Below, in pieces: positions 1 through 55,925 of a stretch of 55,925 nucleotides of DNA. The stretch lies in the IMG/VR virus record IMGVR_UViG_3300027967_000009, positions 1 through 55,925 of that record; one strand, given 5' to 3'. The notes under the pieces are model-generated. The model was not told where the DNA came from, ran no database searches, and saw only the letters and a program-made list of their open reading frames with translations. How positions within the stretch are numbered: position 1 is the stretch's first letter; the number at the start of each line of letters is the position of its first letter. This stretch comes from a virus. Taxonomy: Duplodnaviria; Caudoviricetes. The translations under genes and the position numbers were made by a program.

Positions 1-92
1 TAACCACCACACTATCACCCATGTATGATATACATTAAACCTATACGTATAGGTTTAATGTATATCATACATGGGTGATAGTGTGGTGGTTA
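1..92. repeat. Left hairpin telomere (telL), read through as a perfect palindrome
   Basis: 1-46 is the exact reverse complement of 47-92, centre CCTATAC|GTATAGG; protelomerase encoded at the other end. Confidence 0.95.
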
Positions 93-95
93 CTT

Positions 96-155
96 CTATG
101 TATGTTGCCGTCTATGTATGTTACGACTATGTATTGTATTGTCTATCATACATAG
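96..155. repeat. Subtelomeric CTATGTATGTT repeats
   Basis: Copies at 96-106 and 112-122, partial at 127-134, inverted partial at 147-155. Confidence 0.7.
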
Positions 156-434
156 TCAGATTTGTGTTGTTGTGTTTTGATGGTGGTGGGATTATCGATT
201 TTTATGGTTATTTAACGTTAGTTGGAGTAAATAGTTATTTTTGCTAGGTATGGTCAAAGGTTCTTGAGTTCCGGTTATAGCCTAATGCCACCACAGCGCC
301 CTATTTATAGATACTTTACGGGTTTTACATAGGAACAGCATGCGGCAATGGTAAGCGTTACCCTGTTTTGACTTACGCATCAGGTTTGCTCTTTAATGCT
401 TGGTTTGCGTTTTTATTTATTTTTAATCTTTTTA

Positions 435-462
435 TTGACAACCTGTATTTAAACGGTAAACT
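435..462 (+). promoter_or_regulatory. Sigma70-type promoter for parAB
   Basis: TTGACA-16 bp-TAAACT upstream of parA. Confidence 0.6.
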
Positions 463-501
463 TGATTAAAAAATAACACTAATTTGCAAAGGGATTACCA
501 C

Positions 502-1662
502 ATGCGCTTAAAAGACACTCTCACTAATGCCTTGAACAACTCGCAACAGCTGGCTCGACTGGTAGAAGAAAGCCAGTTCGGTAGCTCTGACTATGAAGGT
601 AGGATGATCAAACGCCGCTGGGGTGTTGGTGATGCAGCTAAACTTGTTGGTGTTTCTAAAACAGCCATTGATAAAGCTGAGAAAGAAGGTCGTTTGCCAC
701 CGCCTGAACTGGGTGAAAATGGCCGTAGAATTGGTTACTCCATCTATCAAATAAGTGAAATGCGTGACGTATTTAAAACGGCCCCACATCGTCAAGACGG
801 TGACGAACCTTTGGTGTTATCGGTGTGTGGCCATAAAGGTGGAGGATGGAAAACTTCTGTCTCGGTTCACTTGGCCCAATGGTTAGCATTGCAGGGTTAT
901 CGCGTGTTATTAGTTGATCATGACCCGCAAGGCACAACAAGCCTCTATCATGGCTATACACCTATGCGTGTGGCTGATGAAGATACCTTGCTGCCTTTCT
1001 ATCTTGGGGATGAAGTCGATTTGTCTTATGCTATTGTGAATACCTATTGGCCTGGGCTTGATTTAATCCCATCTAACCCTTCTGTTGATAGAATTAAGCT
1101 TGAACTGCCTAAACTGTCTGAAACAGGTCAACTAGATATTCCGCATCACTTAATACTGCAAGCAGGGCTTGAAACCGTTAAAGATAATTATGATTTTGTC
1201 ATTGTTGACGGTACACCAGACCTATCAGACATCACTATTAACATGGTATTTGCCGCTGACTTAATCGTTTGTCCTACCCCTGCCATTTATGCTGATTACA
1301 TTAGTACCAGCCAATTTTTTAGCATGATGCTAGCCATGATTGAAGATATTGACGATCATGGCTTTGAGCCTGAGCTCAAGGTGCTAATCACCCATTTTGA
1401 TAGTGGTGCACATCGTCAAGCTGGCATTATGGATAACTACATCAGGCAAACATGGCCTGGCATGGTTTTTAGTAATAATATTCGCAAAACTGAAGAAGTA
1501 CCCAAGGCACAGTTAAAAATGCGTACTGTCTTTGAGCAAGCCTCGAGTGAGCGCTCAAACCATGGCGCCTATAAAAATGCATTAGCTATCTTTGAGCCAG
1601 CCTTCACAGAAATACTTAACAATCTGGTATTAACCCGCTGGCCATCAAGAGGTGAACAATAA
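502..1662 (+). CDS. parA: SopA/ParA type Ia partition ATPase
   Basis: N-terminal HTH, deviant Walker A KGGGWKT, VDHDPQG, DFVIVDGTP; start moved to ATG 502. Confidence 0.93.
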   Translation: MRLKDTLTNALNNSQQLARLVEESQFGSSDYEGRMIKRRWGVGDAAKLVGVSKTAIDKAEKEGRLPPPELGENGRRIGYSIYQISEMRDVFKTAPHRQDGDEPLVLSVCGHKGGGWKTSVSVHLAQWLALQGYRVLLVDHDPQGTTSLYHGYTPMRVADEDTLLPFYLGDEVDLSYAIVNTYWPGLDLIPSNPSVDRIKLELPKLSETGQLDIPHHLILQAGLETVKDNYDFVIVDGTPDLSDITINMVFAADLIVCPTPAIYADYISTSQFFSMMLAMIEDIDDHGFEPELKVLITHFDSGAHRQAGIMDNYIRQTWPGMVFSNNIRKTEEVPKAQLKMRTVFEQASSERSNHGAYKNALAIFEPAFTEILNNLVLTRWPSRGEQ

Positions 1663-2645
1663 TGGCAAAGTTAAAAGGCTTAAATTTAAGCACCGATGAT
1701 TTAGCGAAAGAGCTGTCTAAAAGCAACACTGCTGCTCCAGTAAAACAGGTGGCAAGTATGCCCTCAGTGAATCGCGTTAAGGTCAGTCGTGGAGATTACG
1801 GCAACACCAATAAGAAAATGGTTCAAGGCAAGATGATCACCTTTACCTATAAAGTGATTGAAATAGGTAAAGTTGAGCAGCAAACCAGTGTTTACAACCT
1901 TAATGAGCGTGATCAGGAATTACTGAATCATCATGGTGTCGCTGATATTTTAGACAGCATTAAGAAAAACAGAATCAATGATTTTGAAGTGTACGCAAGA
2001 CCTGTTAAAGGTGGTCATGGCTATGAGTTAGCTGATGGCTCCCGAAGGCGCCGAGCTTGTATTTTAGGTAAAGCGGCTTTAGCTATGTGGGTAGCTGATT
2101 TAACTGATGCCCAAATGGAGCATTTAAGCGAGTCTGGCAACATGCACAAGCAAGCTTCTGTTTATGAGCGTGGCCTAGTGTATGAGCGTTGGTTAGATGA
2201 AGGTCGATATACTAGTGCCGCAGAAATAGCACGCGAGCGAAAAGTTGACCGTAGAACGGTTGGCCGTTGTTTAAATGCTGCCAAATTACCTAAATGGTTG
2301 GTTGAAGCATACAGAACGCCAAACGATATGAGTGTTGAATCAGCGGGTAAGCTCCATGATTTAGTCACTAAAACAAATATTGATATGGACGTACTAAAAA
2401 AACGGGCTGAAAGCGGTAAGCTGTTTTGGGAAAGCCACAATTATTCTGGCGCAGAAATTACCAAACGTTTAGTTGCCCCTGTTATTAAACCGGGCGAACA
2501 AAAGCAAAAAAATAGTACCTGGTTAATCAAGGGCAAAGCAAAAGTCACCAAAAGCAAAGACAGTGTGAAATATGAATTACCGGCACTGGATGAAGTGCAA
2601 CAAAGTAAGCTGGATGATTTTATCAAAGGATTACTGAAGAAGTAA
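1662..2645 (+). CDS. parB: SopB/ParB partition protein
   Basis: ADGSRRR arginine patch, central HTH, coupled to parA. Confidence 0.92.
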   Translation: MAKLKGLNLSTDDLAKELSKSNTAAPVKQVASMPSVNRVKVSRGDYGNTNKKMVQGKMITFTYKVIEIGKVEQQTSVYNLNERDQELLNHHGVADILDSIKKNRINDFEVYARPVKGGHGYELADGSRRRRACILGKAALAMWVADLTDAQMEHLSESGNMHKQASVYERGLVYERWLDEGRYTSAAEIARERKVDRRTVGRCLNAAKLPKWLVEAYRTPNDMSVESAGKLHDLVTKTNIDMDVLKKRAESGKLFWESHNYSGAEITKRLVAPVIKPGEQKQKNSTWLIKGKAKVTKSKDSVKYELPALDEVQQSKLDDFIKGLLKK

Positions 2646-2725
2646 ATTAATAGGCTGCGCCAACAGCCTATCAACCGCCTTAGCGCCAACTAAGGCAACA
2701 TAACTAAAACTGCGAGGAAATAACT

Positions 2726-2848
2726 ATGTCTAATGCACAATTTAGCACATTGAGATCAATGCCACTAGCAAAACTAATTTTGCTACCTTTATTTATTCGT
2801 GAAGACTTAGCGAGTAGATACCGTTTTTTACAGCAATTTAATAAGTGA
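2726..2848 (+). CDS. Small 40-aa ORF (MSNAQFSTLRSMPLAKLILLPLFIREDLASRYRFLQQFNK)
   Basis: GAGG RBS, structured leader, downstream terminator; below ORF-track cutoff. Confidence 0.5.
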   Translation: MSNAQFSTLRSMPLAKLILLPLFIREDLASRYRFLQQFNK

Positions 2849-2900
2849 ATAAATTCATTCTTTCAAATACGGACATCAAAACGTAACTATGTTAGCGCTT

Positions 2901-2927
2901 AAACCGACTTGTTCTAGTCGGTTTTTT
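2901..2927 (+). terminator. Rho-independent terminator
   Basis: AAACCGACT-loop-AGTCGGTTT followed by T run. Confidence 0.8.
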
Positions 2928-2937
2928 ATTGTTACTT

Positions 2938-2990
2938 TTTTACACACGCGTGTGTAAAATGCTTGACTTACACACGCGTGTGTATATAAT
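2938..2990 (+). promoter_or_regulatory. hicAB promoter with two palindromic operators
   Basis: TTGACT 2963-2968 and TATAAT 2985-2990; TACACACGCGTGTGTA at 2941-2956 and 2969-2984. Confidence 0.85.
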
Positions 2991-3018
2991 AAGGGTATAA
3001 GTTGATTAGGGAGGTGGA

Positions 3019-3201
3019 ATGAATAGTAAAGATTTAATCAAACAACTTAAAAAAGCCGGTTGCACAATGGTTCGGGAAGGTAAAGGCTCTCACCAAATAT
3101 GGGAGTCACCAATATCAAAAACACGATTTACCGTCCCCCACCCAAAACGCAATCTTCCGAAAGGAACAATTAAGGGCATATTAAAACAAGCGGGGCTTTA
3201 G
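3019..3201 (+). CDS. hicA: HicA toxin (mRNA interferase)
   Basis: 60 aa, GKGSH and TVPHPK..LPKGT motifs. Confidence 0.92.
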   Translation: MNSKDLIKQLKKAGCTMVREGKGSHQIWESPISKTRFTVPHPKRNLPKGTIKGILKQAGL

Positions 3202-3275
3202 CCCCCTTGCTTTCACAACTAATAATAAAAAAAACTGGTGGAAGAAAAAACTCGTCCAAACAGGAGAAAACAGAA

Positions 3276-3704
3276 ATGTATATATCAGTAGGTTTAGAAA
3301 TTGGCAATGAAGATGACGCGATCGGTATTGTTGTTCCTGCTCTGAATATAGATGGCTACAGTTGCTATTCAGCAGCTGACAGCGAACAAGATATTATCCC
3401 TAACACCAAAGAAGCACTGGCTTTATTGTTAGAAGATATCGCACAAAACAAACCAGAGTTAATTGCCCAAATCGAAGATTATGGTATTCGCCATTATCAA
3501 CAGCAAAGCGACTATGAAGACTTTAATAATTGGAGTATGGTCGAATTTGATTTAGCGCCCTATTTGGGCAAACAAAAACGTATTAACTTGTCGATGTCAG
3601 AAGGACTGATCCAAACTATCGACACCGTTGTTAACGCTCATGATGAATACCGTGACAGAAGTCACTTTTTAGAAGTCGCTGCACGTCACGAATTAACCGC
3701 TTAA
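3276..3704 (+). CDS. hicB: HicB antitoxin
   Basis: IVVP..CYSAAD N-domain, C-terminal RHH (RINLSM..RSHFL); start moved to ATG 3276 after AGGAG. Confidence 0.9.
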   Translation: MYISVGLEIGNEDDAIGIVVPALNIDGYSCYSAADSEQDIIPNTKEALALLLEDIAQNKPELIAQIEDYGIRHYQQQSDYEDFNNWSMVEFDLAPYLGKQKRINLSMSEGLIQTIDTVVNAHDEYRDRSHFLEVAARHELTA

Positions 3705-3728
3705 GCGAAAAAAAACACTATTCATTCC

Positions 3729-3753
3729 AGCCACCTTCGGGTGGCTTTTTTTT
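3729..3753 (+). terminator. Rho-independent terminator
   Basis: AGCCACC-TTCG-GGTGGCT plus T run. Confidence 0.9.
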
Positions 3754-3791
3754 GGCAAAGAATACCCCAAAGTGATGCGTATTATCAGAAT

Positions 3792-3817
3792 GCCCGGTAA
3801 CTTAACCGGGCTTTTTT
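3792..3817 (+). terminator. Second tandem terminator
   Basis: GCCCGGT..ACCGGGC plus T run. Confidence 0.75.
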
Positions 3818-3876
3818 ATGCAAACTTTATGATCATAAACTACACTTGAAACACTTCTCTACAGTTTTGGTGCATC

Positions 3877-4512
3877 ATGTATCGTGACGAAATAAGCCCT
3901 GAAATGAGGCTCTTTAGCCCATCTGGTGAAAGACTATATTGTACTGCTGACGAAAGAGCTAGATTTCTTGATGCAGCTCAAGACGAAGATCCAATAAATA
4001 GAATGTTTTGCCAAGTTCTTCATTATACCGGTTGTCGGCCGCGTGAAGCGATAGAGCTGGAATATGAGCGAATACTCATTGATGATTGCTCTATTGTATT
4101 TCGCTGCTTAAAGAAACGTAAAACTGATAATCAAGGCAGAATTAAACAACCACAATATAGAAGTGTACCTGTACCAAAACTATTAATTGAAAACCTAGAT
4201 TTAGTTTTTGGCGTTCGCAGAGTTCAAGCAAAAAAGAAACAATTGTCTGAGCGCCTTTGGCCTAAATGTCGTACAACTTATTACCGCATGATCAAGAACG
4301 TAATGGCTAGAGCAAACATTCATGGAGAAATGGCAACGGGTAAAGGTTTGAGGCATGGCTTTGGTGTCGCAATGGTTACAGCTAAAAAGCCCTTACCTAT
4401 CCATATACTATCTAGACTAATGGGCCATTCAGACAGTAAAACCACTGAGATTTATTTACAGATAATTGGAGAAGAACAGCGGCAATTAGTGAATGATGCT
4501 TGGGATAGCTAA
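3877..4512 (+). CDS. Small tyrosine recombinase (catalytic domain only)
   Basis: TGCR, KGLRHGF, LMGHS and TEIY catalytic motifs; 211 aa. Confidence 0.9.
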   Translation: MYRDEISPEMRLFSPSGERLYCTADERARFLDAAQDEDPINRMFCQVLHYTGCRPREAIELEYERILIDDCSIVFRCLKKRKTDNQGRIKQPQYRSVPVPKLLIENLDLVFGVRRVQAKKKQLSERLWPKCRTTYYRMIKNVMARANIHGEMATGKGLRHGFGVAMVTAKKPLPIHILSRLMGHSDSKTTEIYLQIIGEEQRQLVNDAWDS

Positions 4513-4523
4513 CGACTTTTATA

Positions 4524-5153
4524 TTAACCAAGAATCAAAAGAAATAAGTCATGCCACCCGTTAAATATATAAGTTCCGCATGCCCAAAAAATAGTACCAA
4601 TAGTTATAAGGCTTAATTCAAGATTTGTAAACATGGTCCTGATTTTGTTTTTTGTCTCCTCTACTTCAATTATATTTGATAAAGATGTGGTAATAATAGC
4701 TAATTTTTTTGCTGTGTCTTGAGTCGTATGCACCCCAAGTAGCTGTATTACATTCAACACATTGGTGACAAAAGATAGGTGTGCTAGCAAATCATTTGTT
4801 TTTATATCTCCTTCATTTTTCTCTAAAGATTTGTCACTTTCAATTAACTCGTCCATTATTGTATTTACTTGCTTTAATAATTTATCTCGTTCTTCTGAAT
4901 CTAAATCTTCATTTATTGAAATGGAAAGCTCTTTAGGTAAATTCCGTACACTTGCTTCTAGCTCATGCAATTTATTATTGTTGAACGAAATATTTTGAAA
5001 ATCTTTCCCCCAAGAAAACATACTAAAAATAATAACCGCGGCGCCTCCTAACTCAACAAACTCAGGCTTGCCAAAGTACCAAGCACACACAGCTGACATC
5101 AGAAGCAAAGAACAGCAAATCACTCCGTATTTAAACTTGTATTTTTTTATCAT
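4524..5153 (-). CDS. Membrane protein with central coiled coil
   Basis: Two N-terminal and one C-terminal hydrophobic segments; very AT-rich. Confidence 0.7.
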   Translation of the reverse strand: MIKKYKFKYGVICCSLLLMSAVCAWYFGKPEFVELGGAAVIIFSMFSWGKDFQNISFNNNKLHELEASVRNLPKELSISINEDLDSEERDKLLKQVNTIMDELIESDKSLEKNEGDIKTNDLLAHLSFVTNVLNVIQLLGVHTTQDTAKKLAIITTSLSNIIEVEETKNKIRTMFTNLELSLITIGTIFWACGTYIFNGWHDLFLLILG

Positions 5154-5338
5154 TTTACATCCTTATATTTAGATTTTTTATTACCCAGTTCTTTTAACCA
5201 GGCTGCAACTGATTTGCCATCTTCTTCAGCTGCTTTTTCCCACGCTTCCTTTTGTGGCACATCTAAACGCATCTCAAAACGAGTTGTTGGTGTTTTCTTT
5301 TCTGGCCTGCCACGAGGTTTTTTCTTATTTTCAATCAT
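5150..5338 (-). CDS. Small ribbon-helix-helix-like DNA-binding protein
   Basis: PRGRP hook, TRFEMRL strand, AAEEDGKSVAAW helices. Confidence 0.7.
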   Translation of the reverse strand: MIENKKKPRGRPEKKTPTTRFEMRLDVPQKEAWEKAAEEDGKSVAAWLKELGNKKSKYKDVK

Positions 5339-5350
5339 GGCTGCATTTTA

Positions 5351-5448
5351 GTACGTACAAAAAATAATAACAACCTCGCTACTTATCATTAAATGTACGT
5401 ACAAAAAAGTTGAATAAATTAACCAGATATATAATAATTGTACGTACA
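5351..5448. promoter_or_regulatory. Three GTACGTAC palindromic operators in a divergent promoter region
   Basis: Copies at 5351-5358, 5394-5403 (TGTACGTACA) and 5439-5448 (TGTACGTACA). Confidence 0.7.
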
Positions 5449-5469
5449 TTAAATAAAGGTATGTTTTAA

Positions 5470-5772
5470 ATGATTCTTAATAAGCGCGACATTCGTAGCC
5501 TAATACTTAATCCTGACATGAAAGAAACTATCAAACGAATGATGCTTTCTGATAATCAGATTGACACGCTCAAATTCATCAGCAGTAAAGGTGTAACTAG
5601 TTCTGAATTGGCTATGCATCAACAAACGTCAGTACAAGGTGCATCGCAACTACTTAAGAATATCTACAGCAAAGGTTACATGCTAAGAAAAGAATTAAAG
5701 TCTAAATCTGGTGGTGTTGAATTTGCTTACTGGGTGAAAGATGAATACATGGAATTTTTAACAAATATCTAA
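5470..5772 (+). CDS. Winged-helix HTH protein
   Basis: TSSELAMHQQTSVQGASQLLKNIYSKGYM pattern. Confidence 0.7.
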   Translation: MILNKRDIRSLILNPDMKETIKRMMLSDNQIDTLKFISSKGVTSSELAMHQQTSVQGASQLLKNIYSKGYMLRKELKSKSGGVEFAYWVKDEYMEFLTNI

Positions 5773-5802
5773 ACAGAATAACCCGTTGATTAGGGAATTA
5801 AC

Positions 5803-6036
5803 ATGAATTTAGAGAATGTAGTCGCGATAGGAAAAATGATGCTCGTAGTCGTTATTGGCTTGCCGTGGATTATGGGCGTTGTTCTTTTTTCTACTTCTTG
5901 GTTTGGTGACGGACTTTCATCAGGCAACCAATCTAAATTACTTAGAAAGCAACAAGAATTAATTGAAGAATGCGAAAGCAACCTGCCTAGAAATCAACAT
6001 TGTGTACTAGTGGCACAAGTAATCGAAACAGAATAA
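5803..6036 (+). CDS. Small membrane-anchored hypothetical protein
   Basis: N-terminal hydrophobic segment, C-terminal CE..LPR.Q.C; RBS present. Confidence 0.7.
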   Translation: MNLENVVAIGKMMLVVVIGLPWIMGVVLFSTSWFGDGLSSGNQSKLLRKQQELIEECESNLPRNQHCVLVAQVIETE

Positions 6037-6054
6037 CCCGAAGGACTAGTAAAT

Positions 6055-6381
6055 ATGAATAGCCAGTTTAGAAGTTATGTGACAGATAGAGCTTTCAACC
6101 TGAGTTTGTCTAAAGGGCAAATCCATCAATTACAATGCGTAATCAATGTCGATTATGATTCCGCAGTATTAGATAGCCGCTTCATGTGTCACTTACAGGC
6201 GCTACAGCGTCGAGGCTTAGTTATCCATACGCCAACTAAAAACGATAACTTGAAAGCGGCCTACGCAAGAAGAAATAAAGAACGCGCGTGGAAAGCTACT
6301 AAGGCCGGAGAGCTGGCTTACCAATTACTGATTGAGGCTGGCTTAATAGTTTTAACTGGTGAAAAAGCAGTTAATGAGTAG
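6055..6381 (+). CDS. Hypothetical protein, possible winged helix
   Basis: AAGGA RBS; LQRRGLV..ATKAG pattern. Confidence 0.65.
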   Translation: MNSQFRSYVTDRAFNLSLSKGQIHQLQCVINVDYDSAVLDSRFMCHLQALQRRGLVIHTPTKNDNLKAAYARRNKERAWKATKAGELAYQLLIEAGLIVLTGEKAVNE

Positions 6382-6417
6382 ATTTTTGCAACCGAATAAC
6401 CCGTTGATAGGAAGATT

Positions 6418-6726
6418 ATGAAAGTAATGGTATTAGGTGCAAGCAGTATGGGCAATCAAGTAGCAACAGCGCTTGCCCTGCATTTAGCTTCAAAACAGGT
6501 CGATATTGTAACTGTGGATTCTTTAGATGATGCCGAGCCTAACGAGGGCGATATTTTGATTTGTGATCATGCACCAACCCCAAATGAACGTCAGTTAGCT
6601 GTGCTAGGTTTACCAATATCTAGCTTGCTTGATGTGGCCGGAACTGTCGAACTACCAGAGCGTGATAATTCATTTCGTGGTGGTAGTCGCGGTAAAGGCG
6701 GCAAGATCAAATATAGACGTAAATAA
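6418..6726 (+). CDS. Hypothetical phage protein
   Basis: RBS; basic Gly-rich C-terminus. Confidence 0.65.
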   Translation: MKVMVLGASSMGNQVATALALHLASKQVDIVTVDSLDDAEPNEGDILICDHAPTPNERQLAVLGLPISSLLDVAGTVELPERDNSFRGGSRGKGGKIKYRRK

Positions 6727-6759
6727 CTAATCAGAATAGCGCATTGTGAGGGCTAACCA

Positions 6760-6921
6760 ATGAAAATTAGAATTACTATTGAAGCCATAAATGATGATGG
6801 TGAAGTAGTTAAAAGTGAAGCTGGTGAGGCTGATAGTAATCACACTGCTGCCGATGTTCGCCAGTGGTGTATGGAAACGTTCACAGCCGTAAAAATGGCT
6901 GCAATTTTTAAGAAAAACTAA
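6760..6921 (+). CDS. Hypothetical 53-aa protein (MKIRITIEAIND...)
   Basis: Read manually; GAGG RBS; fills one spacer-delimited slot of the array. Confidence 0.6.
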   Translation: MKIRITIEAINDDGEVVKSEAGEADSNHTAADVRQWCMETFTAVKMAAIFKKN

Positions 6922-6947
6922 ACCAAATAGCGCATAGCGGGGAATTT

Positions 6948-7118
6948 ATGAAATGGCCTACAGGTAAATACAACGGAAGAAAAATAGCAGGGTTTCGATT
7001 GCTGTTCAGGCTTCGATTATTACGCTGCTTTTGGTTGCCAAAATTCGAGTGGAATTTCGGAGAGCCTTATCTTTTTTGGCTGTTTTTCACTTTTCATTTT
7101 GAAATTGAATATAAATAA
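6948..7118 (+). CDS. Hypothetical 56-aa aromatic-rich protein (MKWPTGKYNGRK...)
   Basis: Read manually; GGGGA RBS; fills one slot of the array. Confidence 0.55.
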   Translation: MKWPTGKYNGRKIAGFRLLFRLRLLRCFWLPKFEWNFGEPYLFWLFFTFHFEIEYK

Positions 7119-7149
7119 CTAAACAGAATTAAGCGGAGTTAGGAATATT

Positions 7150-7566
7150 ATGAATATTGTTAGACCAGAAGTATCAAAAGAAACAATCCTTGAAGCAGCC
7201 AAAGAAGTAGCTATTGATGTACAAGGTAATGCCGATGATATAGCCGAATGCTATCACGATCATATTGATGGTTACGAGTTAGCTAAAAAGCTTGAGAATG
7301 ATTGTTGTTGGGATATTTCCGTAGACATGATTGATTCATTGGATTGTATGCACTCAGTTGTTGAAAGCAAACACGATAAGATTTTAAAGCAATGGATTGT
7401 TGACGAGAATATTGCCCCACCATTTAAAAATGAAACCGAAATAAAAGAAGGGATTATTAAAGGTGTTTGTGAATATAAACCAGCTTATTTCATGGTAAAA
7501 GAAAATGGCTGCGACAACCCTAGCAGACACTTACTAATTAAATTTGAAAATGCTATTGCTGTTTAA
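7150..7566 (+). CDS. Hypothetical acidic phage protein
   Basis: 138-aa ORF with AGGA RBS. Confidence 0.75.
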   Translation: MNIVRPEVSKETILEAAKEVAIDVQGNADDIAECYHDHIDGYELAKKLENDCCWDISVDMIDSLDCMHSVVESKHDKILKQWIVDENIAPPFKNETEIKEGIIKGVCEYKPAYFMVKENGCDNPSRHLLIKFENAIAV

Positions 7567-7596
7567 TGCAACACAATTACCCCAAGGAATAAATAA

Positions 7597-7746
7597 ATGC
7601 TAACAGACGACGAAAAAGACAGACTTAAAAAACTTAGAGCCTTATCATGCAGCAATAAAAATTTCTCTAAAGAAGATACTGACTTTTTGCAGTATTGCTA
7701 TGACAAAGACCCAGAGTATTACAGAAGCTTAATTGCAACAAAATAA
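7597..7746 (+). CDS. Hypothetical 49-aa protein (MLTDDEKDRLKKL...)
   Basis: Read manually; AAGGA RBS; fills one slot of the array. Confidence 0.55.
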   Translation: MLTDDEKDRLKKLRALSCSNKNFSKEDTDFLQYCYDKDPEYYRSLIATK

Positions 7747-7761
7747 CCAACAGGAGAGCAT

Positions 7762-8340
7762 ATGCAGTATTTATTATTTGGCGATTTAGAAACAGGCGGC
7801 TTGAACGGTCGTTTAGATAACGGTGCTTTAGGAATGGAATATTACCCAATTTTTGAAGTGGCTTTCATTGTTACAGATAACGAGTTAGAGCAAATTGGTG
7901 AGCCTTTACGTATCGTTATTCATCATAGCGATGAAACTATAGCAAGGTCACATCAATGGGCGTTAGAAACGCATACAGAAAGTGGTCTAATTAAAGAAGT
8001 AAAAAAATCAACGGTTACATTGCAGCAAGCAGAGAAAATGGTTATAGACCACCTAAAAACTCTTGGTATTGATGCTTACAACCGTGAAACAAAAACTGGT
8101 GCTGTCTTTGCTGGCAACTCTATTATGTTTGATCGCTCTTACTTAATGTGTCAAATGCCTAAGCTGCATGAATACTTACATTACCGTCAACTTGATATTT
8201 CAGCATTAGCATTATTTGCTAGAATTTTTCAGCCTGCATTAGAAAGAAAGGTGGTGGAAGCAAAACAATATAAACATAAAGCGCTCCCTGACATTATTGA
8301 GTCTATCAATGAGCTTAAAACCTATCGCGAGGTTTTTTAA
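7762..8340 (+). CDS. orn: Oligoribonuclease-like DEDDh exonuclease
   Basis: DLETGG, AGNSI.FDR..L, LHYR.LDIS, HKAL.DI.ESI.ELK.YR match Orn motifs. Confidence 0.85.
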   Translation: MQYLLFGDLETGGLNGRLDNGALGMEYYPIFEVAFIVTDNELEQIGEPLRIVIHHSDETIARSHQWALETHTESGLIKEVKKSTVTLQQAEKMVIDHLKTLGIDAYNRETKTGAVFAGNSIMFDRSYLMCQMPKLHEYLHYRQLDISALALFARIFQPALERKVVEAKQYKHKALPDIIESINELKTYREVF

Positions 8341-8687
8341 GGGGCGAAGTAACCTTTTACTCTCCCTTTTTTGACTTCCCATTGAAAGGCCCTATAACAA
8401 TGATTAGGGCCATCACCAGCAACCTCTGCTAACCAATCAATCACTTTTGCTTGATAGTAGTATCGCTTTTTATTATGCATATGCTGACCTGTCCAACCGC
8501 TTACTGTACGCATATCTGTATTATGCGCAATAGTACAAATAAGCAGGTCGATAATAAACCAAATTCTAAATGGTAGATTATCCCCTTTCATAAAGAAAAG
8601 TAGAGGCGAACAAATGCCGCCAAAAACTAAGCCTATTACAAGATAAGAGAGCAGTGTTCTAATGGTCTTAAGTGTAGTTGATAGCAT
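8337..8687 (-). CDS. Hypothetical membrane protein at end of tail operon
   Basis: Two hydrophobic segments, IDW..NHC motif. Confidence 0.7.
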   Translation of the reverse strand: MLSTTLKTIRTLLSYLVIGLVFGGICSPLLFFMKGDNLPFRIWFIIDLLICTIAHNTDMRTVSGWTGQHMHNKKRYYYQAKVIDWLAEVAGDGPNHCYRAFQWEVKKGRVKGYFAP

Positions 8688-8699
8688 GGTTTTTCCTTT

Positions 8700-9164
8700 T
8701 TACTGTACCCAAAGCGCTGTTTGTGCTGCACCTATAGCGCGCAACACTTCTTTTAATTTCTCTTTTGTAAGGTGAACAACAGTGTTGTCAGCCAACACCC
8801 ACAAGTTAGTTTCACCACTTTCAAGTCCAACAATAGTATCTGCCATACGACTACGTGAAATTTCATCGGCATCGAAAACCATTCCGTCAACTTCTACAGT
8901 GAGTTTTGCAATTAAATTGCTACGTTCACGTTTAAAGTTTTCACGTAATTGTGCCTCGGTTAACTCTGGTGTTACTTGCTCAAAACCTACAAGTACACCA
9001 TTTTCAACTTGAATATGTGTGTACTGTTGTTTGTTCACTTCTTCAATCTGCTCAAGGGTTATTTCAACTGCAGGAGTTGGTATGTTTTCACCATGTGCTT
9101 TTTCACTGTAAAAACCTACAATGGCGAGTGTGTCTTTGTCGTAGTGACAATATCTTTTAGTCAT
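8700..9164 (-). CDS. Tail fibre assembly protein (DUF4376-like C-terminus)
   Basis: GFY..HG..IP..AVEIT; VDGMVFDADEISRSRM..WVLADN; follows the fibre gene. Confidence 0.8.
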   Translation of the reverse strand: MTKRYCHYDKDTLAIVGFYSEKAHGENIPTPAVEITLEQIEEVNKQQYTHIQVENGVLVGFEQVTPELTEAQLRENFKRERSNLIAKLTVEVDGMVFDADEISRSRMADTIVGLESGETNLWVLADNTVVHLTKEKLKEVLRAIGAAQTALWVQ

Positions 9165-12100
9165 TATGTGTATCCTATGGCTATCCAATCAATGTAGTGG
9201 GCGCTGTTGTCCTGGTTTTGAATGGTAATTTGCGTATTACTACGTGAGTAAACAGAACCATAAGCCCATTCACCACTATTGGTTTGATCACCACTTGCTA
9301 CAGCAGTGAAAATTGTTGTAAAGGCTTCGCTAAAAGTTGTTGTTATGGTTGAGTTTGCACCTACGTAAGATCTACCTGTTTTAACAGTAAAACCTGTACT
9401 GGTATCCTTAAAGCCATAACCTCCCGCAGAACCTCCATCTAACCAGCCCTTTTCAGCATAAGCAGCTGCAATCTCTGCCTGTGTGAACAACTGACTTTTA
9501 GCATAGGTTTCAGTTTTGTTGTAAACATCGCTTTTACTATATGTATTTAACCACGTCCTAACGGCTGATGGGCTGCTACAATAGCGTGTATAATTATCGC
9601 TACCATTGTTAACCCTAAACGCTATTGCACCTGATATTGTGCTTTGGTTTTGGTAAGTGCTTCTCAATAATCTCGCAAAAATATCACCAGAACTATTACG
9701 CAAAGCATACGTGTTAGCTAATGCTGAACTTGAACCATGATACCCGTCCAACATATCTGCATTTAAATTGGTAACCACAACGTTTCTATTAACTAAAAAT
9801 GGGGCTTTGCCTGATGCTGATACAAATTCGGCCGCTTCACCTGAGCTTGATACTGCCCGGATTGCTCTACCTGAGCCATAATTAACAAATAAACTCGCTT
9901 GAGTGGTGTTATTAACATAGCCAGTTACAGCATGACCAGAGCCATAATTGTACGCATATACTGCATCACCGCTTCCGTATTGTTGAAATTTTCCTGTGTG
10001 TTGTGCTGAATTGTTTTTAAGCGAGACTACTGAGCCATTGTAGGTGCCATGGCCCATATACAACAACGAGCCATCTAGGTTATACACGCTGTTTTTATCA
10101 TTCAGAATAAAAAATGGCGTGTTGTCACCACTCACATAGGCAAACATGGAATTGTCAGTTATCCATATTCTATCGCCCGTTGTAGCTGTTTTAACACTGC
10201 CACCAATTAACTTAGCGCCAGATATGGTGCCTGTTGCTGTAACATCTTCAGCAAATATGCTTTCTACATTGATTTCATTAGCAGTAATCGCATTGGCGGC
10301 AATTTTATCTGCAGTAATCGCATTGGCGGCAATTTTATCTGCAGTAATCGCATTAGCCGCTATTTTGATAGCAGTAATCGCATTAGCCGCTATTTTGATA
10401 GCAGTAATCGCATTGGTTGCTATTTTGTTGGCGGTAATCGCATTGGCGGCAACTTTATCTGCAGTAATCGCATTGGCTGCTATCTTGTCGGCTGTGATGG
10501 TTCCATCCACAATTGTGGTTGATGTGGTCATCTCTTCAATACGGTAATCTTGAATTTGTATTGTAGCTTCACCTGTTCCAACACTAGCGCTATAGTTAGC
10601 CAAAATCCCAAGACTTACGGTTGCTGTACCAGCAGGCGTTTTAAAACTAGAGGAATCTCCGCTCTCAACAACATTAGCTAAAGTTACTTCGTATTTAACC
10701 CAATCTGTGCCAGGAATAGCTTGGTTGACTCGCCCCCAATAACAATAAGTTCCTAATGACCAACCAGTGCCACCAGAAGTAATCCTAGTCCCGTTAGCGT
10801 CCTTGAAATGACAGGCTAAGTATTGAGTTCTAACCGTTGCAGAGGTATTGCGAATCCATAAAGATATTTTATATACTTTACCGTCTTCTAGATGTATATC
10901 GTCAGACCAGAAACCTCCAGATAAGTTATTATTAGTAACTTCCGCACAGGTATCAGCCACTATTCCATCAGTAATTTGTTTACCATACTTAGTAAACGGG
11001 TTAACCGACCATCCGTTAGCTGAATTACCCGCAGCAGCGGCACCCTCAGCCTGGAAGTAAGGGTTTTCGTTGACCGCTTTATCATTTAAACCAACGCTGA
11101 TAGCGTTGGCACTTAAATAGCCTACGTTAGCCTTGTTTGCTACGACAATATTAAATTGACCGATAATACTATTAATAAAAGCAGTCGCTATAGAGTCGGT
11201 CACTGTATCGTATGCGCTATTATCAGCACTACCCGAAGTAACCCATTTTTTAAATTCCTCAACCGCGAGCCAAGCAGCTGCATACGTTGCTGAGTCGTTG
11301 TAATTAAGAGCAGACAAGCCTAAGTAACGATTACTTAATGATATTCCTGCCTCATATATTGCTTGGCCATGAATTTGTTTCCATCTCCATGAAGTCGTTC
11401 CAAGATATGCCTGCTTAGAGGAATCAAAAGGGATTATTCCATTTTGGGGTGACCTAACATACCCAGCACTATTACCTTGTGGAGTTAGTCCCCAGTAGCC
11501 GTTACCGTCGGCAGCTGTACGCATAAAACCTGTTGAATCAATATCATCTAAAGTAGATGCATCAACGTTTAGCGCGTCTATTACTGCTTTAGTAAGGGTT
11601 TCTTCAGTATAAATTTGATAGCTATTCCACTTATTACTATCAGTGTTAGAGTGGAAAAAAACTTTGCCGTTATATGAAAACTCCAGTGCAACTGATGATG
11701 TACTACCGCCAACATCATTAGACATCATGACCAAGCCAGAAGCACCTGCGTAATCAGTTCTGTAGCTGCCACCTAAAGGGTTGTTTGGCCAGTTAGCAGT
11801 TGAACCAACTAATACGTTGTCATCACCAATACTACCTCTATTACGAGTGAATGATGATTCACCGTAACCACCAAGCGTAGCAGCATCAACATTCAAGCTA
11901 TTAATAAACGCCTGGGTAATTGAGTTTTGAAAATTACCCGAGTTAAGCACCATGCGCCAACCAGGGTTGTAGGCACTACCGTGATATCTGTATTCCCACG
12001 TAGTATGAGATAAACCACCGTGGCCAGAGGCACTTGGCGCTGAAGTAACACGAATCATATAGGTGCTGCTAGTGCCAATTACCTCAATGGTTGCACCCGC

Positions 12101-15100
12101 TAAATCAATAACACCACAGTTAGTATCGCTAATGTAACCGTGGCCAGCATAACTCCAGCTTGTCTTAAAAACATTGTGATTACCATTAAAGCAACCAGCA
12201 CTGGTTAATGCAGCAACAAACTGCGACGTTGTGATGGCACCAGTGCCGTGAATGGCACTTAATGATTTATAACGCGGAAATAGCGTGGTATCTGACGGAA
12301 TAGCCCCCAATGAGCCTACTGATATTTCGCTGTTGCTTACCCGGGTGTCATCATAATCTGTGATATCAGCAGCTGCTTTCCAATCGCCAGCAGCGTAAAC
12401 ACCATTTACTAGTTTTGCGATTATACAGCGACTAAAACCATTGCCTGTATCCCATAAATCACCTACATCATAAGGAGGGATTGGCTGCACCACAAAAACG
12501 CGACGTTTACCGTCAGCGGTGTCTTGTGCTTTTGCCGCATCAGATAATGCTTTAGTGATGTCCGAGTCATCAATTTTTGCCCAACTATAGGTTGTATTAA
12601 CTAATTTAAAGCGATAGGCAAAGCCAGTGTTGTCATCATAATAAATATCACTTAAGTGTTGATTTTTTAATGCGGTAGTAACCCATTCATTAGCCGGAGC
12701 ATTGGCTAACGTAGGCACACCAGCTTGGAACCAAGTGGTGACATTGCCATCAATTTGTGACTGTAATTCGGTGATATCTGTGCCGTATTGCACGCTGTCA
12801 ATGAACTTACTGTCTGCATAATCTTTTGCGGCCTCAATGGCAACAGTATTGGCTATACGTTCATCTTCATAATTGGTCGCTAATTCAGAAAAGCTGTCTG
12901 TGATTATTTCTACTAAAACATCACTGTACGCGCTAGATAATTCATCGGTAACAATAGCAACAGAAGCGCGATATTTTCCAGCACCTAACCCTGATATGTA
13001 TAGCTCATTATCATCAAGTAATTGGTTTGATATTAATGGTGGGTTGTCGTTGTGATCAAGCGAAGAGCTACCAAAGGCACTAAACCATAAATAATCACTT
13101 GCCGATGCAGATTTTGTATTGCTTCTCTTGTTTATTGCTATGCCAATATAGCTATTGCCCGCATGGCCATCAACGTGGTTAATGCCTTGTAAGTTAGTGG
13201 CATATTTCACCCAAATAAAGCGTTGTTCACCTTGTAATCCTGTTACTTCATAGCCAAACGACGAGTCAATAACAAACCATTGGTAATCACTGGCAACTAA
13301 CGACTTGGTGGCTGATGATTGGTTTAACGCAAAACCAATATGGGTTTTAGCTGTGGCGCTATCAGACATGTTACTGCCTGAAGAGTCTGAGGCATATTTC
13401 ACCCAAACATGACCGCCATTGTCATCAAATAATTTAACGCGATATTTCGCATTAAAGCTTGGCTCTACTGCATCCCAAGATAGCAAGCCTTGATTGATGT
13501 TGTCGGTGAGTTGGCTATAAATTAATCCTGAGACATCACTTAGCGTATTTAATAATTCGCCTTGCGTTGGAAATGGTTGTCTGTACTGTGGAACATATTG
13601 AATGTGGGTTGCATTAATACCTAAGTCTTCGCGTGTTTGAGATTTACCTACATATTTCGTTGAGTGCCAAGGGCCATTACCTGAACCTAGCGCATCGCCG
13701 ACTAATGGGCTTAAACCAAATTTTGCTTTGATAGAATTGGTTAATACTGGAAAGCTTGAATCAATACCGTCAATTAATACGACTAAAGCACCAGGAGCAC
13801 CACCAGCGCCTGAGCCTGAATAATAATCATATTCAGGTATAAGGTCACCTATTGAGCCATCTTCACCGCTGGTATCAACAAAGCCAGAAACACCAAAAGC
13901 CAAGCCTCTGGCAACGATTAATAATGAACCACCGCCAACACCACCAGCACCACCATCTTTATATGTTGAGCCATCATTAACCAGCTTACCATCTTTGCCT
14001 GATGTGCCACACATATCACCAGGTACGCCGTGCAAACCATATTGGTCTTGCGTGATATTTAACGCTGGTACCGAAGTGTTGCTGTTCATATCAGGTGAAT
14101 TAGCAGGATGATAACCGAGAGTGTGCCCAGACTTCTCTTTGTTTACATAATTACCATTATTATCTCTGTCATAATGAAATGAACCTTGAGATATTGTTAC
14201 GCCAAGATAACCTGAGGTTAAATATTCATCCGGGGTTTTCTTAACTCTAATTTCACCGTCAACTTGAAGATGGCCTTTAACCAATAAACCAACATTATCC
14301 CAAAGTGTTAATGTAACACCGTTAGGTATAAGCAGATCACCGTCAAAATGATACAGCTTACGACTGGTGTGGCTGTTCTTTATGATGCTAATCCAATAGG
14401 CTTGAGTGGTTTTAGTGCCCACTGTGCCGGGCAAGGTACCATCTTGCTGCAATGTTCCGTTGCTGATGTTCAGTAATGAAGACATTGATGAACCGTTTGA
14501 TGTATACCAGCTATCCTGTAACGCCCAATCTGTGGTTGCATCACTTTCGGTGATCACACTGGCTTTATCTGACGAACCAAACAAGCTTACTGTAACTTTG
14601 CCTGTAATTTGGTCCACCGTGACTTTTTGCACTTCAAAAGCACGCTCTATACGGTCAAACCCCATGAAATCACGTTGCTGTGGTAGTTTAACGCGAACAA
14701 TGTCACCTTGTTCTAAATCATTCATGCTCGGCAATAAAGTAGCCGTTAATAAAACAGGTGGGCCCGCATATCTATCACGAAGTGCATCAAATAAATTATG
14801 AATGTGAGTAATGGTGTGACGGCTAGAATGCAAGCCTTTAAAGCTCAACTTATAAACGGAGCCTAGGCCGTGCTTATTAATAGAGTTGCTATCAAGCAAG
14901 GTATGTTTACGATAAAACTGTGGGTCTTGCCCAACAAATTGCAAATAAGCCCAGTTAATTTCAATTTGGTTGTGAATTTTACTGTGATCATAAGTGATTT
15001 TGCTGTGGCTAACTATGTTGTCTTCATTTAACTCGGCAATAGCATCTGAGCCGCTTAACACACTCGACATTAATTTTAATGATAATTTGCCATCCGACAA

Positions 15101-16123
15101 AACGGGCATGAAAGCGCCCATCAGTAAACAGATTTCTTTTTCTATAAACGTTTTGCCATCCGTTTTGGTTAACCCTGAAAAATACGTAATGAAACCTTTG
15201 GAAAAGTCATTCTCATCAAATAAATCTTCACCAATATTAATAAACGCATCTGTGTTTACACTGCTTGGATCTATACCTAAATGCCAACGTGTTGGCAGCT
15301 TACCGCCACCAATAATGTCACCTGTTAACATGGCATAAGCCATCACTGGAATAGGTAGTTCAATGTATACGTATTCTTCAACAACAATGCCGTTATCATC
15401 AGTAGAATCAGTAGGTATGCTGTGTGAAATATCATTAGTGCCAAAAAGGCCACGCTCTATGCCGGTAAACGTAGTAGCTGTCTTACCTGATGCCCTAGCA
15501 ATTTCAAAAAGATCACCTTGGTATATTTTTAAATAAATATACTTTCCAGTTGGCTGATCAGAAAACGAAGCAACGTGATCACAAAACTCAAAACCTTCTG
15601 TGGTGCTAACCTCTATCGTTGTTTCATTAGCTAAAAAGTCACGGGTTAATTGTGTTTTAGCTAAATCAAAAATATCGGAACGTAACTTTCTTTGGATATC
15701 AGCACAGGTGACGGAGTACACGCTATTGTTATAGCTTACCTCTTTATCAATTTGCTGTGTTTGCTCTAGCCTGAAATCTGCAAAGTCCATGCCGAGGCCA
15801 CCACGGTATAACTTAACCGTTAAGCCATTTAAACCTTGATTTTGTGCATTAGCATTTCTAAAGGCTTGGGTAACTGCGCCATTAAGATCAAGTAAAGAAA
15901 AGGTCAATTTCCCGATTTCAGCGCGTGCGACATCGGGGTTAATGCTTTGTGAAATAGACGAGGTTTTTTTTACCGTATCGGTGATGGTATTAGCAGGTAA
16001 ATTGGGAATATCGGCGTGTGATGAAAAGTAAACCGGCGTGGCAAAATCAAGCATAATAACCAAGCGTAAGTCTTTGCTGCTTGATTGATTAAATATATTA
16101 AACTCTTGGCTGTTTTGGCGCAT
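9164..16123 (-). CDS. Very large tail tip/fibre (host specificity) protein, 2319 aa
   Basis: Position after TMP and distal tail gene; ANAITADKIA repeats; A..LDG motifs; DWIAIGY C-terminus. Confidence 0.85.
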   Translation of the reverse strand: MRQNSQEFNIFNQSSSKDLRLVIMLDFATPVYFSSHADIPNLPANTITDTVKKTSSISQSINPDVARAEIGKLTFSLLDLNGAVTQAFRNANAQNQGLNGLTVKLYRGGLGMDFADFRLEQTQQIDKEVSYNNSVYSVTCADIQRKLRSDIFDLAKTQLTRDFLANETTIEVSTTEGFEFCDHVASFSDQPTGKYIYLKIYQGDLFEIARASGKTATTFTGIERGLFGTNDISHSIPTDSTDDNGIVVEEYVYIELPIPVMAYAMLTGDIIGGGKLPTRWHLGIDPSSVNTDAFINIGEDLFDENDFSKGFITYFSGLTKTDGKTFIEKEICLLMGAFMPVLSDGKLSLKLMSSVLSGSDAIAELNEDNIVSHSKITYDHSKIHNQIEINWAYLQFVGQDPQFYRKHTLLDSNSINKHGLGSVYKLSFKGLHSSRHTITHIHNLFDALRDRYAGPPVLLTATLLPSMNDLEQGDIVRVKLPQQRDFMGFDRIERAFEVQKVTVDQITGKVTVSLFGSSDKASVITESDATTDWALQDSWYTSNGSSMSSLLNISNGTLQQDGTLPGTVGTKTTQAYWISIIKNSHTSRKLYHFDGDLLIPNGVTLTLWDNVGLLVKGHLQVDGEIRVKKTPDEYLTSGYLGVTISQGSFHYDRDNNGNYVNKEKSGHTLGYHPANSPDMNSNTSVPALNITQDQYGLHGVPGDMCGTSGKDGKLVNDGSTYKDGGAGGVGGGSLLIVARGLAFGVSGFVDTSGEDGSIGDLIPEYDYYSGSGAGGAPGALVVLIDGIDSSFPVLTNSIKAKFGLSPLVGDALGSGNGPWHSTKYVGKSQTREDLGINATHIQYVPQYRQPFPTQGELLNTLSDVSGLIYSQLTDNINQGLLSWDAVEPSFNAKYRVKLFDDNGGHVWVKYASDSSGSNMSDSATAKTHIGFALNQSSATKSLVASDYQWFVIDSSFGYEVTGLQGEQRFIWVKYATNLQGINHVDGHAGNSYIGIAINKRSNTKSASASDYLWFSAFGSSSLDHNDNPPLISNQLLDDNELYISGLGAGKYRASVAIVTDELSSAYSDVLVEIITDSFSELATNYEDERIANTVAIEAAKDYADSKFIDSVQYGTDITELQSQIDGNVTTWFQAGVPTLANAPANEWVTTALKNQHLSDIYYDDNTGFAYRFKLVNTTYSWAKIDDSDITKALSDAAKAQDTADGKRRVFVVQPIPPYDVGDLWDTGNGFSRCIIAKLVNGVYAAGDWKAAADITDYDDTRVSNSEISVGSLGAIPSDTTLFPRYKSLSAIHGTGAITTSQFVAALTSAGCFNGNHNVFKTSWSYAGHGYISDTNCGVIDLAGATIEVIGTSSTYMIRVTSAPSASGHGGLSHTTWEYRYHGSAYNPGWRMVLNSGNFQNSITQAFINSLNVDAATLGGYGESSFTRNRGSIGDDNVLVGSTANWPNNPLGGSYRTDYAGASGLVMMSNDVGGSTSSVALEFSYNGKVFFHSNTDSNKWNSYQIYTEETLTKAVIDALNVDASTLDDIDSTGFMRTAADGNGYWGLTPQGNSAGYVRSPQNGIIPFDSSKQAYLGTTSWRWKQIHGQAIYEAGISLSNRYLGLSALNYNDSATYAAAWLAVEEFKKWVTSGSADNSAYDTVTDSIATAFINSIIGQFNIVVANKANVGYLSANAISVGLNDKAVNENPYFQAEGAAAAGNSANGWSVNPFTKYGKQITDGIVADTCAEVTNNNLSGGFWSDDIHLEDGKVYKISLWIRNTSATVRTQYLACHFKDANGTRITSGGTGWSLGTYCYWGRVNQAIPGTDWVKYEVTLANVVESGDSSSFKTPAGTATVSLGILANYSASVGTGEATIQIQDYRIEEMTTSTTIVDGTITADKIAANAITADKVAANAITANKIATNAITAIKIAANAITAIKIAANAITADKIAANAITADKIAANAITANEINVESIFAEDVTATGTISGAKLIGGSVKTATTGDRIWITDNSMFAYVSGDNTPFFILNDKNSVYNLDGSLLYMGHGTYNGSVVSLKNNSAQHTGKFQQYGSGDAVYAYNYGSGHAVTGYVNNTTQASLFVNYGSGRAIRAVSSSGEAAEFVSASGKAPFLVNRNVVVTNLNADMLDGYHGSSSALANTYALRNSSGDIFARLLRSTYQNQSTISGAIAFRVNNGSDNYTRYCSSPSAVRTWLNTYSKSDVYNKTETYAKSQLFTQAEIAAAYAEKGWLDGGSAGGYGFKDTSTGFTVKTGRSYVGANSTITTTFSEAFTTIFTAVASGDQTNSGEWAYGSVYSRSNTQITIQNQDNSAHYIDWIAIGYT
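10281..10490 (-). repeat. 30-bp tandem repeat, about 7 units, encoding ANAITA(D/I/N)KIA
   Basis: GCAGTAATCGCATT recurs every 30 bp. Confidence 0.9.
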
Positions 16124-16506
16124 TAATAAACTCGTTCAATTTTAAAGGTGATGATGTAGTAAATCCCTTGGCGAGATTCTTTATAAGATTTGGCAACACG
16201 AAGACAATTTATTGGTGCCACAATATTTTCAGCGGTAGCTGTATCGTCAGCATCTAAAATAAACACCTCTGCCGCTGCGGTAGAGGCAAACCATTCGCGC
16301 CATTTATCCATGTTGGCTGGGGCAATTGGCTGGGTAGTGACAGAATAAATGTCATCTAGCGACTCTAATATCCCTTCTTTCTTGCCTGATAGGCTTGATG
16401 AAATTGTGCTGTTTTCTTTTGGGGTATAATCAAATTTGGCGAGGTTGTGCTGTATTACACCAGCACCACCAACTAGTTTTCTTGTTGGGCTGTAAACTAA
16501 ACGCAT
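16123..16506 (-). CDS. Distal tail protein (probable)
   Basis: Size and position directly after tape measure. Confidence 0.55.
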   Translation of the reverse strand: MRLVYSPTRKLVGGAGVIQHNLAKFDYTPKENSTISSSLSGKKEGILESLDDIYSVTTQPIAPANMDKWREWFASTAAAEVFILDADDTATAENIVAPINCLRVAKSYKESRQGIYYIITFKIERVY

Positions 16507-19500
16507 TAGGTACCTACTGTTGATAATTCTTGGGCTTGTCTGGTACTAGGTTCAATTAATACCGCATCTGTTGTTTCTATTTTTTCTTTGATTTGATCAA
16601 AAATTAAATCCGCTGAATTACCAATAAGATCACCTTCAACAATAAAGTAGTTTCTAACCGGTTCTTGCTCTATTTGGTTGTTTGAATTGATGTTGCTGCT
16701 TAAGGTGTTTTCTAAGCTTTGGTTAGTGTTAGATGGTATAGACGTTGCCAACGAACCACCGCCCAAAGCGCTACTGCTTGAGGTAGAGCTTCCGAGCGTT
16801 TGGCTTTTAATATTTTTAATTTGCATTAAACCGCTTGCTAGCATGGCAGCTGCAGGTGCTATACCCCAAGGATAACCACCAGCATTTTTAAAGGATTCAA
16901 TCACGGCTGCAGGTAATGAAACAGCTGCTTGCGCAAGTGCTGCCGCTTTTTTGATTTTAAAGAGTTTTTTACTGCCGCCTGTTTCCATGTTAGCGATGGT
17001 TTGCAGGCCGCCTGTTATCATATTAAATTTGGCTTTTTGCTCTGCTTCTTCTAGCTTTTTGTGCTTTTTCTTATATTTTTCGCTTAGCTTTTTCTTGCGC
17101 TCTTCATACTCAGTTTCAGTGATTGTTTTTTTATCAAACAAAGCTTTATACTGCGCAATTTCAGCTGTGTGCTGAGCACTTATCGCTTCGCTTTTGGTTA
17201 ACCATTGTTCATCAAGACGAATTAAACTCGCTTGGTTTTTAGCTATTTCCTGCGCTTCAATAGCCTCAAGTTTCGCTAAGTATTGCTCGTTGTTGGCACT
17301 GGCTAATTCATTGAATTTGGCCGCATCGGTTATAACCCCTGCTTGCCACAACTCAGCTAATAGAACGTTGCGTTTATTAGCGGTTTCAAACAGTAATTGG
17401 TCTTCTGATTTAAGGGCGTTTTGTAAGTCAGTATATTGCTGCTCTAATTGTTGACGTTTTAAGGCGGCATTAGGATCATCCGTATTGTCATTGTTGTTTA
17501 AATCTAATGGATCTTTTTTAGGTGTTTCAGGCTGACCACCTTCACTTAAAAATTTAAGTTGGTCTTCAAGCTGTAACCGCAAAGCAAGCTGCTGGTTGAG
17601 CTTTTTGTTTTCAGTCTCTTGTGCAGAGACAGTTAAAACCAACTTGTCTTGCTCTTCTTTACTGCGAACAATAGTTTTAGTTACTGTTTGATGAAGCGTT
17701 GGATCCCACACTTCTTTCGTGGTTTTCTTTAAGCCCAAAATAGTCATAGCATTCTGCTTAACAACGTCAGATTGCGTTTTTATATCTTGAGTGAGCTCTA
17801 CAATTTTTCCTTTTAGTTTCGCTTGCGAAAGGCTTCGGTAATTTCCCTCTAATGCTTTGATGTTGCTTGAAAGGGTCTGAGTGTTTTCCGAGGCTTTACT
17901 TGATGAACTCACAAAGTAAGTCAATGCACCCGCAGCAAGCATAACGATACCAGCAGGGCCACCCAGTAGGGCCATTGAGCCAGTAAGCGCCCTACTAGCA
18001 ATGGTACCTTGAGCCATTACTGCATTGTGTTGGCTTTGCGCTACCTGCATCGCCTTAATTGAGGTTGTTAACCCTGCCCTAGCGGTTTGCTCGAGCTTGG
18101 CAGCTGCAGTGTATTTTGCGCTGCCAATTGCCCCTAGTTTTTGGGCTTTGGCTGAGTTGTAAACCGCTAAAGCATAGGCGTGCTCTGTTTTAGTTGAGGT
18201 GACTTTTTGAGCCGCTTCTAATTGCGAGGCTTTGATTTTGTTATTAGTGGCAACAATATCGGCAATTTTTGCTTGGGTTGCTATGCCAATGCTGGTGGTA
18301 TATTTAGCGGTAACACCCACTAAACCAGCCATGGCAACGTTAGATAAAGTATCTATGCTGCTTGAAATATCATCGGTATCGCCAATCCACTCACGTAATT
18401 CTGATGATGTCCCCGTAATCGCTGGTGATAACCGTTCACCAATTTCGCTAGAAACATTGGTGAGTGATTTCTGAGTTTTGACAAGATCAGCATTCATGGT
18501 TTGAAATGCTGTATTTGATTCTTTGACTAACGCTGTGGCATCTTTAACTTCTTTGTTGGCCAACTTCATAGCTCGCGCCAAAATACCCGAATTTTTAGCC
18601 ATTACTGGCAAGGTTTTGTTAACTTCCTCGCCTTTCAAGCCAAAATCTTCAAGGGTAGCGATCATGTCACCACCCGATTTATCTATTTTATTTAACCCCG
18701 TTAAAAATGACTGAAAAACACCTTCTGCGTTATCTTTAAAGGTGGCTTTTAATTGCTGCTCAGTCATGCCGGTAATAGCCATTAACTGATTAAGCTTTTC
18801 ACCACCTTGAGCGATGGCAACATTCATTGAGTTAAAGGCGCGACCAACCACAGAGCCCCCACTTTCCGCACGAATGCCAAGCGAGGCCATTGAAGTACCA
18901 AAAGCAGCTGATTGTGCTGAGCCAACATCATAAACAGCAATGGCGCGTGAAACTTCCGTGGTATGCCCTAATATTTCACTTTCAGAGGCCGCAAAATTAT
19001 TACCAAGCGCCACTAAAACAGAACCGAATTTATCAACAGTACCTATGCCTTCACCCGTAACATTAATTACCCGGGCAATTGACTTTGCTGAGGCTTCACC
19101 AGCTAAGTCTGACGATTTTTCAAGGCGAGCCATGGTGTCGACAAACTTTAATAAATTGTCATTACCTTTGATGCCCAATTGACCAGCAGCTTCGGCATAT
19201 TGAAGTAGATCGTTGGTAGCAACAGGAATATCTAAGTTTTTAATGTCTTCGCCAAATTGCTTTAACTCTGCGCCTTCAATGTTTGCTGTTTTGCCAACTT
19301 TAACTAATGCTTCTTCAAAGTTACCAAAATCACTAGCCAAGCGACGAACACCAGCAAACGCAGCATAAGCAGACAATGGTGCCATAACTTGAGAGATGGC
19401 GCTTTGGGTACGCTGAGATTGCTTTTCAACGGTTTGCAGGTTGCGTTTTATTTGGTTAAAGGCAGGTTTAGTTCTCTCTTTAGCAGAGATAATAAATTGT

Positions 19501-19514
19501 GCTTCAGTAGACAT
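16506..19514 (-). CDS. Tail tape measure protein
   Basis: 1002 aa, Ala-rich helical, TP901-type core (LGNNFAASESEI), LLGGPAGI motif. Confidence 0.93.
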   Translation of the reverse strand: MSTEAQFIISAKERTKPAFNQIKRNLQTVEKQSQRTQSAISQVMAPLSAYAAFAGVRRLASDFGNFEEALVKVGKTANIEGAELKQFGEDIKNLDIPVATNDLLQYAEAAGQLGIKGNDNLLKFVDTMARLEKSSDLAGEASAKSIARVINVTGEGIGTVDKFGSVLVALGNNFAASESEILGHTTEVSRAIAVYDVGSAQSAAFGTSMASLGIRAESGGSVVGRAFNSMNVAIAQGGEKLNQLMAITGMTEQQLKATFKDNAEGVFQSFLTGLNKIDKSGGDMIATLEDFGLKGEEVNKTLPVMAKNSGILARAMKLANKEVKDATALVKESNTAFQTMNADLVKTQKSLTNVSSEIGERLSPAITGTSSELREWIGDTDDISSSIDTLSNVAMAGLVGVTAKYTTSIGIATQAKIADIVATNNKIKASQLEAAQKVTSTKTEHAYALAVYNSAKAQKLGAIGSAKYTAAAKLEQTARAGLTTSIKAMQVAQSQHNAVMAQGTIASRALTGSMALLGGPAGIVMLAAGALTYFVSSSSKASENTQTLSSNIKALEGNYRSLSQAKLKGKIVELTQDIKTQSDVVKQNAMTILGLKKTTKEVWDPTLHQTVTKTIVRSKEEQDKLVLTVSAQETENKKLNQQLALRLQLEDQLKFLSEGGQPETPKKDPLDLNNNDNTDDPNAALKRQQLEQQYTDLQNALKSEDQLLFETANKRNVLLAELWQAGVITDAAKFNELASANNEQYLAKLEAIEAQEIAKNQASLIRLDEQWLTKSEAISAQHTAEIAQYKALFDKKTITETEYEERKKKLSEKYKKKHKKLEEAEQKAKFNMITGGLQTIANMETGGSKKLFKIKKAAALAQAAVSLPAAVIESFKNAGGYPWGIAPAAAMLASGLMQIKNIKSQTLGSSTSSSSALGGGSLATSIPSNTNQSLENTLSSNINSNNQIEQEPVRNYFIVEGDLIGNSADLIFDQIKEKIETTDAVLIEPSTRQAQELSTVGT

Positions 19515-19522
19515 AGCGACTC

Positions 19523-19834
19523 TTATTTGGGTTGTTTTTCTGAGTTAACGCACGAATCAATCACTTGCATGGCTTCTTGGTAGGCAGCAGGTTGTTCAAG
19601 CAAACCACCGCTAAAGGGCAAGATATGATTTTTATAATGAGAAAATAATGATATCCATCGCTCTGATTGCTCAGACACCATGGGTTTTAAACAAATGTTG
19701 GTTTCGATAACACCAGGTATTTCCCACTTGGGGTATGGTGCTGGATTAGCATTGTCACAATGCTTGTGTGAACAGGTGTTGCAGTTGAAATCCTTGGCAT
19801 GTTTGCCTACTTCAACTGCAATGATTAGTTTTTT
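19523..19834 (-). CDS. Tail assembly chaperone GT, -1 frameshift extension
   Basis: Open -1 frame from slippery A AAA AAC (19828-19834) to TAA at 19523-19525; LP..GG..EQPA motif. Confidence 0.75.
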   Translation of the reverse strand, partial: KKLIIAVEVGKHAKDFNCNTCSHKHCDNANPAPYPKWEIPGVIETNICLKPMVSEQSERWISLFSHYKNHILPFSGGLLEQPAAYQEAMQVIDSCVNSEKQPK

Positions 19835-20163
19835 CTTTCGGCTTCCGCAAGCTCTGAAATGGCAATGATTTCACGGGAAATGAAGTTTAACGTCCATGAG
19901 TCTAATAGTCGCCAGTTAATAATATTGCATTTGGCTGGGTTGCCTTCGCTATCATCAACATTTTTCCAATCTATTAGGCCAAATTTAACGGCGGCTTTTT
20001 GGCCCTCAAAGCTCATGCCTATGTGGTCGGCATCAATCATTTTCATATGAGAATTGACTTCCCATAATTCCACTGACGTTAATGGTCTAATTTTAAATTC
20101 TTGCGGGTTTTCTTTGTCTTTTTCAGTATCTGGTTTAAACCATTTGGGTGTTAATTCTGCCAT
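19825..20163 (-). CDS. Tail assembly chaperone G
   Basis: Between tail tube and TMP, ends at a slippery site. Confidence 0.8.
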   Translation of the reverse strand: MAELTPKWFKPDTEKDKENPQEFKIRPLTSVELWEVNSHMKMIDADHIGMSFEGQKAAVKFGLIDWKNVDDSEGNPAKCNIINWRLLDSWTLNFISREIIAISELAEAERKN

Positions 20164-20197
20164 TGTTATTTCTCCCGAATTATTTATCTAGGCAAAT

Positions 20198-20232
20198 AAA
20201 AAAGCCACCAAGTAATTAACTCAGTGGCTTTT
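20198..20232 (-). terminator. Terminator after tail tube gene
   Basis: AGCCAC..GTGGCT stem with T run on minus strand. Confidence 0.65.
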
Positions 20233-20258
20233 AGTTCTTGTTATTTTCAGTTTTAAAT

Positions 20259-21164
20259 TTAGGTGTACGTTAAGGTAGCCGCTTTAACACCACACGATAT
20301 TTCATTGGTTAATACGCCATCGCGATCACCCCCTGAAATTTCACGGAAATAAACATCCATATCAATTTGGTATTTATTACCCGCAACACTGCCAATAGCG
20401 CCTGTGGTTAATGTTTGCACTGCCCCTGTTTTCCACTCGTTTACCCAGTTCTTAGTGGCTAATAACGTGGCTTCAGGGTCAAATGAACCTGACATATCAC
20501 GCTCGGTGATAACAATTTGACCATAACCTTCGGCGTCACTTGCAGACGATGGCGTGGCAACGGTATTACCTAAATCTAAATCGACTTTAGAAATTTCAGC
20601 AGCAAAGCCACCGATAGTAAAGGCGGCATTGATAAAGGGTGCTGGCACTGTGGCAAGATACGTTGCTGACGGTATTGCGGCATCTACGGTTTCTTTTAAA
20701 TGACCTGTTAGCTCAATAGAAATTGTGCTTTTCTCACCCGTTTCAGCCGATACCGAGAACGTACCTCGACAACCAATAAGTTTGTGTAAAATACCATCTT
20801 CATAGTAGTAACACGTACCTGAAGGAATGCCCTCATCTGCTTCTGTATAGGCTACAGAGGTAGACGCTACGACCGTTTCTAACATGCCACAAGCTTGTAA
20901 AAGCTTGCCAAATTCTGGGGCAGTTCCTGCCGCGCCAGAGCCTTTGTTTTCAACTTCAAAGCTAACCTTGCGTAAACTACCGCCATAAATACCTTGGTCT
21001 TTATTTAATGCGGGGTTAGTGTTTTCACGCTCAATAGTACGAGCCCCTTCGATACTGATGGAAGGGTTGGCAACCAGAACTGAATCAGTGGCTGGGTTTG
21101 GTATTTCTTCTGCTTTATAGCTCGACTCAAGCGCAAAACAAACAATGGTGCGTTTTTTTAACAT
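20259..21164 (-). CDS. Major tail tube protein
   Basis: 301 aa beta-rich; synteny. Confidence 0.8.
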   Translation of the reverse strand: MLKKRTIVCFALESSYKAEEIPNPATDSVLVANPSISIEGARTIERENTNPALNKDQGIYGGSLRKVSFEVENKGSGAAGTAPEFGKLLQACGMLETVVASTSVAYTEADEGIPSGTCYYYEDGILHKLIGCRGTFSVSAETGEKSTISIELTGHLKETVDAAIPSATYLATVPAPFINAAFTIGGFAAEISKVDLDLGNTVATPSSASDAEGYGQIVITERDMSGSFDPEATLLATKNWVNEWKTGAVQTLTTGAIGSVAGNKYQIDMDVYFREISGGDRDGVLTNEISCGVKAATLTYT

Positions 21165-21167
21165 GAA

Positions 21168-21335
21168 TTAGCCCTCTTTTTTCGCAGCAGGATTAGCCGG
21201 TGCTTTATTATGTTGGTGTCGACCAGAATCTTTTAACTCTTTGGCCAATTTTGTGGGTGATATTTCTCTGCTACCACCTTTTTGAACAGTCGTTTTTGTC
21301 CGTTCAGGTGCGTTTGACTCTGCTTCTTTAGGCAT
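21168..21335 (-). CDS. Hypothetical 55-aa protein (MPKEAESNAPERT...)
   Basis: Read manually; fills the gap upstream of the tail tube gene. Confidence 0.5.
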   Translation of the reverse strand: MPKEAESNAPERTKTTVQKGGSREISPTKLAKELKDSGRHQHNKAPANPAAKKEG

Positions 21336-21374
21336 GGTAATTGCTCTTTGTTTGTTAAAATTAAGGGCTAAATA

Positions 21375-21800
21375 TTAAAGGGATGGATCTTGCGAATTTG
21401 CGCGATATTTTATTGTCCAGCTGTTAGGTACAGTGGCAAACGTTCTATCACTTTCTGTGTCGAACTGAGTTTCATCTTGGCCTAGTGGCTCAATAGCTAT
21501 GATGAAAGGTAAATTAAGGGCGTTATCTGCCATTAACTTTTTATGAATTTCTAATGCGTACTTAGTGGTTTCGCTATTGATATCTTCATCGTAAGCGGTA
21601 AGCACTATGTCGCTATGCAGGGTTAATTCCCAATCGGTAACTTGGGCACCAACTTTAATCGGCTTGTTTTTGCCAAATAATAATCTGGTGGCTGGCAAAT
21701 CATCTTCATCGATTGCTTTACGATGAGTAACTACTGCTAATTTGGGGATTTTCTTTAATAATGTTTCGACGGCATTAATAATTTGATTAGCTTTATGCAC
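21375..21800 (-). CDS. Tail terminator protein
   Basis: DLPA motif, size and synteny. Confidence 0.65.
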   Translation of the reverse strand: MHKANQIINAVETLLKKIPKLAVVTHRKAIDEDDLPATRLLFGKNKPIKVGAQVTDWELTLHSDIVLTAYDEDINSETTKYALEIHKKLMADNALNLPFIIAIEPLGQDETQFDTESDRTFATVPNSWTIKYRANSQDPSL

Positions 21801-22074
21801 GCTCTAACTCCAAAGCAACAAAACCCGCATCCGCTGGATGTCGCATACCAATAACGTAGTTAATATCATCGTGAGAAAAAGAGGCCCCTTTATCAATCTT
21901 TGCCGCATCGATAGAGGTTACTGTTAAAATCGGGGCATATTGAGGGCCAGCGGGAGAACCAACATCCTCAAAATCAAACATGCCACGCACAGGTAAACCA
22001 TCAACAACGTGATCATCAAACAAATGCTGTTCTATCGCGTTGTTGGCGGTGGCCATAATGGTTGAGAAGTTCAT
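21793..22074 (-). CDS. Head-tail joining protein (gpFII-like)
   Basis: Size and synteny; VRGMFD. Confidence 0.6.
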   Translation of the reverse strand: MNFSTIMATANNAIEQHLFDDHVVDGLPVRGMFDFEDVGSPAGPQYAPILTVTSIDAAKIDKGASFSHDDINYVIGMRHPADAGFVALELERA

Positions 22075-22077
22075 TGA

Positions 22078-22476
22078 TTAGTTACGTTTGATTAACGCAT
22101 TTGACTCAAGATGTTTAATTAGCTTGTCATCGTCGCAATCAAACTCTTCATCTTTAAGTTTTGAAAACATGCCGCCCTGCCATGGTTGTTTAAAACCGAC
22201 TTTGGCAGTAAATTCAAAGAACTCTTCGTCTTCTGGTAATTCAGCTTTATCGCCTAGTCCACCATCGCCCGAATCATCTTTGGTTGTTGCTAAGTTATAT
22301 AGCTCAAGCAAGGTTTCGGTTGACGCATCCGTTGGAAACTCAACCTTTAATACTGTTAATTGTTCTTTTAACTCTGTTGATAATTGGTCTTCGAGCACTT
22401 CGTTAGTTGCGTCAGCAGCAAAGCTGACTGACAACAGTACTAGCGCTGCTTTTAAATCTTTTTTTTGTAATGCCAT
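22078..22476 (-). CDS. Hypothetical protein after major capsid
   Basis: Two HeH-like repeats (L..L.V.F..DA..E.L). Confidence 0.65.
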   Translation of the reverse strand: MALQKKDLKAALVLLSVSFAADATNEVLEDQLSTELKEQLTVLKVEFPTDASTETLLELYNLATTKDDSGDGGLGDKAELPEDEEFFEFTAKVGFKQPWQGGMFSKLKDEEFDCDDDKLIKHLESNALIKRN

Positions 22477-22511
22477 GGTATTTCCTAGCGTTAATTGGGA
22501 TTAAAGAAAAC

Positions 22512-22538
22512 AAAAAGCCTCATCAATTGATGAGGCTT
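22512..22538 (-). terminator. Terminator after major capsid gene
   Basis: AAGCCTCATC..GATGAGGCTT stem. Confidence 0.7.
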
Positions 22539-22557
22539 AATTATTTAGTTGCTTTGA

Positions 22558-23589
22558 TTACGCACCCGCGCGACCTTTGAAGATCATTTCTGGGCGTTTG
22601 TTTAAGAATAATGGATAAGCAATTGCTTCTAACGTAGCTAAACGAGGACGTTCGCGTTGTTCAACATTGATTTCAGCATAAACACGCTTACCCAATTGAC
22701 CAACATCTTCAAAGGCTTCGCCTGGTGACATAACGTGTTCAAATACCGTATTACCTAGACCTGCTGGATAGAATTTAACTTTATCCGTTTCAACTGCCAC
22801 GGTAGTGCCATCATCAGTGCCAACATATTCTTCCCACATGATGCCAGCGAAATGAACCTTACGACCTAAATAACTGTCGTTATCTTTACCTGATTCACGA
22901 TCCGTTTTACGACGTTCTCGCACTTCTGCTGTTTTAATTAATGCATCAAAAAACTCACTGCCACATTCTGCACGTACTTCTGAATAACGGGCACCTTTTG
23001 ACTTCAGTCGCATTGGGCGAAGCACTTGAGCATTAACCATTTTTTCTAAATCACCATCGGCAATATTAGCAAGGTTAAAGCCAATTTCAGCGTTTTCAGC
23101 AATACCGAATTCATCATAAAAGTTGTAAATTACTGATAAATCGCTATCAAGCAAAATACCGTTTAAAGCACTTAAACGCATGTGTTCAAAGGTAGCTTCA
23201 ACTTTTTCTAATAAACCACCTGGTCCACTTAGGCGGCGATCAACTTCTGCACTAGCTTGAACGATTTGGTCTTCAGTGCCAAAGGCGCGAAGAAACGCCA
23301 ACTCTGATGCTAATACCGTATCTTCTTCACCGATGCGGCCAGTTTCAAAATAACGCATATTACGTTTACTTTTCGTGTTTTGTTTTAATGGCTCGCCACG
23401 CTTTGATGTTTTAATCAGTGACAGGCCGTTTTCACGCATTTCAACCCCTAAAACAATCTCTCTAATAGGGTTAGCCGTAAACAGACCTAAATCACCAAGG
23501 CGTGATGGTACTGTTTCAGACTTTTCTACCGCTGTTGCCATACCTGCAAAAGAGAACGGGTCATTCTGAAAAATATTAAAAATAGACAT
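22558..23589 (-). CDS. Major capsid protein (lambda gpE-like)
   Basis: T.EHMR..ALNG.LLD.D, F.GI.WEEY; start moved to 23589. Confidence 0.9.
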   Translation of the reverse strand: MSIFNIFQNDPFSFAGMATAVEKSETVPSRLGDLGLFTANPIREIVLGVEMRENGLSLIKTSKRGEPLKQNTKSKRNMRYFETGRIGEEDTVLASELAFLRAFGTEDQIVQASAEVDRRLSGPGGLLEKVEATFEHMRLSALNGILLDSDLSVIYNFYDEFGIAENAEIGFNLANIADGDLEKMVNAQVLRPMRLKSKGARYSEVRAECGSEFFDALIKTAEVRERRKTDRESGKDNDSYLGRKVHFAGIMWEEYVGTDDGTTVAVETDKVKFYPAGLGNTVFEHVMSPGEAFEDVGQLGKRVYAEINVEQRERPRLATLEAIAYPLFLNKRPEMIFKGRAGA

Positions 23590-23613
23590 ATAGTTTTTCC
23601 ATAAATTAGGAAT

Positions 23614-23640
23614 AAAAAAAGGAGCCATTTGGCTCCTTTT
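23614..23640. terminator. Terminator-like hairpin between decoration and capsid genes
   Basis: AAAAGGAGCCA-TT-TGGCTCCTTTT. Confidence 0.65.
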
Positions 23641-23661
23641 GATTTATTGAGGATTAGTGGT

Positions 23662-24033
23662 TTAGCAAAGCACGATGCTTAAGGCATCTAACTCAGCCGT
23701 TGCTGTGGTGATTTCACCGGCAGTCATGCCAGCCTTCCAAACAACTTCTTGTTTGTTGGCAACAAAGTGGCGTAAATCTGCGAGTACTTCTTTATCCGCA
23801 CCATCAGCATGTTCGTTATCAAACAAAATGCCGGCAGCAACTTCACTACCATCAGTGGCGGCAGGGTTAAGCTCTTTGTATTTACCACCTATGGTGATTT
23901 TGCCAAGCACTGCACCGGCTTTTAAATTTTGATCACTAAGTAAAGTGATTTTTTTACGGGTAATCGCTAGTGTTGGCACCTCTACAAGGTGCGCACCAGC
24001 ATGATTTCCTTCGACAATAGGCGTTTGAGCCAT
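23662..24033 (-). CDS. Head decoration protein (gpD-like)
   Basis: L.AGAVLGKIT..GKY...A.DGSE.AAGIL. Confidence 0.88.
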   Translation of the reverse strand: MAQTPIVEGNHAGAHLVEVPTLAITRKKITLLSDQNLKAGAVLGKITIGGKYKELNPAATDGSEVAAGILFDNEHADGADKEVLADLRHFVANKQEVVWKAGMTAGEITTATAELDALSIVLC

Positions 24034-24070
24034 AGTATTTCCCCTATAAAGGTTAGTTGGTTAAAAAGAT

Positions 24071-25117
24071 TTATCGTTTGTTAATTTGTTTTGCAGCATT
24101 CCAAATGTCATCATTTGACATGGTTGTTTCTAAGTTTTGCTTATGTTGACCATGGGTTTGATTGTTGTTATCAATACCAGCTTTGACGTTGGATAAAATA
24201 GTACCAGCAACTTCAATGGATGTTTTGTTTTTGATTAGATCCTGAGCCATATGTTCAAGACCTAATGCTTGGCATTGATTCATGATGTCTAATACGCGGT
24301 GGTTTTCAACTTCGGTGGCATCGGGCTCATCTTCAGAAACGTTATTGTCATCATCTGATGATAAGTCGTTTGATTCTTCATCTTCAACATCTAAGTCTTC
24401 ATCATTGTTTTGCTCTGATTCGTTATCATCATCTGTTTCATCGCTAGCTACAATTTCAAGCACAGCTTTAGGAACATTTACAAATTGGCTAGCAATATCA
24501 GGATCCAAACAATTGGAAGGAGCCGTACCCGTAGACTCGATTATTTCATCAATAAAACCTTGATCTAATGCTTCTTCTGCTGTCATCCATGTTTCAACCG
24601 TTAACATTTCAGCAATAGCTTCTTTTTCTATTTTTGTTTTGTTCGTGTAAGCAGTAGTTAAAGCAGCCTCGACCTTATCTAAAGTTTCAGCATTTTTACG
24701 CATAGCATCAGCGTTACCTCGACAATTATTGAGAGGCTTATGAATCATCATCATACCAAGCGGTGACATTTTCACTTTGCAACCTGGTACCATTGGGATA
24801 ATTGATGCCATACTTGCCGCCCAGCCATCAATGATAAAGGTGATTTTGCCTTCATGATTTAACAAGGTGTTATATATTAGCGTTCCATCAACAACGTCAC
24901 CACCAAGTGAATTGATATGTACAACCAAATCACGCTCTTTACCAAGGCTGGACACCTCATTAGCAAAAGCTTTTCCTGTAACGCCATCATCCCACCACGT
25001 TTGACCAATGATGTCGTAAATATTAATGCGAGCTGCTTCACTGCTATTGTCCATATTTAGTATTTCAAAGGGTGCTTTTGCGTTTTCAGGACGCGTCATT
25101 TTTACCGGATTAGGCAT
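24071..25117 (-). CDS. ClpP-like prohead protease with acidic linker and scaffold-like tail
   Basis: INSLGGDV, AASMAS, MMIH, ETWMTAEEA. Confidence 0.92.
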   Translation of the reverse strand: MPNPVKMTRPENAKAPFEILNMDNSSEAARINIYDIIGQTWWDDGVTGKAFANEVSSLGKERDLVVHINSLGGDVVDGTLIYNTLLNHEGKITFIIDGWAASMASIIPMVPGCKVKMSPLGMMMIHKPLNNCRGNADAMRKNAETLDKVEAALTTAYTNKTKIEKEAIAEMLTVETWMTAEEALDQGFIDEIIESTGTAPSNCLDPDIASQFVNVPKAVLEIVASDETDDDNESEQNNDEDLDVEDEESNDLSSDDDNNVSEDEPDATEVENHRVLDIMNQCQALGLEHMAQDLIKNKTSIEVAGTILSNVKAGIDNNNQTHGQHKQNLETTMSNDDIWNAAKQINKR

Positions 25118-25127
25118 AAGTGCTCCG

Positions 25128-26624
25128 TTACTCTTGTGTAATTAATTGATTAGCGAGATCATCTACTTGTAACTGACCTGCTTTGGTTGTGACTTTAGGG
25201 TTTGAATCAAGCACTAGCTCACTGGCTTGCTCTAGCAATAATTGTTCATCATTTTTGGTGATGTCACCGTTTCGCTCAGCTACTTTGTCAGCTCGGGTTG
25301 CGTAACCTGCACGTACTTCAATTAAGTCGGCCATCACATCTTTAAGTGGGTCAACCCAATCCCATTTAGGGGTAAACCATTTAGGTAGGTGTTCATCACG
25401 GTTTGACCAGTAGTTGGCAATTTTTGCTGCGCCTGAAATTACCGCATGATCTAAAAACCATTGGGCAATAGGATGACAAAATCTGTGTATCATCATCATG
25501 TATTGCAGTTGTTCTATTCTGCGACGAATTTCAACAAGTCCTGCGCGAATACTTGAGTAATTAACATCGGTTAAATCACCCGTAAGTTGTTCATACGTAC
25601 AACCCGGTAAACCTTTAGCAATAGTACGAAATTCTGATTTAAGCCATGGAATATAGTTTTGACCAATGCCATCAGGTGATGAAAATGTAACGTCTTCATC
25701 TTCTTCCATGTAATGAATGCCGCCAGGGCGAATTTCAGTAATTGGTGTGCCTGCTTCGGTTTCTTCACCATTGTTTTCACCCACTAAATCACGGTTTACT
25801 TCGTTAGACTCTTGGCCAGCCATGATTTCTGGTGATTTTTTGGTAACAATCCAGCCAAACAAGGCCGCTGATTTTTGTTTCATCAACGTGCTGTCTTGCA
25901 TTTCGTCTATGTCATATAAACGGGCAAGTACGGCTGTTAATTCTGGTACACCTCGTTGTTGCCCTGGGCGTAAACGTCTGAATAAATGAATAACATCATT
26001 CGCTGGCACTCTCACTCTACTGTTTGCGGTGAGCGTGCCACTTTCTGATGGATGATTTCGCCATAAATGATAGTTGCTGCGCTGGCCTATACCGTTAAAC
26101 TCAATCCCCATGGTGATGTTGGTGTTATCAAATTGAACGTTATAGTTTTCGTCTAAGTGATCGCTCTCTAATAGCTGTATTTGCAATGGAACGGATAAAC
26201 CATCTTGTGGCAAACGAGCTCTACGACGAGCAAGTACTTCGCCTGACTCAAATTGACTACGCGCCGCTAAAAGCTGTAATCCATAGAAGTTGTCAATGCC
26301 ATCGGCATCACACTCTTTTATCCATTTTTCCCAGAGCTTTTGAACTTCTTTGTTAGGCCATTTAGCGGTAATACCATTGCCGATTAATTGGCTGGTATAG
26401 TTTTCAATTGCACTAACAGCCAAAGGGTGATTTTGAATAGCATGGCGCGATCGCTTTCTTAATGTAGCAAGTGATTGCTTGATGTCTTGGTTTGGACCAC
26501 CGTTTGACATGCCTTTATTACGCATACGATAAGAGCGACTTGCCCCTTCGTATGCATTATGAAATTGTGCTGTTGTCATGCCGCCATGCACATTGATACG
26601 AGGCTTTTTGATTTTTGTGACCAT
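25128..26624 (-). CDS. Portal protein, lambda family
   Basis: RPGQ.RGVP, LTGDL..VNYSS.RAG, WVDPLKD. Confidence 0.95.
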   Translation of the reverse strand: MVTKIKKPRINVHGGMTTAQFHNAYEGASRSYRMRNKGMSNGGPNQDIKQSLATLRKRSRHAIQNHPLAVSAIENYTSQLIGNGITAKWPNKEVQKLWEKWIKECDADGIDNFYGLQLLAARSQFESGEVLARRRARLPQDGLSVPLQIQLLESDHLDENYNVQFDNTNITMGIEFNGIGQRSNYHLWRNHPSESGTLTANSRVRVPANDVIHLFRRLRPGQQRGVPELTAVLARLYDIDEMQDSTLMKQKSAALFGWIVTKKSPEIMAGQESNEVNRDLVGENNGEETEAGTPITEIRPGGIHYMEEDEDVTFSSPDGIGQNYIPWLKSEFRTIAKGLPGCTYEQLTGDLTDVNYSSIRAGLVEIRRRIEQLQYMMMIHRFCHPIAQWFLDHAVISGAAKIANYWSNRDEHLPKWFTPKWDWVDPLKDVMADLIEVRAGYATRADKVAERNGDITKNDEQLLLEQASELVLDSNPKVTTKAGQLQVDDLANQLITQE

Positions 26625-26851
26625 TAAAAGCCTTTTCCTGTACTAATGAGTGAATAACGTTTATTAGTTTTACGAGCAAGTTGTCGATTAAGACGAGCTT
26701 CTTCTTCTGCTAACTGTGGCAAGCTGACCTCAACAAAGCTTGTTTTCCGGCCTTGATACATGACTTCGCCAACACGTTCTCCTGCTCTTAACTTTTTTTG
26801 AGCAACACGAAGGTCAGCAATGTCAGTTTGTAATTGTTCTTTAGTGGCCAC
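26624..26851 (-). CDS. Head completion protein (gpW-like)
   Basis: Size, position between TerL and portal. Confidence 0.8.
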   Translation of the reverse strand: MATKEQLQTDIADLRVAQKKLRAGERVGEVMYQGRKTSFVEVSLPQLAEEEARLNRQLARKTNKRYSLISTGKGF

Positions 26852-28818
26852 TAGTTAATTCCTCCGGTAACGGTACCGCGTTTTCTCTTTTTCTTTTTGA
26901 TGGTGGCTTTAGCCGGTGAATCGATATTTTTAAATGACGCTGCGAGCTGCTGCATGTTCAAACCAAAATATTGCACAGAGCAATAAAATGCAGCTTCAGC
27001 ATAAACGGTACAATCCAGTTCTTCATTTCGAATACCGTCATATAACGGCAACCAGCGATAAACTGCGCGACCTTTGATGTATTCTCTACGCTTACTTTCA
27101 GAGCAAAGCTCGTTGAGCATTTCCTCATTACAAATTTGGTCGTTGAGCGGTAAATGAAAACACCCGGGTATTGCTTCGTCTGAAGCTTTAGGGTGAATTT
27201 TAAAACTACTAAAAATGCTTTCTTTTGCTGTATCAGTGCCAACAGTAACTAAATAGGTTTTACGTGACCGATCAGGTTTTTTCGGCATAGTGGCAATGGG
27301 GTTTCCGTAAGTGTTAGCCCCTTTGCAAGGCAGCATCCTTGTAATCCCAATCCGTCTTGAAAAAGCATGTACCTGGTCGGTAAAGTGACCACCAGTATCA
27401 AAGTTAAATCGTGATATTTTTAACTTTACGCCACTTTCGTGGGTGTATTCACGATTACATGCTATCTCTAATTCATCCCAAAACTCTGGCTCTTTCGGGT
27501 TGCCACGCACTTCAAATTTATCTATTTTGAAGCGTTCGCCATCGAGGCCCCAACCATAAACAACACCTGGCACCCAAGTGTCTTGCATATCTAAACCACA
27601 GGTTAAGTAATACGCATGTTTTGGTACTTGTGCTTTGTACATTTCACGACGAAGCATTAAGCTTTCTGCCGTGGTTTTCTCACCTGTTTCTTCTTCAAAC
27701 GCTTGACCAAGCGTAGTATTAATGAATTTTTTTAAGCCTGCCGGTGTGCCTTTATCTTGATACCAATCACGAACTATTTTCCACCAGGGCGCAAAGTGAG
27801 AATAGATGGTCCATATCCCCATCCAAGCAATTGTTTCTGGTGTTTCTACTGGCTGTCTGGTTTCTGCGTCAAAAAAGTCTATACCGTCAAATGTTAATAA
27901 GCCTTGAGTGCTTTGATAATAACCAAGCTTGTCAGCTTCTAAATATTCAACGTACTGAAATTTGTCATGGCAATGTTTACAAACATAATGTGCTGATTTG
28001 TTTCTAGCTGAGCCGGTTAAGCTTCTATCCCACTTCAAACCATGTTTGCTGTCTTTGCCACCAAACTCTAAAATTTGAAAGCCACCACAGCGAGGACAAG
28101 GAATATAACGGTAAAAATGCTGTTCGCAATGATCAGCGCGTTTGGTTATTAAGCACTGGCCTTTAATAGTTGGTGATGAACCATTAACGAACTTACTGAA
28201 CGCTGAACCTTCTAAACGTTTTTCAATAAGGCCAAGGGCGTCACCTTCATCGCCAACGTCCATTTTGTACGAACCACTTTCATCAGTTATCGCTACATCA
28301 AGAGATAATTCACGAAAGTTGTTTGCTGACTCTGCGCCAAGTAAAAACAGTTCACAAAAGTTTAAAAAGCTTTTATTTTCTTTGGTGTTGTTCTTGTGCT
28401 TTTTCCCCCACCAAGGGAATAATTTTCTTAGTGGTTTAACGTCACGGATCATGGTGTCGATATGTTTTTTAGAAAACCTATCGCGCATGGTGTCGTTCGG
28501 TTGCCAAACACCTATATTTCGTTGCTTATGATCAATGAAATAATTAATGGCAGCACAGACAATTTTAGTAAAACCTGTTCTGGCTGCTTTGGGCCATGCA
28601 ACCTCTAATACTTCATCATTGCCAATACTATTTAAAATAGCTACTTGGTAACCAACAGTTGTCCAGTCACCTTCAATGTATGAGGATTCTGGTGACATGT
28701 AGAAGTTTGAATCTGCATGCTCTACCGCTGTCATTGGCTCAGGTCTGAACAGAATACTTAAGGCACTTTTAAATGCTTTTTTTACTGCTCTAATCTGGTG
28801 TACTGACAAGCTCATCAA
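26851..28818 (-). CDS. Terminase large subunit (lambda gpA family)
   Basis: KAARTGFTK Walker A, EGDA..L..KR, GSSPT, F.NT.LG, RNE.LDC.VYA. Confidence 0.95.
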   Translation of the reverse strand: MMSLSVHQIRAVKKAFKSALSILFRPEPMTAVEHADSNFYMSPESSYIEGDWTTVGYQVAILNSIGNDEVLEVAWPKAARTGFTKIVCAAINYFIDHKQRNIGVWQPNDTMRDRFSKKHIDTMIRDVKPLRKLFPWWGKKHKNNTKENKSFLNFCELFLLGAESANNFRELSLDVAITDESGSYKMDVGDEGDALGLIEKRLEGSAFSKFVNGSSPTIKGQCLITKRADHCEQHFYRYIPCPRCGGFQILEFGGKDSKHGLKWDRSLTGSARNKSAHYVCKHCHDKFQYVEYLEADKLGYYQSTQGLLTFDGIDFFDAETRQPVETPETIAWMGIWTIYSHFAPWWKIVRDWYQDKGTPAGLKKFINTTLGQAFEEETGEKTTAESLMLRREMYKAQVPKHAYYLTCGLDMQDTWVPGVVYGWGLDGERFKIDKFEVRGNPKEPEFWDELEIACNREYTHESGVKLKISRFNFDTGGHFTDQVHAFSRRIGITRMLPCKGANTYGNPIATMPKKPDRSRKTYLVTVGTDTAKESIFSSFKIHPKASDEAIPGCFHLPLNDQICNEEMLNELCSESKRREYIKGRAVYRWLPLYDGIRNEELDCTVYAEAAFYCSVQYFGLNMQQLAASFKNIDSPAKATIKKKKRKRGTVTGGIN

Positions 28819-29299
28819 TTATTTCATCCAAGTGTTGCCCAATTTTTGATGTCTCGTTTTGAACTTTAATTACTTCAATTTCGACGCTTTCAATAACTCG
28901 GTGGCTAACATCTGGATTGTTTCTTTTAATTATTGGAGTAAGTGCTTTGAAATTAGCGTTAACGCGAGACATAACACCCGCTAATAAATGACGAGCTATT
29001 TCAACAGGAATGTTTAAACCTTCATCACGATCATTTTTTATTTTCTTTGTCCTGAGGTTTTCTTTAGCAATATCTAATTTTGCTTGCTCCATTTCTGAAT
29101 CAATATCATCAGCAGGTGCCGCACCATTTTTTAAATGGCGGCTTTTTAAAAATGCGATATACCATTTCCGCACAGCAACTAAATCATATCCCCCTTTTCC
29201 GCTTGGAACTGGAAAGCCTGGTTGCTTGTGCCAATTTCTTACTTGTCTGCCAGAGGCCTCTAAAAATAAGTGCTCAGCGACTTCGCGTTGAGTTGCCAT
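28790..29299 (-). CDS. Terminase small subunit (Nu1-like)
   Basis: N-terminal wHTH (TQREVAEHL..RQVRNW..GFP..YDL), coiled coil. Confidence 0.88.
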   Translation of the reverse strand: MATQREVAEHLFLEASGRQVRNWHKQPGFPVPSGKGGYDLVAVRKWYIAFLKSRHLKNGAAPADDIDSEMEQAKLDIAKENLRTKKIKNDRDEGLNIPVEIARHLLAGVMSRVNANFKALTPIIKRNNPDVSHRVIESVEIEVIKVQNETSKIGQHLDEIIDELVSTPD

Positions 29300-29353
29300 A
29301 AATCAAAAGCTCATGTTTAAAAAGGCTAACCGGAACCGGAAACCCCAAATGAA

Positions 29354-29425
29354 AAAATTTTCGTAAATTCTGAAACTCTGCGCTGCCGCGCCCCCTCAAT
29401 GGGAATTTTTAGGCCAAAAGGACCC
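29354..29425 (-). other. Lambda-like cos site (cosQ and cosN)
   Basis: Minus strand GGGTCCT-24 nt-GGGGCGCGGCAG-CGCAGAGTTTCAGAATTTACGAAAATTTT parallels lambda cos layout; upstream of terS. Confidence 0.8.
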
Positions 29426-29436
29426 AAAAAATCTAG

Positions 29437-29453
29437 ATGAGAATGATTCTCAT
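29437..29453. promoter_or_regulatory. Fur-box-like palindrome
   Basis: ATGAGAAT-G-ATTCTCAT. Confidence 0.55.
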
Positions 29454-29470
29454 TTAGATTTACAGTATGA

Positions 29471-30109
29471 TTACTTCTGCTGCGACAATAGGTATGATGC
29501 TGCTCTATTAAACTCTTTAGGGAATGTGTGCTTGGCTTCACGTTCAAAGTATTTAATCATCACCTCTTGTGAGAACGTGGCTGGTATTGATGGTCCTGAT
29601 ACCAGTGTTGGCTTGCTTCTGTATCCAGCTGTGCGCTTAAACACTTTCAGTTGACCTTTGCCATCACGACCAATGAAGGTGCCTTTGTACACTTTCTCAT
29701 TGTTCCAAGCTGAAGCGATGACACCTTTGTACTTGAACTGACCTTTACTATAGCCACGCTTACGGCTATTAGATTTATATCTACGTCTAAAGAATGCAGG
29801 GTTCTGCATATTCCTACGAACAAACTCAATCAGGTTGATAGCTTTAGCTTTGCGCGGCGCTTCTATTATTGCTGTTAATGTTTTGGTTTTTGAACGTGTT
29901 ACTCGTATGTTTTCACGTACCAGTTTTTGTTTATAGCCTGTTTCATCGGCTATCGCTTTTACACCTTTGGACTCTACGCTTCTAATGGTTCTGTTGATAC
30001 CCATGTTAGCAGCGCGAGTGATAACTTGATCATAGCCTTGAATGTTCTTATCAATTTGAGCAGCAACTTGGTTTATGTTGATGTCTAATTGAACAGAAGC
30101 ATTACTCAT
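29471..30109 (-). CDS. Tail completion protein (lambda gpZ-like)
   Basis: Basic; RA...INRT, F......VF.R, GPSIP..F motifs. Confidence 0.7.
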   Translation of the reverse strand: MSNASVQLDININQVAAQIDKNIQGYDQVITRAANMGINRTIRSVESKGVKAIADETGYKQKLVRENIRVTRSKTKTLTAIIEAPRKAKAINLIEFVRRNMQNPAFFRRRYKSNSRKRGYSKGQFKYKGVIASAWNNEKVYKGTFIGRDGKGQLKVFKRTAGYRSKPTLVSGPSIPATFSQEVMIKYFEREAKHTFPKEFNRAASYLLSQQK

Positions 30110-30456
30110 TAGATGTCTACACCTTCTATCACTAGCTTAGATTTACGTTGCTTCTTTTGGATGATCACTTTAGATGCTCCCGCTACGCCTTTAACAATAC
30201 CTGTGACATCGTACGCTCCTGCTGGAATACCTACCTTACCAAGTGACAAGTAAATGTAACCATTGTTGTCATAGCTCACAACGTCAGGGTGATTGATTGA
30301 TGTTAATGTATATTCAGTGCTATCTACTTTGTTTTTTAATGAAATATGTAAATCAGTCGCGCCTTGATTCATAAACTCATACGGCGCACCGTCATAGATG
30401 TATTGGCACTGAATAATGTTGTCATGGCCGTTATAAAATAACTCTACACCACTCAT
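30109..30456 (-). CDS. Hypothetical beta-sandwich structural protein
   Basis: Beta-rich, PAGAYD; coupled in the operon. Confidence 0.6.
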   Translation of the reverse strand: MSGVELFYNGHDNIIQCQYIYDGAPYEFMNQGATDLHISLKNKVDSTEYTLTSINHPDVVSYDNNGYIYLSLGKVGIPAGAYDVTGIVKGVAGASKVIIQKKQRKSKLVIEGVDI

Positions 30457-30860
30457 TACGCTACCGCTGTTGGTTGCAAGCTTCGGTATTCACCTGCAGG
30501 AACATCAACAGGGTTACCTGCCGTTATTTCTTGATCGGTTATTTCATCAGTCACATAAAGCACTCTTGAGGTAAGCGTATCTATATAAGCAATATGCAAA
30601 TCATCTGTGTTTTCTGTATCAATAAGTGATATCACACCAGCTTTGCCATTACATTGCCACTTACGATCATGTGTTTCATGATTCGACAGCGACATGTCGC
30701 CACCTGTAACCGCTTCAGTAAGTACAATATTGGCACCTGCTGTTACAGTCGCATGTGAATCTGCTAATGCGTAAGCTTTTAACACTGCAACTTGATTTGT
30801 TTTTAATAGCTCTGCTGGGCCATTATCTAAAACGTCCGGATGAGAATATAAAACGCCCAT
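30456..30860 (-). CDS. Hypothetical structural protein
   Basis: Coupled ORF; DVLDNG, VLYVTD..AGNPV. Confidence 0.65.
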   Translation of the reverse strand: MGVLYSHPDVLDNGPAELLKTNQVAVLKAYALADSHATVTAGANIVLTEAVTGGDMSLSNHETHDRKWQCNGKAGVISLIDTENTDDLHIAYIDTLTSRVLYVTDEITDQEITAGNPVDVPAGEYRSLQPTAVA

Positions 30861-30869
30861 GATAAATTC

Positions 30870-31679
30870 CTAATGTAATACTGATGTTGGTGTGTTACTC
30901 ACCAAAACATTCTCTGGGGTAACACTGATTAATACTGACTTTTGTGGGTCAATATCTTCGATTAAACTACTTACCAAGTAACCAGGTAATGCCTGGTTAT
31001 GTTGCTCTGCTATCGCTGGCTCTAATTCATGCACTTGAATGACAAAGTTGTTCTCGCCTTGGTTTTGCTGTTGAGCAATGGCTAATTCATGCTTTAAGCC
31101 TTGGATAACTTCAAGCAACAAAGCTTTGTTATGCTGTTCTGCCACTGTTGAAAGTAAACCATGAACTTGGCCAATGGTTATTTTTAGTGCTTTATTAACT
31201 TGCTGCGCGGTAACTACACCAAGGGTGTGAACTGTACCAATAGCGGGTTTAGTTGCTTTATTTTCCTGCTTAGCAACTGATGCATCTAATTGATGAAGTT
31301 GCTCTATATCACCGCTTAATGCTTTATTAACTTGTTGAGCTATTGCTAAACCAAGTAAATGTGCTTGATTTAATTCAACGCTTGTTGCTTGGTTTGTTTG
31401 CTGTGCTTTTGCTAAAGATAAATTGTGTTGCTGAAACAGTTCACTAACTAATGCTTTATTGGTTTGCTGTGCTACAACAGCATCCAATATGCTGGTTGAT
31501 GCTAATGATAACGTTAATGCTTTATTAATCTGTCTTGCAACGCTTACTGATAGATTATGTACTTGGCTTGCTGGTAGCTTAGCTGCTTGATTAGTTTGTT
31601 GGGCTATTGTTGTTGATAATTCATTAACTACCGCCACGCCAGTCCAGTTATTAATTTTACCCCATGCATTTAAACTCAT
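30870..31679 (-). CDS. Repeat protein with about ten 22-aa units (H.L....AQQ.NKA)
   Basis: Periodicity visible in the translation. Confidence 0.75.
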   Translation of the reverse strand: MSLNAWGKINNWTGVAVVNELSTTIAQQTNQAAKLPASQVHNLSVSVARQINKALTLSLASTSILDAVVAQQTNKALVSELFQQHNLSLAKAQQTNQATSVELNQAHLLGLAIAQQVNKALSGDIEQLHQLDASVAKQENKATKPAIGTVHTLGVVTAQQVNKALKITIGQVHGLLSTVAEQHNKALLLEVIQGLKHELAIAQQQNQGENNFVIQVHELEPAIAEQHNQALPGYLVSSLIEDIDPQKSVLISVTPENVLVSNTPTSVLH

Positions 31680-33331
31680 GCTGTTATCGCTTCTAATGCG
31701 CTGCCATCAATACTAGCCTCTAGGTTATCTATTACATGGCCTGATACTGTAGTGCTTTTAGGTGCATCAATTAAAACACTAGTATTGTTATTAGACCACA
31801 CTAAATCTCCATCATGTAAGATTCTATCAGTTCCACTTTCAACTAACCTTGTATGATATGTACCATCAGGTATACCTGGTGCCGTTAAATTCGCGGTTGA
31901 TGTGTTAATATCATCATACTGAATCTGTGCAGCTTGGTTTAAATCAGGAGTCAATATGATATGAAGGTCATCGTTTCGTGGATCGGTAGCTGAAGATATA
32001 TCCATCACAGATAAATCACCCCCAGGTAAAGCATTGGGATTAGAAGCCAATACAGCATTGAAAGCTAATAAGGTATCTCCACTAATTGTTGGATATTTGG
32101 TTAGGTTATACCCACACCCAAAGTCAGCTTTAACATCATTAATAAATGCGTTTAAATTAGCCTCGATTGTAGCTTGACCATCACCTTCATCGTTTTCACC
32201 ACCAATGCCTGCACACGCTGAAAGTGTTCCACCAACAGCATCAGCAAAAGCTTGTAATCTAGGGTATAAACTTCCTGTTTTTTGCCATTGACTATATCCT
32301 TGACCTCCCTGAGCGACATTACCAATACAAATAGGTACTCCTGCATTTGCAAATAAACTAGCCAACCTAGCATCTGTACTACCTGCTGAGTTGTTATCAT
32401 AGCCGTTTGTAGGGTCTGTCAGAGGTTGAAACACACCATCTTTCCACATAATAGGTAATGGTTTATTGCGACTAAATGAGGGCACCTGTAATTCCCCCCC
32501 TCTACTCGATGTATTAGATTGTCCAGGTCTGCCCATTGTCCAAGCGGCTGTTATATAAATAACTTCAGCATTGATAGATTTATCATTTCCAAAGGCGACA
32601 ATAATATCAACTTGACCTTTAACTCTAACATTAGCTGAAAACCCATCACCAGTAGGCGATGCATCTAAAACAACAAAATCAACACCACCATTCATGCTTA
32701 ATACTATTGTGTCGGGACTACCTGAATAAGTACCAGCTATAGGGAATACGGCCTCACCATTTTCATCATGAGTGATGCACTGATAATCCGCAATAGATGT
32801 TATAACTATATTGCCAGCTGTATCAACAACGAAACCACCAGTAGTATATCCAGTTAATGTTCCATTCTGTCCATCTAATGTGTCTACCAATATTGTATCG
32901 GTTGGTAGAGTGTAATCATCAGTGTCATAAGATCGACTATTGACTCCATCACCAGACATGTCTAATGTGCTTCTGATGACCTTGGTAAATGCTCTACCAA
33001 TTTCTGAAAGGGTAAAATTGCCTGCCGCAACTTTAACGGTAGAGGATACACCATTAGCAGTTAATGTCACATTGTTTGAAGCATCGCGAACTAACGTCCA
33101 GTTTATTATTTCATCTTCGGTGAAGGACCAAGAACCATCTATAAATGTTCCAGCAACCTTAGCCCTAAATACTCCGCTAGCAATAGCCACAAAATGACTG
33201 TTGGAGCTATAGAGCACATATGTATTACCTGCAGCTGTAGAGTAAGTAAAAGACCCACTCAGGCTAAATGCGCCTGTGAATGTTATAGGGGGTATTGTAA
33301 CCTTACCTGTCGTGTCGCCTTTTATTGCCAT
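31676..33331 (-). CDS. LamG-like plus SGNH (sialate O-acetylesterase-like) protein
   Basis: GQSN, GGEND and DDLH motifs; beta-rich N-terminus. Confidence 0.7.
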   Translation of the reverse strand: MAIKGDTTGKVTIPPITFTGAFSLSGSFTYSTAAGNTYVLYSSNSHFVAIASGVFRAKVAGTFIDGSWSFTEDEIINWTLVRDASNNVTLTANGVSSTVKVAAGNFTLSEIGRAFTKVIRSTLDMSGDGVNSRSYDTDDYTLPTDTILVDTLDGQNGTLTGYTTGGFVVDTAGNIVITSIADYQCITHDENGEAVFPIAGTYSGSPDTIVLSMNGGVDFVVLDASPTGDGFSANVRVKGQVDIIVAFGNDKSINAEVIYITAAWTMGRPGQSNTSSRGGELQVPSFSRNKPLPIMWKDGVFQPLTDPTNGYDNNSAGSTDARLASLFANAGVPICIGNVAQGGQGYSQWQKTGSLYPRLQAFADAVGGTLSACAGIGGENDEGDGQATIEANLNAFINDVKADFGCGYNLTKYPTISGDTLLAFNAVLASNPNALPGGDLSVMDISSATDPRNDDLHIILTPDLNQAAQIQYDDINTSTANLTAPGIPDGTYHTRLVESGTDRILHDGDLVWSNNNTSVLIDAPKSTTVSGHVIDNLEASIDGSALEAITA

Positions 33332-33460
33332 AATTAAATACTATTCTGACTGTAACTATTTTATTGGTCTGCCGCCTGAAAGTAGCGGAACTACAAAGGG
33401 GTAGATTGCTACAAAGATTGAAGTCAGTAACAAGCGGCATACCAATAAAGTTTAGTAACT

Positions 33461-33685
33461 TTATTGTTCTTCTTCGTTTTCTTTACGTAAACCACGTTGA
33501 TAGTAGTTTGTTCGTGCGTTGTTCATTCGTATTGCTGATACACCAACAGCTAGAGTAATAACACCGCTAAGTAACAACATTGAAGCTTCTAAGCCTGACA
33601 ATGTGCCAATAAAACTTCCAATTGACAGTATCATTGATGTGGCATTTAAATTATTTGGGCTTTCCATTAGTGTTCCGTTGCTCAT
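33461..33685 (-). CDS. Small two-TM membrane protein (holin/antiholin-like)
   Basis: Two hydrophobic helices, charged tail; start moved to 33685. Confidence 0.55.
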   Translation of the reverse strand: MSNGTLMESPNNLNATSMILSIGSFIGTLSGLEASMLLLSGVITLAVGVSAIRMNNARTNYYQRGLRKENEEEQ

Positions 33686-33947
33686 GAGTTTCACTTTCCC
33701 ACTGTCGTAACAGTTTTCTATCGCTGAGGCATTGATTACCAAAAGCCTGCAAATCAAAAATATAATTGACTAGATCTTGATTTGTTTTGCCTTGGAATAC
33801 TGGCAAGTAAATTTGTTCCATTAACACTTTTGGTGGTGTTAATTTTACTGTTTTCGTCTGAATTACTATTTCTGGGGTGCTTGAGCACGCTGACAATATC
33901 ATCAGGAACAAGAGCATCAGACCATTCAATAATGTTTTCATCGTCAC
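33651..33947 (-). CDS. o-spanin (Rz1-like lipoprotein)
   Basis: Lipobox LSAC, Pro-rich, overlaps i-spanin. Confidence 0.85.
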   Translation of the reverse strand: MTMKTLLNGLMLLFLMILSACSSTPEIVIQTKTVKLTPPKVLMEQIYLPVFQGKTNQDLVNYIFDLQAFGNQCLSDRKLLRQWESETHEQRNTNGKPK

Positions 33948-34263
33948 TTTCCTTTATCACTTCAACCAATACTTGCTTAACTTCAATATTGTCTTTCGCT
34001 ATATCATTAACAATAACGCTTCGCTTATAGGCTATCTGCTCGTTTTGTTTGAGTTGATGCATTAGCTCGGCAATAGTTGCTACGCTTTCGTTGTTCGCGG
34101 TTTTTAATATCTGTGCGTTGGCAGTTAACACCTTGTTATCTTTTGATAAAGACGCATTAGCCGCATTTAGCGAAAAGATAATGGCTATTAACGTAAATAT
34201 AACCAAAGCAACAACTGTTTTAATTATTGAGCTGAGCCCGAAATTTTTGAATATGGATAACAT
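33754..34263 (-). CDS. i-spanin (Rz-like)
   Basis: N-terminal TM, coiled coil, W....VPDD; start moved to 34263. Confidence 0.8.
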   Translation of the reverse strand: MLSIFKNFGLSSIIKTVVALVIFTLIAIIFSLNAANASLSKDNKVLTANAQILKTANNESVATIAELMHQLKQNEQIAYKRSVIVNDIAKDNIEVKQVLVEVIKESDDENIIEWSDALVPDDIVSVLKHPRNSNSDENSKINTTKSVNGTNLLASIPRQNKSRSSQLYF

Positions 34264-34777
34264 AATTGATCGTTTCCTTTGAGTGATGTTTAGTGACTTT
34301 CGGCAAACAATTGATGATCGGGTCGTAAAAAACAGCCATATTGCAAAGTTTTTGTGCTTTGGCAATATTTCCTGCTCCTGCGTTATAACTAGCAAGCATC
34401 AATTTGATTCTTTCAATGACTGGCCGAGGCGAATACCAGAAGCGATAAAGCTTACTGTTATACCAAGCGGCGGCCTCTATATTGGTTCGCGGATCAAACA
34501 CATGTGACCCTTGCTTGATTAGGTTGGGAACATCTTCCCAAGTTGTCGGCATAAACTGACAAACACCTTCTGCCCCTACTGGAGAGACTGCTGTCGGTTT
34601 AAATCGGCTTTCTTGATAACACTGAGCTTTTAGCCAGTACCAATCAATACCAGGCATATGCCAAGACATTGCTGACTTAAAATAAATGTCGTATTTAAGC
34701 GATTGTAAAGGTGAAGATAAACAATGCTGTGTAACAAATATGGCGAACATTAAGATAGCGCACTTGATAATGTTCAT
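34220..34777 (-). CDS. Endolysin, SLT-family lytic transglycosylase
   Basis: QESRF, GA.G..QFMP.TW, YNAG, ET.NYV; hydrophobic N-terminus; start uncertain. Confidence 0.9.
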   Translation of the reverse strand: MNIIKCAILMFAIFVTQHCLSSPLQSLKYDIYFKSAMSWHMPGIDWYWLKAQCYQESRFKPTAVSPVGAEGVCQFMPTTWEDVPNLIKQGSHVFDPRTNIEAAAWYNSKLYRFWYSPRPVIERIKLMLASYNAGAGNIAKAQKLCNMAVFYDPIINCLPKVTKHHSKETINYVIHIQKFRAQLNN

Positions 34778-34919
34778 GTAATTCCTTCCATGTTTTTTGA
34801 AAATCAATACCCGAACGCTTATCTGCAATACGTAACGAAGTAAACAAAAACACTGTTGCCAATAAAGCCGCTAAGCCTTTTTTAACAACAGCAAATAAAA
34901 TTGGTATTAAAAACTCCAT
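34695..34919 (-). CDS. Holin (probable)
   Basis: 74 aa, two hydrophobic segments, first gene of the lysis cassette. Confidence 0.65.
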   Translation of the reverse strand: MEFLIPILFAVVKKGLAALLATVFLFTSLRIADKRSGIDFQKTWKELHEHYQVRYLNVRHICYTALFIFTFTIA

Positions 34920-34957
34920 GTCACATTTCTCGTTACTCTTTGTTGAATTTTAGGCAT

Positions 34958-34986
34958 AAAAAAACCCGCTCTATTTAGCAGGTTTG
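34958..34986 (-). terminator. tR'-like terminator upstream of lysis genes
   Basis: AAACCTGCT..AGCGGGTTT plus T run on minus strand. Confidence 0.7.
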
Positions 34987-35015
34987 TGTATACGGTCTTT
35001 TTGCATCTTGGGAAA

Positions 35016-35024
35016 ACTATACCA
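35016..35024 (-). promoter_or_regulatory. Candidate late promoter (extended -10)
   Basis: TGGTATAGT about 30 bp upstream of the terminator, pR'-tR' layout. Confidence 0.4.
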
Positions 35025-35212
35025 TCAAAAAGGGGCAAAACCAGCCCCAAAAATGGGAAGTTTCTGACATGCGTTCCAGAATTACTAATATCGTGGTTTT
35101 TCTCGCTTTCAGTAGGAGAATCATGCCAACTTGTTAAACGTTATTGTTTTTAACAAGTTATTGGCTAAAGGTTTACTGGTGAAAAGAGGAAAAACGATCC
35201 TTAGTAACAGTG

Positions 35213-35482
35213 TTATATTGCCTCGGGCAATTCAGGTAATGGCATCCAGTGTGTCATATCTTCTCCACCTATATTGCACCAGTACCCATCGTCAAATTCA
35301 CATTCAAAAAAGTAACTCCCATTAAACCCTAAAATCTTATTCCCTTGCATAGCTTCTGGTGGAGCCTGATTTACATCTTTAAGCACAAAATGTTTTTCGT
35401 ACCAATCATTAACCTGTTTAGCATTAAATACTGGCGTTTCGTCTGCAAATGTTCTCGCTGTTCTAGCTAGTAATCTTTCCAT
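35213..35482 (-). CDS. Cassette 1: DUF551-like protein
   Basis: C-terminal THWMPLPELP; GAGG RBS before ATG 35482. Confidence 0.75.
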   Translation of the reverse strand: MERLLARTARTFADETPVFNAKQVNDWYEKHFVLKDVNQAPPEAMQGNKILGFNGSYFFECEFDDGYWCNIGGEDMTHWMPLPELPEAI

Positions 35483-35511
35483 TTTTAGTTCCTCTTTCAT
35501 TTAATCGGCAA

Positions 35512-35597
35512 ATATAACAACTGCTATCAAACGACAAATAACAGCTGGTTCGTTCCTCACAGACGCTTTATATTTGCATCTGTGCTTTAGGTTATGT
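35512..35597 (+). repeat. attC site 1
   Basis: ATATAAC-AACTGCTATCAAACGAC...GTTATGT. Confidence 0.75.
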
Positions 35598-35828
35598 TCT
35601 CACAATAAACGGTGTAGTGTGCTGCAATACATAACGTTTAATTACCAAGCGCACATCACCACTACCTCGAAAGTTTTTCTTTATATAGTGCCTTGCTTCA
35701 TCTTCAGTTTCTGCATCTATCTCAAAAGCAGGCGCACCAACTGGCCCAACAAAATATTTAATAATGTCTCTGTCATGGTTCGCTTCAACACAACCCTTTT
35801 GACCGCAAATATTACATTCACCACTCAT
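35592..35828 (-). CDS. Cassette 2: hypothetical protein with N-terminal CxxC..C..H motif
   Basis: GAGG RBS, MSGECNICG; stop codon in GTTA core. Confidence 0.7.
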   Translation of the reverse strand: MSGECNICGQKGCVEANHDRDIIKYFVGPVGAPAFEIDAETEDEARHYIKKNFRGSGDVRLVIKRYVLQHTTPFIVRT

Positions 35829-35850
35829 CTTTAAATCCTCAAAATAAATC

Positions 35851-35904
35851 ACATAACAAAGCGCATCAATCGGACTCTACGAGCCGTTGTGCTTGGGGTT
35901 AGAA
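35851..35904 (+). repeat. attC site 2 (short)
   Basis: ACATAAC-AAAGCGCATCAATCGGAC...GCCGTTGTGCTTGGG-GTTAGAA. Confidence 0.85.
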
Positions 35905-35907
35905 TGG

Positions 35908-36075
35908 CTAATCGATAATATATATTTTATCCAGCAGCTTTTTTAAATTATCTATATCTTCTTTGTATCGCAGAACTAAAAATGCACCATCTTCTTTATC
36001 GCACAACACAATGCCATTATTAGTGGCTAAAGAGGTGTATTCTCTTTTTGAATGTTTCTCTACTATGCTTACCAT
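35908..36075 (-). CDS. Cassette 3: hypothetical 55-aa protein (MVSIVEKHSKREY...)
   Basis: Read manually; AGGA RBS; fills the cassette. Confidence 0.6.
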   Translation of the reverse strand: MVSIVEKHSKREYTSLATNNGIVLCDKEDGAFLVLRYKEDIDNLKKLLDKIYIID

Positions 36076-36103
36076 TTCAATCCTACCTTTTGTGTTAATG
36101 CCA

Positions 36104-36185
36104 ATCTAACAAATAATTCAAACGGACTGTCAACAGTTCGCTCGTTCCTCACGCTGTTTCCAGCGCGCTTAATTTGAGGTTAGCA
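36104..36185 (+). repeat. attC site 3 (VCR-like)
   Basis: ATCTAAC-AAATAATTCAAACGGACTGTCAAC...CAGCGCGCTTAATTTGAG-GTTAGCA. Confidence 0.88.
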
Positions 36186-36395
36186 GGAATTAATCGACCA
36201 CCATACTGCGCCGTCATTTTTTACTAATCCACGCCTTTTTAATTTTTGCAAATTTTGACTTACATCTAATCTAGTTAGTTGATTTTGCAGATGACTAAGT
36301 TCATCTTTATTTCTTAGGGTTAAAAATATACTCCATGCACTTCGTCTGTTTTTTGGTTTTAACTCTGCCAACACATGGCTTTCAATATTTTGCAT
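36180..36395 (-). CDS. Cassette 4: small winged-helix-like protein
   Basis: VSQNLQKLKRRGLV; GGAGG RBS. Confidence 0.65.
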   Translation of the reverse strand: MQNIESHVLAELKPKNRRSAWSIFLTLRNKDELSHLQNQLTRLDVSQNLQKLKRRGLVKNDGAVWWSINSC

Positions 36396-36438
36396 AACTA
36401 CCTCCTAAATAATTACAATTCAACGCGTAGCACAACAA

Positions 36439-36699
36439 TCAAACATCCCACTCACATTGTGCAAACCACCATGCTTTATTAAGATCTTTCGTTCTCGCGT
36501 ATTCAGCTAAGAAAGCATCAAAGCACTCTACCGCTAAACCACAGTTGCATATCAGCTCTAGGTATTCATTTAAGTCGGTAGCCTTATGCCCAGTAAAAGG
36601 CATTATTAATTCGCCGCTAACAACGGCTTCAACGGGATTGCTAACAGTTGGCTTCTCGTCAAAGGCTTCCTCTAATTCTTTATTTGTATTTCCAAACAT
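36439..36699 (-). CDS. Cassette 4: hypothetical protein starting inside attC4
   Basis: AAGGAG RBS and ATG lie in the attC loop. Confidence 0.65.
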   Translation of the reverse strand: MFGNTNKELEEAFDEKPTVSNPVEAVVSGELIMPFTGHKATDLNEYLELICNCGLAVECFDAFLAEYARTKDLNKAWWFAQCEWDV

Positions 36700-36743
36700 T
36701 TATTCTCTCCTTTGGGTCGCAACCCATTAATCTAAGGTTAGGC
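36615..36743 (+). repeat. attC site 4 (long)
   Basis: CGCTAAC-AACGGCTTCAACGGGATTGC...GCAACCCATTAATCTAAG-GTTAGGC. Confidence 0.85.
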
Positions 36744-36745
36744 GG

Positions 36746-36949
36746 TTAATTCAATTTCAGCGTTTTGTGTAAACTGTCAAAATCAGCCGCTCTAACATCT
36801 TTTACTATTTTATTTATTTGGCTATCTGGCAAACCAAGCTTGTTTAATGTTTGCTCAAAAGCTATTTGTAATCTTGTTCGGTCATTAGCAACCTTGCAAA
36901 GTTCTTCACCAAACTTTTGCAGCATTCTAGCTTTATCACCAGTAGCCAT
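36746..36949 (-). CDS. Cassette 5: hypothetical helical protein downstream of acb2
   Basis: Starts 3 nt after the acb2 stop. Confidence 0.65.
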   Translation of the reverse strand: MATGDKARMLQKFGEELCKVANDRTRLQIAFEQTLNKLGLPDSQINKIVKDVRAADFDSLHKTLKLN

Positions 36950-36952
36950 AAC

Positions 36953-37177
36953 TTAAAAACTCTCTGGCTGTGCTACAGCGCGCACAGCAGCCATAAAGCC
37001 TTTTTGTAAATCCGTTTTAGCTACAGCAACCCATCGTTGATCTAACTGTTTATTACTTTGTAGCTCCTCGATTAAAACTCCAACCTCTTCGGCTTTCGCT
37101 TTAACTGCGTTCATAGCATCAATCTCAGCTTGACTCAAATCACGGTAGCCTTTAATTTTCTTGTGTTGATTATCCAT
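36953..37177 (-). CDS. acb2: Cassette 5: Acb2-family anti-CBASS cyclic nucleotide sponge
   Basis: [23 protein letters not shown]...RW.A..KTD.Q.G.MA..RA.AQP.SF matches the recalled Acb2 signature; GAGG RBS before ATG 37177. Confidence 0.88.
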
Positions 37178-37216
37178 TGTATTTCCTCTTTCTTTGATTA
37201 AGTTGCCAAGCAAACC

Positions 37217-37292
37217 GCCTAACAACGCGTTTAAATTTGATTGCTACAGTTGCTACGCGCCTTGCGCAACAACTTAACGCAAATGGTTAGTT
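37217..37292 (+). repeat. attC site 5
   Basis: GCCTAAC-AACGCGTTTAAATTTGATTGC...GCAACAACTTAACGCAAATG-GTTAGTT. Confidence 0.85.
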
Positions 37293-37412
37293 TGCTTTAT
37301 CGTAGTTCGCATACATCTAGCTTAATATAAATGTAATACTGATAGATATTAACGAACCGATCGTATAGCCGACCCAAAACCCCAAGCTCTCTAATTTAAT
37401 GTATTTAATGTA

Positions 37413-37625
37413 TCACCGCCTTTGTGTATCAATTGCTAACTGTTTAAGTTTCGGTAGTTCTTTTTCAAATTCCAATATCAAATCTTCTTCATTAAGCTTT
37501 CTAGAAAAAATAAAAGCACACTCTGAGCAGTGTATTTGACTAACACTTATTTCAAAGCTACTTCTTATCCCTAAGCCAACATAACTTTGATTGCACATAG
37601 GGCATTTTTGTCCGCTGAGATTCAT
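37413..37625 (-). CDS. Cassette 6: zinc-ribbon protein
   Basis: CPMC...CSEC. Confidence 0.65.
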   Translation of the reverse strand: MNLSGQKCPMCNQSYVGLGIRSSFEISVSQIHCSECAFIFSRKLNEEDLILEFEKELPKLKQLAIDTQRR

Positions 37626-37813
37626 GGTGTAACCTCTGGCTCGACTGATAAAGCTTCAACAACAGCATCTACAGCCCACTTGTGAGGCTCAAACGCTTGT
37701 GCTTCATCGTCTGTTTCTGGCAAGTAATCATGCCTACCTGTTATTGCTTTAGCATGCTTTAATGCGTGTTTTTGTAATAACTCTCTTGCTTTGCTTTCTT
37801 GTTGTGTTTTCAT
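37622..37813 (-). CDS. Cassette 6: hypothetical protein
   Basis: ATGA overlap with next gene; YLP....A..F.PH.W.V.A. Confidence 0.65.
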   Translation of the reverse strand: MKTQQESKARELLQKHALKHAKAITGRHDYLPETDDEAQAFEPHKWAVDAVVEALSVEPEVTP

Positions 37814-37847
37814 ATTTTTCTCGCTTATCGTTTAGCGCTGTCAGCAA

Positions 37848-37918
37848 AACTAACAACACGTATCAAAGGAATTTAACAGTAAGTTACCCTGTTAAATCCT
37901 CTGTACTATGGGTTATGC
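37848..37918 (+). repeat. attC site 6
   Basis: AACTAAC-AACACGTATCAAAGGAATTTAACAG...CTGTTAAATCCTCTGTACTATGG-GTTATGC. Confidence 0.85.
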
Positions 37919-38113
37919 GGTTATCTTGTCTTGCTCGAATTTTCGCCCTTGATCAAACGCCTCTTGTATTTTTCTAGCTATAACCTTGTTTATAGCTTCT
38001 ATTTTTCGGTGCTCTGCATCTGCATCTTTCCCAAAATCAGCGTCTATCTTTCTGTGTATTTCTTCATACTCAAAATCATAAAGCTCACAAAAAACCTTTT
38101 CTTTTACTTCCAT
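37913..38113 (-). CDS. Cassette 7: hypothetical charged protein
   Basis: Stop in GTTA core; start ATG 38113 or TTG 38128. Confidence 0.65.
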   Translation of the reverse strand: MEVKEKVFCELYDFEYEEIHRKIDADFGKDADAEHRKIEAINKVIARKIQEAFDQGRKFEQDKITA

Positions 38114-38136
38114 CTTCTCTATCTCCAATAGTTACC

Positions 38137-38209
38137 GCCTAACAACCGCAATCAAATGAAGTTAACAGTCGCTACGCTCGGTTAATTCATCTGTTCCATA
38201 CGGTTATAA
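38137..38209 (+). repeat. attC site 7
   Basis: GCCTAAC-AACCGCAATCAAATGAAGTTAAC...GTTAATTCATCTGTTCCATACG-GTTATAA. Confidence 0.8.
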
Positions 38210-38401
38210 GGCTCTCTTAAACTGTATCTCAACCTCATAAGGAGCCAAAACAGTATCTGTTTCACCACAAAACGGACAGTAGATTTTTTGCTGTGGCGGG
38301 TTACTCATTAGGTGTCCGCCTTTAGGGTCTGCGATCATCATTCCGCCACAGTCACAATACTTGGCACCTTTTGCTACTGCTTGTATATTTTGTACTTCCA
38401 C
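38204..38401 (-). CDS. Cassette 8: zinc-ribbon protein
   Basis: CDCGG.M...L.SNPPQ....CPFCG; AAGGA RBS, GTG start. Confidence 0.7.
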   Translation of the reverse strand: MEVQNIQAVAKGAKYCDCGGMMIADPKGGHLMSNPPQQKIYCPFCGETDTVLAPYEVEIQFKRAL

Positions 38402-38416
38402 TTTAGTTCCTTAGCC

Positions 38417-38457
38417 TTATAACAAGGCAATTAATCGTGACTGCGCAAAGGTTAGTC
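38417..38457 (+). repeat. attC site 8 (truncated)
   Basis: TTATAAC-AAGGCAATTAATCGTGACTGC left arm present; right arm largely missing before GTTAGTC. Confidence 0.6.
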
Positions 38458-38463
38458 AACATG

Positions 38464-38988
38464 CTAGTTTGTCACCAAATACCCTTGTGCCTGAAAATTA
38501 ACTCTCTCTTGATTTATCTCTGGTAGCGTTTTTTTCAAGCCGTTAGGGTGGTTAGGAAGTATCGTATGTGTTTTCTGTTGCTGCTGAAAACCACCTTGCT
38601 GTTGAGGTGCTTGTTGACCTTGGAAGCCGCCTTGTTGACCAGAAGGCTTACCATCTAACATTTGCATTACACCGTTAAAGCCTTGTAGAACAATCTCGGT
38701 AGTATATTGGTCTTGCCCTTGTTGGTTGGTCCATTTGCGCGTTTGTAGTTGACCTTCTACATAAACTTTTGAGCCTTTTTTCAAATAGTCTCTGGCAATT
38801 TCTGCTAACTTTCCAAATAACACAACTCTATGCCATTCGGTTTTTTCTTTTTGCTCGCTTGTTTGTTTGTCTTTCCATTTATCTGAGGTGGCAATGGTAA
38901 TGTTTGCTACAGCACTATTGTTTGGCAAAAATTTAAACTCTACGTCTTTACCTAAGTTACCAACTAAAATCACTTTATTTACTGACAT
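38464..38988 (-). CDS. ssb: Single-stranded DNA-binding protein
   Basis: [39 protein letters not shown]. Confidence 0.95.
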
Positions 38989-38997
38989 GGGTTTTCC

Positions 38998-39333
38998 TTA
39001 AATGATGGCTAATTCTTGCTTTAATGCTCTAGCTGCAAGAATGTCTTCAATACGGCGTCTAACGGTGCCTTCTGCTTTTTTTTCAGGGCTAACGCTGCTT
39101 GTGTCACCGGGTCTATTACTGATAACAAAGGTTATTTTTTTAGACTTCTTCGATATTTTATGATTACAGCCACAGCTCAACGTGTGCCCAGAAGAAAAAT
39201 TATCCATTCTGACTTCGGTTTCTTTTCCGCAATCACATTGGCAATGTAAGTACTTTTGATTGTTTCTTCCTTTTCGCTTAGCTATAGATACTGCTGTTAA
39301 TTTGCCGTATTTAGTTCCGATAATGCTAGTCAC
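38998..39333 (-). CDS. Protein with Cys-rich module of the type found N-terminal to phage HNH/AP2 proteins
   Basis: G.KYGKLT..CQCDCG...SCGC; no nuclease domain seen. Confidence 0.65.
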   Translation of the reverse strand: MTSIIGTKYGKLTAVSIAKRKGRNNQKYLHCQCDCGKETEVRMDNFSSGHTLSCGCNHKISKKSKKITFVISNRPGDTSSVSPEKKAEGTVRRRIEDILAARALKQELAII

Positions 39334-39344
39334 AACCCCTCTCC

Positions 39345-39725
39345 TTATTTTAATGACACTGACTGCAAGCGTTTGTATAGCGCGGCAGCAACTTTATATT
39401 CCACTTCGTCACCTGCATCGCGACACATGTCTGCATATTCAAGCACTTTCATTTCAGAATTTTTCAAGTGTTGAGTCATAGCAAGTTTTGCTTTTTGTAA
39501 GTTTGCTGTAGTCATATTGACTTTCTCCCTTTGTAGCTCTTTTTTTAAATCTGGAAAATAACGAATCAATGCTTTAAACGCGTCATTAATTTGCTTTACG
39601 GTATGCATGGCTTTGTTTTTGCCTATACTTACCATGCTTAGTTCTTCTGCAAATAGAGCTTTGGCTTGCGCTGGCTTGGTCATGCTTTTATTGATATTTG
39701 GAATGTCAACCGCAACCGTGCTCAT
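39345..39725 (-). CDS. Hypothetical protein
   Basis: ATGA-coupled ORF in the early operon. Confidence 0.7.
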   Translation of the reverse strand: MSTVAVDIPNINKSMTKPAQAKALFAEELSMVSIGKNKAMHTVKQINDAFKALIRYFPDLKKELQREKVNMTTANLQKAKLAMTQHLKNSEMKVLEYADMCRDAGDEVEYKVAAALYKRLQSVSLK

Positions 39726-40081
39726 GAGTTATCCACATTTTCAGGGGATAACTCAGTGCACAGTCTTAGCTCTGGCTTGTTGTTTAAAAGTCCGGTGTCT
39801 TCATAGAACACTTCAAAACCACAACACTTAGCATAAGCAAGCTCAGCTGCAGCACCTTTACTGTGTTCATAACCCGTTAGCATGTAAATAGCGTTACATA
39901 CCGCCAACATGGCCATGTCTATACGCATATACTGCTCATAGGTTAGTCCGTCAGGGTTGACCGCTGGATTTAAGGCAATAAACCCTTGCTCGGTTAGCAT
40001 TATTTGTGCGTCATCAAACGCTTCTTTGTTGGCGTTTTTAATGCCCGTCATAGGGCCAGAAATATAAATAATCTTACTCAT
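39722..40081 (-). CDS. DUF4406-like (nucleoside deoxyribosyltransferase-like fold) protein
   Basis: IYISGPMTG...LNPA...YM.ID.AML..C.AIYML.G...SKGA..E. Confidence 0.85.
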   Translation of the reverse strand: MSKIIYISGPMTGIKNANKEAFDDAQIMLTEQGFIALNPAVNPDGLTYEQYMRIDMAMLAVCNAIYMLTGYEHSKGAAAELAYAKCCGFEVFYEDTGLLNNKPELRLCTELSPENVDNS

Positions 40082-41084
40082 GAATTGCTTCCTCAAGTGC
40101 GGCTTCAGCAGCAGCTATTTGCTCTGTTATCTTTGGGTACGATATATTGCTAGCGTCAAACACCTCTCGCTCAGTTTCATCTGTGACTTCCATGTCTTTA
40201 AACGAGTAAAACAACCGCGACATTTCTTTAGCAAACAACACAAAATCAGCATCAATTCTGGCTAAGTGATCGTCGCTATCAATGTCTTCATTTTGTTCGG
40301 TCAGTACATCAAAAGGTTTGAGTTTTTTAATAAAGCCTCTGCTATCAAGGGTTAAATGAAATGCTTCATCAAACTCCAGGCTAAGGTGGTTAACATCTCG
40401 ATCATCTTCACTAACAAGAGTGCTAATTCTTGGCTGGGTAATATCATGTTCGTTAGTAAATTTAGCCTGTGCTGGTGAGTCACCCATTGCTGATAACTGA
40501 ACATCACCACTAAGCACAAAGCTTGCGTCTAAATCACGCTCTTTTGATATCCAGTCATTCAAGCATTGTTGCAAAGAGCTGGTGAAATAATCAGACACGG
40601 GTAAATGGCCAATGCACTTTCTTAATAATGCTAAAATATCCTCAGCGGCGCCTCTAGTGGCGGTATCAATAATGACTAACTGGTTAATGTTGTCTAAATA
40701 AATGCTGGTGTACTTGTAAGTAGGAAACGCGTTAGGCAGGTGATGAAATAACACATCTTCTTTAAGTTGTTCTTTTTCTTTTTTCGTAGCGCTTCTACAC
40801 TGCTCTTCTTCAATAACCTTTATTTGTTTATCCACTTCTTTTTTTACAAAGTCTGCGGGTAATACTTTGGTTGACTTACAGCTTCTGATTAATTGATAGT
40901 TGTTATTATTTACGCTGTGCACTAAATTCTCGGTGCCTGGTAAAGCGCTAACCCAACCAAAAGTGCTCATTTCTGTGGCGCAACATTCTCTAAACTTATG
41001 TTGGGTCAATAAAAGCTCTAAATTCAGCTGAGAAAAAAAGTTAGCTCGCGTTAGTCTGAAAATATAAGCGTTTTTAAACCACAT
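40074..41084 (-). CDS. rdgC: Recombination-associated protein RdgC
   Basis: MWFKN..I.RL, GW.S.L, K.LP, LP.AF, DADF.L; start moved to 41084. Confidence 0.92.
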   Translation of the reverse strand: MWFKNAYIFRLTRANFFSQLNLELLLTQHKFRECCATEMSTFGWVSALPGTENLVHSVNNNNYQLIRSCKSTKVLPADFVKKEVDKQIKVIEEEQCRSATKKEKEQLKEDVLFHHLPNAFPTYKYTSIYLDNINQLVIIDTATRGAAEDILALLRKCIGHLPVSDYFTSSLQQCLNDWISKERDLDASFVLSGDVQLSAMGDSPAQAKFTNEHDITQPRISTLVSEDDRDVNHLSLEFDEAFHLTLDSRGFIKKLKPFDVLTEQNEDIDSDDHLARIDADFVLFAKEMSRLFYSFKDMEVTDETEREVFDASNISYPKITEQIAAAEAALEEAIHE

Positions 41085-41424
41085 AAGCTGGCTCTCCCGT
41101 AGGTAATTCAGGTAATGCCGATAATTTAGGTAAGCTAAGCAATTTTGGTAAGCGTAGCGCGACACTTTGCTTTTTTACCTGTTTAATTTTTTGAGTGGTT
41201 TTTTCTAAAACGCTTAACGCTAGATCATGTGCATGACCATCTGTGCAATCAAACACCATATAGTGATCACTCTCTATTTTTGCTGACAATAAACCTTCAT
41301 GTACATGAATAGGAAAATCAGGAAAGCCTGTAATATTGGCCGTTTCAAGTAACGCTTTTAAATTACCGCTGGCATGAACTACGCCCAAGTTTTCGCGGTT
41401 TTTTAATACTATAAAATTACGCAT
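41074..41424 (-). CDS. Hypothetical protein
   Basis: Coupled ORF in the early operon. Confidence 0.65.
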   Translation of the reverse strand: MRNFIVLKNRENLGVVHASGNLKALLETANITGFPDFPIHVHEGLLSAKIESDHYMVFDCTDGHAHDLALSVLEKTTQKIKQVKKQSVALRLPKLLSLPKLSALPELPTGEPAYVV

Positions 41425-41977
41425 GTTTCTTTCTCTTTTTGTCTAACGTAGTTGCCACTTTATTTAAAGCGGTGTGTTCCATTTGCCTAATAACAGCGTC
41501 CATCACAATCAATCTTGGCTTCCAATCTCGACGAAATGTTTTGCTGTCGTTAACGCTAATAGCGTGCATTATTTTTTTGTTTTCAATCAGGGGTTGTTGA
41601 GCAACACTTAACTTATAATTAATGAGAGCAAACTCTAAAAGGCGCTGAGCCTTGGGAACTGAGGCTGCATTTAACCGATGAAACACCAGGTATTCTTTAT
41701 AAAAAGCAAGCCACAATGGCACTGTTAAGTTAACAACCTCTGTTTCAGTGACGTCTAACCCCACTACAAACTTCACTAAGGTTTTTTCATGCTCTTCAAG
41801 CGCATTAACGGCATGTACAAAAGGGGTTTGAGAAAAAGCCCAAGGTGGGACTAGGCATTTAGAGCCAAACACACCGCTGATAATATTGTTTTTATCAAGC
41901 GCATTACTTTTAGTGTTGCAGCTAAATGCCCAATCAATCGAGTTACGTAAATAAATATACAGTCTCTCGTTTGACAT
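41417..41977 (-). CDS. Late antiterminator Q-like protein (probable)
   Basis: Position after cro as in N15-like phages; C-terminal HTH-like S..TF.RDW.P. Confidence 0.55.
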   Translation of the reverse strand: MSNERLYIYLRNSIDWAFSCNTKSNALDKNNIISGVFGSKCLVPPWAFSQTPFVHAVNALEEHEKTLVKFVVGLDVTETEVVNLTVPLWLAFYKEYLVFHRLNAASVPKAQRLLEFALINYKLSVAQQPLIENKKIMHAISVNDSKTFRRDWKPRLIVMDAVIRQMEHTALNKVATTLDKKRKKHA

Positions 41978-41984
41978 ACTCAGC

Positions 41985-42848
41985 CTACTTATTTAACGGG
42001 CTATTAGCCCAAATTTGTTGTAGTTTGCTTGTGACCCCAGTGCTAAGTTGAATAACTGTCGATTCTCGTAAACACACAGCAACAAGCTCTATTAGTTTGT
42101 CTTGCAGTAGTTGAAGCTCTGCAATATCGTCACGTTCATCATACTCACCATCCATTGCGGGTTTTGAGCCGCCAATAACATCAGCAAACTGTCTGCTTAT
42201 TTCATCTATCCGAGCGGTGGTTTCTTTTGTGTTGATTTGAGTAGCGCTTGGTAAAGGTATTAGCATGTAACCAGTATTAGCCATCATTTGGTTAAGCGCA
42301 GTTTGTTTAATGTTTTCAGGCAGGCATGACAACCAATAATGTTTCCATGACAACGGCATGGGTTTTTCTTCATTTAATATTCGTGAAACTCTTTGTAGTG
42401 CTGTGTTTTTCCACGTTTGGTATTCGCTAATTTGCTCAGGCACGCTTTTAACCAAGTTGTCGGCGGCAAGTTTCTCGTAAAGCTCTTCCGAAAACTTAGT
42501 TATTGTCATTGGCGTACTGTCTATCCAATGCTGTGTTATATCTAACAGTAACTTTTGTTCGTTGAATGTTGTGTCAGCGCTATGACAAAGACTTTCATCA
42601 GCAATAGGGCTATAATTAACAATGAAGTCAGGATAATGCTCAGGTGATAAGACGTGCTCGGTTTTTAAGCCTTGCTGTTCAAAAATGCTAACCAGAGCAG
42701 TAAGTAATTTTTTACTTACATTGTTAACGGGTTTAGTCTCTAGGCGTGACAGCGTATTCTTAGAGCCACCCGGAACACCGTTTAAAAGTTTTTCTAACGC
42801 TGTTAAAGATAGGTTTCGCGCATCTCTACATTTTTTTAGAGGTGTCAT
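41985..42848 (-). CDS. Cro-like HTH protein with long C-terminal extension
   Basis: LKKCR..RNLSL..L.....SK.TLSRLE; divergent from cI; AAGGA RBS before ATG 42848. Confidence 0.7.
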   Translation of the reverse strand: MTPLKKCRDARNLSLTALEKLLNGVPGGSKNTLSRLETKPVNNVSKKLLTALVSIFEQQGLKTEHVLSPEHYPDFIVNYSPIADESLCHSADTTFNEQKLLLDITQHWIDSTPMTITKFSEELYEKLAADNLVKSVPEQISEYQTWKNTALQRVSRILNEEKPMPLSWKHYWLSCLPENIKQTALNQMMANTGYMLIPLPSATQINTKETTARIDEISRQFADVIGGSKPAMDGEYDERDDIAELQLLQDKLIELVAVCLRESTVIQLSTGVTSKLQQIWANSPLNK

Positions 42849-42860
42849 TTTGCTTTGTCC

Positions 42861-42924
42861 TTGATAAGCATATTTGCGTACACTATACATTAAACATTTA
42901 TGCTTATCAAATATGGGAAGCATA
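42861..42924. promoter_or_regulatory. Candidate operators in the cro/cI intergenic region
   Basis: TTGATAAGCATA (42861-42872) inverted to TATGCTTATCAA (42899-42910); related GGGAAGCATA to 42924. Confidence 0.6.
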
Positions 42925-42964
42925 TTATTTTTTATGGCAAAATATCTTTTTTAATGGGAAATTT

Positions 42965-43615
42965 ATGCTAATGAACAAAACACTTGGGCAATGCCTTGAA
43001 TTCTACAGAACGGAACTCGGTTGGAGTCAAACGCAAGCATCGGGTGAAACTGATTTTGTTATTTCTCAACAGCAAATCGGCAAGCTAGAAAAAGATGACA
43101 TTAAAAACCCTGGTATATTTACCATAAACACCCTGCTTGATGCTTACAATAAAGAGCCTAACGATTTAAAAAAAGACATGGCTGAAGGTGTAGAGGTTGC
43201 GGTAAAAGAACAGGCGCCTTTATTTTCTGTTAGCTCAACTATCCCTTTACTTCATAGCAAAGACATTAAGTGCTACTTAACGGGTGAGCCGGTTACAGCA
43301 ATTGACCACATCCCTTATACTGAAAACCCAAGTAAAAAAATATACGCTGTTAAGTTGGCCAATGAATTAATGAGAGCTAACACTGGTAATAGTTACCCTG
43401 AAAAAAGCATCGTTATTTTTGATGCCACAAAGGTATTTAAAGATCATAGGGATATGATGATAGAAGTCGACGGGGATATTTTATTTAGACGCGTATTTAA
43501 AGACGGATCTACCTATTTTGTTAAAACAACCAACCCAGAATTTCCAAATTCAAGCTCCTGTAAAGATATTTCTTATTTAGGCAGAGCTGTTGAATGTAGA
43601 ATTATAACCAAATGA
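42965..43615 (+). CDS. CI-like prophage repressor (HTH plus S24-like domain)
   Basis: N-terminal XRE HTH; C-terminal SYPE.SIVIFD...NP.FP...GR.V; start 42965 or 42971. Confidence 0.85.
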   Translation: MLMNKTLGQCLEFYRTELGWSQTQASGETDFVISQQQIGKLEKDDIKNPGIFTINTLLDAYNKEPNDLKKDMAEGVEVAVKEQAPLFSVSSTIPLLHSKDIKCYLTGEPVTAIDHIPYTENPSKKIYAVKLANELMRANTGNSYPEKSIVIFDATKVFKDHRDMMIEVDGDILFRRVFKDGSTYFVKTTNPEFPNSSSCKDISYLGRAVECRIITK

Positions 43616-44131
43616 TCATTGATCAAATAGTGAGATCAATGTACCCTTCTAAACGACTTTAATTTTCTGATTAATCATATTTGCTTAATCGCCGAAAAAT
43701 CGGCTAGAATATTGAAGAATTAATAATATTTAATAGATTTATTTACTAAATACTTATGCTGCGCTGAATTTTAGACAAAAAAATACCGTTTCAGCAAAAA
43801 ACGGTATCTCATTTTTATCTTGTGTTTAGCTGGTTTTATTAAAGAGCTCACTACTCTTACATAAAAGGCTAAGTTGTTGTAAATAAAGGTTTTTACAAAA
43901 AGTTCCAACTTGTTCGTAGTCGCTTTTTCCTTACGGAATCAGCAGGATTTTTTATTTACGTTTTTAATATTAAAAAACTTTTCTTAAAAAATCAATACTG
44001 CCCACCTTTTTGTAAAAAATAATTTTAAAACTAAAAACAATAATGAGTTTTAACAATGTTTTTTTTCAGCACAATTTTTACAAAAATAATTTCAAAAAAA
44101 ATAAAAATGAAAACTTTTTCTAAAGAAATTT

Positions 44132-44211
44132 TAGGGGGGGTGGGCAGGGTGCCCACCCCTAACTTTTTTGCAAAATTTAAAGGGGGTGGGCAGGGTGCCC
44201 ACCCCCCCCTA
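44132..44211. repeat. Two GC-rich palindromes GGGGTGGGCA-GGG-TGCCCACCCC upstream of repA
   Basis: Copies at 44137-44159 and 44182-44206 in an AT-rich tract. Confidence 0.85.
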
Positions 44212-44240
44212 TTTTTATTTGAATTATGTGGAGGTTGGTC

Positions 44241-47200
44241 ATGAAAAAACTAACCTTACAACAATTTTATCAAGACAAATTTAGAGGTGACGCCACACTT
44301 TTAATGGCTCACCCTGAAGCATTTAATCAATTGTCTGCTGAGGCAGATAATGCCTATGTGGTTTGGTCTGATATTTGTAACGACATTGACCCAAGCAGAA
44401 TGGGCGGTAAAAACAGTGATAAGTTCACTGGTAAAGTGCCTGTTTCAAACACTAAATACAAAGGCCGTGCGGCTGTTTATAGTAACCTACGTAGCTCGGA
44501 CGATAATACCTTTGAATACCCCACGGTTAACTTTGTATTAAAAGGTAATAACGTTGGTGGTTGGTCTGGTCTGTCTTTGTTAGTAAAACTATACAAAGAA
44601 CACAAGGGTACTATTACTGACAATGAACGACTTAAATGGCAGCGCGAGAGCGAGGCTAAAAAGAAACAATTACTTGCAAAACAAAGCGCAGCAAAGCAAG
44701 AAGGCGAACGCAAAGAAAAACGAAAACACGAATTAAATCAACAGTATAGTGCACTTTTTGATGTTTCACCAAAAGAAGATGGCAGCCAGAGTTACTTAGT
44801 TAAGAAAAAAATAGCTGAGGTGGTTCAATACATAGATATTCGTCGCTGTGTTGAGTTTGATGATGTATATAGCTTAGGTAGAAAAGGCCAAGAGTTTTTA
44901 GCGATTCGCTTTATCGATATTGACGGTAACTATGTTGGTCTTCAACGAATATATGAAGATGGCGCCAAGCTCAACACACCAGGCTTTGATTTTAGCAACG
45001 GTGCACACTGTGTTATTGGTGACATTGATGCTGCAGACGAAAACTATATTTACGCCGGTGAGGGTTTTGCTACTTGTGCAAGCGCTATGCTTGCTATGCA
45101 CAACCATAAAATTGCTAATAATCGCAAAAAAACAGCAGTTATCATAGGTATCAACTCAAACAATTTAAAGAAATGTTTGGCTCTTTTTAAAGACCAAGAA
45201 GCTGACCTAAAAATAAATCATCTGGCTGATAATGACCAATGGAAAAACCAACAAGGTAAAGGTAATGCTGGTTTATTAATTTCATGTTTTGCTGTTGATG
45301 TACTGGGTTATAAATCGGTGGTACCGCTTTTTGAAGATTACACCTTTGATGGTGTTGAATTTGATGAACGACCAACCGATTTTAATGATTTACATTGCCT
45401 TGCTGGGTTAAGTGAGGTTAGACGACAACTAAAAGCCCAGCGCAATAAATTTAAATCTTCAGGTAAAAGCCCTTTTGATAAAACTTGCCGTGAGCTGCGT
45501 TATATTGCTGCTGGTAACGATAATAAAAAGCTCTTTGAGTTAGTTAATAGAGCAATTCAACAAGGTGTCCAACTTTACCCTATACATTACGGTGTGGCTG
45601 ATATTCTTGCTTGTATTGAACACAACATTAAACACCTTTATCACCTGTTTGATAAAGTGAGTTACTTTAATGAACTAAGTGGTCGCTTAAATTGGATTAT
45701 AGGTAAACGTGTCAATAATGCTCAGGCATTCCGTTCGTTTAGTGAAGAGGTTATTTCTAAGCCTCACGTTAACTATAAAAAGTTTAATGACACCCGAATA
45801 ACGCCCGAGATTTATGCGTACATTAAAAACTTAAATGGGGCCGTAGTGGTAAGGGCGCCTATGGGTAGTGGTAAAACCCAACACTTACTTAGCCCACTGA
45901 TGGCCAAATCAGATAGAGCTGCGTATTTTGCACACCGAGTATCATTAATCGCCTCAAGTGTTAGTAATTTAAATAAACGCAGAACAACTCACGCAATTAA
46001 TAAATTTTCGCCCGTTGAACTTGAGCATGTAGATCATATCTTTGCCCAATCTTTTACTCCGGTTGGCTTGAGTAAGTCATTGCCGACTGATTTTTTAGTT
46101 CAAAACTACCAAGACTTTAAAGGTAACGGTATGGGTGTGTTTGCTCGCTCTGTTGAGCAAATGGCCATGTGTATCAACTCTATTACTAATCCATCGTTTT
46201 CACCATTATTGGAGGATTTGGATTTTTCAGCATTTGATGAAGCCGCTCAAACATTGCGCCACGTAGCAGATGGTAGTGCATGTGATAAACCTGAAATGGT
46301 TTATAACGCTATGCTTAAAACCATTAAAAACAGCAGCAAGCAGGTTATTTTGTGTGACGCTGATGCCAATGATGAAGTGATTGAAATGTGCGAACAAGCT
46401 CGCCCTGGTGAAATAATTCATGTGGTTGAGCTAGACACCGATTTCAGCGACATAAAAGTAAAATATACAGACAATGGCGATCAGGTTTTCAACCAAGTGT
46501 TTACTGCTGTCGAAAATAATGAAAAAGTTATCGTTGCTAATGACTCGGCCACCAACGGCAAATCCATGTATGAGCGACTTAAAGAGCGCTTTCCTGCTAA
46601 ACGCTTCTTGTTTATTTACCAAGACTCAAAAGGCAATGCTGATGTTGATTACTTCAACCAAAACCCTGATTTAGCGGTAAACGAGCAGCAATATGATGCT
46701 GTTATTTACTCTCCTTGTATAAGTTCTGGTGTTTCGCTTGAGTCGGGCTATTTCACTAAACATTTTGCTATTTTATGCGGCACCGTAGCACCATCTGACG
46801 CCATTCAAATGATTAGACGCGATCGCTGTGCTAAAGAATTCATTATCGGGTTTAACAAACAAAACACCACATACCCCGAAACTAAAGAAGAAATTATTAT
46901 CGGTATGATCAAAGCGGATGATATCAATCTTACGCTCGATTTATCTGAAGGCATGATGCGACTTGGCCGTATGTACACCAAATTTGATGATATGCGTATC
47001 AATGTTATTGCTAAGCAAAATAGAGCGCGGAATGACTTTGCTAATAACATGCTATTGATACTGCAAGGGGATAAATATCAGCTTGAGCGCATTGCTGAAA
47101 ATGAAGTGGAAAAAGAAATAGGTAATGCACAACGTAACCTTGGTAGAGAAATAGCCAAAGCGCGTGATTTAGAGCTTCAATTAAATCAGGAAACACCCGA

Positions 47201-48110
47201 ACCAGAAACAGCTGAGCGACTTCGTAAAGAAGATTGCGTGAGTGAAGAAGAACGGGCGCAACTAAAACGTTATGATATTGAAACACAGTTATGTTCACAA
47301 GTTACCGCTGACACTATCGCGTTTAATGATGACCGCGGCATAAGTAAAGTAAAAAACTTTGAACTACTGAAAGGTAATATCAGCCAAGCCAATGCTTACG
47401 ATGTTTCTGAAATTGCCACCAATATTTCCTTTAGTGCTCGAGAACGAAAAACCGCAAAAATGAATCTACTGCACCAGGTGTTTTCAATACTAGGTGTTGA
47501 TAAGGCGTCTGGTGAAGGGGAGTTTACTGGCGAGCAAATGCGCCTAGTTCGTGATTCGCTGTTAGGTAGCGAAGACGATATTATGCTGTATAACACTACT
47601 CGTATAGGTGGCTACATTCACCCTAAAACGCGCAAGAAAAAATGTGAGACAACCTTTGTTAAAAATATTTTATCTAAATGCGGCCTCGAGCTTGGCTCAC
47701 GTTTAGAAGGTAAAGCGAGAAAACGCATATCATTTATCAAGCCTGGCGTATGGGATGTTATGCAATCCTACTTTAAAGCCCGTCAAGAACAAAGCATTTC
47801 GTCACTTGAGCCGTTGCAATATGATACTGATGCGGAGGTACTTAAGCGATCGGGTTTAACGATTGATATAAACCTTATTAATAAAGCCGATCACCAAAGT
47901 ATTACTTACGCAAAAATGGCTGGAAACGCTTTAACGGCGCTGGTTAACGAGGCTATCGAAGGATTGAATATTAGCTTTGAAAATGCGGTAAGCATGCTTG
48001 ATGGTGAAACTATCACTGATATTCTAAATGATGACATGCCAATTGGCATGTTGCGCTCATATTTCGCGACTCAAGAGAAATATGAACGGCAATTAATGGC
48101 TGTTTGTTAG
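44241..48110 (+). CDS. repA: N15-type RepA primase-helicase
   Basis: TOPRIM (EGFAT, ADND, TDFNDLH), APMGSGKT, DE motif; GGAGG RBS before ATG 44241. Confidence 0.92.
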   Translation: MKKLTLQQFYQDKFRGDATLLMAHPEAFNQLSAEADNAYVVWSDICNDIDPSRMGGKNSDKFTGKVPVSNTKYKGRAAVYSNLRSSDDNTFEYPTVNFVLKGNNVGGWSGLSLLVKLYKEHKGTITDNERLKWQRESEAKKKQLLAKQSAAKQEGERKEKRKHELNQQYSALFDVSPKEDGSQSYLVKKKIAEVVQYIDIRRCVEFDDVYSLGRKGQEFLAIRFIDIDGNYVGLQRIYEDGAKLNTPGFDFSNGAHCVIGDIDAADENYIYAGEGFATCASAMLAMHNHKIANNRKKTAVIIGINSNNLKKCLALFKDQEADLKINHLADNDQWKNQQGKGNAGLLISCFAVDVLGYKSVVPLFEDYTFDGVEFDERPTDFNDLHCLAGLSEVRRQLKAQRNKFKSSGKSPFDKTCRELRYIAAGNDNKKLFELVNRAIQQGVQLYPIHYGVADILACIEHNIKHLYHLFDKVSYFNELSGRLNWIIGKRVNNAQAFRSFSEEVISKPHVNYKKFNDTRITPEIYAYIKNLNGAVVVRAPMGSGKTQHLLSPLMAKSDRAAYFAHRVSLIASSVSNLNKRRTTHAINKFSPVELEHVDHIFAQSFTPVGLSKSLPTDFLVQNYQDFKGNGMGVFARSVEQMAMCINSITNPSFSPLLEDLDFSAFDEAAQTLRHVADGSACDKPEMVYNAMLKTIKNSSKQVILCDADANDEVIEMCEQARPGEIIHVVELDTDFSDIKVKYTDNGDQVFNQVFTAVENNEKVIVANDSATNGKSMYERLKERFPAKRFLFIYQDSKGNADVDYFNQNPDLAVNEQQYDAVIYSPCISSGVSLESGYFTKHFAILCGTVAPSDAIQMIRRDRCAKEFIIGFNKQNTTYPETKEEIIIGMIKADDINLTLDLSEGMMRLGRMYTKFDDMRINVIAKQNRARNDFANNMLLILQGDKYQLERIAENEVEKEIGNAQRNLGREIAKARDLELQLNQETPEPETAERLRKEDCVSEEERAQLKRYDIETQLCSQVTADTIAFNDDRGISKVKNFELLKGNISQANAYDVSEIATNISFSARERKTAKMNLLHQVFSILGVDKASGEGEFTGEQMRLVRDSLLGSEDDIMLYNTTRIGGYIHPKTRKKKCETTFVKNILSKCGLELGSRLEGKARKRISFIKPGVWDVMQSYFKARQEQSISSLEPLQYDTDAEVLKRSGLTIDINLINKADHQSITYAKMAGNALTALVNEAIEGLNISFENAVSMLDGETITDILNDDMPIGMLRSYFATQEKYERQLMAVC

Positions 48111-48174
48111 CAAAAACGCAATAAACCAAATTTAAAAACAGTCGCAATTTTAGTATTGCTACCCAAACTCACCC

Positions 48175-48447
48175 TTATTTCATGCTGTTGATAACGCTTT
48201 TAAGTTCACTTTCAATGTATTCATGAAGCGTTAGGTCAGCGCCTCTGGCGCTTTCGGCTAGCTTTTCGTTTAAATGTATCACACTACTTAGCTTTTTCAT
48301 TAAGTCATGTTTGGTGGGCTTTGTGATAACACTAACAGCATGCTCAAGCTGCTGCTCTGTAACACCGAGAAGTGAAGAAAGTTCAACGGGAAAGTCTGCA
48401 GCTGCTTTCTGAACCTGTATTAATAAATTTTGCTCTACTTGTGACAC
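48175..48447 (-). CDS. Small 90-aa ORF, candidate antirepressor or effector
   Basis: AAGGA RBS with GTG at 48447; directly downstream of the kinase; function inferred from position only. Confidence 0.55.
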   Translation of the reverse strand: MSQVEQNLLIQVQKAAADFPVELSSLLGVTEQQLEHAVSVITKPTKHDLMKKLSSVIHLNEKLAESARGADLTLHEYIESELKSVINSMK

Positions 48448-48574
48448 GAAAAAAATTCCTTTTTGACAACAAAATAAAAAGTCAGGATGAATACTAGTAG
48501 AGTAGAGGGCAACAAAGAAGACACGAAATTTTTGTGGGTTTACTCCCACAAAAATAAAAAAAAGTGAATTAAAT

Positions 48575-51421
48575 TTAGTTAACCAAACTTATCTGTGATT
48601 TTGGGGCAAAAAGTGGTGCATAAAAACTATCTTTCAATGCCTCGTAATGGCTGTTATAAACCATTTCAGCTTCACGCATAGCATTAGTGTACTGCTCATG
48701 TTTTCCATGCTCAAAATAGATATTAGCAAGCTGTAAGTAGATGTTCATCTTGTCAGGCGAGTGTGTTTTTTCTAAGTCACGCCACACAAACAAGGCCTCA
48801 GCCTTTTTGGCCAACTCAATACCTAATTCACTTTGTGCGTTAATTTGCCTTTCTATTAAAGCAATATCCAACATAACCCTAGCATTATCATCAGCCACAA
48901 AGCCTTGCTGTCCTTTTCTTAATGCTAACACCTCGGCAATACTAGCCAGTACCTTATCGTCATTATAATTGGCAAAGTCATAGTAAAGTTTAACCAACTG
49001 CAACTCATAGGGCTCAACCATATCGTTATAATCTTCATTGGTTTTCAATAAAGTGCTCAGCAGTGTATCAGCAACGGGTTTTAACAACGGGTTAGTGCGG
49101 TCAAAGCCGGTAAACTCTAAATAATTTATAAGCAATACACGAATAGAGTCTAAACCGACAAAGCCATATCGGTCAGCGCTTTTATTATAATTTTCAAAAT
49201 AGGTTATCGCTTTATGAACCTCTCGCTCAGCGCTGGCTATATCCCCTTGGTAAAGGTAGCTTACACCTAACAAGTAACTGTTAAGCATCCACCCGTCAAA
49301 TTTTCTCCAACCATAATAATCGGTAGCGGCTTTAATACTTTGCGTGGCTAGCGGTAAGTCAAGCAAGCGATTAACCACATATTGGTTTCGCCACGACTCC
49401 ATTACTAATTCATTATCATTGCCAGGTAACTCACTGGCCATGTCAATAGTTTGTTTGGCTGCGTCTAACGCTTCATTATAATCACCAAGCTCATATAAAA
49501 CCCGAGACTTTAAATTAATGCTTTTAATCAACAGTTCGTTACCACTAACACTGTCAGGTATGTGATGTATTGCTTGTTCAATACTGCTCTGTGCATCGGT
49601 TAATACTGCAGTTAAATACCTGTTATGATCGTCTTCGCTTACACCATCGCCTGGGCTAATGTTTGAACCATCGTAGTAATAAAAATACTCGCGGGCTTGG
49701 TAATATTTTAATAAACCCTGTTGGTCCAACGCTAAATCCTGCCAATACAGTTTTTCTATTTGTTTTAACGTACTAAGTGCTTTGTCATCATCGCCATAAA
49801 CCTCAGAAATATATTTAACATCGGTATCAAATAGCGCTAAGTAACCCAAAGCATGCTCAACAGTAACAAAGCCATTTTTTTCTAACTCAAGCATAAAAGG
49901 TTGGGCAGCAGCTTGCGCTTGTTCAACCCTATCATTAAAAGATAACGCCTTAGCATACAACGCAGAAACAAGGGGTAAGTATTTGTTTTTGGCAACCGAA
50001 ATCGCTTTTTTATACAGCGAAATAGCAGCAGCAACTGATAACGGATCACCTTTTTGCATGGCAGCATTCGCGATAGCCATCGCGTGCTGATATACCAGTG
50101 CTTTATCAGCCTCAGTGTTATCAATAATACTCTTTAGATTTGTTAACGCGTCAAATTGTTCGTTTTGAACGTAATGAGCGTAATTATTAGCTATCTGCGT
50201 TAAAAATGTGTTGTTGTTATGCTGCTGCTGAATATAACCCGAAGACGTATAAGAAATAACAGAAAAAGTAATACAACTTACCGCCCCTGCAGTAGCTAAT
50301 GCGGCATGAACAGGCTTTAAAAAAAGATGCTTATAAATACGATAAAAGTAATTGTTATTATGTGATTTCACATAACCTAGCTCTAAAAAAACCGACAAAT
50401 CATGACTGAATTCAGCCATTGTTTTATAACGTTTTTCTTTATTTGGCTCAGTAGCTTTTAATAAAATACTATCAAGCTCTTTTATCCAGCGTTTATATTT
50501 TTTCTCATCGGGTGAAAAACTAATATTGTCGCTTGGTAAATTTTTTCTGACATCAAAGGGTGGTTTCAACCTGGTAAGCAGTTCGTATAAAACCAAAGCA
50601 ATTGAATAAACATCGCTACCAAAGGTTAAAGGCTCATTGTTTTTAAGCTCAGGGCTTGAATAATCACAACTAAACACTTCGGCATACTCGTAATTTTTTT
50701 CATCAACTTTCTTTTTAGCACGTTGGGCAATACCAAAATCACAAAGTAAAGGGTCCCCTTGCTTATCCATCAAAATATTTGAAGGTTTAATGTCAGCATG
50801 TATATAAGAATAACTTGAGTGGGCAAAATGTAATGCATCGCAAACTTTTAAAACTGCTTGGATGGTGTTTTTAATGTTTGAAAAAATCAAACTATTTAAT
50901 AAACCGTCAGTAATATTGCCGTAGTCAACATAATCCATCACGTAAAAAGGCAGTTTTAAATTGTTATAATCAATAACGCCAGCATCAAAAACACGCGTGA
51001 TATATTTATGCTTGAGCTGCGCCATAATGTTGGCTTCGCGATCTATTAAGTCATAATCATAAACATTAATTAAATGTGGCTTAACCACTTTAACCACGGC
51101 CTTTTGATTAACCAGTAAACCATCTAACCGCTCAGCATAAAAAATATGGCCCATACCACCAGAGGTAATATAGTTCATTAGGGTGTAGTTGCCCACGTCT
51201 TTACCCAGCAGTGTTTTGGGGTCAAAAGAGCTCTCAACAAAAGAACTAAAGCTAACAGAATAGGCATCGGGTGACATTTCAACATCACTAGCCACCTCAA
51301 TCAAATTCAGCACATCGTTTTTTAACGTTTCATCATTGCCACATAACCTATCAAGCTTTTCATCTCTTAATCTGGGTGGCGTATTCTCAATAACGTTCCA
51401 TATCTCGAATAAATCAGCCAT
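48575..51421 (-). CDS. Membrane Hanks-type Ser/Thr kinase with TPR-like C-terminal domain
   Basis: GGMG, VVK, HADIKPSN, DFG, SPE, DVYS; one TM segment; long helical repeat region. Confidence 0.92.
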   Translation of the reverse strand: MADLFEIWNVIENTPPRLRDEKLDRLCGNDETLKNDVLNLIEVASDVEMSPDAYSVSFSSFVESSFDPKTLLGKDVGNYTLMNYITSGGMGHIFYAERLDGLLVNQKAVVKVVKPHLINVYDYDLIDREANIMAQLKHKYITRVFDAGVIDYNNLKLPFYVMDYVDYGNITDGLLNSLIFSNIKNTIQAVLKVCDALHFAHSSYSYIHADIKPSNILMDKQGDPLLCDFGIAQRAKKKVDEKNYEYAEVFSCDYSSPELKNNEPLTFGSDVYSIALVLYELLTRLKPPFDVRKNLPSDNISFSPDEKKYKRWIKELDSILLKATEPNKEKRYKTMAEFSHDLSVFLELGYVKSHNNNYFYRIYKHLFLKPVHAALATAGAVSCITFSVISYTSSGYIQQQHNNNTFLTQIANNYAHYVQNEQFDALTNLKSIIDNTEADKALVYQHAMAIANAAMQKGDPLSVAAAISLYKKAISVAKNKYLPLVSALYAKALSFNDRVEQAQAAAQPFMLELEKNGFVTVEHALGYLALFDTDVKYISEVYGDDDKALSTLKQIEKLYWQDLALDQQGLLKYYQAREYFYYYDGSNISPGDGVSEDDHNRYLTAVLTDAQSSIEQAIHHIPDSVSGNELLIKSINLKSRVLYELGDYNEALDAAKQTIDMASELPGNDNELVMESWRNQYVVNRLLDLPLATQSIKAATDYYGWRKFDGWMLNSYLLGVSYLYQGDIASAEREVHKAITYFENYNKSADRYGFVGLDSIRVLLINYLEFTGFDRTNPLLKPVADTLLSTLLKTNEDYNDMVEPYELQLVKLYYDFANYNDDKVLASIAEVLALRKGQQGFVADDNARVMLDIALIERQINAQSELGIELAKKAEALFVWRDLEKTHSPDKMNIYLQLANIYFEHGKHEQYTNAMREAEMVYNSHYEALKDSFYAPLFAPKSQISLVN

Positions 51422-52028
51422 TTTTACTACTCAACAAATGCGATTTAATAACGGCATCAGCAAACTCTAGGTAGCGATAAAAGGTGCTTTCACTTATACC
51501 GAGTATCACTGTTATTTTTTGAACATCAACCCCCCAAAGCCTATATAAACTAAAGGCAATAGACTGCTGTTTTGCTTTGCTTTCTAAGACTGAAATAGCT
51601 TCATCTAGCATTAAAAAAGAGTGTTCACTGTTTAATGAGTTACTGTCTGACAAATACGCGTTTGGGCAGGCACCTATTTGAACTCTATTATCAGCCCCAT
51701 GCCTGCTCAACTTTCTGGCTTCATCAACCAAGGTTGAGTACACCATTTTTCTCAATAAAATAAACAAATCGTTAATGGAGTGAAAATAAATATTATTTTG
51801 TTTGGTAAGTAGCTTAATAGAAACCGTTTGAGCAATATCGTTAACACCAAACAGTTTTAACGGAGTAGCAACCACTTTACCTTTGCTAAATTCTAACGCT
51901 GAAAATTTAGTAATAAATGGCTGTAAATAAATAACCAAATCATTTCTAGCTTGTTGGCAACCAGCGTTCCATTGCTCAATTAAATAGGTAAGCTTTTCAA
52001 CATCAACATCAACATCAACATCAAGCAT
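51414..52028 (-). CDS. ECF sigma factor, kinase-associated type
   Basis: LT.LI.QW..G...A...L, LVD.ARK, LDEA...L, LGISEST..R...A. Confidence 0.82.
   Translation of the reverse strand: MLDVDVDVDVEKLTYLIEQWNAGCQQARNDLVIYLQPFITKFSALEFSKGKVVATPLKLFGVNDIAQTVSIKLLTKQNNIYFHSINDLFILLRKMVYSTLVDEARKLSRHGADNRVQIGACPNAYLSDSNSLNSEHSFLMLDEAISVLESKAKQQSIAFSLYRLWGVDVQKITVILGISESTFYRYLEFADAVIKSHLLSSKNG
51999..52022. repeat. (AACATC)4 microsatellite at the sigma N-terminus
   Basis: Encodes DVDVDVDV. Confidence 0.75.
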
Positions 52029-52731
52029 TGTTAGCCCCCTTTAATTCAAATAATTGCTTTGCTGTTAATACGGTTATTTCATTTGAACATCGTAACGTGT
52101 CTATCCACACTTGGTTTTGCTTAACCACAACGTTCTGGCTGTTTGTATGACCATGAACAGTAAGATCAATATTGCTGATGGCTTGTTCTAAAGACTTTGG
52201 GCGGTTAAATTTTTCACTAGACCAAAACAATAAATCTTGCTGATCGTCAGGTAAATCAGAGTGGATAATATCATGCCAATCATCGGGCGCTTGGGCGTGG
52301 GTTAACCCAATATTCCCATAAGGTGTTTCAATGGTAATGGCTAAATGCATTTTGGCATAAACAATCGCCATAAAAAAAGTAAGTTGTTTGTCGGTGTTTT
52401 CTAGCTGTAGCAACCATTGACCACCAATGTTAAGCAAGGTGTCAATCAACTCAGGGTTAACCCTAAGATCTAAAAGCATGTCTTCGTGATTGCCCATCAC
52501 CGCAAAGAACCAAGGTTCAAGCAATAAATGTAAACACTCAGCTGACTTGTCTCCTCGGTTAATCAAATCACCTACCGAAAACACCCGGTCACCGTTATCA
52601 GCATTAAAACCAGCGCAAGCCAATGACTTCATCAGCACATCGTAATGGCCATGAACATCGCCAATAAAGTAATCCGTTCCTTTTTCATTAACACTAAAGT
52701 GCTGATGATAATTAATCCGTTTTTTTGGCAT
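52021..52731 (-). CDS. PPP-family Ser/Thr phosphatase (lambda NinI/PphA-like)
   Basis: GDVHG, VGDLINRG, GNHE, HGHT, IDT. Confidence 0.92.
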   Translation of the reverse strand: MPKKRINYHQHFSVNEKGTDYFIGDVHGHYDVLMKSLACAGFNADNGDRVFSVGDLINRGDKSAECLHLLLEPWFFAVMGNHEDMLLDLRVNPELIDTLLNIGGQWLLQLENTDKQLTFFMAIVYAKMHLAITIETPYGNIGLTHAQAPDDWHDIIHSDLPDDQQDLLFWSSEKFNRPKSLEQAISNIDLTVHGHTNSQNVVVKQNQVWIDTLRCSNEITVLTAKQLFELKGANNA

Positions 52732-52782
52732 AACAAACAAAAGTAAAAAGTGATGCTTTATAGTACACCAAAGCTAAAAATG

Positions 52783-52811
52783 AAAAAAGCGGCAATAGTT
52801 GCCGCTTTTTT
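52783..52811. terminator. Bidirectional terminator after the peptide gene
   Basis: AAAAAAGCGGCAA-TAG-TTGCCGCTTTTTT. Confidence 0.88.
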
Positions 52812-52827
52812 GTAGTAGAAACAAAGC

Positions 52828-53040
52828 CTAGATGCGCACTTTGCCGCGACTAGAGCCTGTTTTTTTGTATTCAATTCTAACTTTGCCGCGACTAGAACCA
52901 ATTTCTTTATAATCAATTCTAACTTTACCACGACTAGAACCAACTTCTTGGCTAGTAACAGTGTTGTTATCAACTACGGGTGTAGCGTCTACAGTTGCTG
53001 GTGTTAAAGATAAAACTGCCGCTAAAAGTGTGCTTAACAT
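52828..53040 (-). CDS. Exported pre-peptide with three GSSRGKVRI repeats
   Basis: AGGGA RBS, hydrophobic signal-like N-terminus, 14-aa (42-bp) period, third copy ends at the stop codon. Confidence 0.8.
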   Translation of the reverse strand: MLSTLLAAVLSLTPATVDATPVVDNNTVTSQEVGSSRGKVRIDYKEIGSSRGKVRIEYKKTGSSRGKVRI

Positions 53041-53115
53041 ATTGTATTCCCTATAAGTGTCAAAAATTTGTTGAACACTTATAGAGCAATAATTAAGCCA
53101 AGGTTGGTTTAGTGT

Positions 53116-53700
53116 TTATATTCCCTTATGTTTTTTCATATCCTCATACAGCTTCATAAAAGCTAACTTAGCCAACGCTTGGCCACTGTTACGCTCAATG
53201 GTGAAATCAGCATTCTCATAGCCACTACTAGTATGAATTCTTAGATCACAGTTTTTAGCAGCAATCATTTTTTTAAAAAGTTCAAACGGTATAGCGATAG
53301 TGCTTTCACTTTCAGTAAAAATACTTTTAGAAATAGTATTCCAGCCATCATGACTTAAACGAGTTCCGTAAGTATCGAATCGCTCTACTTCTCCATTTAT
53401 TTTTATACTTACGCCATCAATACTTGTATAAATAGCTCGGCCGTTAGTATCTGAACCGTACACCATACTTAGCACAACAGTGTCAGGCATGGATTCATTA
53501 TAATAAGCCCCCATACGAACAGAATTATTAAGCATCCCACCATCATTTAGATAAGTAGGGGTAACAACAACTTGGTAGTTACCCTCAAAATCTTTTGATG
53601 AAGTGAGTTGGCCAACACCAGTGGCCTTATCAAGCGAATCAGCAACGCTGGCACAGCCAATAACAGTTAATGCAAGTAAAAGTATGAGTATTTTTTTCAT
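53116..53700 (-). CDS. Lipoprotein
   Basis: MKK-hydrophobic-VIGC lipobox. Confidence 0.8.
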   Translation of the reverse strand: MKKILILLLALTVIGCASVADSLDKATGVGQLTSSKDFEGNYQVVVTPTYLNDGGMLNNSVRMGAYYNESMPDTVVLSMVYGSDTNGRAIYTSIDGVSIKINGEVERFDTYGTRLSHDGWNTISKSIFTESESTIAIPFELFKKMIAAKNCDLRIHTSSGYENADFTIERNSGQALAKLAFMKLYEDMKKHKGI

Positions 53701-53755
53701 TGTTTTTTATTCCTTTATTAAAAAATGGGCAATCCCATGAATAAAGTAACATTTA

Positions 53756-55711
53756 TTACAACTTTTTCACCTGAATTTTATTATGTGGCCCTTTAAAGCT
53801 AGCTAAGCCAGCATCATTCAAAGCAATTCTTTCAGCATCCTTTTCATTTTTAGCGTAAAGAGTGTCTTGAAAATAAGGTCCTGACTTATAAGGAATGGTT
53901 ACTTTAAACTCAAACAACTCACCAACAAATAAAGCATAACCTGTCTTCATGGCTAATATTTTATCGTCAGAGCGCAGCGTAAACATGGCTGTTTTATTAC
54001 CTAACGATACCGATATTTTCCATTTATCATCACCTAAGTCATGAGCTTTAATGTGGGGTTTTTCCGATTTTTTAGTTTGAGGGCTTTCTTTTACCTCAGC
54101 TTTTTCTACTACCGCTTTAACTTGCTCAACCGGCTCATCTTCAATGTCTTCTTCATGTTGAACAGATAAAGGTTCACCAGGGGAAACTAAATCACCAATA
54201 GCCGCTAAGTAGTTTTTAATAGTGCCTCGGTAAACCCCAGTTTCCCGCGTCAGCATTGATTGGTTTATTTCAATAAACGGGTTTTTCTCAACCTCATTTT
54301 TAACCCATGTGTGAAGTTTAATTGCTGCATCACCTCGAGCTAAACCTTCCATTATATCGTCTAATTCGCACAGCTCTTGCCAGCGTTCGTTAACCGTTGC
54401 CGTTGGCTCATAATCAGCAACAAAGTTATTTAATTTGTACGGTTTATAGTGTGCTTGGGCGTTAGTGTCATTGTGAACAAATAACTCATAAAAAAAGATA
54501 TCTTCGTCTTTATCGCGCCAGCGAGGATCGGTTAAATAATATTTTTGGTAACAAATTCGGCCATATATGCCGCGCGTATCTTTTGGTACTCTACGCTTAT
54601 CAACAAAGAAATCTTTGGCAAAATCGCTTAGGTGAGGTGCCACTTTTCCCTTTATCACCTCGTTATCAGTTCGATGATCTTCACCTTCGCTTTCAGAAAT
54701 AATTTTTTGAGTAATAGGGTGATTACGAAGAACACCAAAAGCATTTAGAAAAACATCATTATCAACTAAGCAATAAATCAAATTACTTTGCTCAGCCTCT
54801 TCATCAGTACGTTTTTTAGCTTGCCCTGAAAATAGTAATTGATGCTTGCCTTTAGCCTTGAAATAGCCAGTTTTTAATATCTCAATAGGGCGCCTACCAG
54901 TAGCAGCACATAACGCAAAAACCAAAGGAGCTATGCCACTTACCAAACCATTAAATGTAGCATCAGGGTGAGATAAAATTGATAGAATGCGCTCCATATA
55001 AGAAGGGTAATCAACATACACGACAGTGGTTTTCTTTTTATTTAGACTGCTTTTAGCCTTATTGCTTAGCACGGCTTTATCAGCGTGTGGCAGCACCAGG
55101 TTAACTATTAACTCATGATCAACCTTTAAAGCTTTAAGCTCTCCAAACAAGGGCTTAGCCTCATTAACAGCCTTAATTAACGTGGTTTTTGCTGCCATAG
55201 TATTATCCTTATCACCCAGAGCAGTAATTAAACTCTCGTATTCAGGGTATTCTTCGGCTAGCTTCTTTAATTTTCTAGTTAACGATTTACTAAAATCAAG
55301 CAAATCAACTTTTTCCATCAGCTCATGGCTTGCTGCAAGGGCGTCTAATAAGTTTTTTTTAGCTATTCTAGCTTCAGTTGGTTCTAAACCAGATAAACCA
55401 AGCAAAAAACCACTATGTGCTGGGTATTTTTTGGTTAATCGACCCAATTCACTTTCATATCTATGATGAATGCCGCTTATATTTTGAATAGCTTTTCTAA
55501 CCTTTGTTAAGTAGCTTCTAGCTGTGCTCAGTGTTATTTTTGAATCCGCCCGCTTCCTGCCGTCACCATATAATTTGTTAATAAAAACACTAGCAAGGCT
55601 TTGAAATTTCTTTGTTTTCTTATGCTGTGGAATGTCGCTATTCTCTATACCATTAAACTCAATAACTAACCATTCAATTAATTCCTTCAACTTTATTTTT
55701 TGTGTAGACAT
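53756..55711 (-). CDS. telN: Protelomerase (telomere resolvase, TelN-like)
   Basis: TGRR..EI, FSGQAK, KD.R.IY, H.D...Q.HY; adjacent to the hairpin end. Confidence 0.95.
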   Translation of the reverse strand: MSTQKIKLKELIEWLVIEFNGIENSDIPQHKKTKKFQSLASVFINKLYGDGRKRADSKITLSTARSYLTKVRKAIQNISGIHHRYESELGRLTKKYPAHSGFLLGLSGLEPTEARIAKKNLLDALAASHELMEKVDLLDFSKSLTRKLKKLAEEYPEYESLITALGDKDNTMAAKTTLIKAVNEAKPLFGELKALKVDHELIVNLVLPHADKAVLSNKAKSSLNKKKTTVVYVDYPSYMERILSILSHPDATFNGLVSGIAPLVFALCAATGRRPIEILKTGYFKAKGKHQLLFSGQAKKRTDEEAEQSNLIYCLVDNDVFLNAFGVLRNHPITQKIISESEGEDHRTDNEVIKGKVAPHLSDFAKDFFVDKRRVPKDTRGIYGRICYQKYYLTDPRWRDKDEDIFFYELFVHNDTNAQAHYKPYKLNNFVADYEPTATVNERWQELCELDDIMEGLARGDAAIKLHTWVKNEVEKNPFIEINQSMLTRETGVYRGTIKNYLAAIGDLVSPGEPLSVQHEEDIEDEPVEQVKAVVEKAEVKESPQTKKSEKPHIKAHDLGDDKWKISVSLGNKTAMFTLRSDDKILAMKTGYALFVGELFEFKVTIPYKSGPYFQDTLYAKNEKDAERIALNDAGLASFKGPHNKIQVKKL

Positions 55712-55799
55712 AACTTAATCCTTATAAAAAACCACTAAACTTACATATATAGTAACACATACAACATACATAGCAAGTGCTTTGTATACAACACTATAC

Positions 55800-55925
55800 A
55801 ACATACATAGTATCAACTACCACCACACTATCACCCATGTATGATATACATTAAACCTATACGTATAGGTTTAATGTATATCATACATGGGTGATAGTGT
55901 GGTGGTAGTTGATACTATGTATGTT
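55800..55925. repeat. Right hairpin telomere (telR), read through as a perfect palindrome
   Basis: Centre 55862|55863; 55819-55862 identical to 3-46. Confidence 0.95.

Follow-up and report, generated by a model that had tools for sequence, protein, structure and literature searches.

An integron-type cassette array with inverted genes in an N15-like telomere phage-plasmid

What is the row of small genes and repeats that lies between ssb and the terminator/late-promoter region of an N15-like telomere phage-plasmid (a linear plasmid), and what moves its parts? The window, i.e. the whole stretch of 55,925 nucleotides that was analysed, holds at 35148-38457 eight attC-type sites (s1-s8) and a boundary site (s0), which delimit eight cassettes with 12 small genes, all on the minus strand. 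The favoured answer, held with moderate confidence, is that the region is a CALIN (a cluster of attC sites without an integron integrase) belonging to the phage itself, with cassettes moved in trans by an integron integrase of the host. An earlier note, made from the letters alone, had reported eight attC-like sites; all eight were recovered in place, together with the degenerate ninth, s0, whose core supplies the first cassette end of that note, GTTATAT. Site bounds on the + strand run from the 7-mer containing TAAC through the 7-mer containing GTTA. The features are as follows.

35048-35032 and 34985-34962, minus: two terminator-like stems for minus-strand transcripts (terminator scan)
34998-35069, minus: segment conserved with the backbone relative L001 (86% identity)
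35148-35218, +: s0, degenerate site at the array boundary, with a GTTATAT core (35212-35218) that forms the left end of cassette 1
35213-35591, minus: cassette 1, ORF 35213-35500 (95 aa, DUF551, E 8e-6) plus s1; stop is the core TTA
35512-35597, +: s1, attC-type
35592-35898, minus: cassette 2, ORF 35592-35852 (86 aa, no family) plus s2
35851-35904, +: s2, attC-type
35899-36179, minus: cassette 3, ORF 35908-36075 (55 aa) plus s3
36104-36185, +: s3, attC-type
36180-36737, minus: cassette 4, ORFs 36180-36395 (71 aa) and 36439-36699 (86 aa) plus s4
36615-36743, +: s4, attC-type, long; overlaps the start of the second ORF of cassette 4
36738-37286, minus: cassette 5, ORF 36746-36949 (67 aa) and predicted Acb2/Tad1-family gene 36953-37177 (from ATG) plus s5
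37217-37292, +: s5, attC-type
37287-37912, minus: cassette 6, ORFs 37413-37625 (70 aa, zinc-ribbon-like) and 37622-37813 (63 aa) plus s6
37848-37918, +: s6, attC-type
37913-38203, minus: cassette 7, ORF 37913-38128 (71 aa, acidic) plus s7
38137-38209, +: s7, attC-type
38204-38451, minus: cassette 8, ORF 38204-38401 (65 aa, zinc ribbon, weak Lar-like match) plus s8
38417-38457, +: s8, 41 nt, degenerate/truncated
38464-38988, minus: SSB gene, last backbone gene upstream of the array, same transcription direction

The segment at 34998-35069 was read by inspection as a probable late promoter/Q-antiterminator region, where the array-bearing operon would end. The L001 array has a homologue of s0 at its left boundary, and s0 is probably the backbone site where the array was inserted.

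The ends of each cassette had been described as complementary, and all eight quoted pairs are present, four of them perfect and four with one mismatch. Over the 7 nt flanking the cores, mean cassette-end complementarity in the window is 5.25/7, against 1.67/7 for the two flanks of one site and 2.40/7 for all left-by-right flank pairs, and 1 in 20,000 random re-pairings attained the observed sum. Eight other viral loci give 5.03 (0 of 20,000 permutations), and the control, a V. anguillarum integron represented by 16 bona fide attC sites adjoining intIA in MK672802, gives 5.87. The geometry agrees as well: window and Vibrio sites have in common a layout of TAAC, 8 nt, an extra base, 3 nt, an extra base, 3 nt and an extra base, with bulged bases on the TAACAA arm in 7/9 window sites, 59/72 other phage-type sites and 11/16 Vibrio sites. 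Three single-base bulges with Vibrio-like spacing are found on the TAACAA arm of s2, and the arms of s4 carry an extra C and A at positions matching Vibrio sites.

A covariance model built from the Vibrio sites only (R1), applied without filters to the two strands of the 55.9-kb genome, recovered s2, s5, s3, s6 and s4 with exact predicted ends, all on the + strand, at ranks 1, 2, 4, 6 and 18 among 31 matches at E<=10. The best match genome-wide is s2 (23 bits, E 9e-4), followed among the sites by s5 (17.9 bits) and s3 (15.9 bits), with s4 at 8.8 bits; E-values of the recovered sites are marginal (9e-4 to 6), and chance-level matches interleave with them, such as 19107-19164 at 16.2 bits. Sites s1, s7 and s8 are not among these matches. 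A second model, of the phage attC subtype (R2), had s1-s7 as its sole matches in the window at E<=1; s1 (69.5 bits) and s7 (59.2 bits) belong to its training set, s3 scored 55.4 bits, and s4, outside the training set, was still matched with exact ends at 26.5 bits (E 0.006). Neither model detected s0. Folding of the bottom strands, a check proposed in the earlier note, gave energies only weakly better than those of shuffles (z -0.7 to -3.2), and s0 folds no better than shuffles (+0.8). The Vibrio control sites fold no better than the window sites (z -0.01 to -1.5), and the best-folding bottom strand, that of s7 at -12.6 kcal/mol, is equalled by 3 of 200 shuffles. Geometry, cassette-end complementarity and the Vibrio-derived model confirm, at the level of sequence, that the repeats are attC-type sites.

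The orientation of the genes is unusual. The + strand had been likened to the VCR top strand; judged against V. anguillarum rather than V. cholerae repeats, the likeness holds, with TAACAA on the + strand at 8/8 sites. Genome-wide this motif occurs 39 times on the + strand, nine of them at s0-s8, and 38 times on the minus strand. Since the sites recovered by R1 are all on the + strand, this is the attC top strand and the genes lie on the bottom strand; all 12 ORFs are indeed on the minus strand, as had been claimed, as is the longest ORF of each of the 8 cassettes. Therefore each hairpin precedes its gene in the mRNA, and the gene usually ends with a TAA formed by the last three bases of the cassette. 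The five stop codons said to fall in the GTTA core were located in the cassettes at 35213, 35592, 36180, 37913 and 38204, which open with the stop-codon TTA. Across the arrays of this subtype (16-17 arrays), 61/65 cassettes have their longest ORF on the bottom strand.

Compared with Vibrio chromosomal integrons (MK672802), the array shares the TAAC...GTTA core pair with AA after the top-strand TAAC, an unpaired spacer, 2-3 bulged bases at equal spacing on the TAACAA arm, cassette-end complementarity, and a family-wide attC consensus on unrelated genes. It differs in having no intI, attI or Pc; its sites are heterogeneous (54-129 nt) whereas the Vibrio repeats are near-identical at ~120 nt, bottom-strand genes number 8/8 versus 4/15, and stops in the GTTA-side core 5/8 versus 1/15. 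Inverted cassettes of bacterial integrons likewise carry a gene opposite to the attC top strand; these are a minority, typically toxin-antitoxin cassettes with their own promoters. One promoter-bearing cassette of this kind has been described (PMC9892861). Unlike these, the window array is inverted as a whole, and its transcription would come from an outside promoter, probably the early promoter. Promoter-like matches in the array region number 6 versus 10.6 expected, and a terminator scan of the same region found no T-runs after the site stems. Phage attC clusters have already been published, whereas the systematic inversion is new.

Arrays of the same layout recur in many marine phages, on at least 16 further contigs of viral or metagenome origin, and the same attC subtype was found in arrays at 8 other viral and 8 metagenome loci, with one strand per locus for all sites. 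The subtype pattern occurs in 10 stretches in viral contigs; in 185,579 bacterial species genomes it occurs in 8 stretches, of which one locus looks real and the rest are at chance level. If host integrases handle these cassettes, spill-over to bacterial integrons might be expected, yet the pattern is almost absent there. The earlier note had proposed to compare cassette order across related phages. In L001, the single backbone relative that was recovered (RdgC 68% and SSB 83% identical), the order is not conserved: the corresponding locus holds two attC sites with other genes. Its array contains a 74%-identical homologue of the 63-aa gene of cassette 6, and an intact L001 site of 97 nt matches the TAAC side of s8 at 96% identity over 28 nt. 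In the metagenome run X1, cassette 6 (37285-37917) is a separate 633-nt unitig at depth 37.8, versus ~24 for the adjoining sequence; on either side alternative neighbours occur, starting within 1-5 nt of the two GTTA cores.

Such turnover might instead be explained if the sites were fossils derived from insertions by an integrase, with cassettes now exchanged by homologous or illegitimate recombination between similar repeats, and with hairpins acting mainly at the RNA level in cistron separation, processing or translation insulation. The model is PeSL cassettes of T4-type phages (PMC2839356, PMC4122927), in which repeated stem-loops likewise flank small, variable and mostly uncharacterised genes in early-operon hyperplastic regions and are tied to genes being gained, lost or replaced among close relatives. 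This explanation is unlikely but has points in its favour. Leader plus TAAC-side core segments of 35-70 nt are 80-97% identical between unrelated cassettes of different contigs, which suggests that recombination within the repeats takes place as well; identical 11-nt cassette ends flank different gene content in the window and L001; the match to cassette 6 in run X6 stops at 37861, within s6 and not at the core; no array has a linked integrase; and decay is seen in the two end sites, s0 and s8. Against it, cassette-end complementarity across 17 arrays equals that of a live integron in strength, and erosion would be expected without selection for the folded site formed in the circle. Furthermore, both break points of cassette 6 in X1 fall beside the cores, and the bulge geometry is kept in most sites of the family. 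The repeats also have no promoter-like or terminator-like signature, which argues that they are not PeSL-type; PeSL elements are described in those papers as promoter-plus-stem-loop units thought to move by homologous recombination, whereas the window sites have attC cores, bulges and a signature of site-specific insertion.

If the sites are live, which enzyme acts on them? The earlier note saw no intI, and none was found: the sole match of the integron-integrase model is a tyrosine recombinase of 211 aa at 3877-4512, which that note had not mentioned. The proposal that this enzyme, or a host Xer-type one, recombines the sites draws on its being phage-encoded, with a PF00589 match of 54 bits and weak similarity to XerA, XerD and IntI models, but it is very improbable. 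The protein consists of the catalytic domain only and scores 26-33 bits on the integron-integrase model against a cut-off of 265; its gene adjoins parAB, 31 kb from the array; and PF00589 has no match in nine other array-bearing viral records (the closest relative's and eight others), three of them 100% complete. Likewise, PF00239 has no match in the 5 array-bearing viral records searched, and V. anguillarum IntIA found none by tblastn in 97 loci totalling 593 kb, so that no recombinase appears to travel with the arrays. Passive capture of a host chromosomal integron piece by imprecise excision, as documented for Vibrio anguillarum phage Va_90-11-286_p16 (PMC9892861) and in keeping with the Vibrio-like geometry, is scarcely credible, because no intI, attI or host genes lie near the array, all its genes run with the phage operon and against the attC polarity (4/15 are inverted in the captured Vibrio array), the cargo is phage-type, the subtype pattern recurs in viral contigs but at chance level in bacterial genomes, and L001 has the same locus filled with other cassettes.

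In the preferred reading, a phage-owned CALIN served by a host integrase, eight cassettes, each with one or two small genes and one attC, were inserted serially at s0. In the mechanism proposed, the presence of an integron integrase in the host would let the bottom strands fold; the phage repressor carries an S24 self-cleavage domain, and the host integrase may be SOS-induced, as in many integrons. The bottom strand is the non-template strand of the early operon and, for a fork from repA, would also serve as the lagging-strand template. Replication presumably starts in or near repA (44226-48110), as in N15, and a leftward fork then puts the minus strand on the lagging-strand template, as the earlier note had reasoned. 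Such a placement favours attC folding and excision (PMC5371416). The integrase would cut the bottom-strand core between its A and C, excise circles and re-insert cassettes, and phages co-infecting integron-bearing hosts could thus trade small accessory and counter-defence genes by means of host integron integrases.

Shuffling by a host integrase in trans is supported, indirectly, by a published assay with Pseudoalteromonas phage PH101, in which IntI1 recombined PH101_attC1 and attC2 into attI1 and bottom strands were more active than top strands (PMC9892861). PH101 is among the array loci (100% identical to KR534323), and its only two R2 matches form its CALIN; they presumably correspond to the assayed attC1 and attC2. 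Among the phage CALINs of that source it is the closest, likewise carrying attC without intI in a phage genome and being of the same subtype by pattern and R2. The survey reported there found 17 CALINs in 10,705 phages, requiring at least 2 attC sites, and proposed a link between the DNA methyltransferases in their cassettes and overcoming host defence (PMC9892861). The present array differs in its 8 cassettes and its telomere phage-plasmid backbone; bottom-strand genes, core stop codons, a virus-restricted attC subtype and Acb2-type cargo are absent from the main-text Results of PMC9892861.

The cargo was said to be of phage type, and Acb2-like, DUF551 and PHROG families are indeed found in the array. 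The product of 36953-37177 matches Pfam Acb2_Tad1_hairpin (E 1.3e-21) and, in the PDB, 'p26' (8h2j/8ixz, E 1e-19) and 'Vs.4' (7uq2, E 9e-4), which points to an Acb2-like sponge, a putative anti-defence gene of the Acb2/Tad1 family, among the cassettes. The cassette 8 product matches the Lar family at E 0.005, below the family cut-off, and cargo across the array family includes methylases, Mom and Lar. The position downstream of ssb also recurs: at 4 of 52 other viral loci with a relative of the SSB gene, R2 matches lie just downstream of it, on the opposite strand.

The array between 35148 and 38457 was found to consist of eight cassettes bounded by eight attC-type sites, s1 to s8. All eight sites proposed in the earlier note, and all eight quoted pairs of complementary cassette ends, were located, and a degenerate ninth site, s0 (35148-35218), was added as the left boundary and turned out to be the source of the first GTTATAT. 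TAAC and GTTA, the inverse core and core ends of attC, are invariant across s0-s8, and the outer three core bases fit RYYYAAC / GTTRRRY loosely in the window sites, likewise in 16 real Vibrio sites. The latter come from the control integron of Vibrio phage Va_90-11-286_p16 (MK672802), with intIA and 16 repeats that run TAACAA ... GTTA on the strand bearing most genes; Qi et al. 2023 (PMC9892861) describe this phage as carrying intIA and a segment of its host's chromosomal array. As attC recombination crosses over at G|TT, the start of a cassette is expected to pair with the flank on the TAAC side of the attC that belongs to it, and this was found in the window. Over 7 nt beside the cores, the complementarity of cassette ends averages 5.25/7 against 1.67 for flanks of the same site and 2.40 for all left-by-right pairs, and the observed sum was matched by 1 in 20,000 random re-pairings. 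The real Vibrio array has the same signature (5.87/7 against 2.69).

The window sites are imperfect palindromes with an unpaired spacer and with extrahelical bases on one arm, as is expected of attC, and their arm layout is common to the Vibrio sites: TAAC, 8 nt, then three extra bases spaced 3 nt apart. The search for extrahelical bases, a check proposed earlier, placed them on the TAACAA arm in 7/9 sites with the spacing of the Vibrio sites, the exceptions being the decayed end sites s0 and s8. This excess recurs in 11/16 Vibrio sites and in 59/72 other phage-type sites; of the remaining phage-type sites, 8 are equal and 5 have fewer. A covariance model made from the 16 V. anguillarum sites (R1) was run unfiltered on both strands of the whole 55.9-kb genome and matched s2 with 23 bits (E 9e-4), s5 with 17.9, s3 with 15.9, s6 with 13.9 and s4 with 8.8, at E-values from 9e-4 to 6. 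All five have ends exactly as predicted and lie on the + strand, with chance-level matches interleaved among the 31 at E<=10; s1, s7 and s8 are not among the R1 matches at that threshold. This result is regarded as supportive, not decisive. Folding of the bottom strands, another check suggested earlier, gave energies better than those of shuffles by only a modest margin, and since this is also true of the real Vibrio sites, the low z-scores do not count against the window sites.

No Rfam family reached its gathering threshold anywhere in the window, and a generic repeat finder did not recover the sites because they differ by indels. RNAalifold on a MAFFT alignment of 15 sites gave zero consensus pairs because the 3' arms were misaligned; the arms were therefore compared pairwise, and a second model, built from phage-type sites (R2), was given 8 hand-set pairs. 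A function of the sites as terminators or promoters was rejected, with 6 promoter-like matches in the region where shuffles predict 10.6; minus-strand terminator-like sites with T-runs lie below the array, except for one weak match within s1. Nor do the window sites show the early promoter plus terminator-like stem-loop of a PeSL element. With eight sites in 3.0 kb on one strand, the locus is a CALIN, a cluster of at least two nearby attC sites without an integrase.

The claims that every gene is reversed and that the + strand is the attC top strand both stood. All ORFs (12/12) are on the minus strand; the five stop codons said to fall in the GTTA core correspond to 5/8 cassettes that start with TTA, the stop of a minus-strand ORF; and the top strand was confirmed by a bulged-arm criterion calibrated on the real Vibrio array, by which the minus strand would be the recombinogenic bottom strand. 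In the window cassettes the bottom strand carries the longest ORF in every case (8/8), in the real array the top strand does so in 11/15 cassettes, and the canonical layout, with the ORF on the top strand upstream of attC, was found in 0/8 window cassettes. In the sense of the mRNA, the order within a cassette is hairpin, short leader with ribosome-binding site, gene or genes, and TAA, the predicted cut falling immediately after this terminal TAA. The leader (ribosome-binding region) and the TAAC-side attC flank (window 38111-38145, 37789-37860) are 80-97% identical between cassettes with unrelated genes, and occur on the mutually unrelated contigs L063, L091, L072, L048, L050, L098, L042 and L011 from the searches. 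It looks as if hairpin and leader form a reusable module.

The array is placed in a complete viral record of 55,925 bases with the following features:

1-92, perfect palindrome without spacer at the left record end (46+46 nt)
44226-48110, RepA-like primase-helicase of 1294 aa
53756-55711, protelomerase, adjoining the right end of the record
55800-55925, perfect palindrome without spacer at the right record end (63+63 nt)

Further genes are those for ParA, a SopB-like protein, a CI-like repressor with S24 peptidase domain, a Q-type antiterminator, RdgC and SSB. The end palindromes look like assembly read-through of covalently closed hairpin telomeres, and the genome is therefore taken as an N15-like telomere phage-plasmid whose record shows the linear-plasmid (prophage) form. 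No close relatives were found in the phage collection: megablast of 33000-55925 gave zero matches, blastn of the array region gave only scattered matches to the Acb2-like gene, and tblastn of the protelomerase reached distant relatives only, at <=38% identity. The large terminase has its top match in Alteromonas phage P24 (50.6%), only a hint that may point to an Alteromonadales-type host. The interval from repA to the protelomerase contains two further minus-strand genes, one for a TPR-repeat Ser/Thr protein kinase of 948 aa (48575-51421) and one for a calcineurin-like phosphoesterase (52021-52740), and the pair resembles a lysogeny-expressed accessory or exclusion module.

The array lies at the 3' end of an operon on the minus strand, which starts near the repressor and continues via Q, rdgC and ssb. 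Below it follow, in order, two terminator-like stems with a conserved non-coding segment, read here as the late-promoter / Q region, and the lysis genes; a 21-mer conserved in this region was found on one contig alone, L001, the sole backbone relative of the window. In N15 the replication origin is within repA. For a fork moving leftward from repA, the minus strand is the lagging-strand template, and within the operon it is the non-template strand as well. According to Loot et al. 2017 (PMC5371416), a bottom strand folds and recombines more readily when it is on the lagging-strand template, whereas in 25/30 chromosomal integrons the bottom strands are on the leading-strand template. On the tentative mirror-image reading given below, the inversion would maximise folding by giving the bottom strand both of these roles, non-template strand and lagging-strand template. 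Directly upstream of repA is an inverted repeat rich in G/C runs (44122-44220; 38-nt arms, 79% complementary), which is kept in L001 and aligns there in both orientations.

Cassettes at this locus are subject to turnover. A fixed order in relatives would have spoken against the cassette interpretation; L001, a 51-kb contig whose RdgC and SSB are 68% and 83% identical to those of the window, carries different genes at the locus, with only two attC sites between ssb and the conserved late-promoter segment. The 63-aa ORF of cassette 6 is the only array gene common to both. In X1, a marine sediment metagenome from which the record may derive, the array was assembled except for 37285-37917, a separate 633-nt unitig at a depth of 37.8 against 24.7 and 22.9 in its neighbours, with a different sequence joining both ends. 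By + strand polarity this interval is cassette 6 (37287-37912) to within 1-5 nt, with boundaries at both cores. A contig from X6, an unrelated run from seawater, agrees with 37285-37861 apart from one difference and departs past both ends; the cassette 6 break points are at the core on the left and inside s6 on the right. Two further runs, X4 and X5, gave low-depth identical fragments only; four joints with short sides (21-29 letters) were left out, and array stretches without cover in X4-X6 carry no evidential weight. As the runs were seen as contigs, not reads, circles and rare variants are not visible in them.

These break points also bear on the main rival explanation, in which the sites are fossils now shuffled by homologous recombination. 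Some break points do lie within repeats, and the common 35-70-nt leader-plus-core segments suggest recombination inside repeats too; on balance, this account is judged rather improbable. The anatomy, polarity, insertion signature, variation and cargo of the array are matters of observation, and the explanation preferred for them is that a host integron integrase would act on the array in trans. As the earlier note had stated, intI is missing: the top TIGR02249 match in the window reaches 26-33 bits where the cut-off is 265, and is 31 kb from the array, and there is no complete integron of intI with adjacent attI and Pc. A search of 97 related loci gave no sequence resembling IntIA, and no recombinase accompanies the arrays elsewhere. 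A 211-aa tyrosine recombinase consisting of the catalytic domain only, not an integron integrase, is encoded beside parAB (3877-4512, +). Action of this recombinase of the phage itself on the sites is unlikely because it is absent from all 9 other array-bearing viral records, in which no counterpart was found, and its integrase-model score led to the same judgement. Passive capture of a host integron is contradicted by orientation, cargo and distribution.

An attC site is recombined by an integron integrase as a folded bottom strand, and for this subtype such activity has been published only for two sites of one phage. Qi et al. (PMC9892861) report a CALIN in Pseudoalteromonas phage PH101, where PH101_attC1 and attC2 were inserted into attI1 by IntI1 and the bottom strands were more active than the top. 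One R2-positive locus is 100% identical to Pseudoalteromonas phage H101/PH101 and has only two R2 matches, 1.4 kb apart, which we infer to be the sites assayed with IntI1. A preprint of Loot et al. states that integrases are also able to insert cassettes at non-att genomic sites, which would explain the first insertion at s0. The S24-type repressor would link prophage induction to the SOS response, which controls many integron integrases (PMC3108266). Points against a host integrase are the marginal per-site model E-values and the near absence of the attC subtype from bacterial genomes.

This subtype forms a family of its own. A pattern derived from the window and L001 (TAACAA, a gap, ACAG, a short gap and an 11-nt loop motif) matched 10 stretches on 9 viral contigs and 69 metagenome stretches, and 8 stretches in 185,579 bacterial and archaeal species (one genome each), of which only one locus looks real by R2. 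That model was built from 15 phage-type sites, s4 not among them, and at E<=1 in the window it recovers s1-s7 only, including s4. R2 arrays are present in 8 other viral loci, with 2-10 sites all on one strand per locus, and R2 matches 12 of the 28 longer metagenome loci searched (out of 69), eight of which hold at least two sites. The bottom strand carries the longest ORF of 36/39 viral and 25/26 metagenome cassettes (61/65), and the first TTA of the cassette is a bottom-strand stop codon in 43/64, against 1/15 in the real integron. The backbones vary, from a capsid-and-sheath module to a terminase module and a ribonucleotide-reductase region, and none of the metagenome loci is related to the window in its backbone. 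Of 52 other viral loci that encode an SSB relative, R2 matches 4, and in 4/4 the sites lie just downstream of ssb on the opposite strand, like the window. The only credible bacterial-genome locus is on a tubeworm endosymbiont contig, L023, with two same-strand R2 sites (5858-5929 and 7801-7864), and could be a prophage or a real integron.

The cargo of phage-type small genes, for which a counter-defence role had been envisaged, includes in cassette 5 a protein that belongs by sequence to the Acb2/Tad1 family of cyclic-nucleotide sponges, which are defined by their binding of signalling nucleotides, and is thus a putative sponge. It matches Pfam PF24729 with 76.9 bits (cut-off 27, E 1.3e-21) and, in the PDB, 8h2j and 8ixz (p26) at E 1e-19 and 7uq2 (T4 Vs.4) at E 9e-4; these chains are anti-CBASS sponges. 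The protein (36953-37177) has 74 aa, without about 19 central residues of the solved 92-93-aa chains, and may be a minimal variant. In L001 the Acb2-like gene (11696-11959) lies outside the array, directly after rdgC, and the same gene family is therefore both backbone gene and cassette cargo. Cassette 1 encodes a DUF551 domain and cassette 8 a zinc ribbon with a sub-threshold Lar-like match; in PHROGs, 7/10 cassette proteins had no match and the other 3 matched families of unknown function. A Pfam scan of 96 bottom-strand ORFs of at least 45 aa from 17 arrays (the window and 16 other contigs with the same subtype) gave 14 member-hits in 12 families: Lar (2), DUF551 (2), TET-associated glycosyltransferase, MT-A70, N6_N4 methylase, Mom, Acb2/Tad1, NinB, endonuclease VII, crAss001_48, a LysW-type zinc ribbon and a cytochrome c3-like family. 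About half of them point towards evasion of restriction or signalling-based defence.

Taken jointly, it is tentatively proposed, as a possibility short of an even chance, that marine phages hold their own mirror-image cassette pool, with a virus-restricted attC subtype, a gene on the bottom strand ending at the cut site, and host integrases used for counter-defence trade. The traders would be unrelated phages, including a telomere phage-plasmid, a myovirus-like contig and a 132-kb virulent phage, and the goods would be Acb2-like sponges, Mom, DNA methylases, TET-associated glycosyltransferase and Lar. The phage and bacterial pools would remain functionally separate, as a phage cassette in a bacterial integron would be antisense to Pc and a bacterial defence cassette in a phage antisense to the phage operon. 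An attC consensus shared by unrelated genes would mean that the cassettes are made in a phage context.

Phage CALINs have already been published (PMC9892861). In open-access papers and preprints, no account was found of systematic bottom-strand coding or cut-site stop codons in phage arrays, nor of a virus-restricted attC subtype or Acb2-type cargo for them. Integrons are viewed as bacterial devices, and in recent work their cassettes store anti-phage defence systems. The array suggests that this arms race has an opposite side, in which phages appear to keep counter-defence genes in flipped cassettes, possibly shuffled by the host's own integrase. With eight defined sites, a defined polarity and an anti-CBASS-type gene as cargo, it is a concrete testable system, which bears on the turnover of phage accessory regions, on where cassettes are made, and on why attC polarity matters relative to replication and transcription. 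About 80 small genes in the 17 arrays are flagged as candidates for new anti-defence functions.

Outside the array, the phage carries an oligoribonuclease (7762-8340, +), which scores 186.7 bits with the Orn model against a cut-off of 106 and whose homologues in 401 genomes sampled from a single bacterial class reach no more than 45% identity. As a nuclease of short oligonucleotides, it might bear on nucleotide-signalling defences.

Follow-up and report, generated by a model that had tools for sequence, protein, structure and literature searches.

The window analyzed here, a complete 55.9-kb marine phage record (55,925 bases), carries a small gene resembling the anti-CBASS gene acb2 between two short, perfectly complementary sequences. 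The question that this locus raises is whether a phage can carry a counter-defense gene as an integron cassette and, if so, how such a cassette would move. A first-pass annotation had read the locus as a mobile acb2 cassette, and we have asked how much of that reading holds, what the ends of the cassette are, and where else the same unit occurs.

The acb2 gene and its neighbor

Acb2 of the Pseudomonas phages PaMx33 and JBD67 was reportedly the subject of work by Huiting et al. in 2023. By homology, the 74-aa product of the window gene (90 aa if started at an upstream TTG) is an Acb2, that is, a cyclic-oligonucleotide sponge homologue. The profile PF24729 (Acb2/Tad1 hairpin domain) scores it at 77.6 bits (cut-off, 27; E 8e-22) and is covered in full (positions 1-58 of 58), so the HMM comparison with Acb2 that had been proposed as a check came out positive. 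The PDB chains 8H2J and 8IXZ of PaMx33 Acb2 ("p26") match at E values of 1e-19 and 5e-19, aligning over residues 1-41 (ungapped) and 47-74, and T4 Vs.4 (7UQ2) is a weaker match (E 9e-4). Y11 and K26 of the cyclic-dinucleotide pocket are present and invariant among 38 relatives, while R48 and T55, which align to R67 and T74 of the cyclic-trinucleotide pocket, are at least 90% conserved in the same set; the ligand-binding roles of Y11, K26, R67, and T74 are those given in the text of PMC10312549. Profile, structure chains, and the four retained ligand residues together bear out the original call of a 74-aa Acb2 homologue.

Compared with PaMx33 Acb2, the first 25 residues are nearly the same and the C-terminal helix is also kept, but a middle segment of that protein (chain 42-65), about 19 to 24 residues, has no equivalent in the window Acb2. 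In its compact size the latter is similar to JBD67 Acb2, the gene of which measures 228 bp according to the text of PMC10312549 (Cao et al. preprint). The window protein most likely acts like these two: a predicted hexamer would soak up the cyclic di- and trinucleotides of CBASS, so that the effector would never be switched on, a binding activity that we infer. What sets the window gene apart is its embedding in an attC cassette next to a 67-aa ORF that is not known from the Pseudomonas phages.

This second ORF, p67, starts 3 nt after the acb2 stop codon. Its relatives make up only 12 clusters (69 to 97% identity), it belongs to no Pfam or PHROG family, and the ESM Atlas gave no usable match; an AlphaFold model has four helices (pLDDT, 73) and matched no PDB fold at an E value of ≤0.001. 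It had been called a tightly coupled partner of acb2. The tight adjacency stands, "partner" is drawn from that adjacency only, and any role of the ORF is presumptive.

An array of cassettes between ssb and two terminators

The acb2 cassette is one of about eight (35212-38457) that are parted by imperfect hairpins (Table 1). The array occupies the distal end of the minus-strand phage early operon, with ssb on one side and two terminators on the other. Pfam families were found in the window array for acb2 and the DUF551 ORF only, and for none of the 19 ORFs of three related arrays. The other cassette ORFs, put forward in the first-pass annotation as strong candidates for new anti-defense proteins, are thus only putative in that role. 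Of 53 related loci, seven likewise have attC matches next to ssb.

Table 1. Features of the array, listed by position in the window
Feature	Position	Strand	Basis and remarks
Two terminator-like hairpins ending the minus-strand operon past the array	35048-35032, 34985-34962	-	Terminator prediction
First core site GTTATAT, array boundary	35212-35218	+	Complementary to R'' ATATAAC of first attC
Cassette 1 ORF, 95 aa, C-terminal DUF551	35213-35500	-	PF04448, E 8e-6, 27.1 bits (cut-off 22); TAA stop inside core site
attC D	35512-35597	+	R2 23.5 bits, E 0.0047; outside R2 training set, two relatives from other loci inside
Cassette 2 ORF, 86 aa, no family	35592-35852	-	ORF list
attC F	35851-35904	+	R1 19.7 bits, E 0.0013, exact ends; R2 43.7 bits (training member)
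Cassette 3 ORF, 55 aa, no family	35908-36075	-	ORF list
attC E	36104-36185	+	R1 10.5 bits (weak); R2 35.7 bits (training member)
Cassette 4 ORFs, 71 and 86 aa, no family	36180-36395, 36439-36699	-	ORF list; 86-aa ORF has a relative in L045, beside its acb2 cassette
Weak long attC of cassette 4	36615-36743	+	R2 18.2 bits, E 0.098, not significant alone; overlaps 5' end of 86-aa ORF (same layout in L045); boxes 2/3 complementary to cassette start
p67 ORF, 67 aa, second gene of acb2 cassette, no family	36746-36949	-	ORF list
acb2 ORF, 74 aa	36953-37177	-	PF24729 profile, PaMx33 Acb2 homology, ligand residues
attC A, own attC of acb2 cassette	37217-37292	+	R2 29.9 bits, E 1.3e-4; R' GTTAGTT, crossover after G37286
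Cassette 6 ORFs, 70 aa (zinc-ribbon-like CxxC pairs) and 63 aa	37413-37813	-	ORF list
attC B	37848-37918	+	R2 33.9 bits, E 1.3e-5; hairpin z-score -2.5; neither B nor any relative in R2 training set
Cassette 7 ORF, 71 aa	37913-38128	-	Flanked by one-mismatch copies of 11-bp repeat
attC C, weak	38137-38209	+	R2 16.0 bits, E 0.33; 5' half aligns with attC B; boxes obey cassette rule
Cassette 8 ORF, 65 aa	38204-38401	-	ORF list
Short attC-like element G, weak, last before ssb	38417-38457	+	R2 18.0 bits, E 0.11; R'' TTATAAC fully complementary to preceding R'
ssb	38464-38988	-	Directly upstream of array in transcription direction

The hairpins as attC sites

Judged by comparison of sequence and structure, the phage hairpins are attC homologues. 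A model built from 14 Alteromonas attCs adjoining real intI, and from nothing else (R1), gave 30 matches on five phage stretches at an E value of ≤10, E values being rough for this model and the next, and for 17 of the 30 both the strand and the exact position coincide with those of elements delimited by eye. A second model, made from 12 phage elements (R2), recovered all 14 Alteromonas attCs on the gene strand (12 at 35 to 40 bits and 2 at about 23 bits), although this reciprocal match is not fully independent, since R2 was aligned on the R1 structure; it also found three attCs in Paraglaciecola. All five R2 matches in the window at an E value of ≤0.01 fall within 35512-37918 on the plus strand, and three of the eight window attCs (36615-36743, C, and G; E 0.098 to 0.33) are not significant alone. 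Across five whole phage records the matches keep to a single strand in each; four of the records have one cluster, and the fifth has two, separated by about 4 kb.

The motifs TAAC and GTTA do not vary in a 24-element alignment, leaving aside one mis-delimited row (wG), and such boxes occur in all 27 elements used for the comparison of box complementarity; the R/Y pattern of the boxes is not always kept (e.g., GTTATGT and AACTAAC). Minimum-energy folds leave 56 bases unpaired on the 5' arm and 81 on the 3' arm, an extra-helical asymmetry that is weakly visible overall and clear in the single elements B, L5c, and L85c. The attC bottom strand, which is gene-sense in the phages, is the more stable fold in 24 of 32 phage attCs, and the Alteromonas attCs are alike in this respect (8 of 8).

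An Rfam scan of 34000-39500 at an E value of ≤5 returned chance leader matches only and no attC family, and a plain scan for TAAC...GTTA hairpins was set aside as uninformative, with 59 matches on one strand across the window. RNAalifold found no structure in the MAFFT alignment of the 24 elements because that alignment was not structure-aware and contained the mis-delimited row. The exact degenerate attC B/C pattern occurred in a single IMG/VR contig, L085.

What the 11-bp repeat means

The sequence GTTAGGCGGTT occurs exactly twice in the 55,925 bases, at 36737-36747 on the plus strand and as its reverse complement at 37213-37223, so the perfectly complementary 11-bp ends reported at the outset are exact. 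By itself, the inverted repeat is not beyond chance. With up to two mismatches it has 19 matches, compared to 11.5 ± 4.0 expected, a number reached by 4 of 100 shuffles. Several such pairs would be expected by coincidence in any window of this size (about seven perfect 11-nt inverted pairs within 500 bp), and the same 5.5 kb holds four further perfect inverted pairs of 11 to 12 nt. These figures would suit an interpretation in which the repeat is accidental and both ORFs belong to ordinary early genes without any cassette structure, but the attC identity of the hairpins, the cassette hallmark, and the transfer data contradict it, and we give it practically no credence.

The repeat is meaningful because of its position and family, as it pairs a cassette-end core with that cassette's own attC box. 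It consists of the G|TTRRRY core at the cassette 5' end and the RYYYAAC box of the attC of the same cassette: the left arm contains the R' core GTTAGGC (36737-36743) of the cassette 4 attC, and the right arm is R'' GCCTAAC of attC A plus four more bases. One-mismatch copies at 37912 (plus strand) and 38133 (minus strand) flank the neighboring one-gene unit. The whole acb2 cassette, including its attC, thus runs from T36738 to G37286 (549 bp), whereas the interval first assigned to it, 36737-37223, stops at the RYYYAAC box. The first-pass annotation had recognized the cassette but missed the attC hairpins and the inverted orientation of the genes.

The hallmark is seen in five arrays. Of the variable positions, 58 of 66 are complementary between the boxes that flank the ORFs of a cassette, whereas 30 of 81 match between the paired boxes of a single hairpin, and the first bases of a cassette after G| pair with its own R'' rather than with the R'' of the hairpin that holds them. 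According to the text of PMC5027507, a split R' box is a specific footprint of integron-integrase cleavage.

All genes of the window array lie on the attC bottom strand and are thus inverted relative to bacterial integrons. The R2 matches are antisense to acb2 in 28 of 28 cases in Acb2 loci and antisense to ssb in 16 of 16 cases in ssb loci. ORF orientation was checked in the window and in L005, L006, L045, L047, L072, L085, L160, L171, and L192, and in none of the phage cassettes checked does a gene read towards its own attC, which is the top-strand arrangement that goes with expression from Pc; the attC that travels with acb2 sits upstream of it. Likewise, Pseudoalteromonas phage H101 has two R2 matches on the plus strand and all of its 12 annotated coding sequences on the minus strand. 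Such uniform inversion bears on the coupling of integrase strand choice and gene expression.

The same cassette in unrelated phages

The unit of acb2 and the 67-aa ORF was found again, with its attC, in 4 of 80 Acb2 loci, at nucleotide identities of 95% (L005), 91% (L006 and L007 each), and 82% (L045). The rest of those records has nothing closer to the window than a terminase at 38% and an SSB at 57% amino acid identity. The flanks are unrelated, with breakpoints at AAGG|TTAGGC and GGTTA|, and homology stops at the G|TT cores, in agreement with the mobile cassette originally proposed. Both arms of attC A are conserved in all four contexts, divergence begins after GGTTA, and the loop in the window differs from that in the other three. 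Contigs of two other studies carry the cassette 6 unit at 98 to 99.8%, with homology from 37285/37286, and one contig of another study has the acb2 cassette from 36734; in other runs, homology in cassette 6 ends about 11 nt into attC B. Two of the sequence sets in this contig comparison, X4 and X5, may share the source's sampling campaign, and stretches that these two leave uncovered are of no significance. A joint 36755>38117, present in a single short contig with 21 letters to its shorter side, and loose ends of 13 letters were too short to be used. Divergent Acb2 genes (60 to 62% amino acid identity) occur in other attC-bounded cassettes of L047 and L072. From these comparisons, phages seem to trade counter-defense genes as integron cassettes.

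The R2 search found no attC in 73 of the 80 viral Acb2 loci, so that most Acb2 genes are not cassette-borne, and none beside Acb2 in 55 bacterial loci, so that exchange with host integrons was not seen. Among bacterial species representatives, Acb2 relatives reach only 41 to 73% amino acid identity, apart from one 27-residue partial match at 78%. A cultured-phage collection held no close relative of the array or the cassette, with matches to acb2 at about 68% and to ssb at 67 to 72% nucleotide identity. No ssb relative in IMG/VR comes from a phage with the same backbone (the best reaches 83 to 84% amino acid identity across the OB domain), so that turnover of cassettes inside a single backbone could not be shown.

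Could the array instead be a dead fragment that was captured once from the chromosomal integron of a bacterium, with hairpins that serve as RNA or transcription elements and acb2 there by accident? Fragments of chromosomal integrons are described from Vibrio anguillarum phages in the text of PMC9892861, which also says that attC sites hold weak terminators. However, the same architecture with different cargo occurs in many unrelated backbones (the window, L005, L006/7, L045, L047/48, L072, L085, seven ssb loci, and H101), and identical cassettes sit in different arrays. Since the phage genes are inverted relative to bacterial cassettes, a captured bacterial array would be antisense, and the cargo includes the phage-typical genes for Acb2 and DUF551. 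Finally, in 401 sampled bacterial genomes of one order the array DNA had a single match, which was a 68% acb2 homologue and not a cassette. We therefore consider a dead fragment very improbable.

Which activity would move the cassettes?

No integron integrase was found in the window, where the best match to TIGR02249 scores 26.3 bits against a cut-off of 265, or in any of five related phage records, one of them about complete, and the array thus is a CALIN, an attC cluster lacking an integrase. It has no intI with attI and Pc beside it, as a complete integron would. A generic tyrosine recombinase of 211 aa (3877-4512) was rejected as the array integrase: it scores 26 bits, lies 31 kb away, and has no counterpart in the 99%-complete relative G001.

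The lack of intI in all six phage records searched would also fit an exchange in which the hairpins, though derived from attCs, now work without any integrase, their ends and arms serving as short homologies for phage or host recombination between co-infecting phages, much like the boundary sequences of lambdoid phages. The breakpoints can be placed only within the shared GGTTA/TAAC consensus, attC loops differ between copies of one cassette, and recombination and replication genes such as ssb adjoin the array, all as this would have it; moreover, since the conserved GGTTA is short, the breakpoints themselves cannot separate site-specific from microhomology-guided recombination. Against it, the invariant homology of 4 to 5 bp is far below what homologous recombination usually needs, and the R' box is split, with G staying with the attC and TTRRRY going with the next cassette, as reflected in the unequal box matches given above. 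Also, the attCs of H101, which has the same layout, are recombined by IntI1 according to section 3.4 of PMC9892861. On balance, we find exchange through short homologies unlikely.

Taken as a whole, the locus is in our view probably best explained as an acb2 cassette in a CALIN, exchanged between phages with the help of a host IntI and encoding an Acb2 sponge. The cassette would be exchanged as a unit between unrelated phages by recombination at the G|TT/AA|C core, and the most likely agent would be an integron integrase supplied by the host during infection and acting on the folded bottom strand. That the integrase acts in trans is our assumption, and present-day mobility of the cassettes is something that we infer.

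More speculatively, marine phages might keep a mirror-image pool of cassettes and borrow the SOS-induced IntI of their hosts to shuffle counter-defense genes, an idea that we put forward tentatively and that may well prove wrong. If true, the inversion would make the recombinogenic strand the non-template one, which transcription exposes. It would also separate the two pools in expression, since a phage cassette captured by a host integron would point the wrong way relative to Pc, and a bacterial cassette taken up into a phage array would end up antisense. The orphan ORFs of about 70 aa in these arrays would form a concentrated library of candidate anti-defense proteins.

Relation to known systems

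Phage CALINs have already been published (Qi, Rajabal, Ghaly, Tetu, and Gillings, 2023, Front Microbiol, PMC9892861). As described in the text of that paper, they are like the array studied here in being attC arrays without an integrase, including in marine virulent phages, and in carrying small ORFs without assigned function, and our R2 matches fall in the published H101 region. Counter-defense cargo, in the form of orphan methyltransferases, is suggested there as well. Hence, the "mirror case" of the first-pass annotation, counter-defense on cassettes, stands for the acb2 cassette but is not wholly new as an idea. The text, figures and supplements aside, mentions no cassette with Acb2 or another signal sponge; it does not state that the genes lie on the bottom strand, and it calls the H101 arrangement "most typical of bacterial arrays." The tracing of one cassette across unrelated phages and the recurrence of arrays beside ssb go beyond that text. 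What appears to be new is that a cassette carries Acb2, that the inversion is uniform, and that the array adjoins ssb.

Integrons have come to be regarded as bacterial banks of anti-phage defense, as illustrated by the defense cassettes in the Vibrio cholerae SCI (Darracq et al., 2024 preprint, 10.1101/2024.07.02.601686), and the present locus shows the same grammar on the phage side. With sedentary chromosomal integrons, for which the array of Alteromonas sp. KUL49 was used for comparison, it shares RYYYAAC...GTTRRRY hairpins, cassette 5' ends complementary to their own R'', and units of 250 to 630 bp with one or two small promoterless genes and a cargo for the conflict between phage and bacterium. 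In contrast, the phage array has no intI, attI, or Pc, and its genes lie on the strand opposite to attC; its attCs are heterogeneous and 41 to 129 nt long, whereas those of Alteromonas are near-identical repeats of 111 nt. Its cargo is virus-borne and would serve counter-defense, where that of sedentary chromosomal integrons serves defense.

Integrons have also been named among the locations of anti-defense genes (Tesson et al., 2024 preprint, PMC11370490), in a text that deals with bacterial genomes and has, as far as compared, no case of Acb2 in a cassette. The locus carries a validated class of counter-defense gene in a cassette traceable through unrelated phages and independent samples, and it bears on how phages gain and swap small anti-defense genes so fast. 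It also suggests a search rule, in that inverted attCs located downstream of ssb in marine phages enclose a compact and well-delimited set of candidate anti-defense ORFs. Like the anti-defense islands and hotspots of phages, the array gathers small, known or candidate counter-defense genes in a variable early region; unlike them, it follows a defined recombination grammar in which an attC separates each unit from the next.

Results

The first-pass annotation had placed a 74-aa Acb2 homologue and a 67-aa ORF between exact 11-bp inverted repeats and had taken them for a mobile cassette. All of these elements are present in the window, the repeat being GTTAGGCGGTT and its reverse complement, and mobility is borne out by the recurrence of the unit in four IMG/VR viral loci with unrelated flanks, where it ends at GGTTA cores. 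DNA homology is limited to window positions 36734-37237 (L005, 95%; L006 and L007, 91% each; L045, 82%). In a four-way alignment, the flanks are unrelated up to AAGG|TTAGGC, homology then extends across the two genes and the two attC A arms, and divergence follows immediately past GGTTA, with the next cassette starting TTAGTT, TTAGGC, TTATAT, or TTATGT. Comparison of whole records revealed no other cassette gene common to the window and these phages; further matches comprised only the terminase (38% amino acid identity), two other head genes (26-40%), SSB (57%), and one unrelated ORF (49%).

The loci examined were the best 80 of 354 IMG/VR loci encoding Acb2. The 67-aa ORF is also encoded in 4 of these 80; the other window cassette ORFs were not found in any of the 80, save for a weak 32% match of the window's 95-aa ORF in L020. 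Public runs of two other studies provide independent cases of cassette occurrence. The neighboring cassette (37286-37858) is found in a 7.4-kb X8 contig with 11 differences and in a 607-nt X6 contig with 1 difference, homology starting at exactly 37286 and 37285, respectively; in another X6 contig, the match to the acb2 cassette begins at 36734. Divergent Acb2 genes (60-62% at the protein level) in L047/L048 and L072 reside in other attC-bounded three-gene cassettes, one of which carries an HTH gene. Matches to attC were obtained in 7 of the best 80 of 354 viral Acb2 loci and in none of 55 Acb2 loci from bacterial genomes.

The hairpins between the units are attC sites. Each inter-unit gap between 35.5 and 38.5 kb holds an imperfect hairpin with the + strand consensus NNNTAAC-AA(C/A)...(G)GTTA(G/T)NN, and 24 hairpins of this kind, drawn from the window plus four further phage contigs, could be aligned at both ends. 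The integron of Alteromonas sp. KUL49 served as the reference; its intI scores 459.8 bits on TIGR02249, and its 14 attCs follow plus-strand ORFs. Applied to five phage stretches, a covariance model of these attCs (R1) yielded 30 matches at E<=10; 17 of them coincided to the exact base and strand with elements delimited by eye, including 15 of the 24 aligned elements; the remaining 13 were weak and scattered. Over the whole window, R1 matched 35851-35904 (E 0.0013). A second model (R2) drew solely on phage elements, 12 in number, though aligned on the R1 structure. It gave five window matches with E<=0.01, each of them + strand and within 35512-37918, as well as three weak ones (E 0.098-0.33). 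It scored attC B at 33.9 bits, with neither this site nor a relative among the training elements. R2 also recovered 14/14 Alteromonas attCs on the gene strand (12 at 35-40 bits and 2 at ~23) and three attCs in a Paraglaciecola integron region. In each of five whole phage records the matches were confined to one strand, forming one cluster in four records and two clusters ~4 kb apart in the fifth.

Features of the window and related phage loci
Feature	Source	Position	Remark
11-bp inverted repeat	window	36737-36747; 37213-37223	
attC A	window	37217-37292	
attC B	window	37848-37918	
Weak R2 matches	window	36615-36743; 38137-38209; 38417-	
TAA stop on core TTA	window	35213; 35592; 36180; 37913; 38204	5/8 cassettes
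attC overlapping ORF	L045	3714-3817	homologue of window 36615-36743
ssb	window	38464-38988	minus strand
Terminator-like hairpins	window	35048-34962	two
Tyrosine recombinase	window	3877-4512	plus strand, 211 aa
End hairpins	window	6-87; 55822-55903	82 nt, identical
Palindrome	window	43156-43235	80 nt
GC-rich hairpins	window	44136-44206	two, 11-bp stems
Toprim/helicase-like ORF	window	44226-48110	1294 aa
Acb2 cassette companions	L072	2689-3467	78-aa ORF; XRE-type HTH protein (HTH_3, E 2e-10)
Acb2 cassette companions	L047	2680-3947	77-aa and 209-aa ORFs, both without family
ssb loci with attC arrays	L160, L167, L171, L173, L174, L191, L192		antisense to ssb; 7/53 ssb-related phage loci

The bare 11-bp repeat is not significant, its near-match count being reached in 4 of 100 shuffles, and four further perfect inverted pairs of 11-12 nt lie in the same 5.5 kb. 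It owes its meaning to the attC/cassette context. Integron crossover splits the R' box as G|TTRRRY; hence, the first bases of a cassette pair with the R'' box of its own attC and not with the hairpin that contains them. Across five phage arrays, ORF-flanking boxes were complementary at 58/66 variable positions and the two boxes within one hairpin matched at 30/81, the acb2 repeat representing the strongest case of complementarity within one cassette. Locus L171 carries seven attCs in 2.7 kb, and perfect box-to-box complementarity was seen between neighbors in 5/6 cases. In most window cassettes the last gene takes its TAA stop from the core TTA, seen on the opposite strand, so the reading frame ends exactly at the recombination point. 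The attC at 36615-36743 apparently overlaps the first 85 nt of the 86-aa ORF of its cassette, its R'' box falling within coding sequence, and its L045 homologue has an identical layout.

In the Alteromonas integron, the attC top strand carries the genes; in the phage arrays, the bottom strand does (inter-attC ORFs were inspected in the window, L005, L006, L045, L047, L072, L085, L160, L171, and L192). All 28 R2 matches in the best 80 of 354 Acb2 loci are antisense to acb2, as are all 16 in the ssb loci to ssb, where most lie directly downstream of that gene. In agreement with this inversion, the attC traveling with acb2 is situated upstream of it and the strand-specific R1 matches at these sites are found only on the + strand. 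Likewise in agreement, the gene-sense strand forms the more stable fold in 24/32 phage attCs and 8/8 Alteromonas attCs; attC bottom strands are described as more stable (PMC5027507). An asymmetry in extra-helical bases showed only weakly, with 56 unpaired bases in the 5' arm versus 81 in the 3' arm.

Discussion

The window is an entire IMG/VR virus record of 55,925 bases with a completeness rating of 100% and a lambda-type large terminase, in which the acb2 region lies in a series of small minus-strand genes running from ssb to two terminator-like hairpins. The near-perfect palindromic hairpin repeated at both record ends, which the attC model picks up on either strand as a generic long hairpin, is suggestive of terminally redundant DNA or of an assembly closed into a circle. 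Both strands of the internal palindrome are likewise matched (at 19 and 16 bits), and this palindrome, together with the GC-rich hairpins directly 5' of the Toprim/helicase-like ORF, may represent an origin or have a regulatory function.

The window contains no integron integrase: the best TIGR02249 match (26.3 bits versus a cut-off of 265) falls in a generic tyrosine recombinase 31 kb from the array, which has a Phage_integrase catalytic domain (54 bits) and is smaller than would be usual in a lysogeny integrase. Five related phage records, among which one is 99% complete, likewise yielded no integron integrase. Lacking this enzyme, the array is a CALIN. Given that just 4-5 breakpoint bases are invariant and that R' is split in the integron manner, we consider a host integron integrase the most likely agent of cassette traffic, with microhomology-guided exchange as a less likely alternative. 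Such an enzyme, supplied in trans, would act on the folded gene-sense strand to exchange cassettes. The closest ssb DNA is that of Vibrio phages, the attCs are similar to their counterparts in Alteromonas and Paraglaciecola, and the runs containing the window sequence are marine. Against 401 sampled genomes of the order of the latter two genera, the array DNA gave one match, a 68% acb2 homologue and not a cassette; thus, exchange with host integrons was not seen in the genomes searched.

The assignment of the 74-aa product to Acb2 holds by profile and by comparison with solved structures. It matches Pfam PF24729 (Acb2/Tad1 hairpin) over all 58 positions (E 8e-22; 77.6 bits versus a cut-off of 27), PaMx33 Acb2 ("p26"; 8H2J, E 1e-19; 8IXZ, E 5e-19), and, more weakly, T4 Vs.4 (E 9e-4). 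Residues 1-41 align to PaMx33 without gaps and 47-74 correspond to chain residues 66-93, a jump implying that the window protein lacks ~19-24 residues found in the middle of PaMx33 Acb2. Acb2 holds cyclic dinucleotides through Y11 and K26 and cA3 through R67 and T74, and the JBD67 gene of just 228 bp still yields a binder of both ligands (PMC10312549). The equivalent residues here are Y11, K26, R48, and T55; among 38 aligned 74-aa relatives, the first two are invariant and the others at least 90% conserved. By homology, the protein is predicted to be a working sponge. Within the cassette common to L045 (3001-3432) and the window (36746-37177), the 67-aa ORF is 90% identical at the protein level and the two attCs are nearly identical, but Acb2 is only 66% identical, with differences mostly in its middle, which suggests allele replacement or fast evolution within the cassette.

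Among the window cassette genes, only acb2 and one with a DUF551 domain could be assigned to families, and none of 19 array ORFs of L005, L006, and L045 (a count omitting one searched protein outside the array) has a Pfam family. The 67-aa ORF family comprises just 12 clusters in a collection of 5.8 billion proteins; four helices are predicted with modest confidence, and a fold search with this model returned no match. Since Acb2 has other companions in L072 and L047, this ORF is not its fixed partner. Regarding the remaining cassette ORFs as candidate anti-defense genes is a reasonable lead and not a result.

In the literature searched, we found no report of the recurrent place of phage cassettes beside ssb, no description of an attC cassette carrying Acb2 or some other signal sponge, and no mention of uniform inversion of phage cassettes; the figures and supplements of PMC9892861 may bear on orientation and cargo. 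Phage CALINs, some with functional attCs, are already published, as is the idea that their cargo helps phages to defeat restriction (PMC9892861), and bacterial integron cassettes with anti-defense genes are mentioned in PMC11370490. Pseudoalteromonas phage H101 has the same inverted layout, with two R2 matches on the + strand and 12/12 annotated coding sequences on the - strand, and its attCs are recombined by IntI1 (PMC9892861, section 3.4).

Follow-up and report, generated by a model that had tools for sequence, protein, structure and literature searches.

In the DNA of the marine telomere phage analysed here (the window, 55,925 nucleotides), the interval between the protelomerase gene telN and the convergent repA holds, all on the minus strand, a pre-peptide gene followed by genes for a phosphatase, an ECF-type sigma factor and a receptor kinase, and a small ORF (Table 1). 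ORF calling confirmed these four co-oriented genes, which an earlier note on this DNA had described, and the coordinates bear out its 8-bp overlaps between the phosphatase and sigma genes and between the sigma and kinase genes; such overlaps suggest translational coupling. Two elements had escaped the note: the peptide gene, separated from the phosphatase gene by an intrinsic terminator, is a transcription unit apart from the enzyme operon, and the probable output gene of the module is the small ORF, which is preceded by a conserved promoter-like motif unique in the window. An anti-sigma-like ORF was found in the telN-repA interval neither by ORF calls nor by profile searches. A lipoprotein gene adjoins the cassette in the window; unlike the peptide gene, it is not conserved in other loci.

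Table 1. Features of the telN-repA interval and its surroundings in the window
Feature	Position	Strand	Basis or remark
cI-like repressor, upstream of repA	42962..43615	+	phrog_4 repressor match
RepA	44226..48110	+	Convergent with the cassette; ORF call and profile matches
Small ORF, 90 aa, GTG start, RBS AAAGGAA	48175..48447	-	Homologues; just downstream of the kinase gene
Promoter-like motif GTGGGAGTAAA-N13-CGT, ~75 nt before the small ORF	48523..48549	-	Kept in 5 distinct loci
Receptor Hanks-type Ser/Thr kinase, 948 aa	48575..51421	-	ORF call, profiles, alignment, structure model
Divergent ECF-type sigma factor, 204 aa	51414..52028	-	PF07638, TIGR02999, alignment with ordinary ECF sigmas
PPP-family (lambda/PrpA-PrpB-like) Ser/Thr phosphatase, cytoplasmic, 239 aa	52021..52740	-	Profiles, motifs
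Intrinsic terminator, 13-bp stem and T run	52783..52811	-	Sequence; between peptide gene and phosphatase gene
Pre-peptide gene, 70 aa	52828..53040	-	ORF call; homologues in L007, L004, L002/L008 and L006
Palindrome CTATAAGTGT-N14-ACACTTATAG, directly 5' of the peptide RBS	53051..53084	-	Kept in 5 loci
Protelomerase TelN	53756..55711	-	Pfam ResT/TelK domains

TelN is 38% identical to the protelomerase of phage PY54, and the record ends 214 bp past its start; RepA shares 82% identity with that of the homologous locus L007, whose flanks are the same as in the window, and locus L004 is likewise flanked by telN. When the C-terminal part of the cI-like repressor is aligned with lambda cI (a weak alignment, E 0.007), Leu and Arg stand at the positions of the catalytic Ser and Lys, so that the repressor probably lacks the dyad required for self-cleavage.

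The kinase consists of a conserved N-terminal extension (residues 1-75), the kinase domain (~80-350), a transmembrane segment (~366-392) and a predicted TPR superhelix (~396-948). The catalytic part is matched by Pkinase of Pfam (residues 84-335, E 7.5e-29) and by the PknB model of NCBIfam (E 1e-42), and K111, E129, D210, N215 and D228 are invariant in the 18 kinase sequences aligned. Pfam TPR models gave several weak matches, all under their cut-offs; in the predicted structure, the C-terminal 549 residues form an all-helical solenoid (pLDDT 84, pTM 0.81), for which Foldseek returned 44 matches at E<=0.001, all of them TPR superhelices, with no RRNPP or AimR structure among the 44 listed. The segment at ~366-392 is the sole strongly hydrophobic one, and the earlier description as a one-TM kinase with a TPR-like C-terminal domain is upheld: the model gives the C-terminal sensor, on the far side of the membrane, a TPR-superhelix fold. 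Distant homologues of the sensor carry a fused kinase domain in 10 of the 10 cases tested.

The sigma factor contains regions sigma-2 and sigma-4 only and is matched over residues 12-198 by PF07638 (E 5.6e-10; 39.8 bits, cut-off 21.1), an unspecific model with matches in 8 of 14 control genomes, E. coli included. The best NCBIfam match, the kinase-associated sigma model TIGR02999, reaches 50.5 bits, which is under its cut-off of 126.15. Alignment with ordinary ECF sigmas shows, where these have DxxDxxQE in region 2.2, GVND-IA-QT for the window, DVSD for L007, CPED for L004 and SPDD-IA-QE for L006: N, S, E or D occupies the third position, and the uncharged QTTA with its phospho-Thr does not occur. 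The sigma keeps one Asp of DxxD (Asp4), and Thr takes the place of the core-binding Glu of QE in eight of nine cassette-type sigmas, the ninth keeping the natural Glu. A further Thr, followed by Pro and located in a 10-residue insertion before region 2.2, is invariant in all nine. The Thr for Glu and the retained Asp indicate that the protein is not a textbook ECF43 sigma; because it lacks the QTTA hallmark, retains one Asp in every sequence and reads DVSD in L007, it may need no phosphorylation.

The earlier note had pointed to ECF sigmas that a partner kinase activates by phosphorylation; activation of ECF43 sigmas by receptor kinases with TPRs is documented in the available text of PMC8999054 and PMC13147305, the latter also foreseeing a Ser/Thr phosphatase as off-switch of such pairs. 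EcfP-PknT of V. parahaemolyticus and EcfK-PknS of X. citri resemble the cassette in that an ECF-type sigma adjoins a transmembrane Hanks kinase with no anti-sigma gene, that this kinase is extended at its N-terminus and carries periplasmic TPRs, and that, among the NCBIfam models, TIGR02999 fits the cassette sigma best, although under its cut-off. The proposed likeness to EcfP/PknT stands for the ECF type and the adjoining kinase, but not for the ECF43 signature: where that has QTTA, the cassette sigma has xxxD-IA-QT (QE in L006). The cassette also differs in being phage-borne and in including genes for a pre-peptide and a PPP phosphatase along with a small ORF as probable output, and its 550-residue sensor contrasts with the three TPRs of PknS. 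The phosphatase carries the motifs GDVHG, GDLINRG and GNHE, is matched by Metallophos of Pfam (E 2.9e-11) and, below their cut-offs, by the PrpA/PrpB-type NCBIfam models PRK11439 (E 1e-27) and PRK09968 (E 3e-25), and has homologues of 45-71% identity in all loci.

The pre-peptide, whose RBS (AGGGAA) lies 7 nt 5' of the ATG, comprises a hydrophobic leader MLSTLLAAVLSLTPATVDA ending in VDA, an acidic spacer and three units of GSSRGKVRI, the third forming the C-terminus. In the DNA, the repeat has a period of 42 nt and 2.7 copies; the three 27-nt cores differ pairwise at 2, 7 and 5 nt (14 in total) without a single amino-acid change. These purely synonymous differences, together with the recurrence of the gene order in other loci, argue that the arrangement is not a product of chance. 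Precursors carry 3-5 copies; between loci, the first residues of the peptide vary (SSR, AKR, SHS, KK), and GK[VI]R[VI] and its C-terminal position are kept. Judged by eye, a leader-like N-terminus with V-x-A is present, along with repeats ending at the C-terminus, in four intact homologues; the n-region of the window's leader has neither Lys nor Arg, and its export is likewise judged by eye. The palindrome before the RBS, which occurs once in the window, is a candidate operator, 5' hairpin or promoter part. GC hairpins equivalent to the terminator lie 3' of the peptide gene in L007, L004, L002 and L006.

For the product of the small ORF, five helices are predicted (pLDDT 88), and no match was obtained in Pfam, PHROG, PADLOC, the Atlas or by fold. 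Homologues lie downstream of the kinase gene in L007, L004 and L002, and a further one adjoins an orphan sigma in L041, where the pair is located in a chromosomal arg locus; a 76-aa ORF downstream of the L006 kinase has no detectable homology to it (hhalign probability 0.9%). Across five loci, the motif before the small ORF reads GTGAcAGTAAA-N12/13-CGT. The window contains one exact match, the 13 others with 2-3 mismatches being the chance expectation, and no further match was found in 517 kb of homologous loci. The motif is a candidate target of the cassette sigma, and the small ORF is the probable output of the switch. The distance from AAC to CGT is 12 nt, shorter than in typical ECF promoters, and the alternative reading GTGACA-N18-CGT is the only one that fits their spacing. 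Since the motif is absent before the peptide gene and before the enzyme operon in a scan of the window, no feedback loop is visible.

The order peptide, phosphatase, sigma, kinase is the same in the window, L007, L004, L002/L008 and L006. In five of the five distinct loci with available DNA there, the peptide gene lies upstream of the phosphatase gene, in agreement with the earlier view that the parts form one unit; kinase and sigma genes are also adjacent in L007, L004 and L006. L006 is an unrelated circular phage of 57.6 kb with an integrase and ParA, its kinase being 32% identical; when the window's ORFs of at least 100 aa were searched against it, matches were limited to SSB and the three enzymes. 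The cassette occurs beyond the telomere phages. With 13 clusters among 1.84 billion representatives, its family ranks as very rare, and no description of such a cassette was found in the literature searched.

The telN-repA interval was correctly named in the earlier note as a site of lysis control: it is the documented home of TF-smORF modules (VqmAPhi-Qtip of VP882 and TF72-smORF72; Silpe et al. 2023, PMC10432266, available text). The cassette shares with these linear-phage loci the position between convergent repA and telN, the cI-like gene upstream of repA, and a transcription regulator with an adjoining small ORF that belongs to no known family. It differs in that a sigma factor, which a receptor kinase and a phosphatase would gate, stands in place of a one-component transcription factor, and in that its candidate signal is phage-encoded; the words kinase, phosphatase and ECF are absent from the main text of that paper.

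The components could operate in the following manner: The kinase would phosphorylate the sigma, candidate sites being Thr65, which stands where region 2.2 otherwise has its core-binding Glu, and Thr55, which precedes the Pro of the invariant pair in the family-specific insertion; the phosphorylated sigma would then bind RNA polymerase, with the phosphatase resetting it. Active sigma may start transcription at the one promoter ahead of the small ORF, and the small protein, like the telN-repA smORFs of other telomere phages, may inactivate a cI that probably cannot cleave itself and thereby induce the prophage. The peptide, which its leader would export and which may be processed to nonamers with GK(V/I)R(I/V)-COOH at their end, would be the ligand of the periplasmic TPR sensor, a role that seems likely; it might report on other cells, nearby lysis or the envelope state of its own producer. 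The view that the five genes form a mobile signalling cassette found in temperate marine phages and act as a sensory switch on prophage fate is put forward tentatively, with a probability a little short of even.

A different, rather unlikely role is that of a lysogenic-conversion module for envelope stress, in which the kinase would sense envelope damage or cationic compounds and the sigma would activate protective host genes; the peptide would be an accessory periplasmic factor or a decoy, and prophage fate would not be the output. According to the available text of PMC8999054 and PMC13147305, polymyxin elicits a response from EcfP/PknT, and amoebae elicit one from EcfK/PknS; in addition, with a computed pI of 10.4, the mature peptide is strongly basic, and chromosomal contigs of two MAGs hold cassette copies and an orphan sigma. 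These chromosomal copies are decayed, however, with a split sigma and a degenerate peptide, whereas intact copies all reside in phages, three of them at the lysis-control locus, and the sole conserved promoter-like motif linked to the cassette in the window precedes its own small ORF.

Less probable still is an independent function for the neighbouring peptide gene, for instance in superinfection exclusion or as the source of a cationic peptide that is secreted and acts as an antimicrobial or adhesive, with the kinase sensing something else. Its separate transcription unit with a terminator of its own, the atypical leader and the lack of a physical link to the sensor would fit this; yet the gene accompanies the enzymes in all five loci, even where kinase identity falls to 32% and the phage backbone is unrelated, which the adjoining lipoprotein gene does not, and in the L002/L008 lineage its repeats degenerate along with the sigma, which is split into two ORFs.

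An anti-phage defence or toxin-antitoxin system, with a kinase that becomes toxic once phage infection sets it free and the phosphatase as antidote, is more doubtful again. Defence genes are often found in prophage accessory loci, and the PADLOC models PD-T4-6 and mad6 kinase match (E 7e-42 and 1e-34), but only over the generic kinase domain (residues 76-345), where PknB does equally well, and not over the whole protein; phosphatase, sigma, peptide and small ORF have no PADLOC match. An intracellular abortive-infection trigger would leave the 550-residue periplasmic sensor, the sigma and the secreted peptide unexplained. The KKP system of Pf prophages likewise pairs prophage Ser/Thr kinase and phosphatase activities whose balance sets prophage activity, but it consists of two soluble kinases acting on host MvaU in toxin-antitoxin defence, without sensor domain, sigma or peptide, according to the available text of PMC11341870. 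A cytoplasmic TPR receptor-regulator of the arbitrium/RRNPP type with re-import by Opp does not fit, as the TPR region follows the transmembrane segment of a kinase with an N-terminal catalytic domain.

The proposed sensory switch on prophage fate resembles arbitrium (AimP-AimR-AimX of Bacillus phages) in logic only: a phage pre-peptide with a putative leader and a presumed active C-terminal part, a TPR-fold receptor, a small downstream gene as candidate output, and a peptide sequence that varies between phages around a kept core motif. There is no homology; the cassette receptor is a membrane kinase predicted to sense outside the cytoplasm instead of a cytoplasmic DNA-binding protein, no peptide import would be needed, the host is Gram-negative, and each precursor holds 3-5 peptide copies. 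Cell-to-cell communication by the peptide is unproven, and the need for a ~1 kDa peptide to cross the outer membrane twice between cells speaks against it. The complete chain, in which a temperate phage of a Gram-negative host would use its own secreted multi-copy cationic peptide, a periplasmic receptor kinase and a sigma phospho-switch to trigger induction, is seen as an unlikely proposal. If true, it would constitute arbitrium-like communication between phages built from unrelated parts and without peptide import, and the cassette may let a phage choose its fate from a peptide signal.

At 55,925 bp, the window is an IMG/VR virus record rated 100% complete. Among its genes are those for a large terminase, a portal and a major head protein, for a RepA of 1,294 residues and for a protelomerase that shares 38% identity with the enzyme of Yersinia phage PY54; a cI-like repressor gene lies upstream of repA. 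Together, these genes identify a temperate phage of the telomere (linear plasmid-like) type, and 214 bp separate telN from the end of the record. At L004, another locus with the cassette treated here, telN and the first cassette genes are inverted and duplicated around ~4263, ~190 bp beyond telN, a distance close to that of the window end. This is the pattern of assembly through a hairpin telomere and places the window record in the prophage (linear plasmid) arrangement. The window's sigma also occurs on a contig of 111,753 bp, close to double the length of the record, and the structural region includes a very long ORF, presumably for a tail or host-recognition protein. Six public runs, all marine sediment metagenomes, contain window DNA, and three of these may be its source; no RNA run with the region is listed among public runs, and public-run contigs aligned to the cassette region added nothing on variants or expression.

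Between telN and repA, an earlier note had described co-oriented genes for a peptide, a phosphatase, a sigma factor and a kinase, the last three overlapping by 8 bp each. All four are confirmed on the minus strand at the coordinates it claimed, and the gene coordinates contain both overlaps (phosphatase/sigma and sigma/kinase); the set is extended here to five genes and one candidate promoter.

Coordinates of the cassette and of neighbouring features (window positions unless a locus is named)
Feature	Position	Strand	Remark
Pre-peptide gene	52828-53040	-	
Phosphatase gene	52021-52740	-	
Sigma gene	51414-52028	-	
Kinase gene	48575-51421	-	
Small ORF	48175-48447	-	90 aa
Promoter-like motif	48523-48549		one exact occurrence
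Hexanucleotide repeat	51997-52024		perfect, TCAACA x 4.7
Sigma-70-like match	53036-53063		10/12, TTGACA-16-TATGTT
Alternative-frame ORF	52758-52973		rejected as gene
Lipoprotein gene	53116-53700		lipobox LTVIGC; phrog_7678, function unassigned family
cI-like repressor gene	42962-43615		
Long ORF, structural region	9164-16123	-	2,319 aa
End of record past telN	55712-55925		
Inverted duplication	L004:2119-6408		telN and first cassette genes
Orphan sigma and small-ORF homologue	L041:7898-9969 (G002:C89)		divergently oriented

The closest cassette-bearing genomes are Alteromonadaceae MAGs and one further genome of the same family. One cassette locus, L006, comes from an Alteromonadaceae-family genome, where it forms a circular contig of 57.6 kb that has terminase, portal and head genes of its own as well as an integrase and ParA; it shares with the window only an SSB and the cassette enzymes, and the cassette thus moves as a unit between unrelated phages. 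The cassette is rare: of 1.84 billion cluster representatives, 26 proteins match a sensor profile at E<=0.001, 13 of them at E<=1e-30, all ten sensor homologues tested carried an N-terminal kinase domain, and word-based searches yielded eight other kinases and nine other sigmas. Sampling at family level and at order level, 401 genomes each, found the sensor in 3 and 2 genomes, respectively, all of them carriers already known. Against 50,697 phage records, blastn with 48000-55925 gave no match, and tblastn with the kinase gave generic kinase-domain matches only, below 31% identity; an IMG/VR DNA-pattern scan for the peptide-gene leader returned 20 stretches, of which one, on the L006 contig, carries the cassette and 19 are chance. 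Full-text literature searches yielded no account of the cassette or of any kinase/ECF-sigma switch carried by a phage. The word kinase is absent from the main texts of the mBio 2025 telomere-phage paper and of the Nature 2023 paper (PMC10432266), the latter also lacking 'phosphatase' and 'ECF'; supplementary tables listing IMG/VR loci may include the record.

The kinase contains a Pkinase domain (Pfam, E 7.5e-29), all 18 sequences of a kinase alignment share its catalytic Lys, Glu, HxD-K-xxN and DFG residues, and its single strongly hydrophobic stretch spans residues ~366-392. The C-terminal 549 residues are modelled as ~26 helices (pLDDT 84, pTM 0.81), and the strong Foldseek matches of this sensor model are all TPR superhelices (IFT-A, Ctr9, TTC7B, OGT, LGN, Tom70/71, APPBP2, LbcA); the 'TPR-like' domain of the earlier note is thereby borne out at the level of the fold, without a specific relative. 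Complex prediction for the sensor (residues 396-948, 18-row alignment) and the mature pre-peptide (residues 20-70), run without controls, scored 0.02 and 0.01, where the mark stands at 0.32. The assignment of the phosphatase to the PPP enzymes likewise holds by family models and by the motifs GDVHG, GDLINRG and GNHE; it is of the lambda/PrpA-PrpB type, and the Asn of the second motif is common to all homologues.

The sigma factor matches PF07638, and its best match is TIGR02999, below the cut-off of that model. The PF07638 match alone proves little because this unspecific model also recognizes ordinary ECF sigmas in E. coli and seven other control genomes; no PDB sequence relative has an E-value below 0.38. 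In an alignment that includes ordinary ECF sigmas of the same MAGs, the cassette sigmas exhibit a 10-residue insertion just before region 2.2, in which a Thr-Pro is invariant (9/9), and the canonical DxxDxxQE reads xxxD-IA-QT in eight of the nine and SPDD-IA-QE in L006. ECF43 sigmas such as EcfP and EcfK, which are paired with Hanks kinases, are described as having lost the DxxD charges and as carrying the phospho-Thr at the third position of this motif (PMC8999054, PMC13147305). The DxxD position of the cassette sigmas differs from this pattern, so that the family lacks the ECF43 signature: Thr stands in place of the core-binding Glu (a natural Glu in one member), not within DxxD. A Thr at the QE site offers what may be a solution analogous to the ECF43 phospho-Thr; the kinase would phosphorylate either this residue or the Thr-Pro of the insertion. 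The hexanucleotide repeat at the phosphatase/sigma overlap encodes the sigma start VDVDVDVDV; the sigma of the cassette locus L007 begins with MLDVDVDVDVD, the same Asp-Val alternation one residue longer, and the repeat length could vary in frame.

The fifth gene is the small ORF directly downstream of the kinase, modelled as five helices (pLDDT 88), for which no family or Atlas relative and no fold match at E<=0.001 was found. Homologues occupy the same place in L007, L004 and a further cassette locus, L002, and another, at the chromosomal locus L041 among arginine-biosynthesis genes, adjoins an orphan sigma of the cassette type. Five loci share the motif GTGA(c/g)AGTAAA(cc) - 12-13 nt - (T)CGT(G/A)T, ~75 nt upstream of the small ORF. 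The other 13 matches in the window need 2-3 mismatches, with 11.9 expected by chance, and the motif is found nowhere else in 517 kb of cassette loci. ECF promoters have a -10 of the CGT type and, at a fixed distance upstream, another block, a style that the motif spacing would fit only when the -35 is read as GTGACA. We propose that this motif, unique and conserved before the small ORF, may be the single phage target of the sigma. In L006, a 76-aa ORF that is not detectably homologous takes the small-ORF position; the smORFs of different phages are similarly not known to be related to one another. TF-smORF pairs are described as controlling lysis from the telN-repA locus (Silpe et al., PMC10432266), and sigma and small ORF would act as such a pair. 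At L041, the same promoter motif accompanies the orphan pair, which has a HipA-like and a transposase-like ORF as neighbours and no kinase, phosphatase or peptide gene; the MAG of this locus holds at least three further sensor copies, some of them decayed.

The cI-like protein aligns weakly with the C-terminal domain of lambda cI (E 0.007); in this alignment, the catalytic Ser and Lys of lambda cI correspond to Leu and Arg, respectively. If the alignment is right, the repressor would be unable to self-cleave and induction would proceed through an antirepressor, a situation described for N15-type phages (Silpe et al., PMC10432266); the phage may then be SOS-insensitive and antirepression-dependent. 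A non-cleaving cI would be weak evidence raising the prior that the small ORF is an antirepressor-type factor.

A Shine-Dalgarno sequence lies 7 nt upstream of the peptide gene, and a terminator with a 13-bp stem follows it, so that the gene forms its own transcription unit. Between its three nonapeptide cores there are 2, 7 and 5 nucleotide differences, none of which changes an amino acid; recent duplication is thereby ruled out as the cause of their identity, and the protein is shown to be under selection. Wherever a locus extends upstream of the phosphatase, a homologous ORF is present there, with 3 x GAKRGKVR[VI] in L007, 4 x G[ST]HSGKI[RK]I plus a single degenerate unit in L004, and 3 x G(G)KKGKIR[IV] in L006; the last repeat forms the protein C-terminus in all loci, with GK[VI]R[VI] conserved as the core and the 2-3 residues before it variable between loci. 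In L002/L008, the repeats are degenerate and the adjoining sigma gene is split into two ORFs. Judged by leader shape alone (hydrophobic core, V-x-A, acidic spacer), the peptide would be exported; the n-region, which has no basic residue, is atypical of an export leader. The search for a sigma-70 or sigma-dependent promoter of the peptide gene gave nothing convincing, the sole sigma-70-like match overlapping the ATG with its -10. A TTGACAC block and an MLS(T/A) start are conserved at the peptide gene in all loci, which may point to a constraint acting on the DNA. The alternative-frame ORF was rejected as the real gene: it traverses the terminator, and only in the peptide frame are the differences between repeats synonymous. 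The repeat region was likewise not read as an iteron array or an sRNA without coding function, because different codons preserve the protein motif across loci. The other cassette loci lack the lipoprotein gene that the window has between telN and the peptide gene, and it was not counted as part of the cassette.

The cassette is allied to both the known ECF/kinase phospho-switch and the telN-repA TF-smORF module. How it would work, with the proposed links of ligand, phosphosite, promoter and output, is a well-founded hypothesis; communication between cells would be its boldest and least supported step. The main alternative is a host-protective envelope-stress regulon: the ECF43 systems taken as models respond to polymyxin or to predators, and the peptide carries a strong positive charge. 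Less likely is a kinase-phosphatase defence module like KKP, the kinase-kinase-phosphatase module of Pf prophages (PMC11341870), as defence models match by the generic kinase domain only and such a module leaves the periplasmic sensor, the sigma and the peptide unexplained. The strict co-occurrence of the peptide gene with the cassette, and its decay together with the sigma, contradict the idea that it only happens to lie nearby.

The proposed peptide-responsive control of lysis has few portable parts, five genes and one promoter, and is therefore directly testable with reporters. In telomere phages, the lysis switches known to act outside SOS are transcription factors of the one-component kind, which listen in on host autoinducers; peptide communication between phages has, to our knowledge, been described in Gram-positive hosts alone, where the receptors are cytoplasmic. 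If the proposal is true, ECF sigmas would possess a second, structurally different site of phospho-control, the Glu of QE and not DxxD; the peptide would be the first candidate for a self-encoded peptide cue in a Gram-negative phage, and eukaryote-like receptor-kinase signalling and the phosphorylation of a sigma factor would have been enlisted by phages, too, in deciding their fate.

Follow-up and report, generated by a model that had tools for sequence, protein, structure and literature searches.

Comparison of the sequences assembled here shows that a 70-residue peptide encoded in a viral DNA stretch of 55,925 nucleotides (IMG/VR record IMGVR_UViG_3300027967_000009; hereafter the window, meaning this whole stretch) is the product of a real gene belonging to a previously undescribed family of small proteins, and that telomere phages and other mobile elements of the Colwelliaceae captured this gene together with its promoter. 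As to function, we infer, tentatively and with somewhat more doubt than confidence, a multi-copy exported peptide signal that feeds a phage kinase-sigma switch. The family has no match in Pfam, NCBIfam, PHROGs or PADLOC, and a literature search found no description of it, nor of a kinase-sigma module in telomere phages, while the supplementary tables of PMC10432266 might list such loci. DNA of the window, whole or in part, is present in six marine sediment metagenome runs, three of which could be its source, with no RNA run listed.

An earlier note on this DNA, which gave plus-strand coordinates for a gene that reads on the minus strand, had described a pre-peptide with three identical cores, whose protein identity was kept despite differences in the DNA, and had ascribed this to purifying selection, and all of this has held up. 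The product (Table 1) is composed of a hydrophobic leader (residues 1 to about 19), a neutral or acidic linker (residues 20-33), and three identical basic units of nine residues, the translation reading leader, linker, V-GSSRGKVRI-DYKE-I-GSSRGKVRI-EYKK-T-GSSRGKVRI-stop, so that the unit occurs exactly three times, with spacers of 4-5 residues and with the stop codon directly following the third copy. The residues outside the units vary, both those that precede them (V, I, or T) and those of the spacers (DYKE versus EYKK). At the DNA level, the array is seen as a repeat with a period of 42 nt (2.7 copies, 87% matches) and also as three 20-nt copies. The three 27-nt stretches encoding the units differ from each other at 2, 5, and 7 positions, all synonymous, and, when as many changes were placed at random 50,000 times, the peptide was kept in 6.3%, 0.1%, and 0 of the placements, respectively. 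The same pattern extends through the family, in which 143 unit copies in 31 genes display 161 additional synonymous codon variants; each unit was taken as the longest stretch common to the copies, and the count of zero amino-acid variants inside them is partly a matter of this definition.

Table 1. Positions of the peptide gene, its control elements and its neighbors in the window.
Feature	Position	Strand	Details
RepA-like primase-helicase	44226..48110	+	locus boundary
Conserved small ORF	48175..48447	-	about 90 aa; GTG start, good ribosome site; between kinase gene and repA
Receptor Hanks kinase	48575..51421	-	77-aa N-terminal extension, kinase domain 78-350, TM about 371-389, periplasmic TPR superhelix 396-948
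ECF sigma factor (PF07638 type)	51414..52028	-	8-nt overlap with kinase gene
NinI/lambda-type Ser/Thr phosphatase (Metallophos)	52021..52740	-	8-nt overlap with sigma gene
Intrinsic terminator of peptide gene	52783..52811	-	13-bp stem, 5 G-C pairs, 3-nt loop, then T run
Peptide gene	52828..53040	-	70 aa
Unit copy 3	52831..52857	-	residues 62-70, the protein C-terminus
Unit copy 2	52873..52899	-	residues 48-56
Unit copy 1	52915..52941	-	residues 34-42
10-bp inverted repeat	53051..53084	-	arms 53051-53060 and 53075-53084, 10/10 match, 14-nt spacer
Sigma-54-type promoter	53085..53100	-	TGGC-N7-TTGCT; GG to GC 10 nt; starts 60 nt before ATG
Lipoprotein (phrog_7678)	53116..53700	-	upstream of peptide gene
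Protelomerase (TelN/TelK family)	53756..55711	-	locus boundary, convergent with repA

Two homologues of the window peptide, P0002 (73% identity) and P0003 (56% identity), are of the same length and layout. A tblastn search with the peptide returned no match from the phage collection and, from plasmids, a chance match only (E = 3), and the leads from the ESM Atlas were all below threshold (0.79, 0.78). A match in one viral contig, L002, was dismissed as chance, this contig being high in G+C and actinophage-like, and two of the profile matches, P0019 and P0022, turned out to be unrelated repeat proteins. No longer or fused forms of the peptide were found among 5705 candidates. Three long profile matches, P0005, P0010, and P0020, were left out of the comparison.

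The chromosomal members of the family are found at one fixed locus in Colwelliaceae, represented by 27 loci and present in 44 of the 201 genomes sampled, one locus per genome. In these hosts the gene is a single-copy locus of the core genome with a GGDEF-EAL sensor beside it, and the chromosomal homologues are also present in hosts that do not carry the phage. Family members share a layout in which a conserved hydrophobic leader and a linker of neutral or acidic character precede a lineage-specific basic unit, 7-10 residues long and with Ile, Val, or Leu at its C-terminus, that is repeated identically so as to give 2-8 copies. The units are identical within a gene and different between species, and the spacers are optional, measuring 0-11 residues both within and between genes, many of them acidic. 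The protein ends exactly at a unit in 22 of the 24 complete host proteins, and such an ending is typical of peptide pheromone precursors.

These properties bear on the question of whether the units function separately. One alternative would be an intact repeat protein, an uncut basic array that would act as a whole, at the surface or within the periplasm, by binding, for example, to LPS, to exopolysaccharide, or to nucleic acid, with the identity of the units arising from concerted evolution combined with selection on each unit. In its favor, no protease is linked to the gene in the cassettes, and the M16 peptidase neighboring the host locus possesses no hydrophobic N-terminal signal; the window peptide is also predicted to be disordered (ESM Atlas model, mean pLDDT 0.24), as are many polyvalent binders. 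However, the optional character of the spacers points to selection of a short unit rather than of a fixed fold or spacing, the copy number is variable, and the proteins nearly always end exactly at a unit. We consider an intact array unlikely. The M16 peptidase was also considered as a processing enzyme for the units and was set aside as a weak link, its adjacency perhaps reflecting synteny across the family.

Each unit of the window peptide carries a charge of +3, and the combination of basic units with acidic spacers resembles that of multi-copy antimicrobial peptide precursors. The gene could then specify a cationic, envelope-active peptide, antimicrobial or membrane-perturbing, with a PknT-like kinase-sigma pair either sensing the perturbation or protecting the producer. 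The EcfP/PknT system of Vibrio parahaemolyticus, described as responding to the cationic lipopeptide polymyxin (PMC8999054), would be in line with this. On the other hand, units of 7-10 hydrophilic residues are short for membrane activity, genes for immunity and export are absent from the phage ORFs, and a single-copy locus of the host core genome is unlike a bacteriocin island, making this a decidedly unlikely explanation.

The presence of Ser-Ser-Arg in the unit of the window peptide had led the earlier note to propose, as alternatives to a signal, a substrate for the kinase or a RiPP-like core, and neither suggestion is supported. The Ser pair is not conserved: relatives, P0003 and several host proteins among them, have units without Ser or Thr, for example GAKRGKVRV. 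The kinase domain is predicted to be cytoplasmic and the peptide, with its export-type leader, is predicted to be on the opposite side of the membrane. None of the five cassettes described below encodes a protease, lyase, cyclase, exporter, or RiPP-modifying enzyme, and no RiPP family model was matched above threshold. The similarity of the kinase domain to the kinase domains of lanthipeptide synthetases, which would speak for a RiPP, is weak (E 7e-8, far below cut-off), and a RiPP core or a direct kinase substrate is barely credible.

As judged by inspection, the family leader consists of a hydrophobic stretch of 11-12 residues followed by [ST]-P and a V-x-A-type site, and the first 14 residues after this site carry no positive charge. 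The window leader possesses the h-region and a V-D-A site, and its n-region is devoid of Lys or Arg. By established rules such a leader would fit Sec export, and the lack of positive charge in its n-region weighs against an exported signal.

The peptide gene is a separate transcription unit, with its own conserved sigma-54-type promoter and its own terminator. The earlier note had proposed separate control, pointing to a strong terminator and to an inverted repeat at the edge of the ribosome-binding site, and both elements are real. A G+C-rich hairpin is found 3' of the peptide gene in all five cassette loci, followed by a T run in four of them. The inverted repeat, with its perfectly matching arms, is one of a kind in the window, and no such repeat was produced in 100 shuffles. 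It is positioned between the -12 element of the promoter and the ribosome site, its 3' arm, on the coding strand, reaching into the ribosome site (AGGGAA), which is located 8 nt upstream of the ATG. The repeat is kept in the five cassette loci, and 3 of the 14 predicted pairs are changed on both sides, all in L056. It may act at the DNA level, as an operator, or in the transcript, as a hairpin. A promoter motif GG-N10-GC (TGGCAC-N5-TTGCW) is present at matching spacing in 5/5 cassette loci, and a sigma-54-type promoter is present at a matching distance (56-79 nt) in 27/27 host loci, whereas the background frequency is 0.007 per 120 nt; in the window alone, the motif is not above chance (3 matches versus 2.1 expected). 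The activator of this promoter is presumed to be host-encoded, and the Sigma54_activat domain, characteristic of enhancer-binding proteins, was absent from 45 further phage ORFs and from the cassette proteins. A sigma-70-like site (53063..53036) was taken as chance, as it overlaps the start codon and would initiate inside the ORF. Another idea considered was that of a fold-back, in which read-through RNA would hide the ribosome site while sigma-54 transcripts would leave it free. Pairing of the ribosome site was indeed higher in the longer, read-through RNA (0.67 versus 0.35 for hosts and 0.49 versus 0.22 for cassettes). With the extra segment shuffled, pairing was 0.55 versus 0.64 for the real segment, and only 10 of 32 loci exceeded 90% of their shuffles, and RNAalifold detected no consensus structure in 24 host leaders.

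In the mobile elements, the gene is part of a cassette with a fixed order of peptide, terminator, NinI-like phosphatase, ECF sigma factor, and transmembrane Hanks kinase. Five loci could be assessed (the window, L005, L054, L051, and L056), three more kinase contigs being cut off and not judged, and the peptide comes first in all five. Kinase loci devoid of such peptides would have contradicted the earlier note, and the five full-length orthologous kinase loci all carry the peptide gene directly upstream. This order is kept although kinase identity drops to 31% (range 31-54%) and the backbones differ. In L051, alone among the cassettes, the sigma gene is broken in two pieces and the peptide repeats are degenerate, with no exact 5-mer repeat, and any argument from co-decay of sigma and peptide is one from this single locus. 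The lipoprotein gene lies outside the conserved cassette, being absent from L005, L054, L051, and L056, and no close relatives of either the kinase or the lipoprotein were found in viral_contigs. The likely start codon of the phosphatase is an ATG, 9 nt downstream of the TTG given in the ORF list.

The chromosomal loci, in turn, are without the module: no kinase, sigma, or phosphatase gene is found within the flanks examined in 27/27 loci, and the best kinase matches in five host genomes cover the kinase domain only, at 24-31% identity, and therefore the original partner of the family was not this kinase. In one alternative, the phage copy would be an agonist or a jammer of a putative host receptor that recognizes the chromosomal peptide, and its co-inheritance with the kinase-sigma module would be incidental, the module sensing something else, for example envelope stress. 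The phage gene retains the host-type leader and a sigma-54 promoter at equal spacing, the chromosomal family works without this kinase, and two genomes, G007 and G049, hold both chromosomal and cassette copies, all of which would suit such mimicry. Yet in each of these two genomes the units of the cassette copy are not those of the chromosomal copy, the second tiny ORF of the host operon (33-38 aa, downstream of the peptide gene) was left behind, being absent from the phage cassettes, and the cassette order persists across divergent kinases and different backbones. Mimicry of a host pathway is in our view unlikely.

The kinase itself is built as a receptor. Its kinase domain is recognized by Pkinase (101 bits versus a cut-off of 31.7), a single TM segment is predicted, with the TPR part following it, and the C-terminal 553 residues are predicted to form a TPR superhelix (pLDDT 86.7, pTM 0.84), evident from the predicted fold while Pfam TPR matches fall under their cut-offs. 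The nearest folds to this part are those of peptide-binding TPR proteins, such as LGN/Pins, the TPR domain of OGT, and a consensus TPR. The periplasmic part of the protein has changed more rapidly than its kinase domain, with identities of 50 versus 61%, 41 versus 54%, and 22 versus 42%. A predicted complex between the TPR domain (residues 396-948) and the mature peptide (residues 20-70) gained no support, with a score of 0.01 versus a mark of 0.32, which speaks neither for nor against binding. The kinase domain also matches the PADLOC models PD-T4-6 (E 7e-42) and mad6 (E 1e-34), as would be expected of a prophage-encoded defense kinase, that is, an anti-phage module with the peptide as an accessory, but these matches are confined to the generic kinase domain (residues 76-347), and no PADLOC defense model is matched by the TPR part or by any of the other cassette products (sigma, phosphatase, and peptide), so that a role in defense seems highly improbable.

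The sigma factor is recognized by Sigma70_ECF (PF07638; 39.8 bits versus a cut-off of 21.1) and scores 50.5 bits with TIGR02999 (Sig-70_X6), under the curated cut-off of 126, while a sequence search of the PDB with this protein returned noise only. No anti-sigma factor gene is present beside the sigma-kinase pair. The cassette sigmas possess [N/S/E/D]-D aligned to the Thr-rich TLQTT stretch of cellular kinase-linked ECF sigmas, suggesting that the mechanism of sigma phosphorylation may not be the one used by EcfP; the cassette sigmas also have a linker rich in Ser/Thr ahead of RHG, which could be an alternative phosphorylation site.

The repA and telN genes are convergent and 5.6 kb apart in the window, and the cassette occupies the locus between them in the window and in L005, while in L054 it comes after telN and has a RepA-like gene on its downstream side. 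In linear plasmid-like phages, the repA-telN locus has been described as the site of SOS-independent lysis-lysogeny input modules, over 274 distinct loci (PMC10432266). The position, together with a smORF-like size (57-61 aa for the smORFs in PMC10432266), would suit a small cytoplasmic effector, with the 70-aa product being the output of the module, similar to Qtip or to repressor-inactivating smORFs. However, the gene has chromosomal homologues in phage-free hosts, an export-type leader, and a sigma-54 promoter in common with the host genes, and the conserved ORF of about 90 aa beside repA, itself without a family match and a candidate for the output or effector of the module, suits this role better. 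A cytoplasmic effector is a very improbable explanation for the peptide.

The proposal that the peptide is an exported signal feeding the kinase-sigma switch draws on the selected units, the kept cassette order, the topology suited to periplasmic sensing, the export-type leader, and the precedents of the repA-telN locus and of the ECF43 receptor kinases. The pre-protein would be exported by Sec, and the units would act in the periplasm or outside of the cell, either as released short cationic peptides or as a presented array. They would serve as the ligand of the periplasmic TPR sensor of the kinase, or would compete there with the peptide made by the host; the kinase would phosphorylate the ECF sigma, the phosphatase would reset it, and the sigma would drive the phage output, possibly the ORF of about 90 aa next to repA. 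Counted against the proposal are the lack of the module at the chromosomal loci, the lack of a phage enhancer-binding protein, the non-Thr residues of the cassette sigma, the need for a +3 nonapeptide to cross the outer membrane, and the promoter of the peptide gene, which is sigma-54-type and not ECF-type, with no feedback loop between sigma and peptide visible. In its most specific form, the phage would secrete its own multi-copy "word" from a sigma-54-controlled, species-specific peptide language of Colwelliaceae and would read this word via the periplasmic TPR of the kinase, phosphorylation of the ECF sigma setting lysis versus lysogeny, and this version is doubtful.

If true, this would be the first case, in Gram-negative bacteria, of a phage communicating through a peptide ligand and a receptor kinase, and it would also provide the first ligand for ECF43-type receptor kinases. 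A candidate ligand is encoded here beside a TPR receptor kinase of the PknT/PknS kind. The known cases of phage signaling, as covered in PMC11945551 and PMC10432266, involve host small molecules, or else peptides in Bacillus phages, and the data bear on whether Gram-negative phages use peptide signals of their own. They also bear on the nature of a conserved, sigma-54-driven, species-specific multi-copy peptide gene of the Colwelliaceae. Even if the signaling proposal fails, the family presents a clean natural case of selection keeping repeated short peptides identical inside each gene while the peptides diverge from species to species.

Among known systems, multi-copy precursors such as the yeast alpha-factor and the cyanobactin precursor PatE also combine a leader, several identical or nearly identical cores, and short spacers, with synonymous drift and selected core identity. 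The window peptide shares with them the leader, the identical units, and the short spacers; unlike in these precursors, its units are not flanked by Kex2-type dibasic sites, no modifying or processing enzymes are linked, and its hosts are bacteria with an outer membrane. With the repA-telN modules (VqmA-Qtip of VP882 and the TF-smORF pairs), the cassette shares its place between convergent repA and telN within 10 kb, the criterion used in PMC10432266, as well as the general idea of an SOS-independent input made of a regulator and a small protein (PMC10432266). It differs in that its regulator is not a one-component transcription factor but a sigma factor, proposed to be controlled by phosphorylation and equipped with a membrane sensor, and in that all the cassette genes are co-oriented, while known modules possess a counter-oriented smORF that triggers lysis (PMC10432266). 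The word "kinase" is absent from the main text of PMC10432266, the supplementary tables being outside that check.

The cassette also resembles the ECF43 sigma-kinase pairs, EcfP-PknT of Vibrio parahaemolyticus and EcfK-PknS of Xanthomonas citri. ECF43 sigmas are activated by adjacent receptor kinases, the ligand of the periplasmic TPR being stated as unknown (PMC8999054, PMC13147305). These pairs, like that in the window, feature abutting genes, a kinase with an N-terminal extension, a Hanks domain, one TM segment, and a periplasmic TPR, and no anti-sigma, and cellular sigma-kinase pairs in Pseudoalteromonas overlap by 8 nt, as in the window. The window module, however, is phage-borne, includes a co-translated phosphatase, and is preceded by a peptide gene, and no phosphatase or peptide gene was found beside the more distant cellular sigma-kinase pairs examined. 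ECF43 sigmas are marked by the lack of the acidic DAED motif in region 2.2 and by a phospho-acceptor Thr there, whereas the cassette sigma is acidic at the position of the phospho-Thr stretch (phosphorylation sites in the linker of EcfK are described in PMC13147305), and the TPR domain comprises about 550 residues versus three repeats in PknS (PMC13147305).

The remaining comparison is with arbitrium (AimP-AimR-AimX) of the SPbeta-group Bacillus phages, in which a phage-encoded short secreted pre-peptide with a C-terminal active part is found beside a TPR receptor that sets transcription, with lineage-specific sequences (PMC11945551). The window has possible counterparts in a peptide with a leader and a C-terminal unit, which would be secreted, and in the adjacent TPR kinase, and the units of the peptide family are likewise lineage-specific. 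In contrast to arbitrium, several identical copies are present per precursor, the peptide gene belongs to a family with chromosomal members in the hosts and is driven by a promoter of the sigma-54 type, and the genes next to it encode the phosphatase, the sigma factor, and the membrane-spanning kinase, with no AimR-type factor beside it. AimR is a TPR transcription factor of the cytoplasm, to which the peptide gains access by Opp import, whereas the candidate receptor here is a Hanks kinase that spans the membrane and carries its TPR domain on the outside, and the output would pass through an ECF sigma and a phosphatase, with no sequence relation between the two systems. The logic, as proposed here, would resemble that of arbitrium, assembled from wholly different parts and in a Gram-negative host.

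Translation of the peptide gene bears out the earlier note's description of three identical GSSRGKVRI cores with DYKE and EYKK as spacers: the units begin at residues 34, 48 and 62, follow directly on V, I and T, respectively, and are encoded by DNA repeating with a 42-nt period. The proposed retention of unit identity despite synonymous DNA changes also holds, with the three unit-coding stretches differing pairwise at 2, 5 and 7 nucleotides, every difference being synonymous; random placement of equal numbers of changes kept the peptide in 6.3%, 0.1% and 0 of 50,000 trials, respectively. The terminator and the inverted repeat ascribed to the gene are both present, the latter being the single 10-bp inverted repeat in the window, with none produced in 100 shuffles. 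Between the terminator and the phosphatase gene (52741-52782) lies a conserved block, TTT[GA][GA]TGTA.TAT.AA, also found in three other loci of this cassette (L005, L054, L051); it may be a promoter of the phosphatase-sigma-kinase operon, a candidate suggested by sequence.

Coordinates of the features discussed, all in the window
Feature	Positions	Strand	Remarks
ORF with Acb2/Tad1 hairpin domain	36953-37225	-	E 1.3e-21
RepA-like primase-helicase	44226-48110	+	
Terminator	52783-52811		3' side of peptide gene
Peptide ORF, 70 aa	52828-53040	-	three identical GSSRGKVRI units
Inverted repeat, 10 bp	53051-53084		5' of peptide gene
Sigma-54-type promoter motif, predicted	53085-53100		60 nt 5' of ATG
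Protelomerase	53756-55711	-	

A word-indexed search of 5.8 billion proteins returned only two relatives, both of 70 aa and of the same layout, one of them with units free of Ser and Thr. When 1.84 billion representatives were searched with a profile, 19 matched; 16 of these were fetched, three long matches falling outside this breakdown. Of the 16, 14 are proteins of 58-100 aa that share the leader and have 2-5 repeats, and the remaining two are unrelated repeat proteins, rejected as family members. Scanning species-representative genomes for the leader pattern revealed 27 loci, all titled as Colwellia, Thalassotalea, Cognaticolwellia, Pseudocolwellia, or Colwelliaceae or Alteromonadaceae MAGs, and each encoding the conserved leader MLSSIILS... 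and a short linker. The units, 2-8 copies per host gene, are identical within a gene and differ from species to species, with acidic spacers present or absent, and the C-terminus is the exact end of a unit in 22 of the 24 complete proteins. A rival to the release of single units is an intact poly-basic array as the active form. Over 143 unit copies (31 genes with repeats), 161 extra synonymous codon variants were counted; the unit being defined as the maximal shared stretch, the zero amino-acid variants inside it are partly by construction. Of 201 genomes sampled from the hosts' GTDB family, 44 contain a match to the peptide, in most cases at a single locus, and Pfam, NCBIfam, PHROGs and PADLOC gave no match to the peptide family above threshold.

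The host chromosomal locus is of a fixed composition. A sensor of 1548 aa with Reg_prop/Y_Y_Y, PAS, GGDEF and EAL domains is encoded upstream of the peptide gene at all 27 loci, preceded at 24 of them by a gene for an M16 peptidase (its N-terminus without signal-like features), and fadJ-fadI lie beyond the peptide gene on the opposite strand. As synteny across the family extends over this entire neighbourhood, adjacency by itself is no proof of function. At all 24 assessable loci a very conserved second ORF of 33-38 aa (MINLIKSLF...IAA.IEIKE...WWS; for example, L006 10304-10411) follows 6-52 nt 3' of the peptide gene; it has no family match and was not found in the phage loci. A hairpin with GGA in its loop (GCTAC-A[CA]GGA..-GTAGC) recurs approximately 20-60 nt after this tiny ORF (for example, in host loci L007, L010 and L016) and by eye resembles binding hairpins of the CsrA/RsmA type. 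The flanks fetched for all 27 host loci are devoid of a phage-like kinase, sigma or phosphatase.

All 27 host genes carry a sigma-54-type -24/-12 element, TGGCAY-N7-GCW, starting 56-79 nt 5' of the ATG, on a background in the same loci of 0.007 per 120 nt, and the five cassette genes have TGGC-N7-TTGCT, or a sequence close to it, with the same spacing to the ATG. The promoter predicted in the window is called from this conservation across loci, the frequency of the motif in the window alone being not above chance. No enhancer-binding protein is encoded by the phage, and its copy of the peptide gene would therefore be governed by sigma-54 regulation in the host. A second such motif, TGGC-N7-TTGCA (5204-5219, minus strand), is located 66 nt 5' of ORF 4524-5153 (minus strand; 209 aa, hydrophobic segments at both ends), a spacing matching that of the peptide gene. 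The inverted repeat lies downstream of the -12 element and upstream of the ribosome site and is kept in five cassette loci; at the most distant of these, three of its pairs carry changes in both arms. Sigma-54 transcripts usually start 12 nt from the GC, and the 5' arm would thus not be transcribed, for which reason the repeat may be a DNA operator, or may form a hairpin only in read-through RNA.

The window record, linear and rated complete at 55,925 bp, carries head and tail genes of the lambda type, ParA/SopB partition genes, an S24 repressor of the CI type and a Q antiterminator, and its protelomerase shares 31-38% identity with the enzymes of PY54, VP882 and N15-like phages. We accordingly classify it as a telomere (linear plasmid-like) phage, with the peptide locus inside the 5.6 kb separating convergent repA and telN. 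The Acb2/Tad1-domain ORF is a likely anti-CBASS/Thoeris sponge, as predicted from its domain. A HicB-like antitoxin gene (3207-3704, plus strand) and a short phage-integrase-family gene (3877-4512, plus strand) adjoin the partition genes, and a contig of 111,753 bp, approximately twice as long as the window, also contains the window's peptide. Among the sequencing runs listed as holding the stretch, none is of RNA.

The earlier note looked to homologous kinases for adjacent repeat peptides, and these are present at all five loci whose contigs reach upstream (the window, L005, L054, L051 and L056), in the order peptide gene, hairpin, phosphatase, sigma, kinase; three further kinase contigs end short. 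Kinase orthologues of full length, sharing 31-54% identity, came from one metagenome contig (L005) and from three (G049, G091, G007) of the 201 sampled genomes; the other 31 genomes with kinase matches match in the kinase domain only. The backbones differ: repA and telN flank the cassette in the window and L005, and ParA-like and resolvase-like genes are its neighbours in L056. L054, a contig of genome G091, is an inverted duplication (2110-4071, minus strand; 4456-6417, plus strand) in which telN, peptide, phosphatase and sigma genes are mirrored with ~4263 as the centre; assembly across a hairpin telomere, or from a head-to-head dimer, would give such a structure. The lipoprotein gene 5' of the window's peptide gene is not conserved in other cassette loci. 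In L051 (G049:C240; 6098-6521 and 7321-7584) the cassette is decaying: the sigma gene is interrupted and reads as two pieces of 62 aa and 69 aa, with another sigma gene, this one intact, and a C-terminal kinase fragment nearby. The peptide gene there shows a duplication of 10 codons at its N-terminal end, and its repeats are degenerate, the exact repeats being lost; this is a single case of broken sigma together with lost peptide repeats. Genome G049 holds three or four separate cassette-kinase copies (C240, C108, C148), 43-48% identical to the window's, in a 6.5-Mb assembly, which could reflect either a mixed assembly or the presence of several related elements in the same host. The phage peptide could also be a mimic of the host peptide; chromosomal gene and cassette occur together in G007 and G049, with different units, and the same query found no chromosomal copy in G091.

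The three genes 3' of the terminator encode, in order and with overlaps of 8 nt each, a NinI/lambda-type phosphatase (Metallophos; phrog_246, E 5e-56), an ECF sigma (PF07638) and a 948-aa protein combining a Hanks kinase domain with a single transmembrane segment (371-389). The last 553 residues of the kinase are predicted to fold into an all-helical superhelix (pLDDT 86.7, pTM 0.84), the closest solved folds being TPR proteins, including the peptide-binding LGN/Pins and OGT TPR domains; this periplasmic domain has changed faster in evolution than the kinase domain, and the word-indexed search returned only 8 relatives for it. An ORF of ~90 aa between the kinase gene and repA (48175-48447, minus strand), with a GTG start, a strong ribosome site and a conserved block upstream, has counterparts in L005 (52%) and L051 (27%), and is a candidate for the module's output.

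Modules at the repA-telN locus have been described by Silpe et al. (PMC10432266), in whose main text the word 'kinase' does not occur, and we read the cassette as a module of this type, built from receptor kinase, sigma and phosphatase. The multi-copy peptide would be its likely input and would be exported, released and bound by the kinase, with a phage output to follow, each step being inferred. Rival readings make the product an envelope-active peptide or a cytoplasmic effector, or the kinase a defence kinase. In the family libraries and literature searched, no description was found of the peptide family or of a kinase-sigma module in telomere phages, and there is a real chance that the signalling module proposed here represents a new kind of phage-host communication. 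The cassette kinase shares its architecture with the ECF43 receptor kinases PknS and PknT, which are reported to activate their sigmas by phosphorylation, without a known periplasmic signal (PMC8999054, PMC13147305). The cellular kinase-linked sigmas of Pseudoalteromonas have TLQTT at the expected phospho-site, whereas the cassette sigma has [N/S/E/D]-D there, and more distant cellular ECF-kinase pairs have neither phosphatase nor repeat peptide in the flanks fetched, which were 5 kb at two loci and 1.5 kb at all others. We take the cassette to be a variation on two known kinds of systems, phage peptide signalling and the kinase-sigma switches of the ECF43 type.
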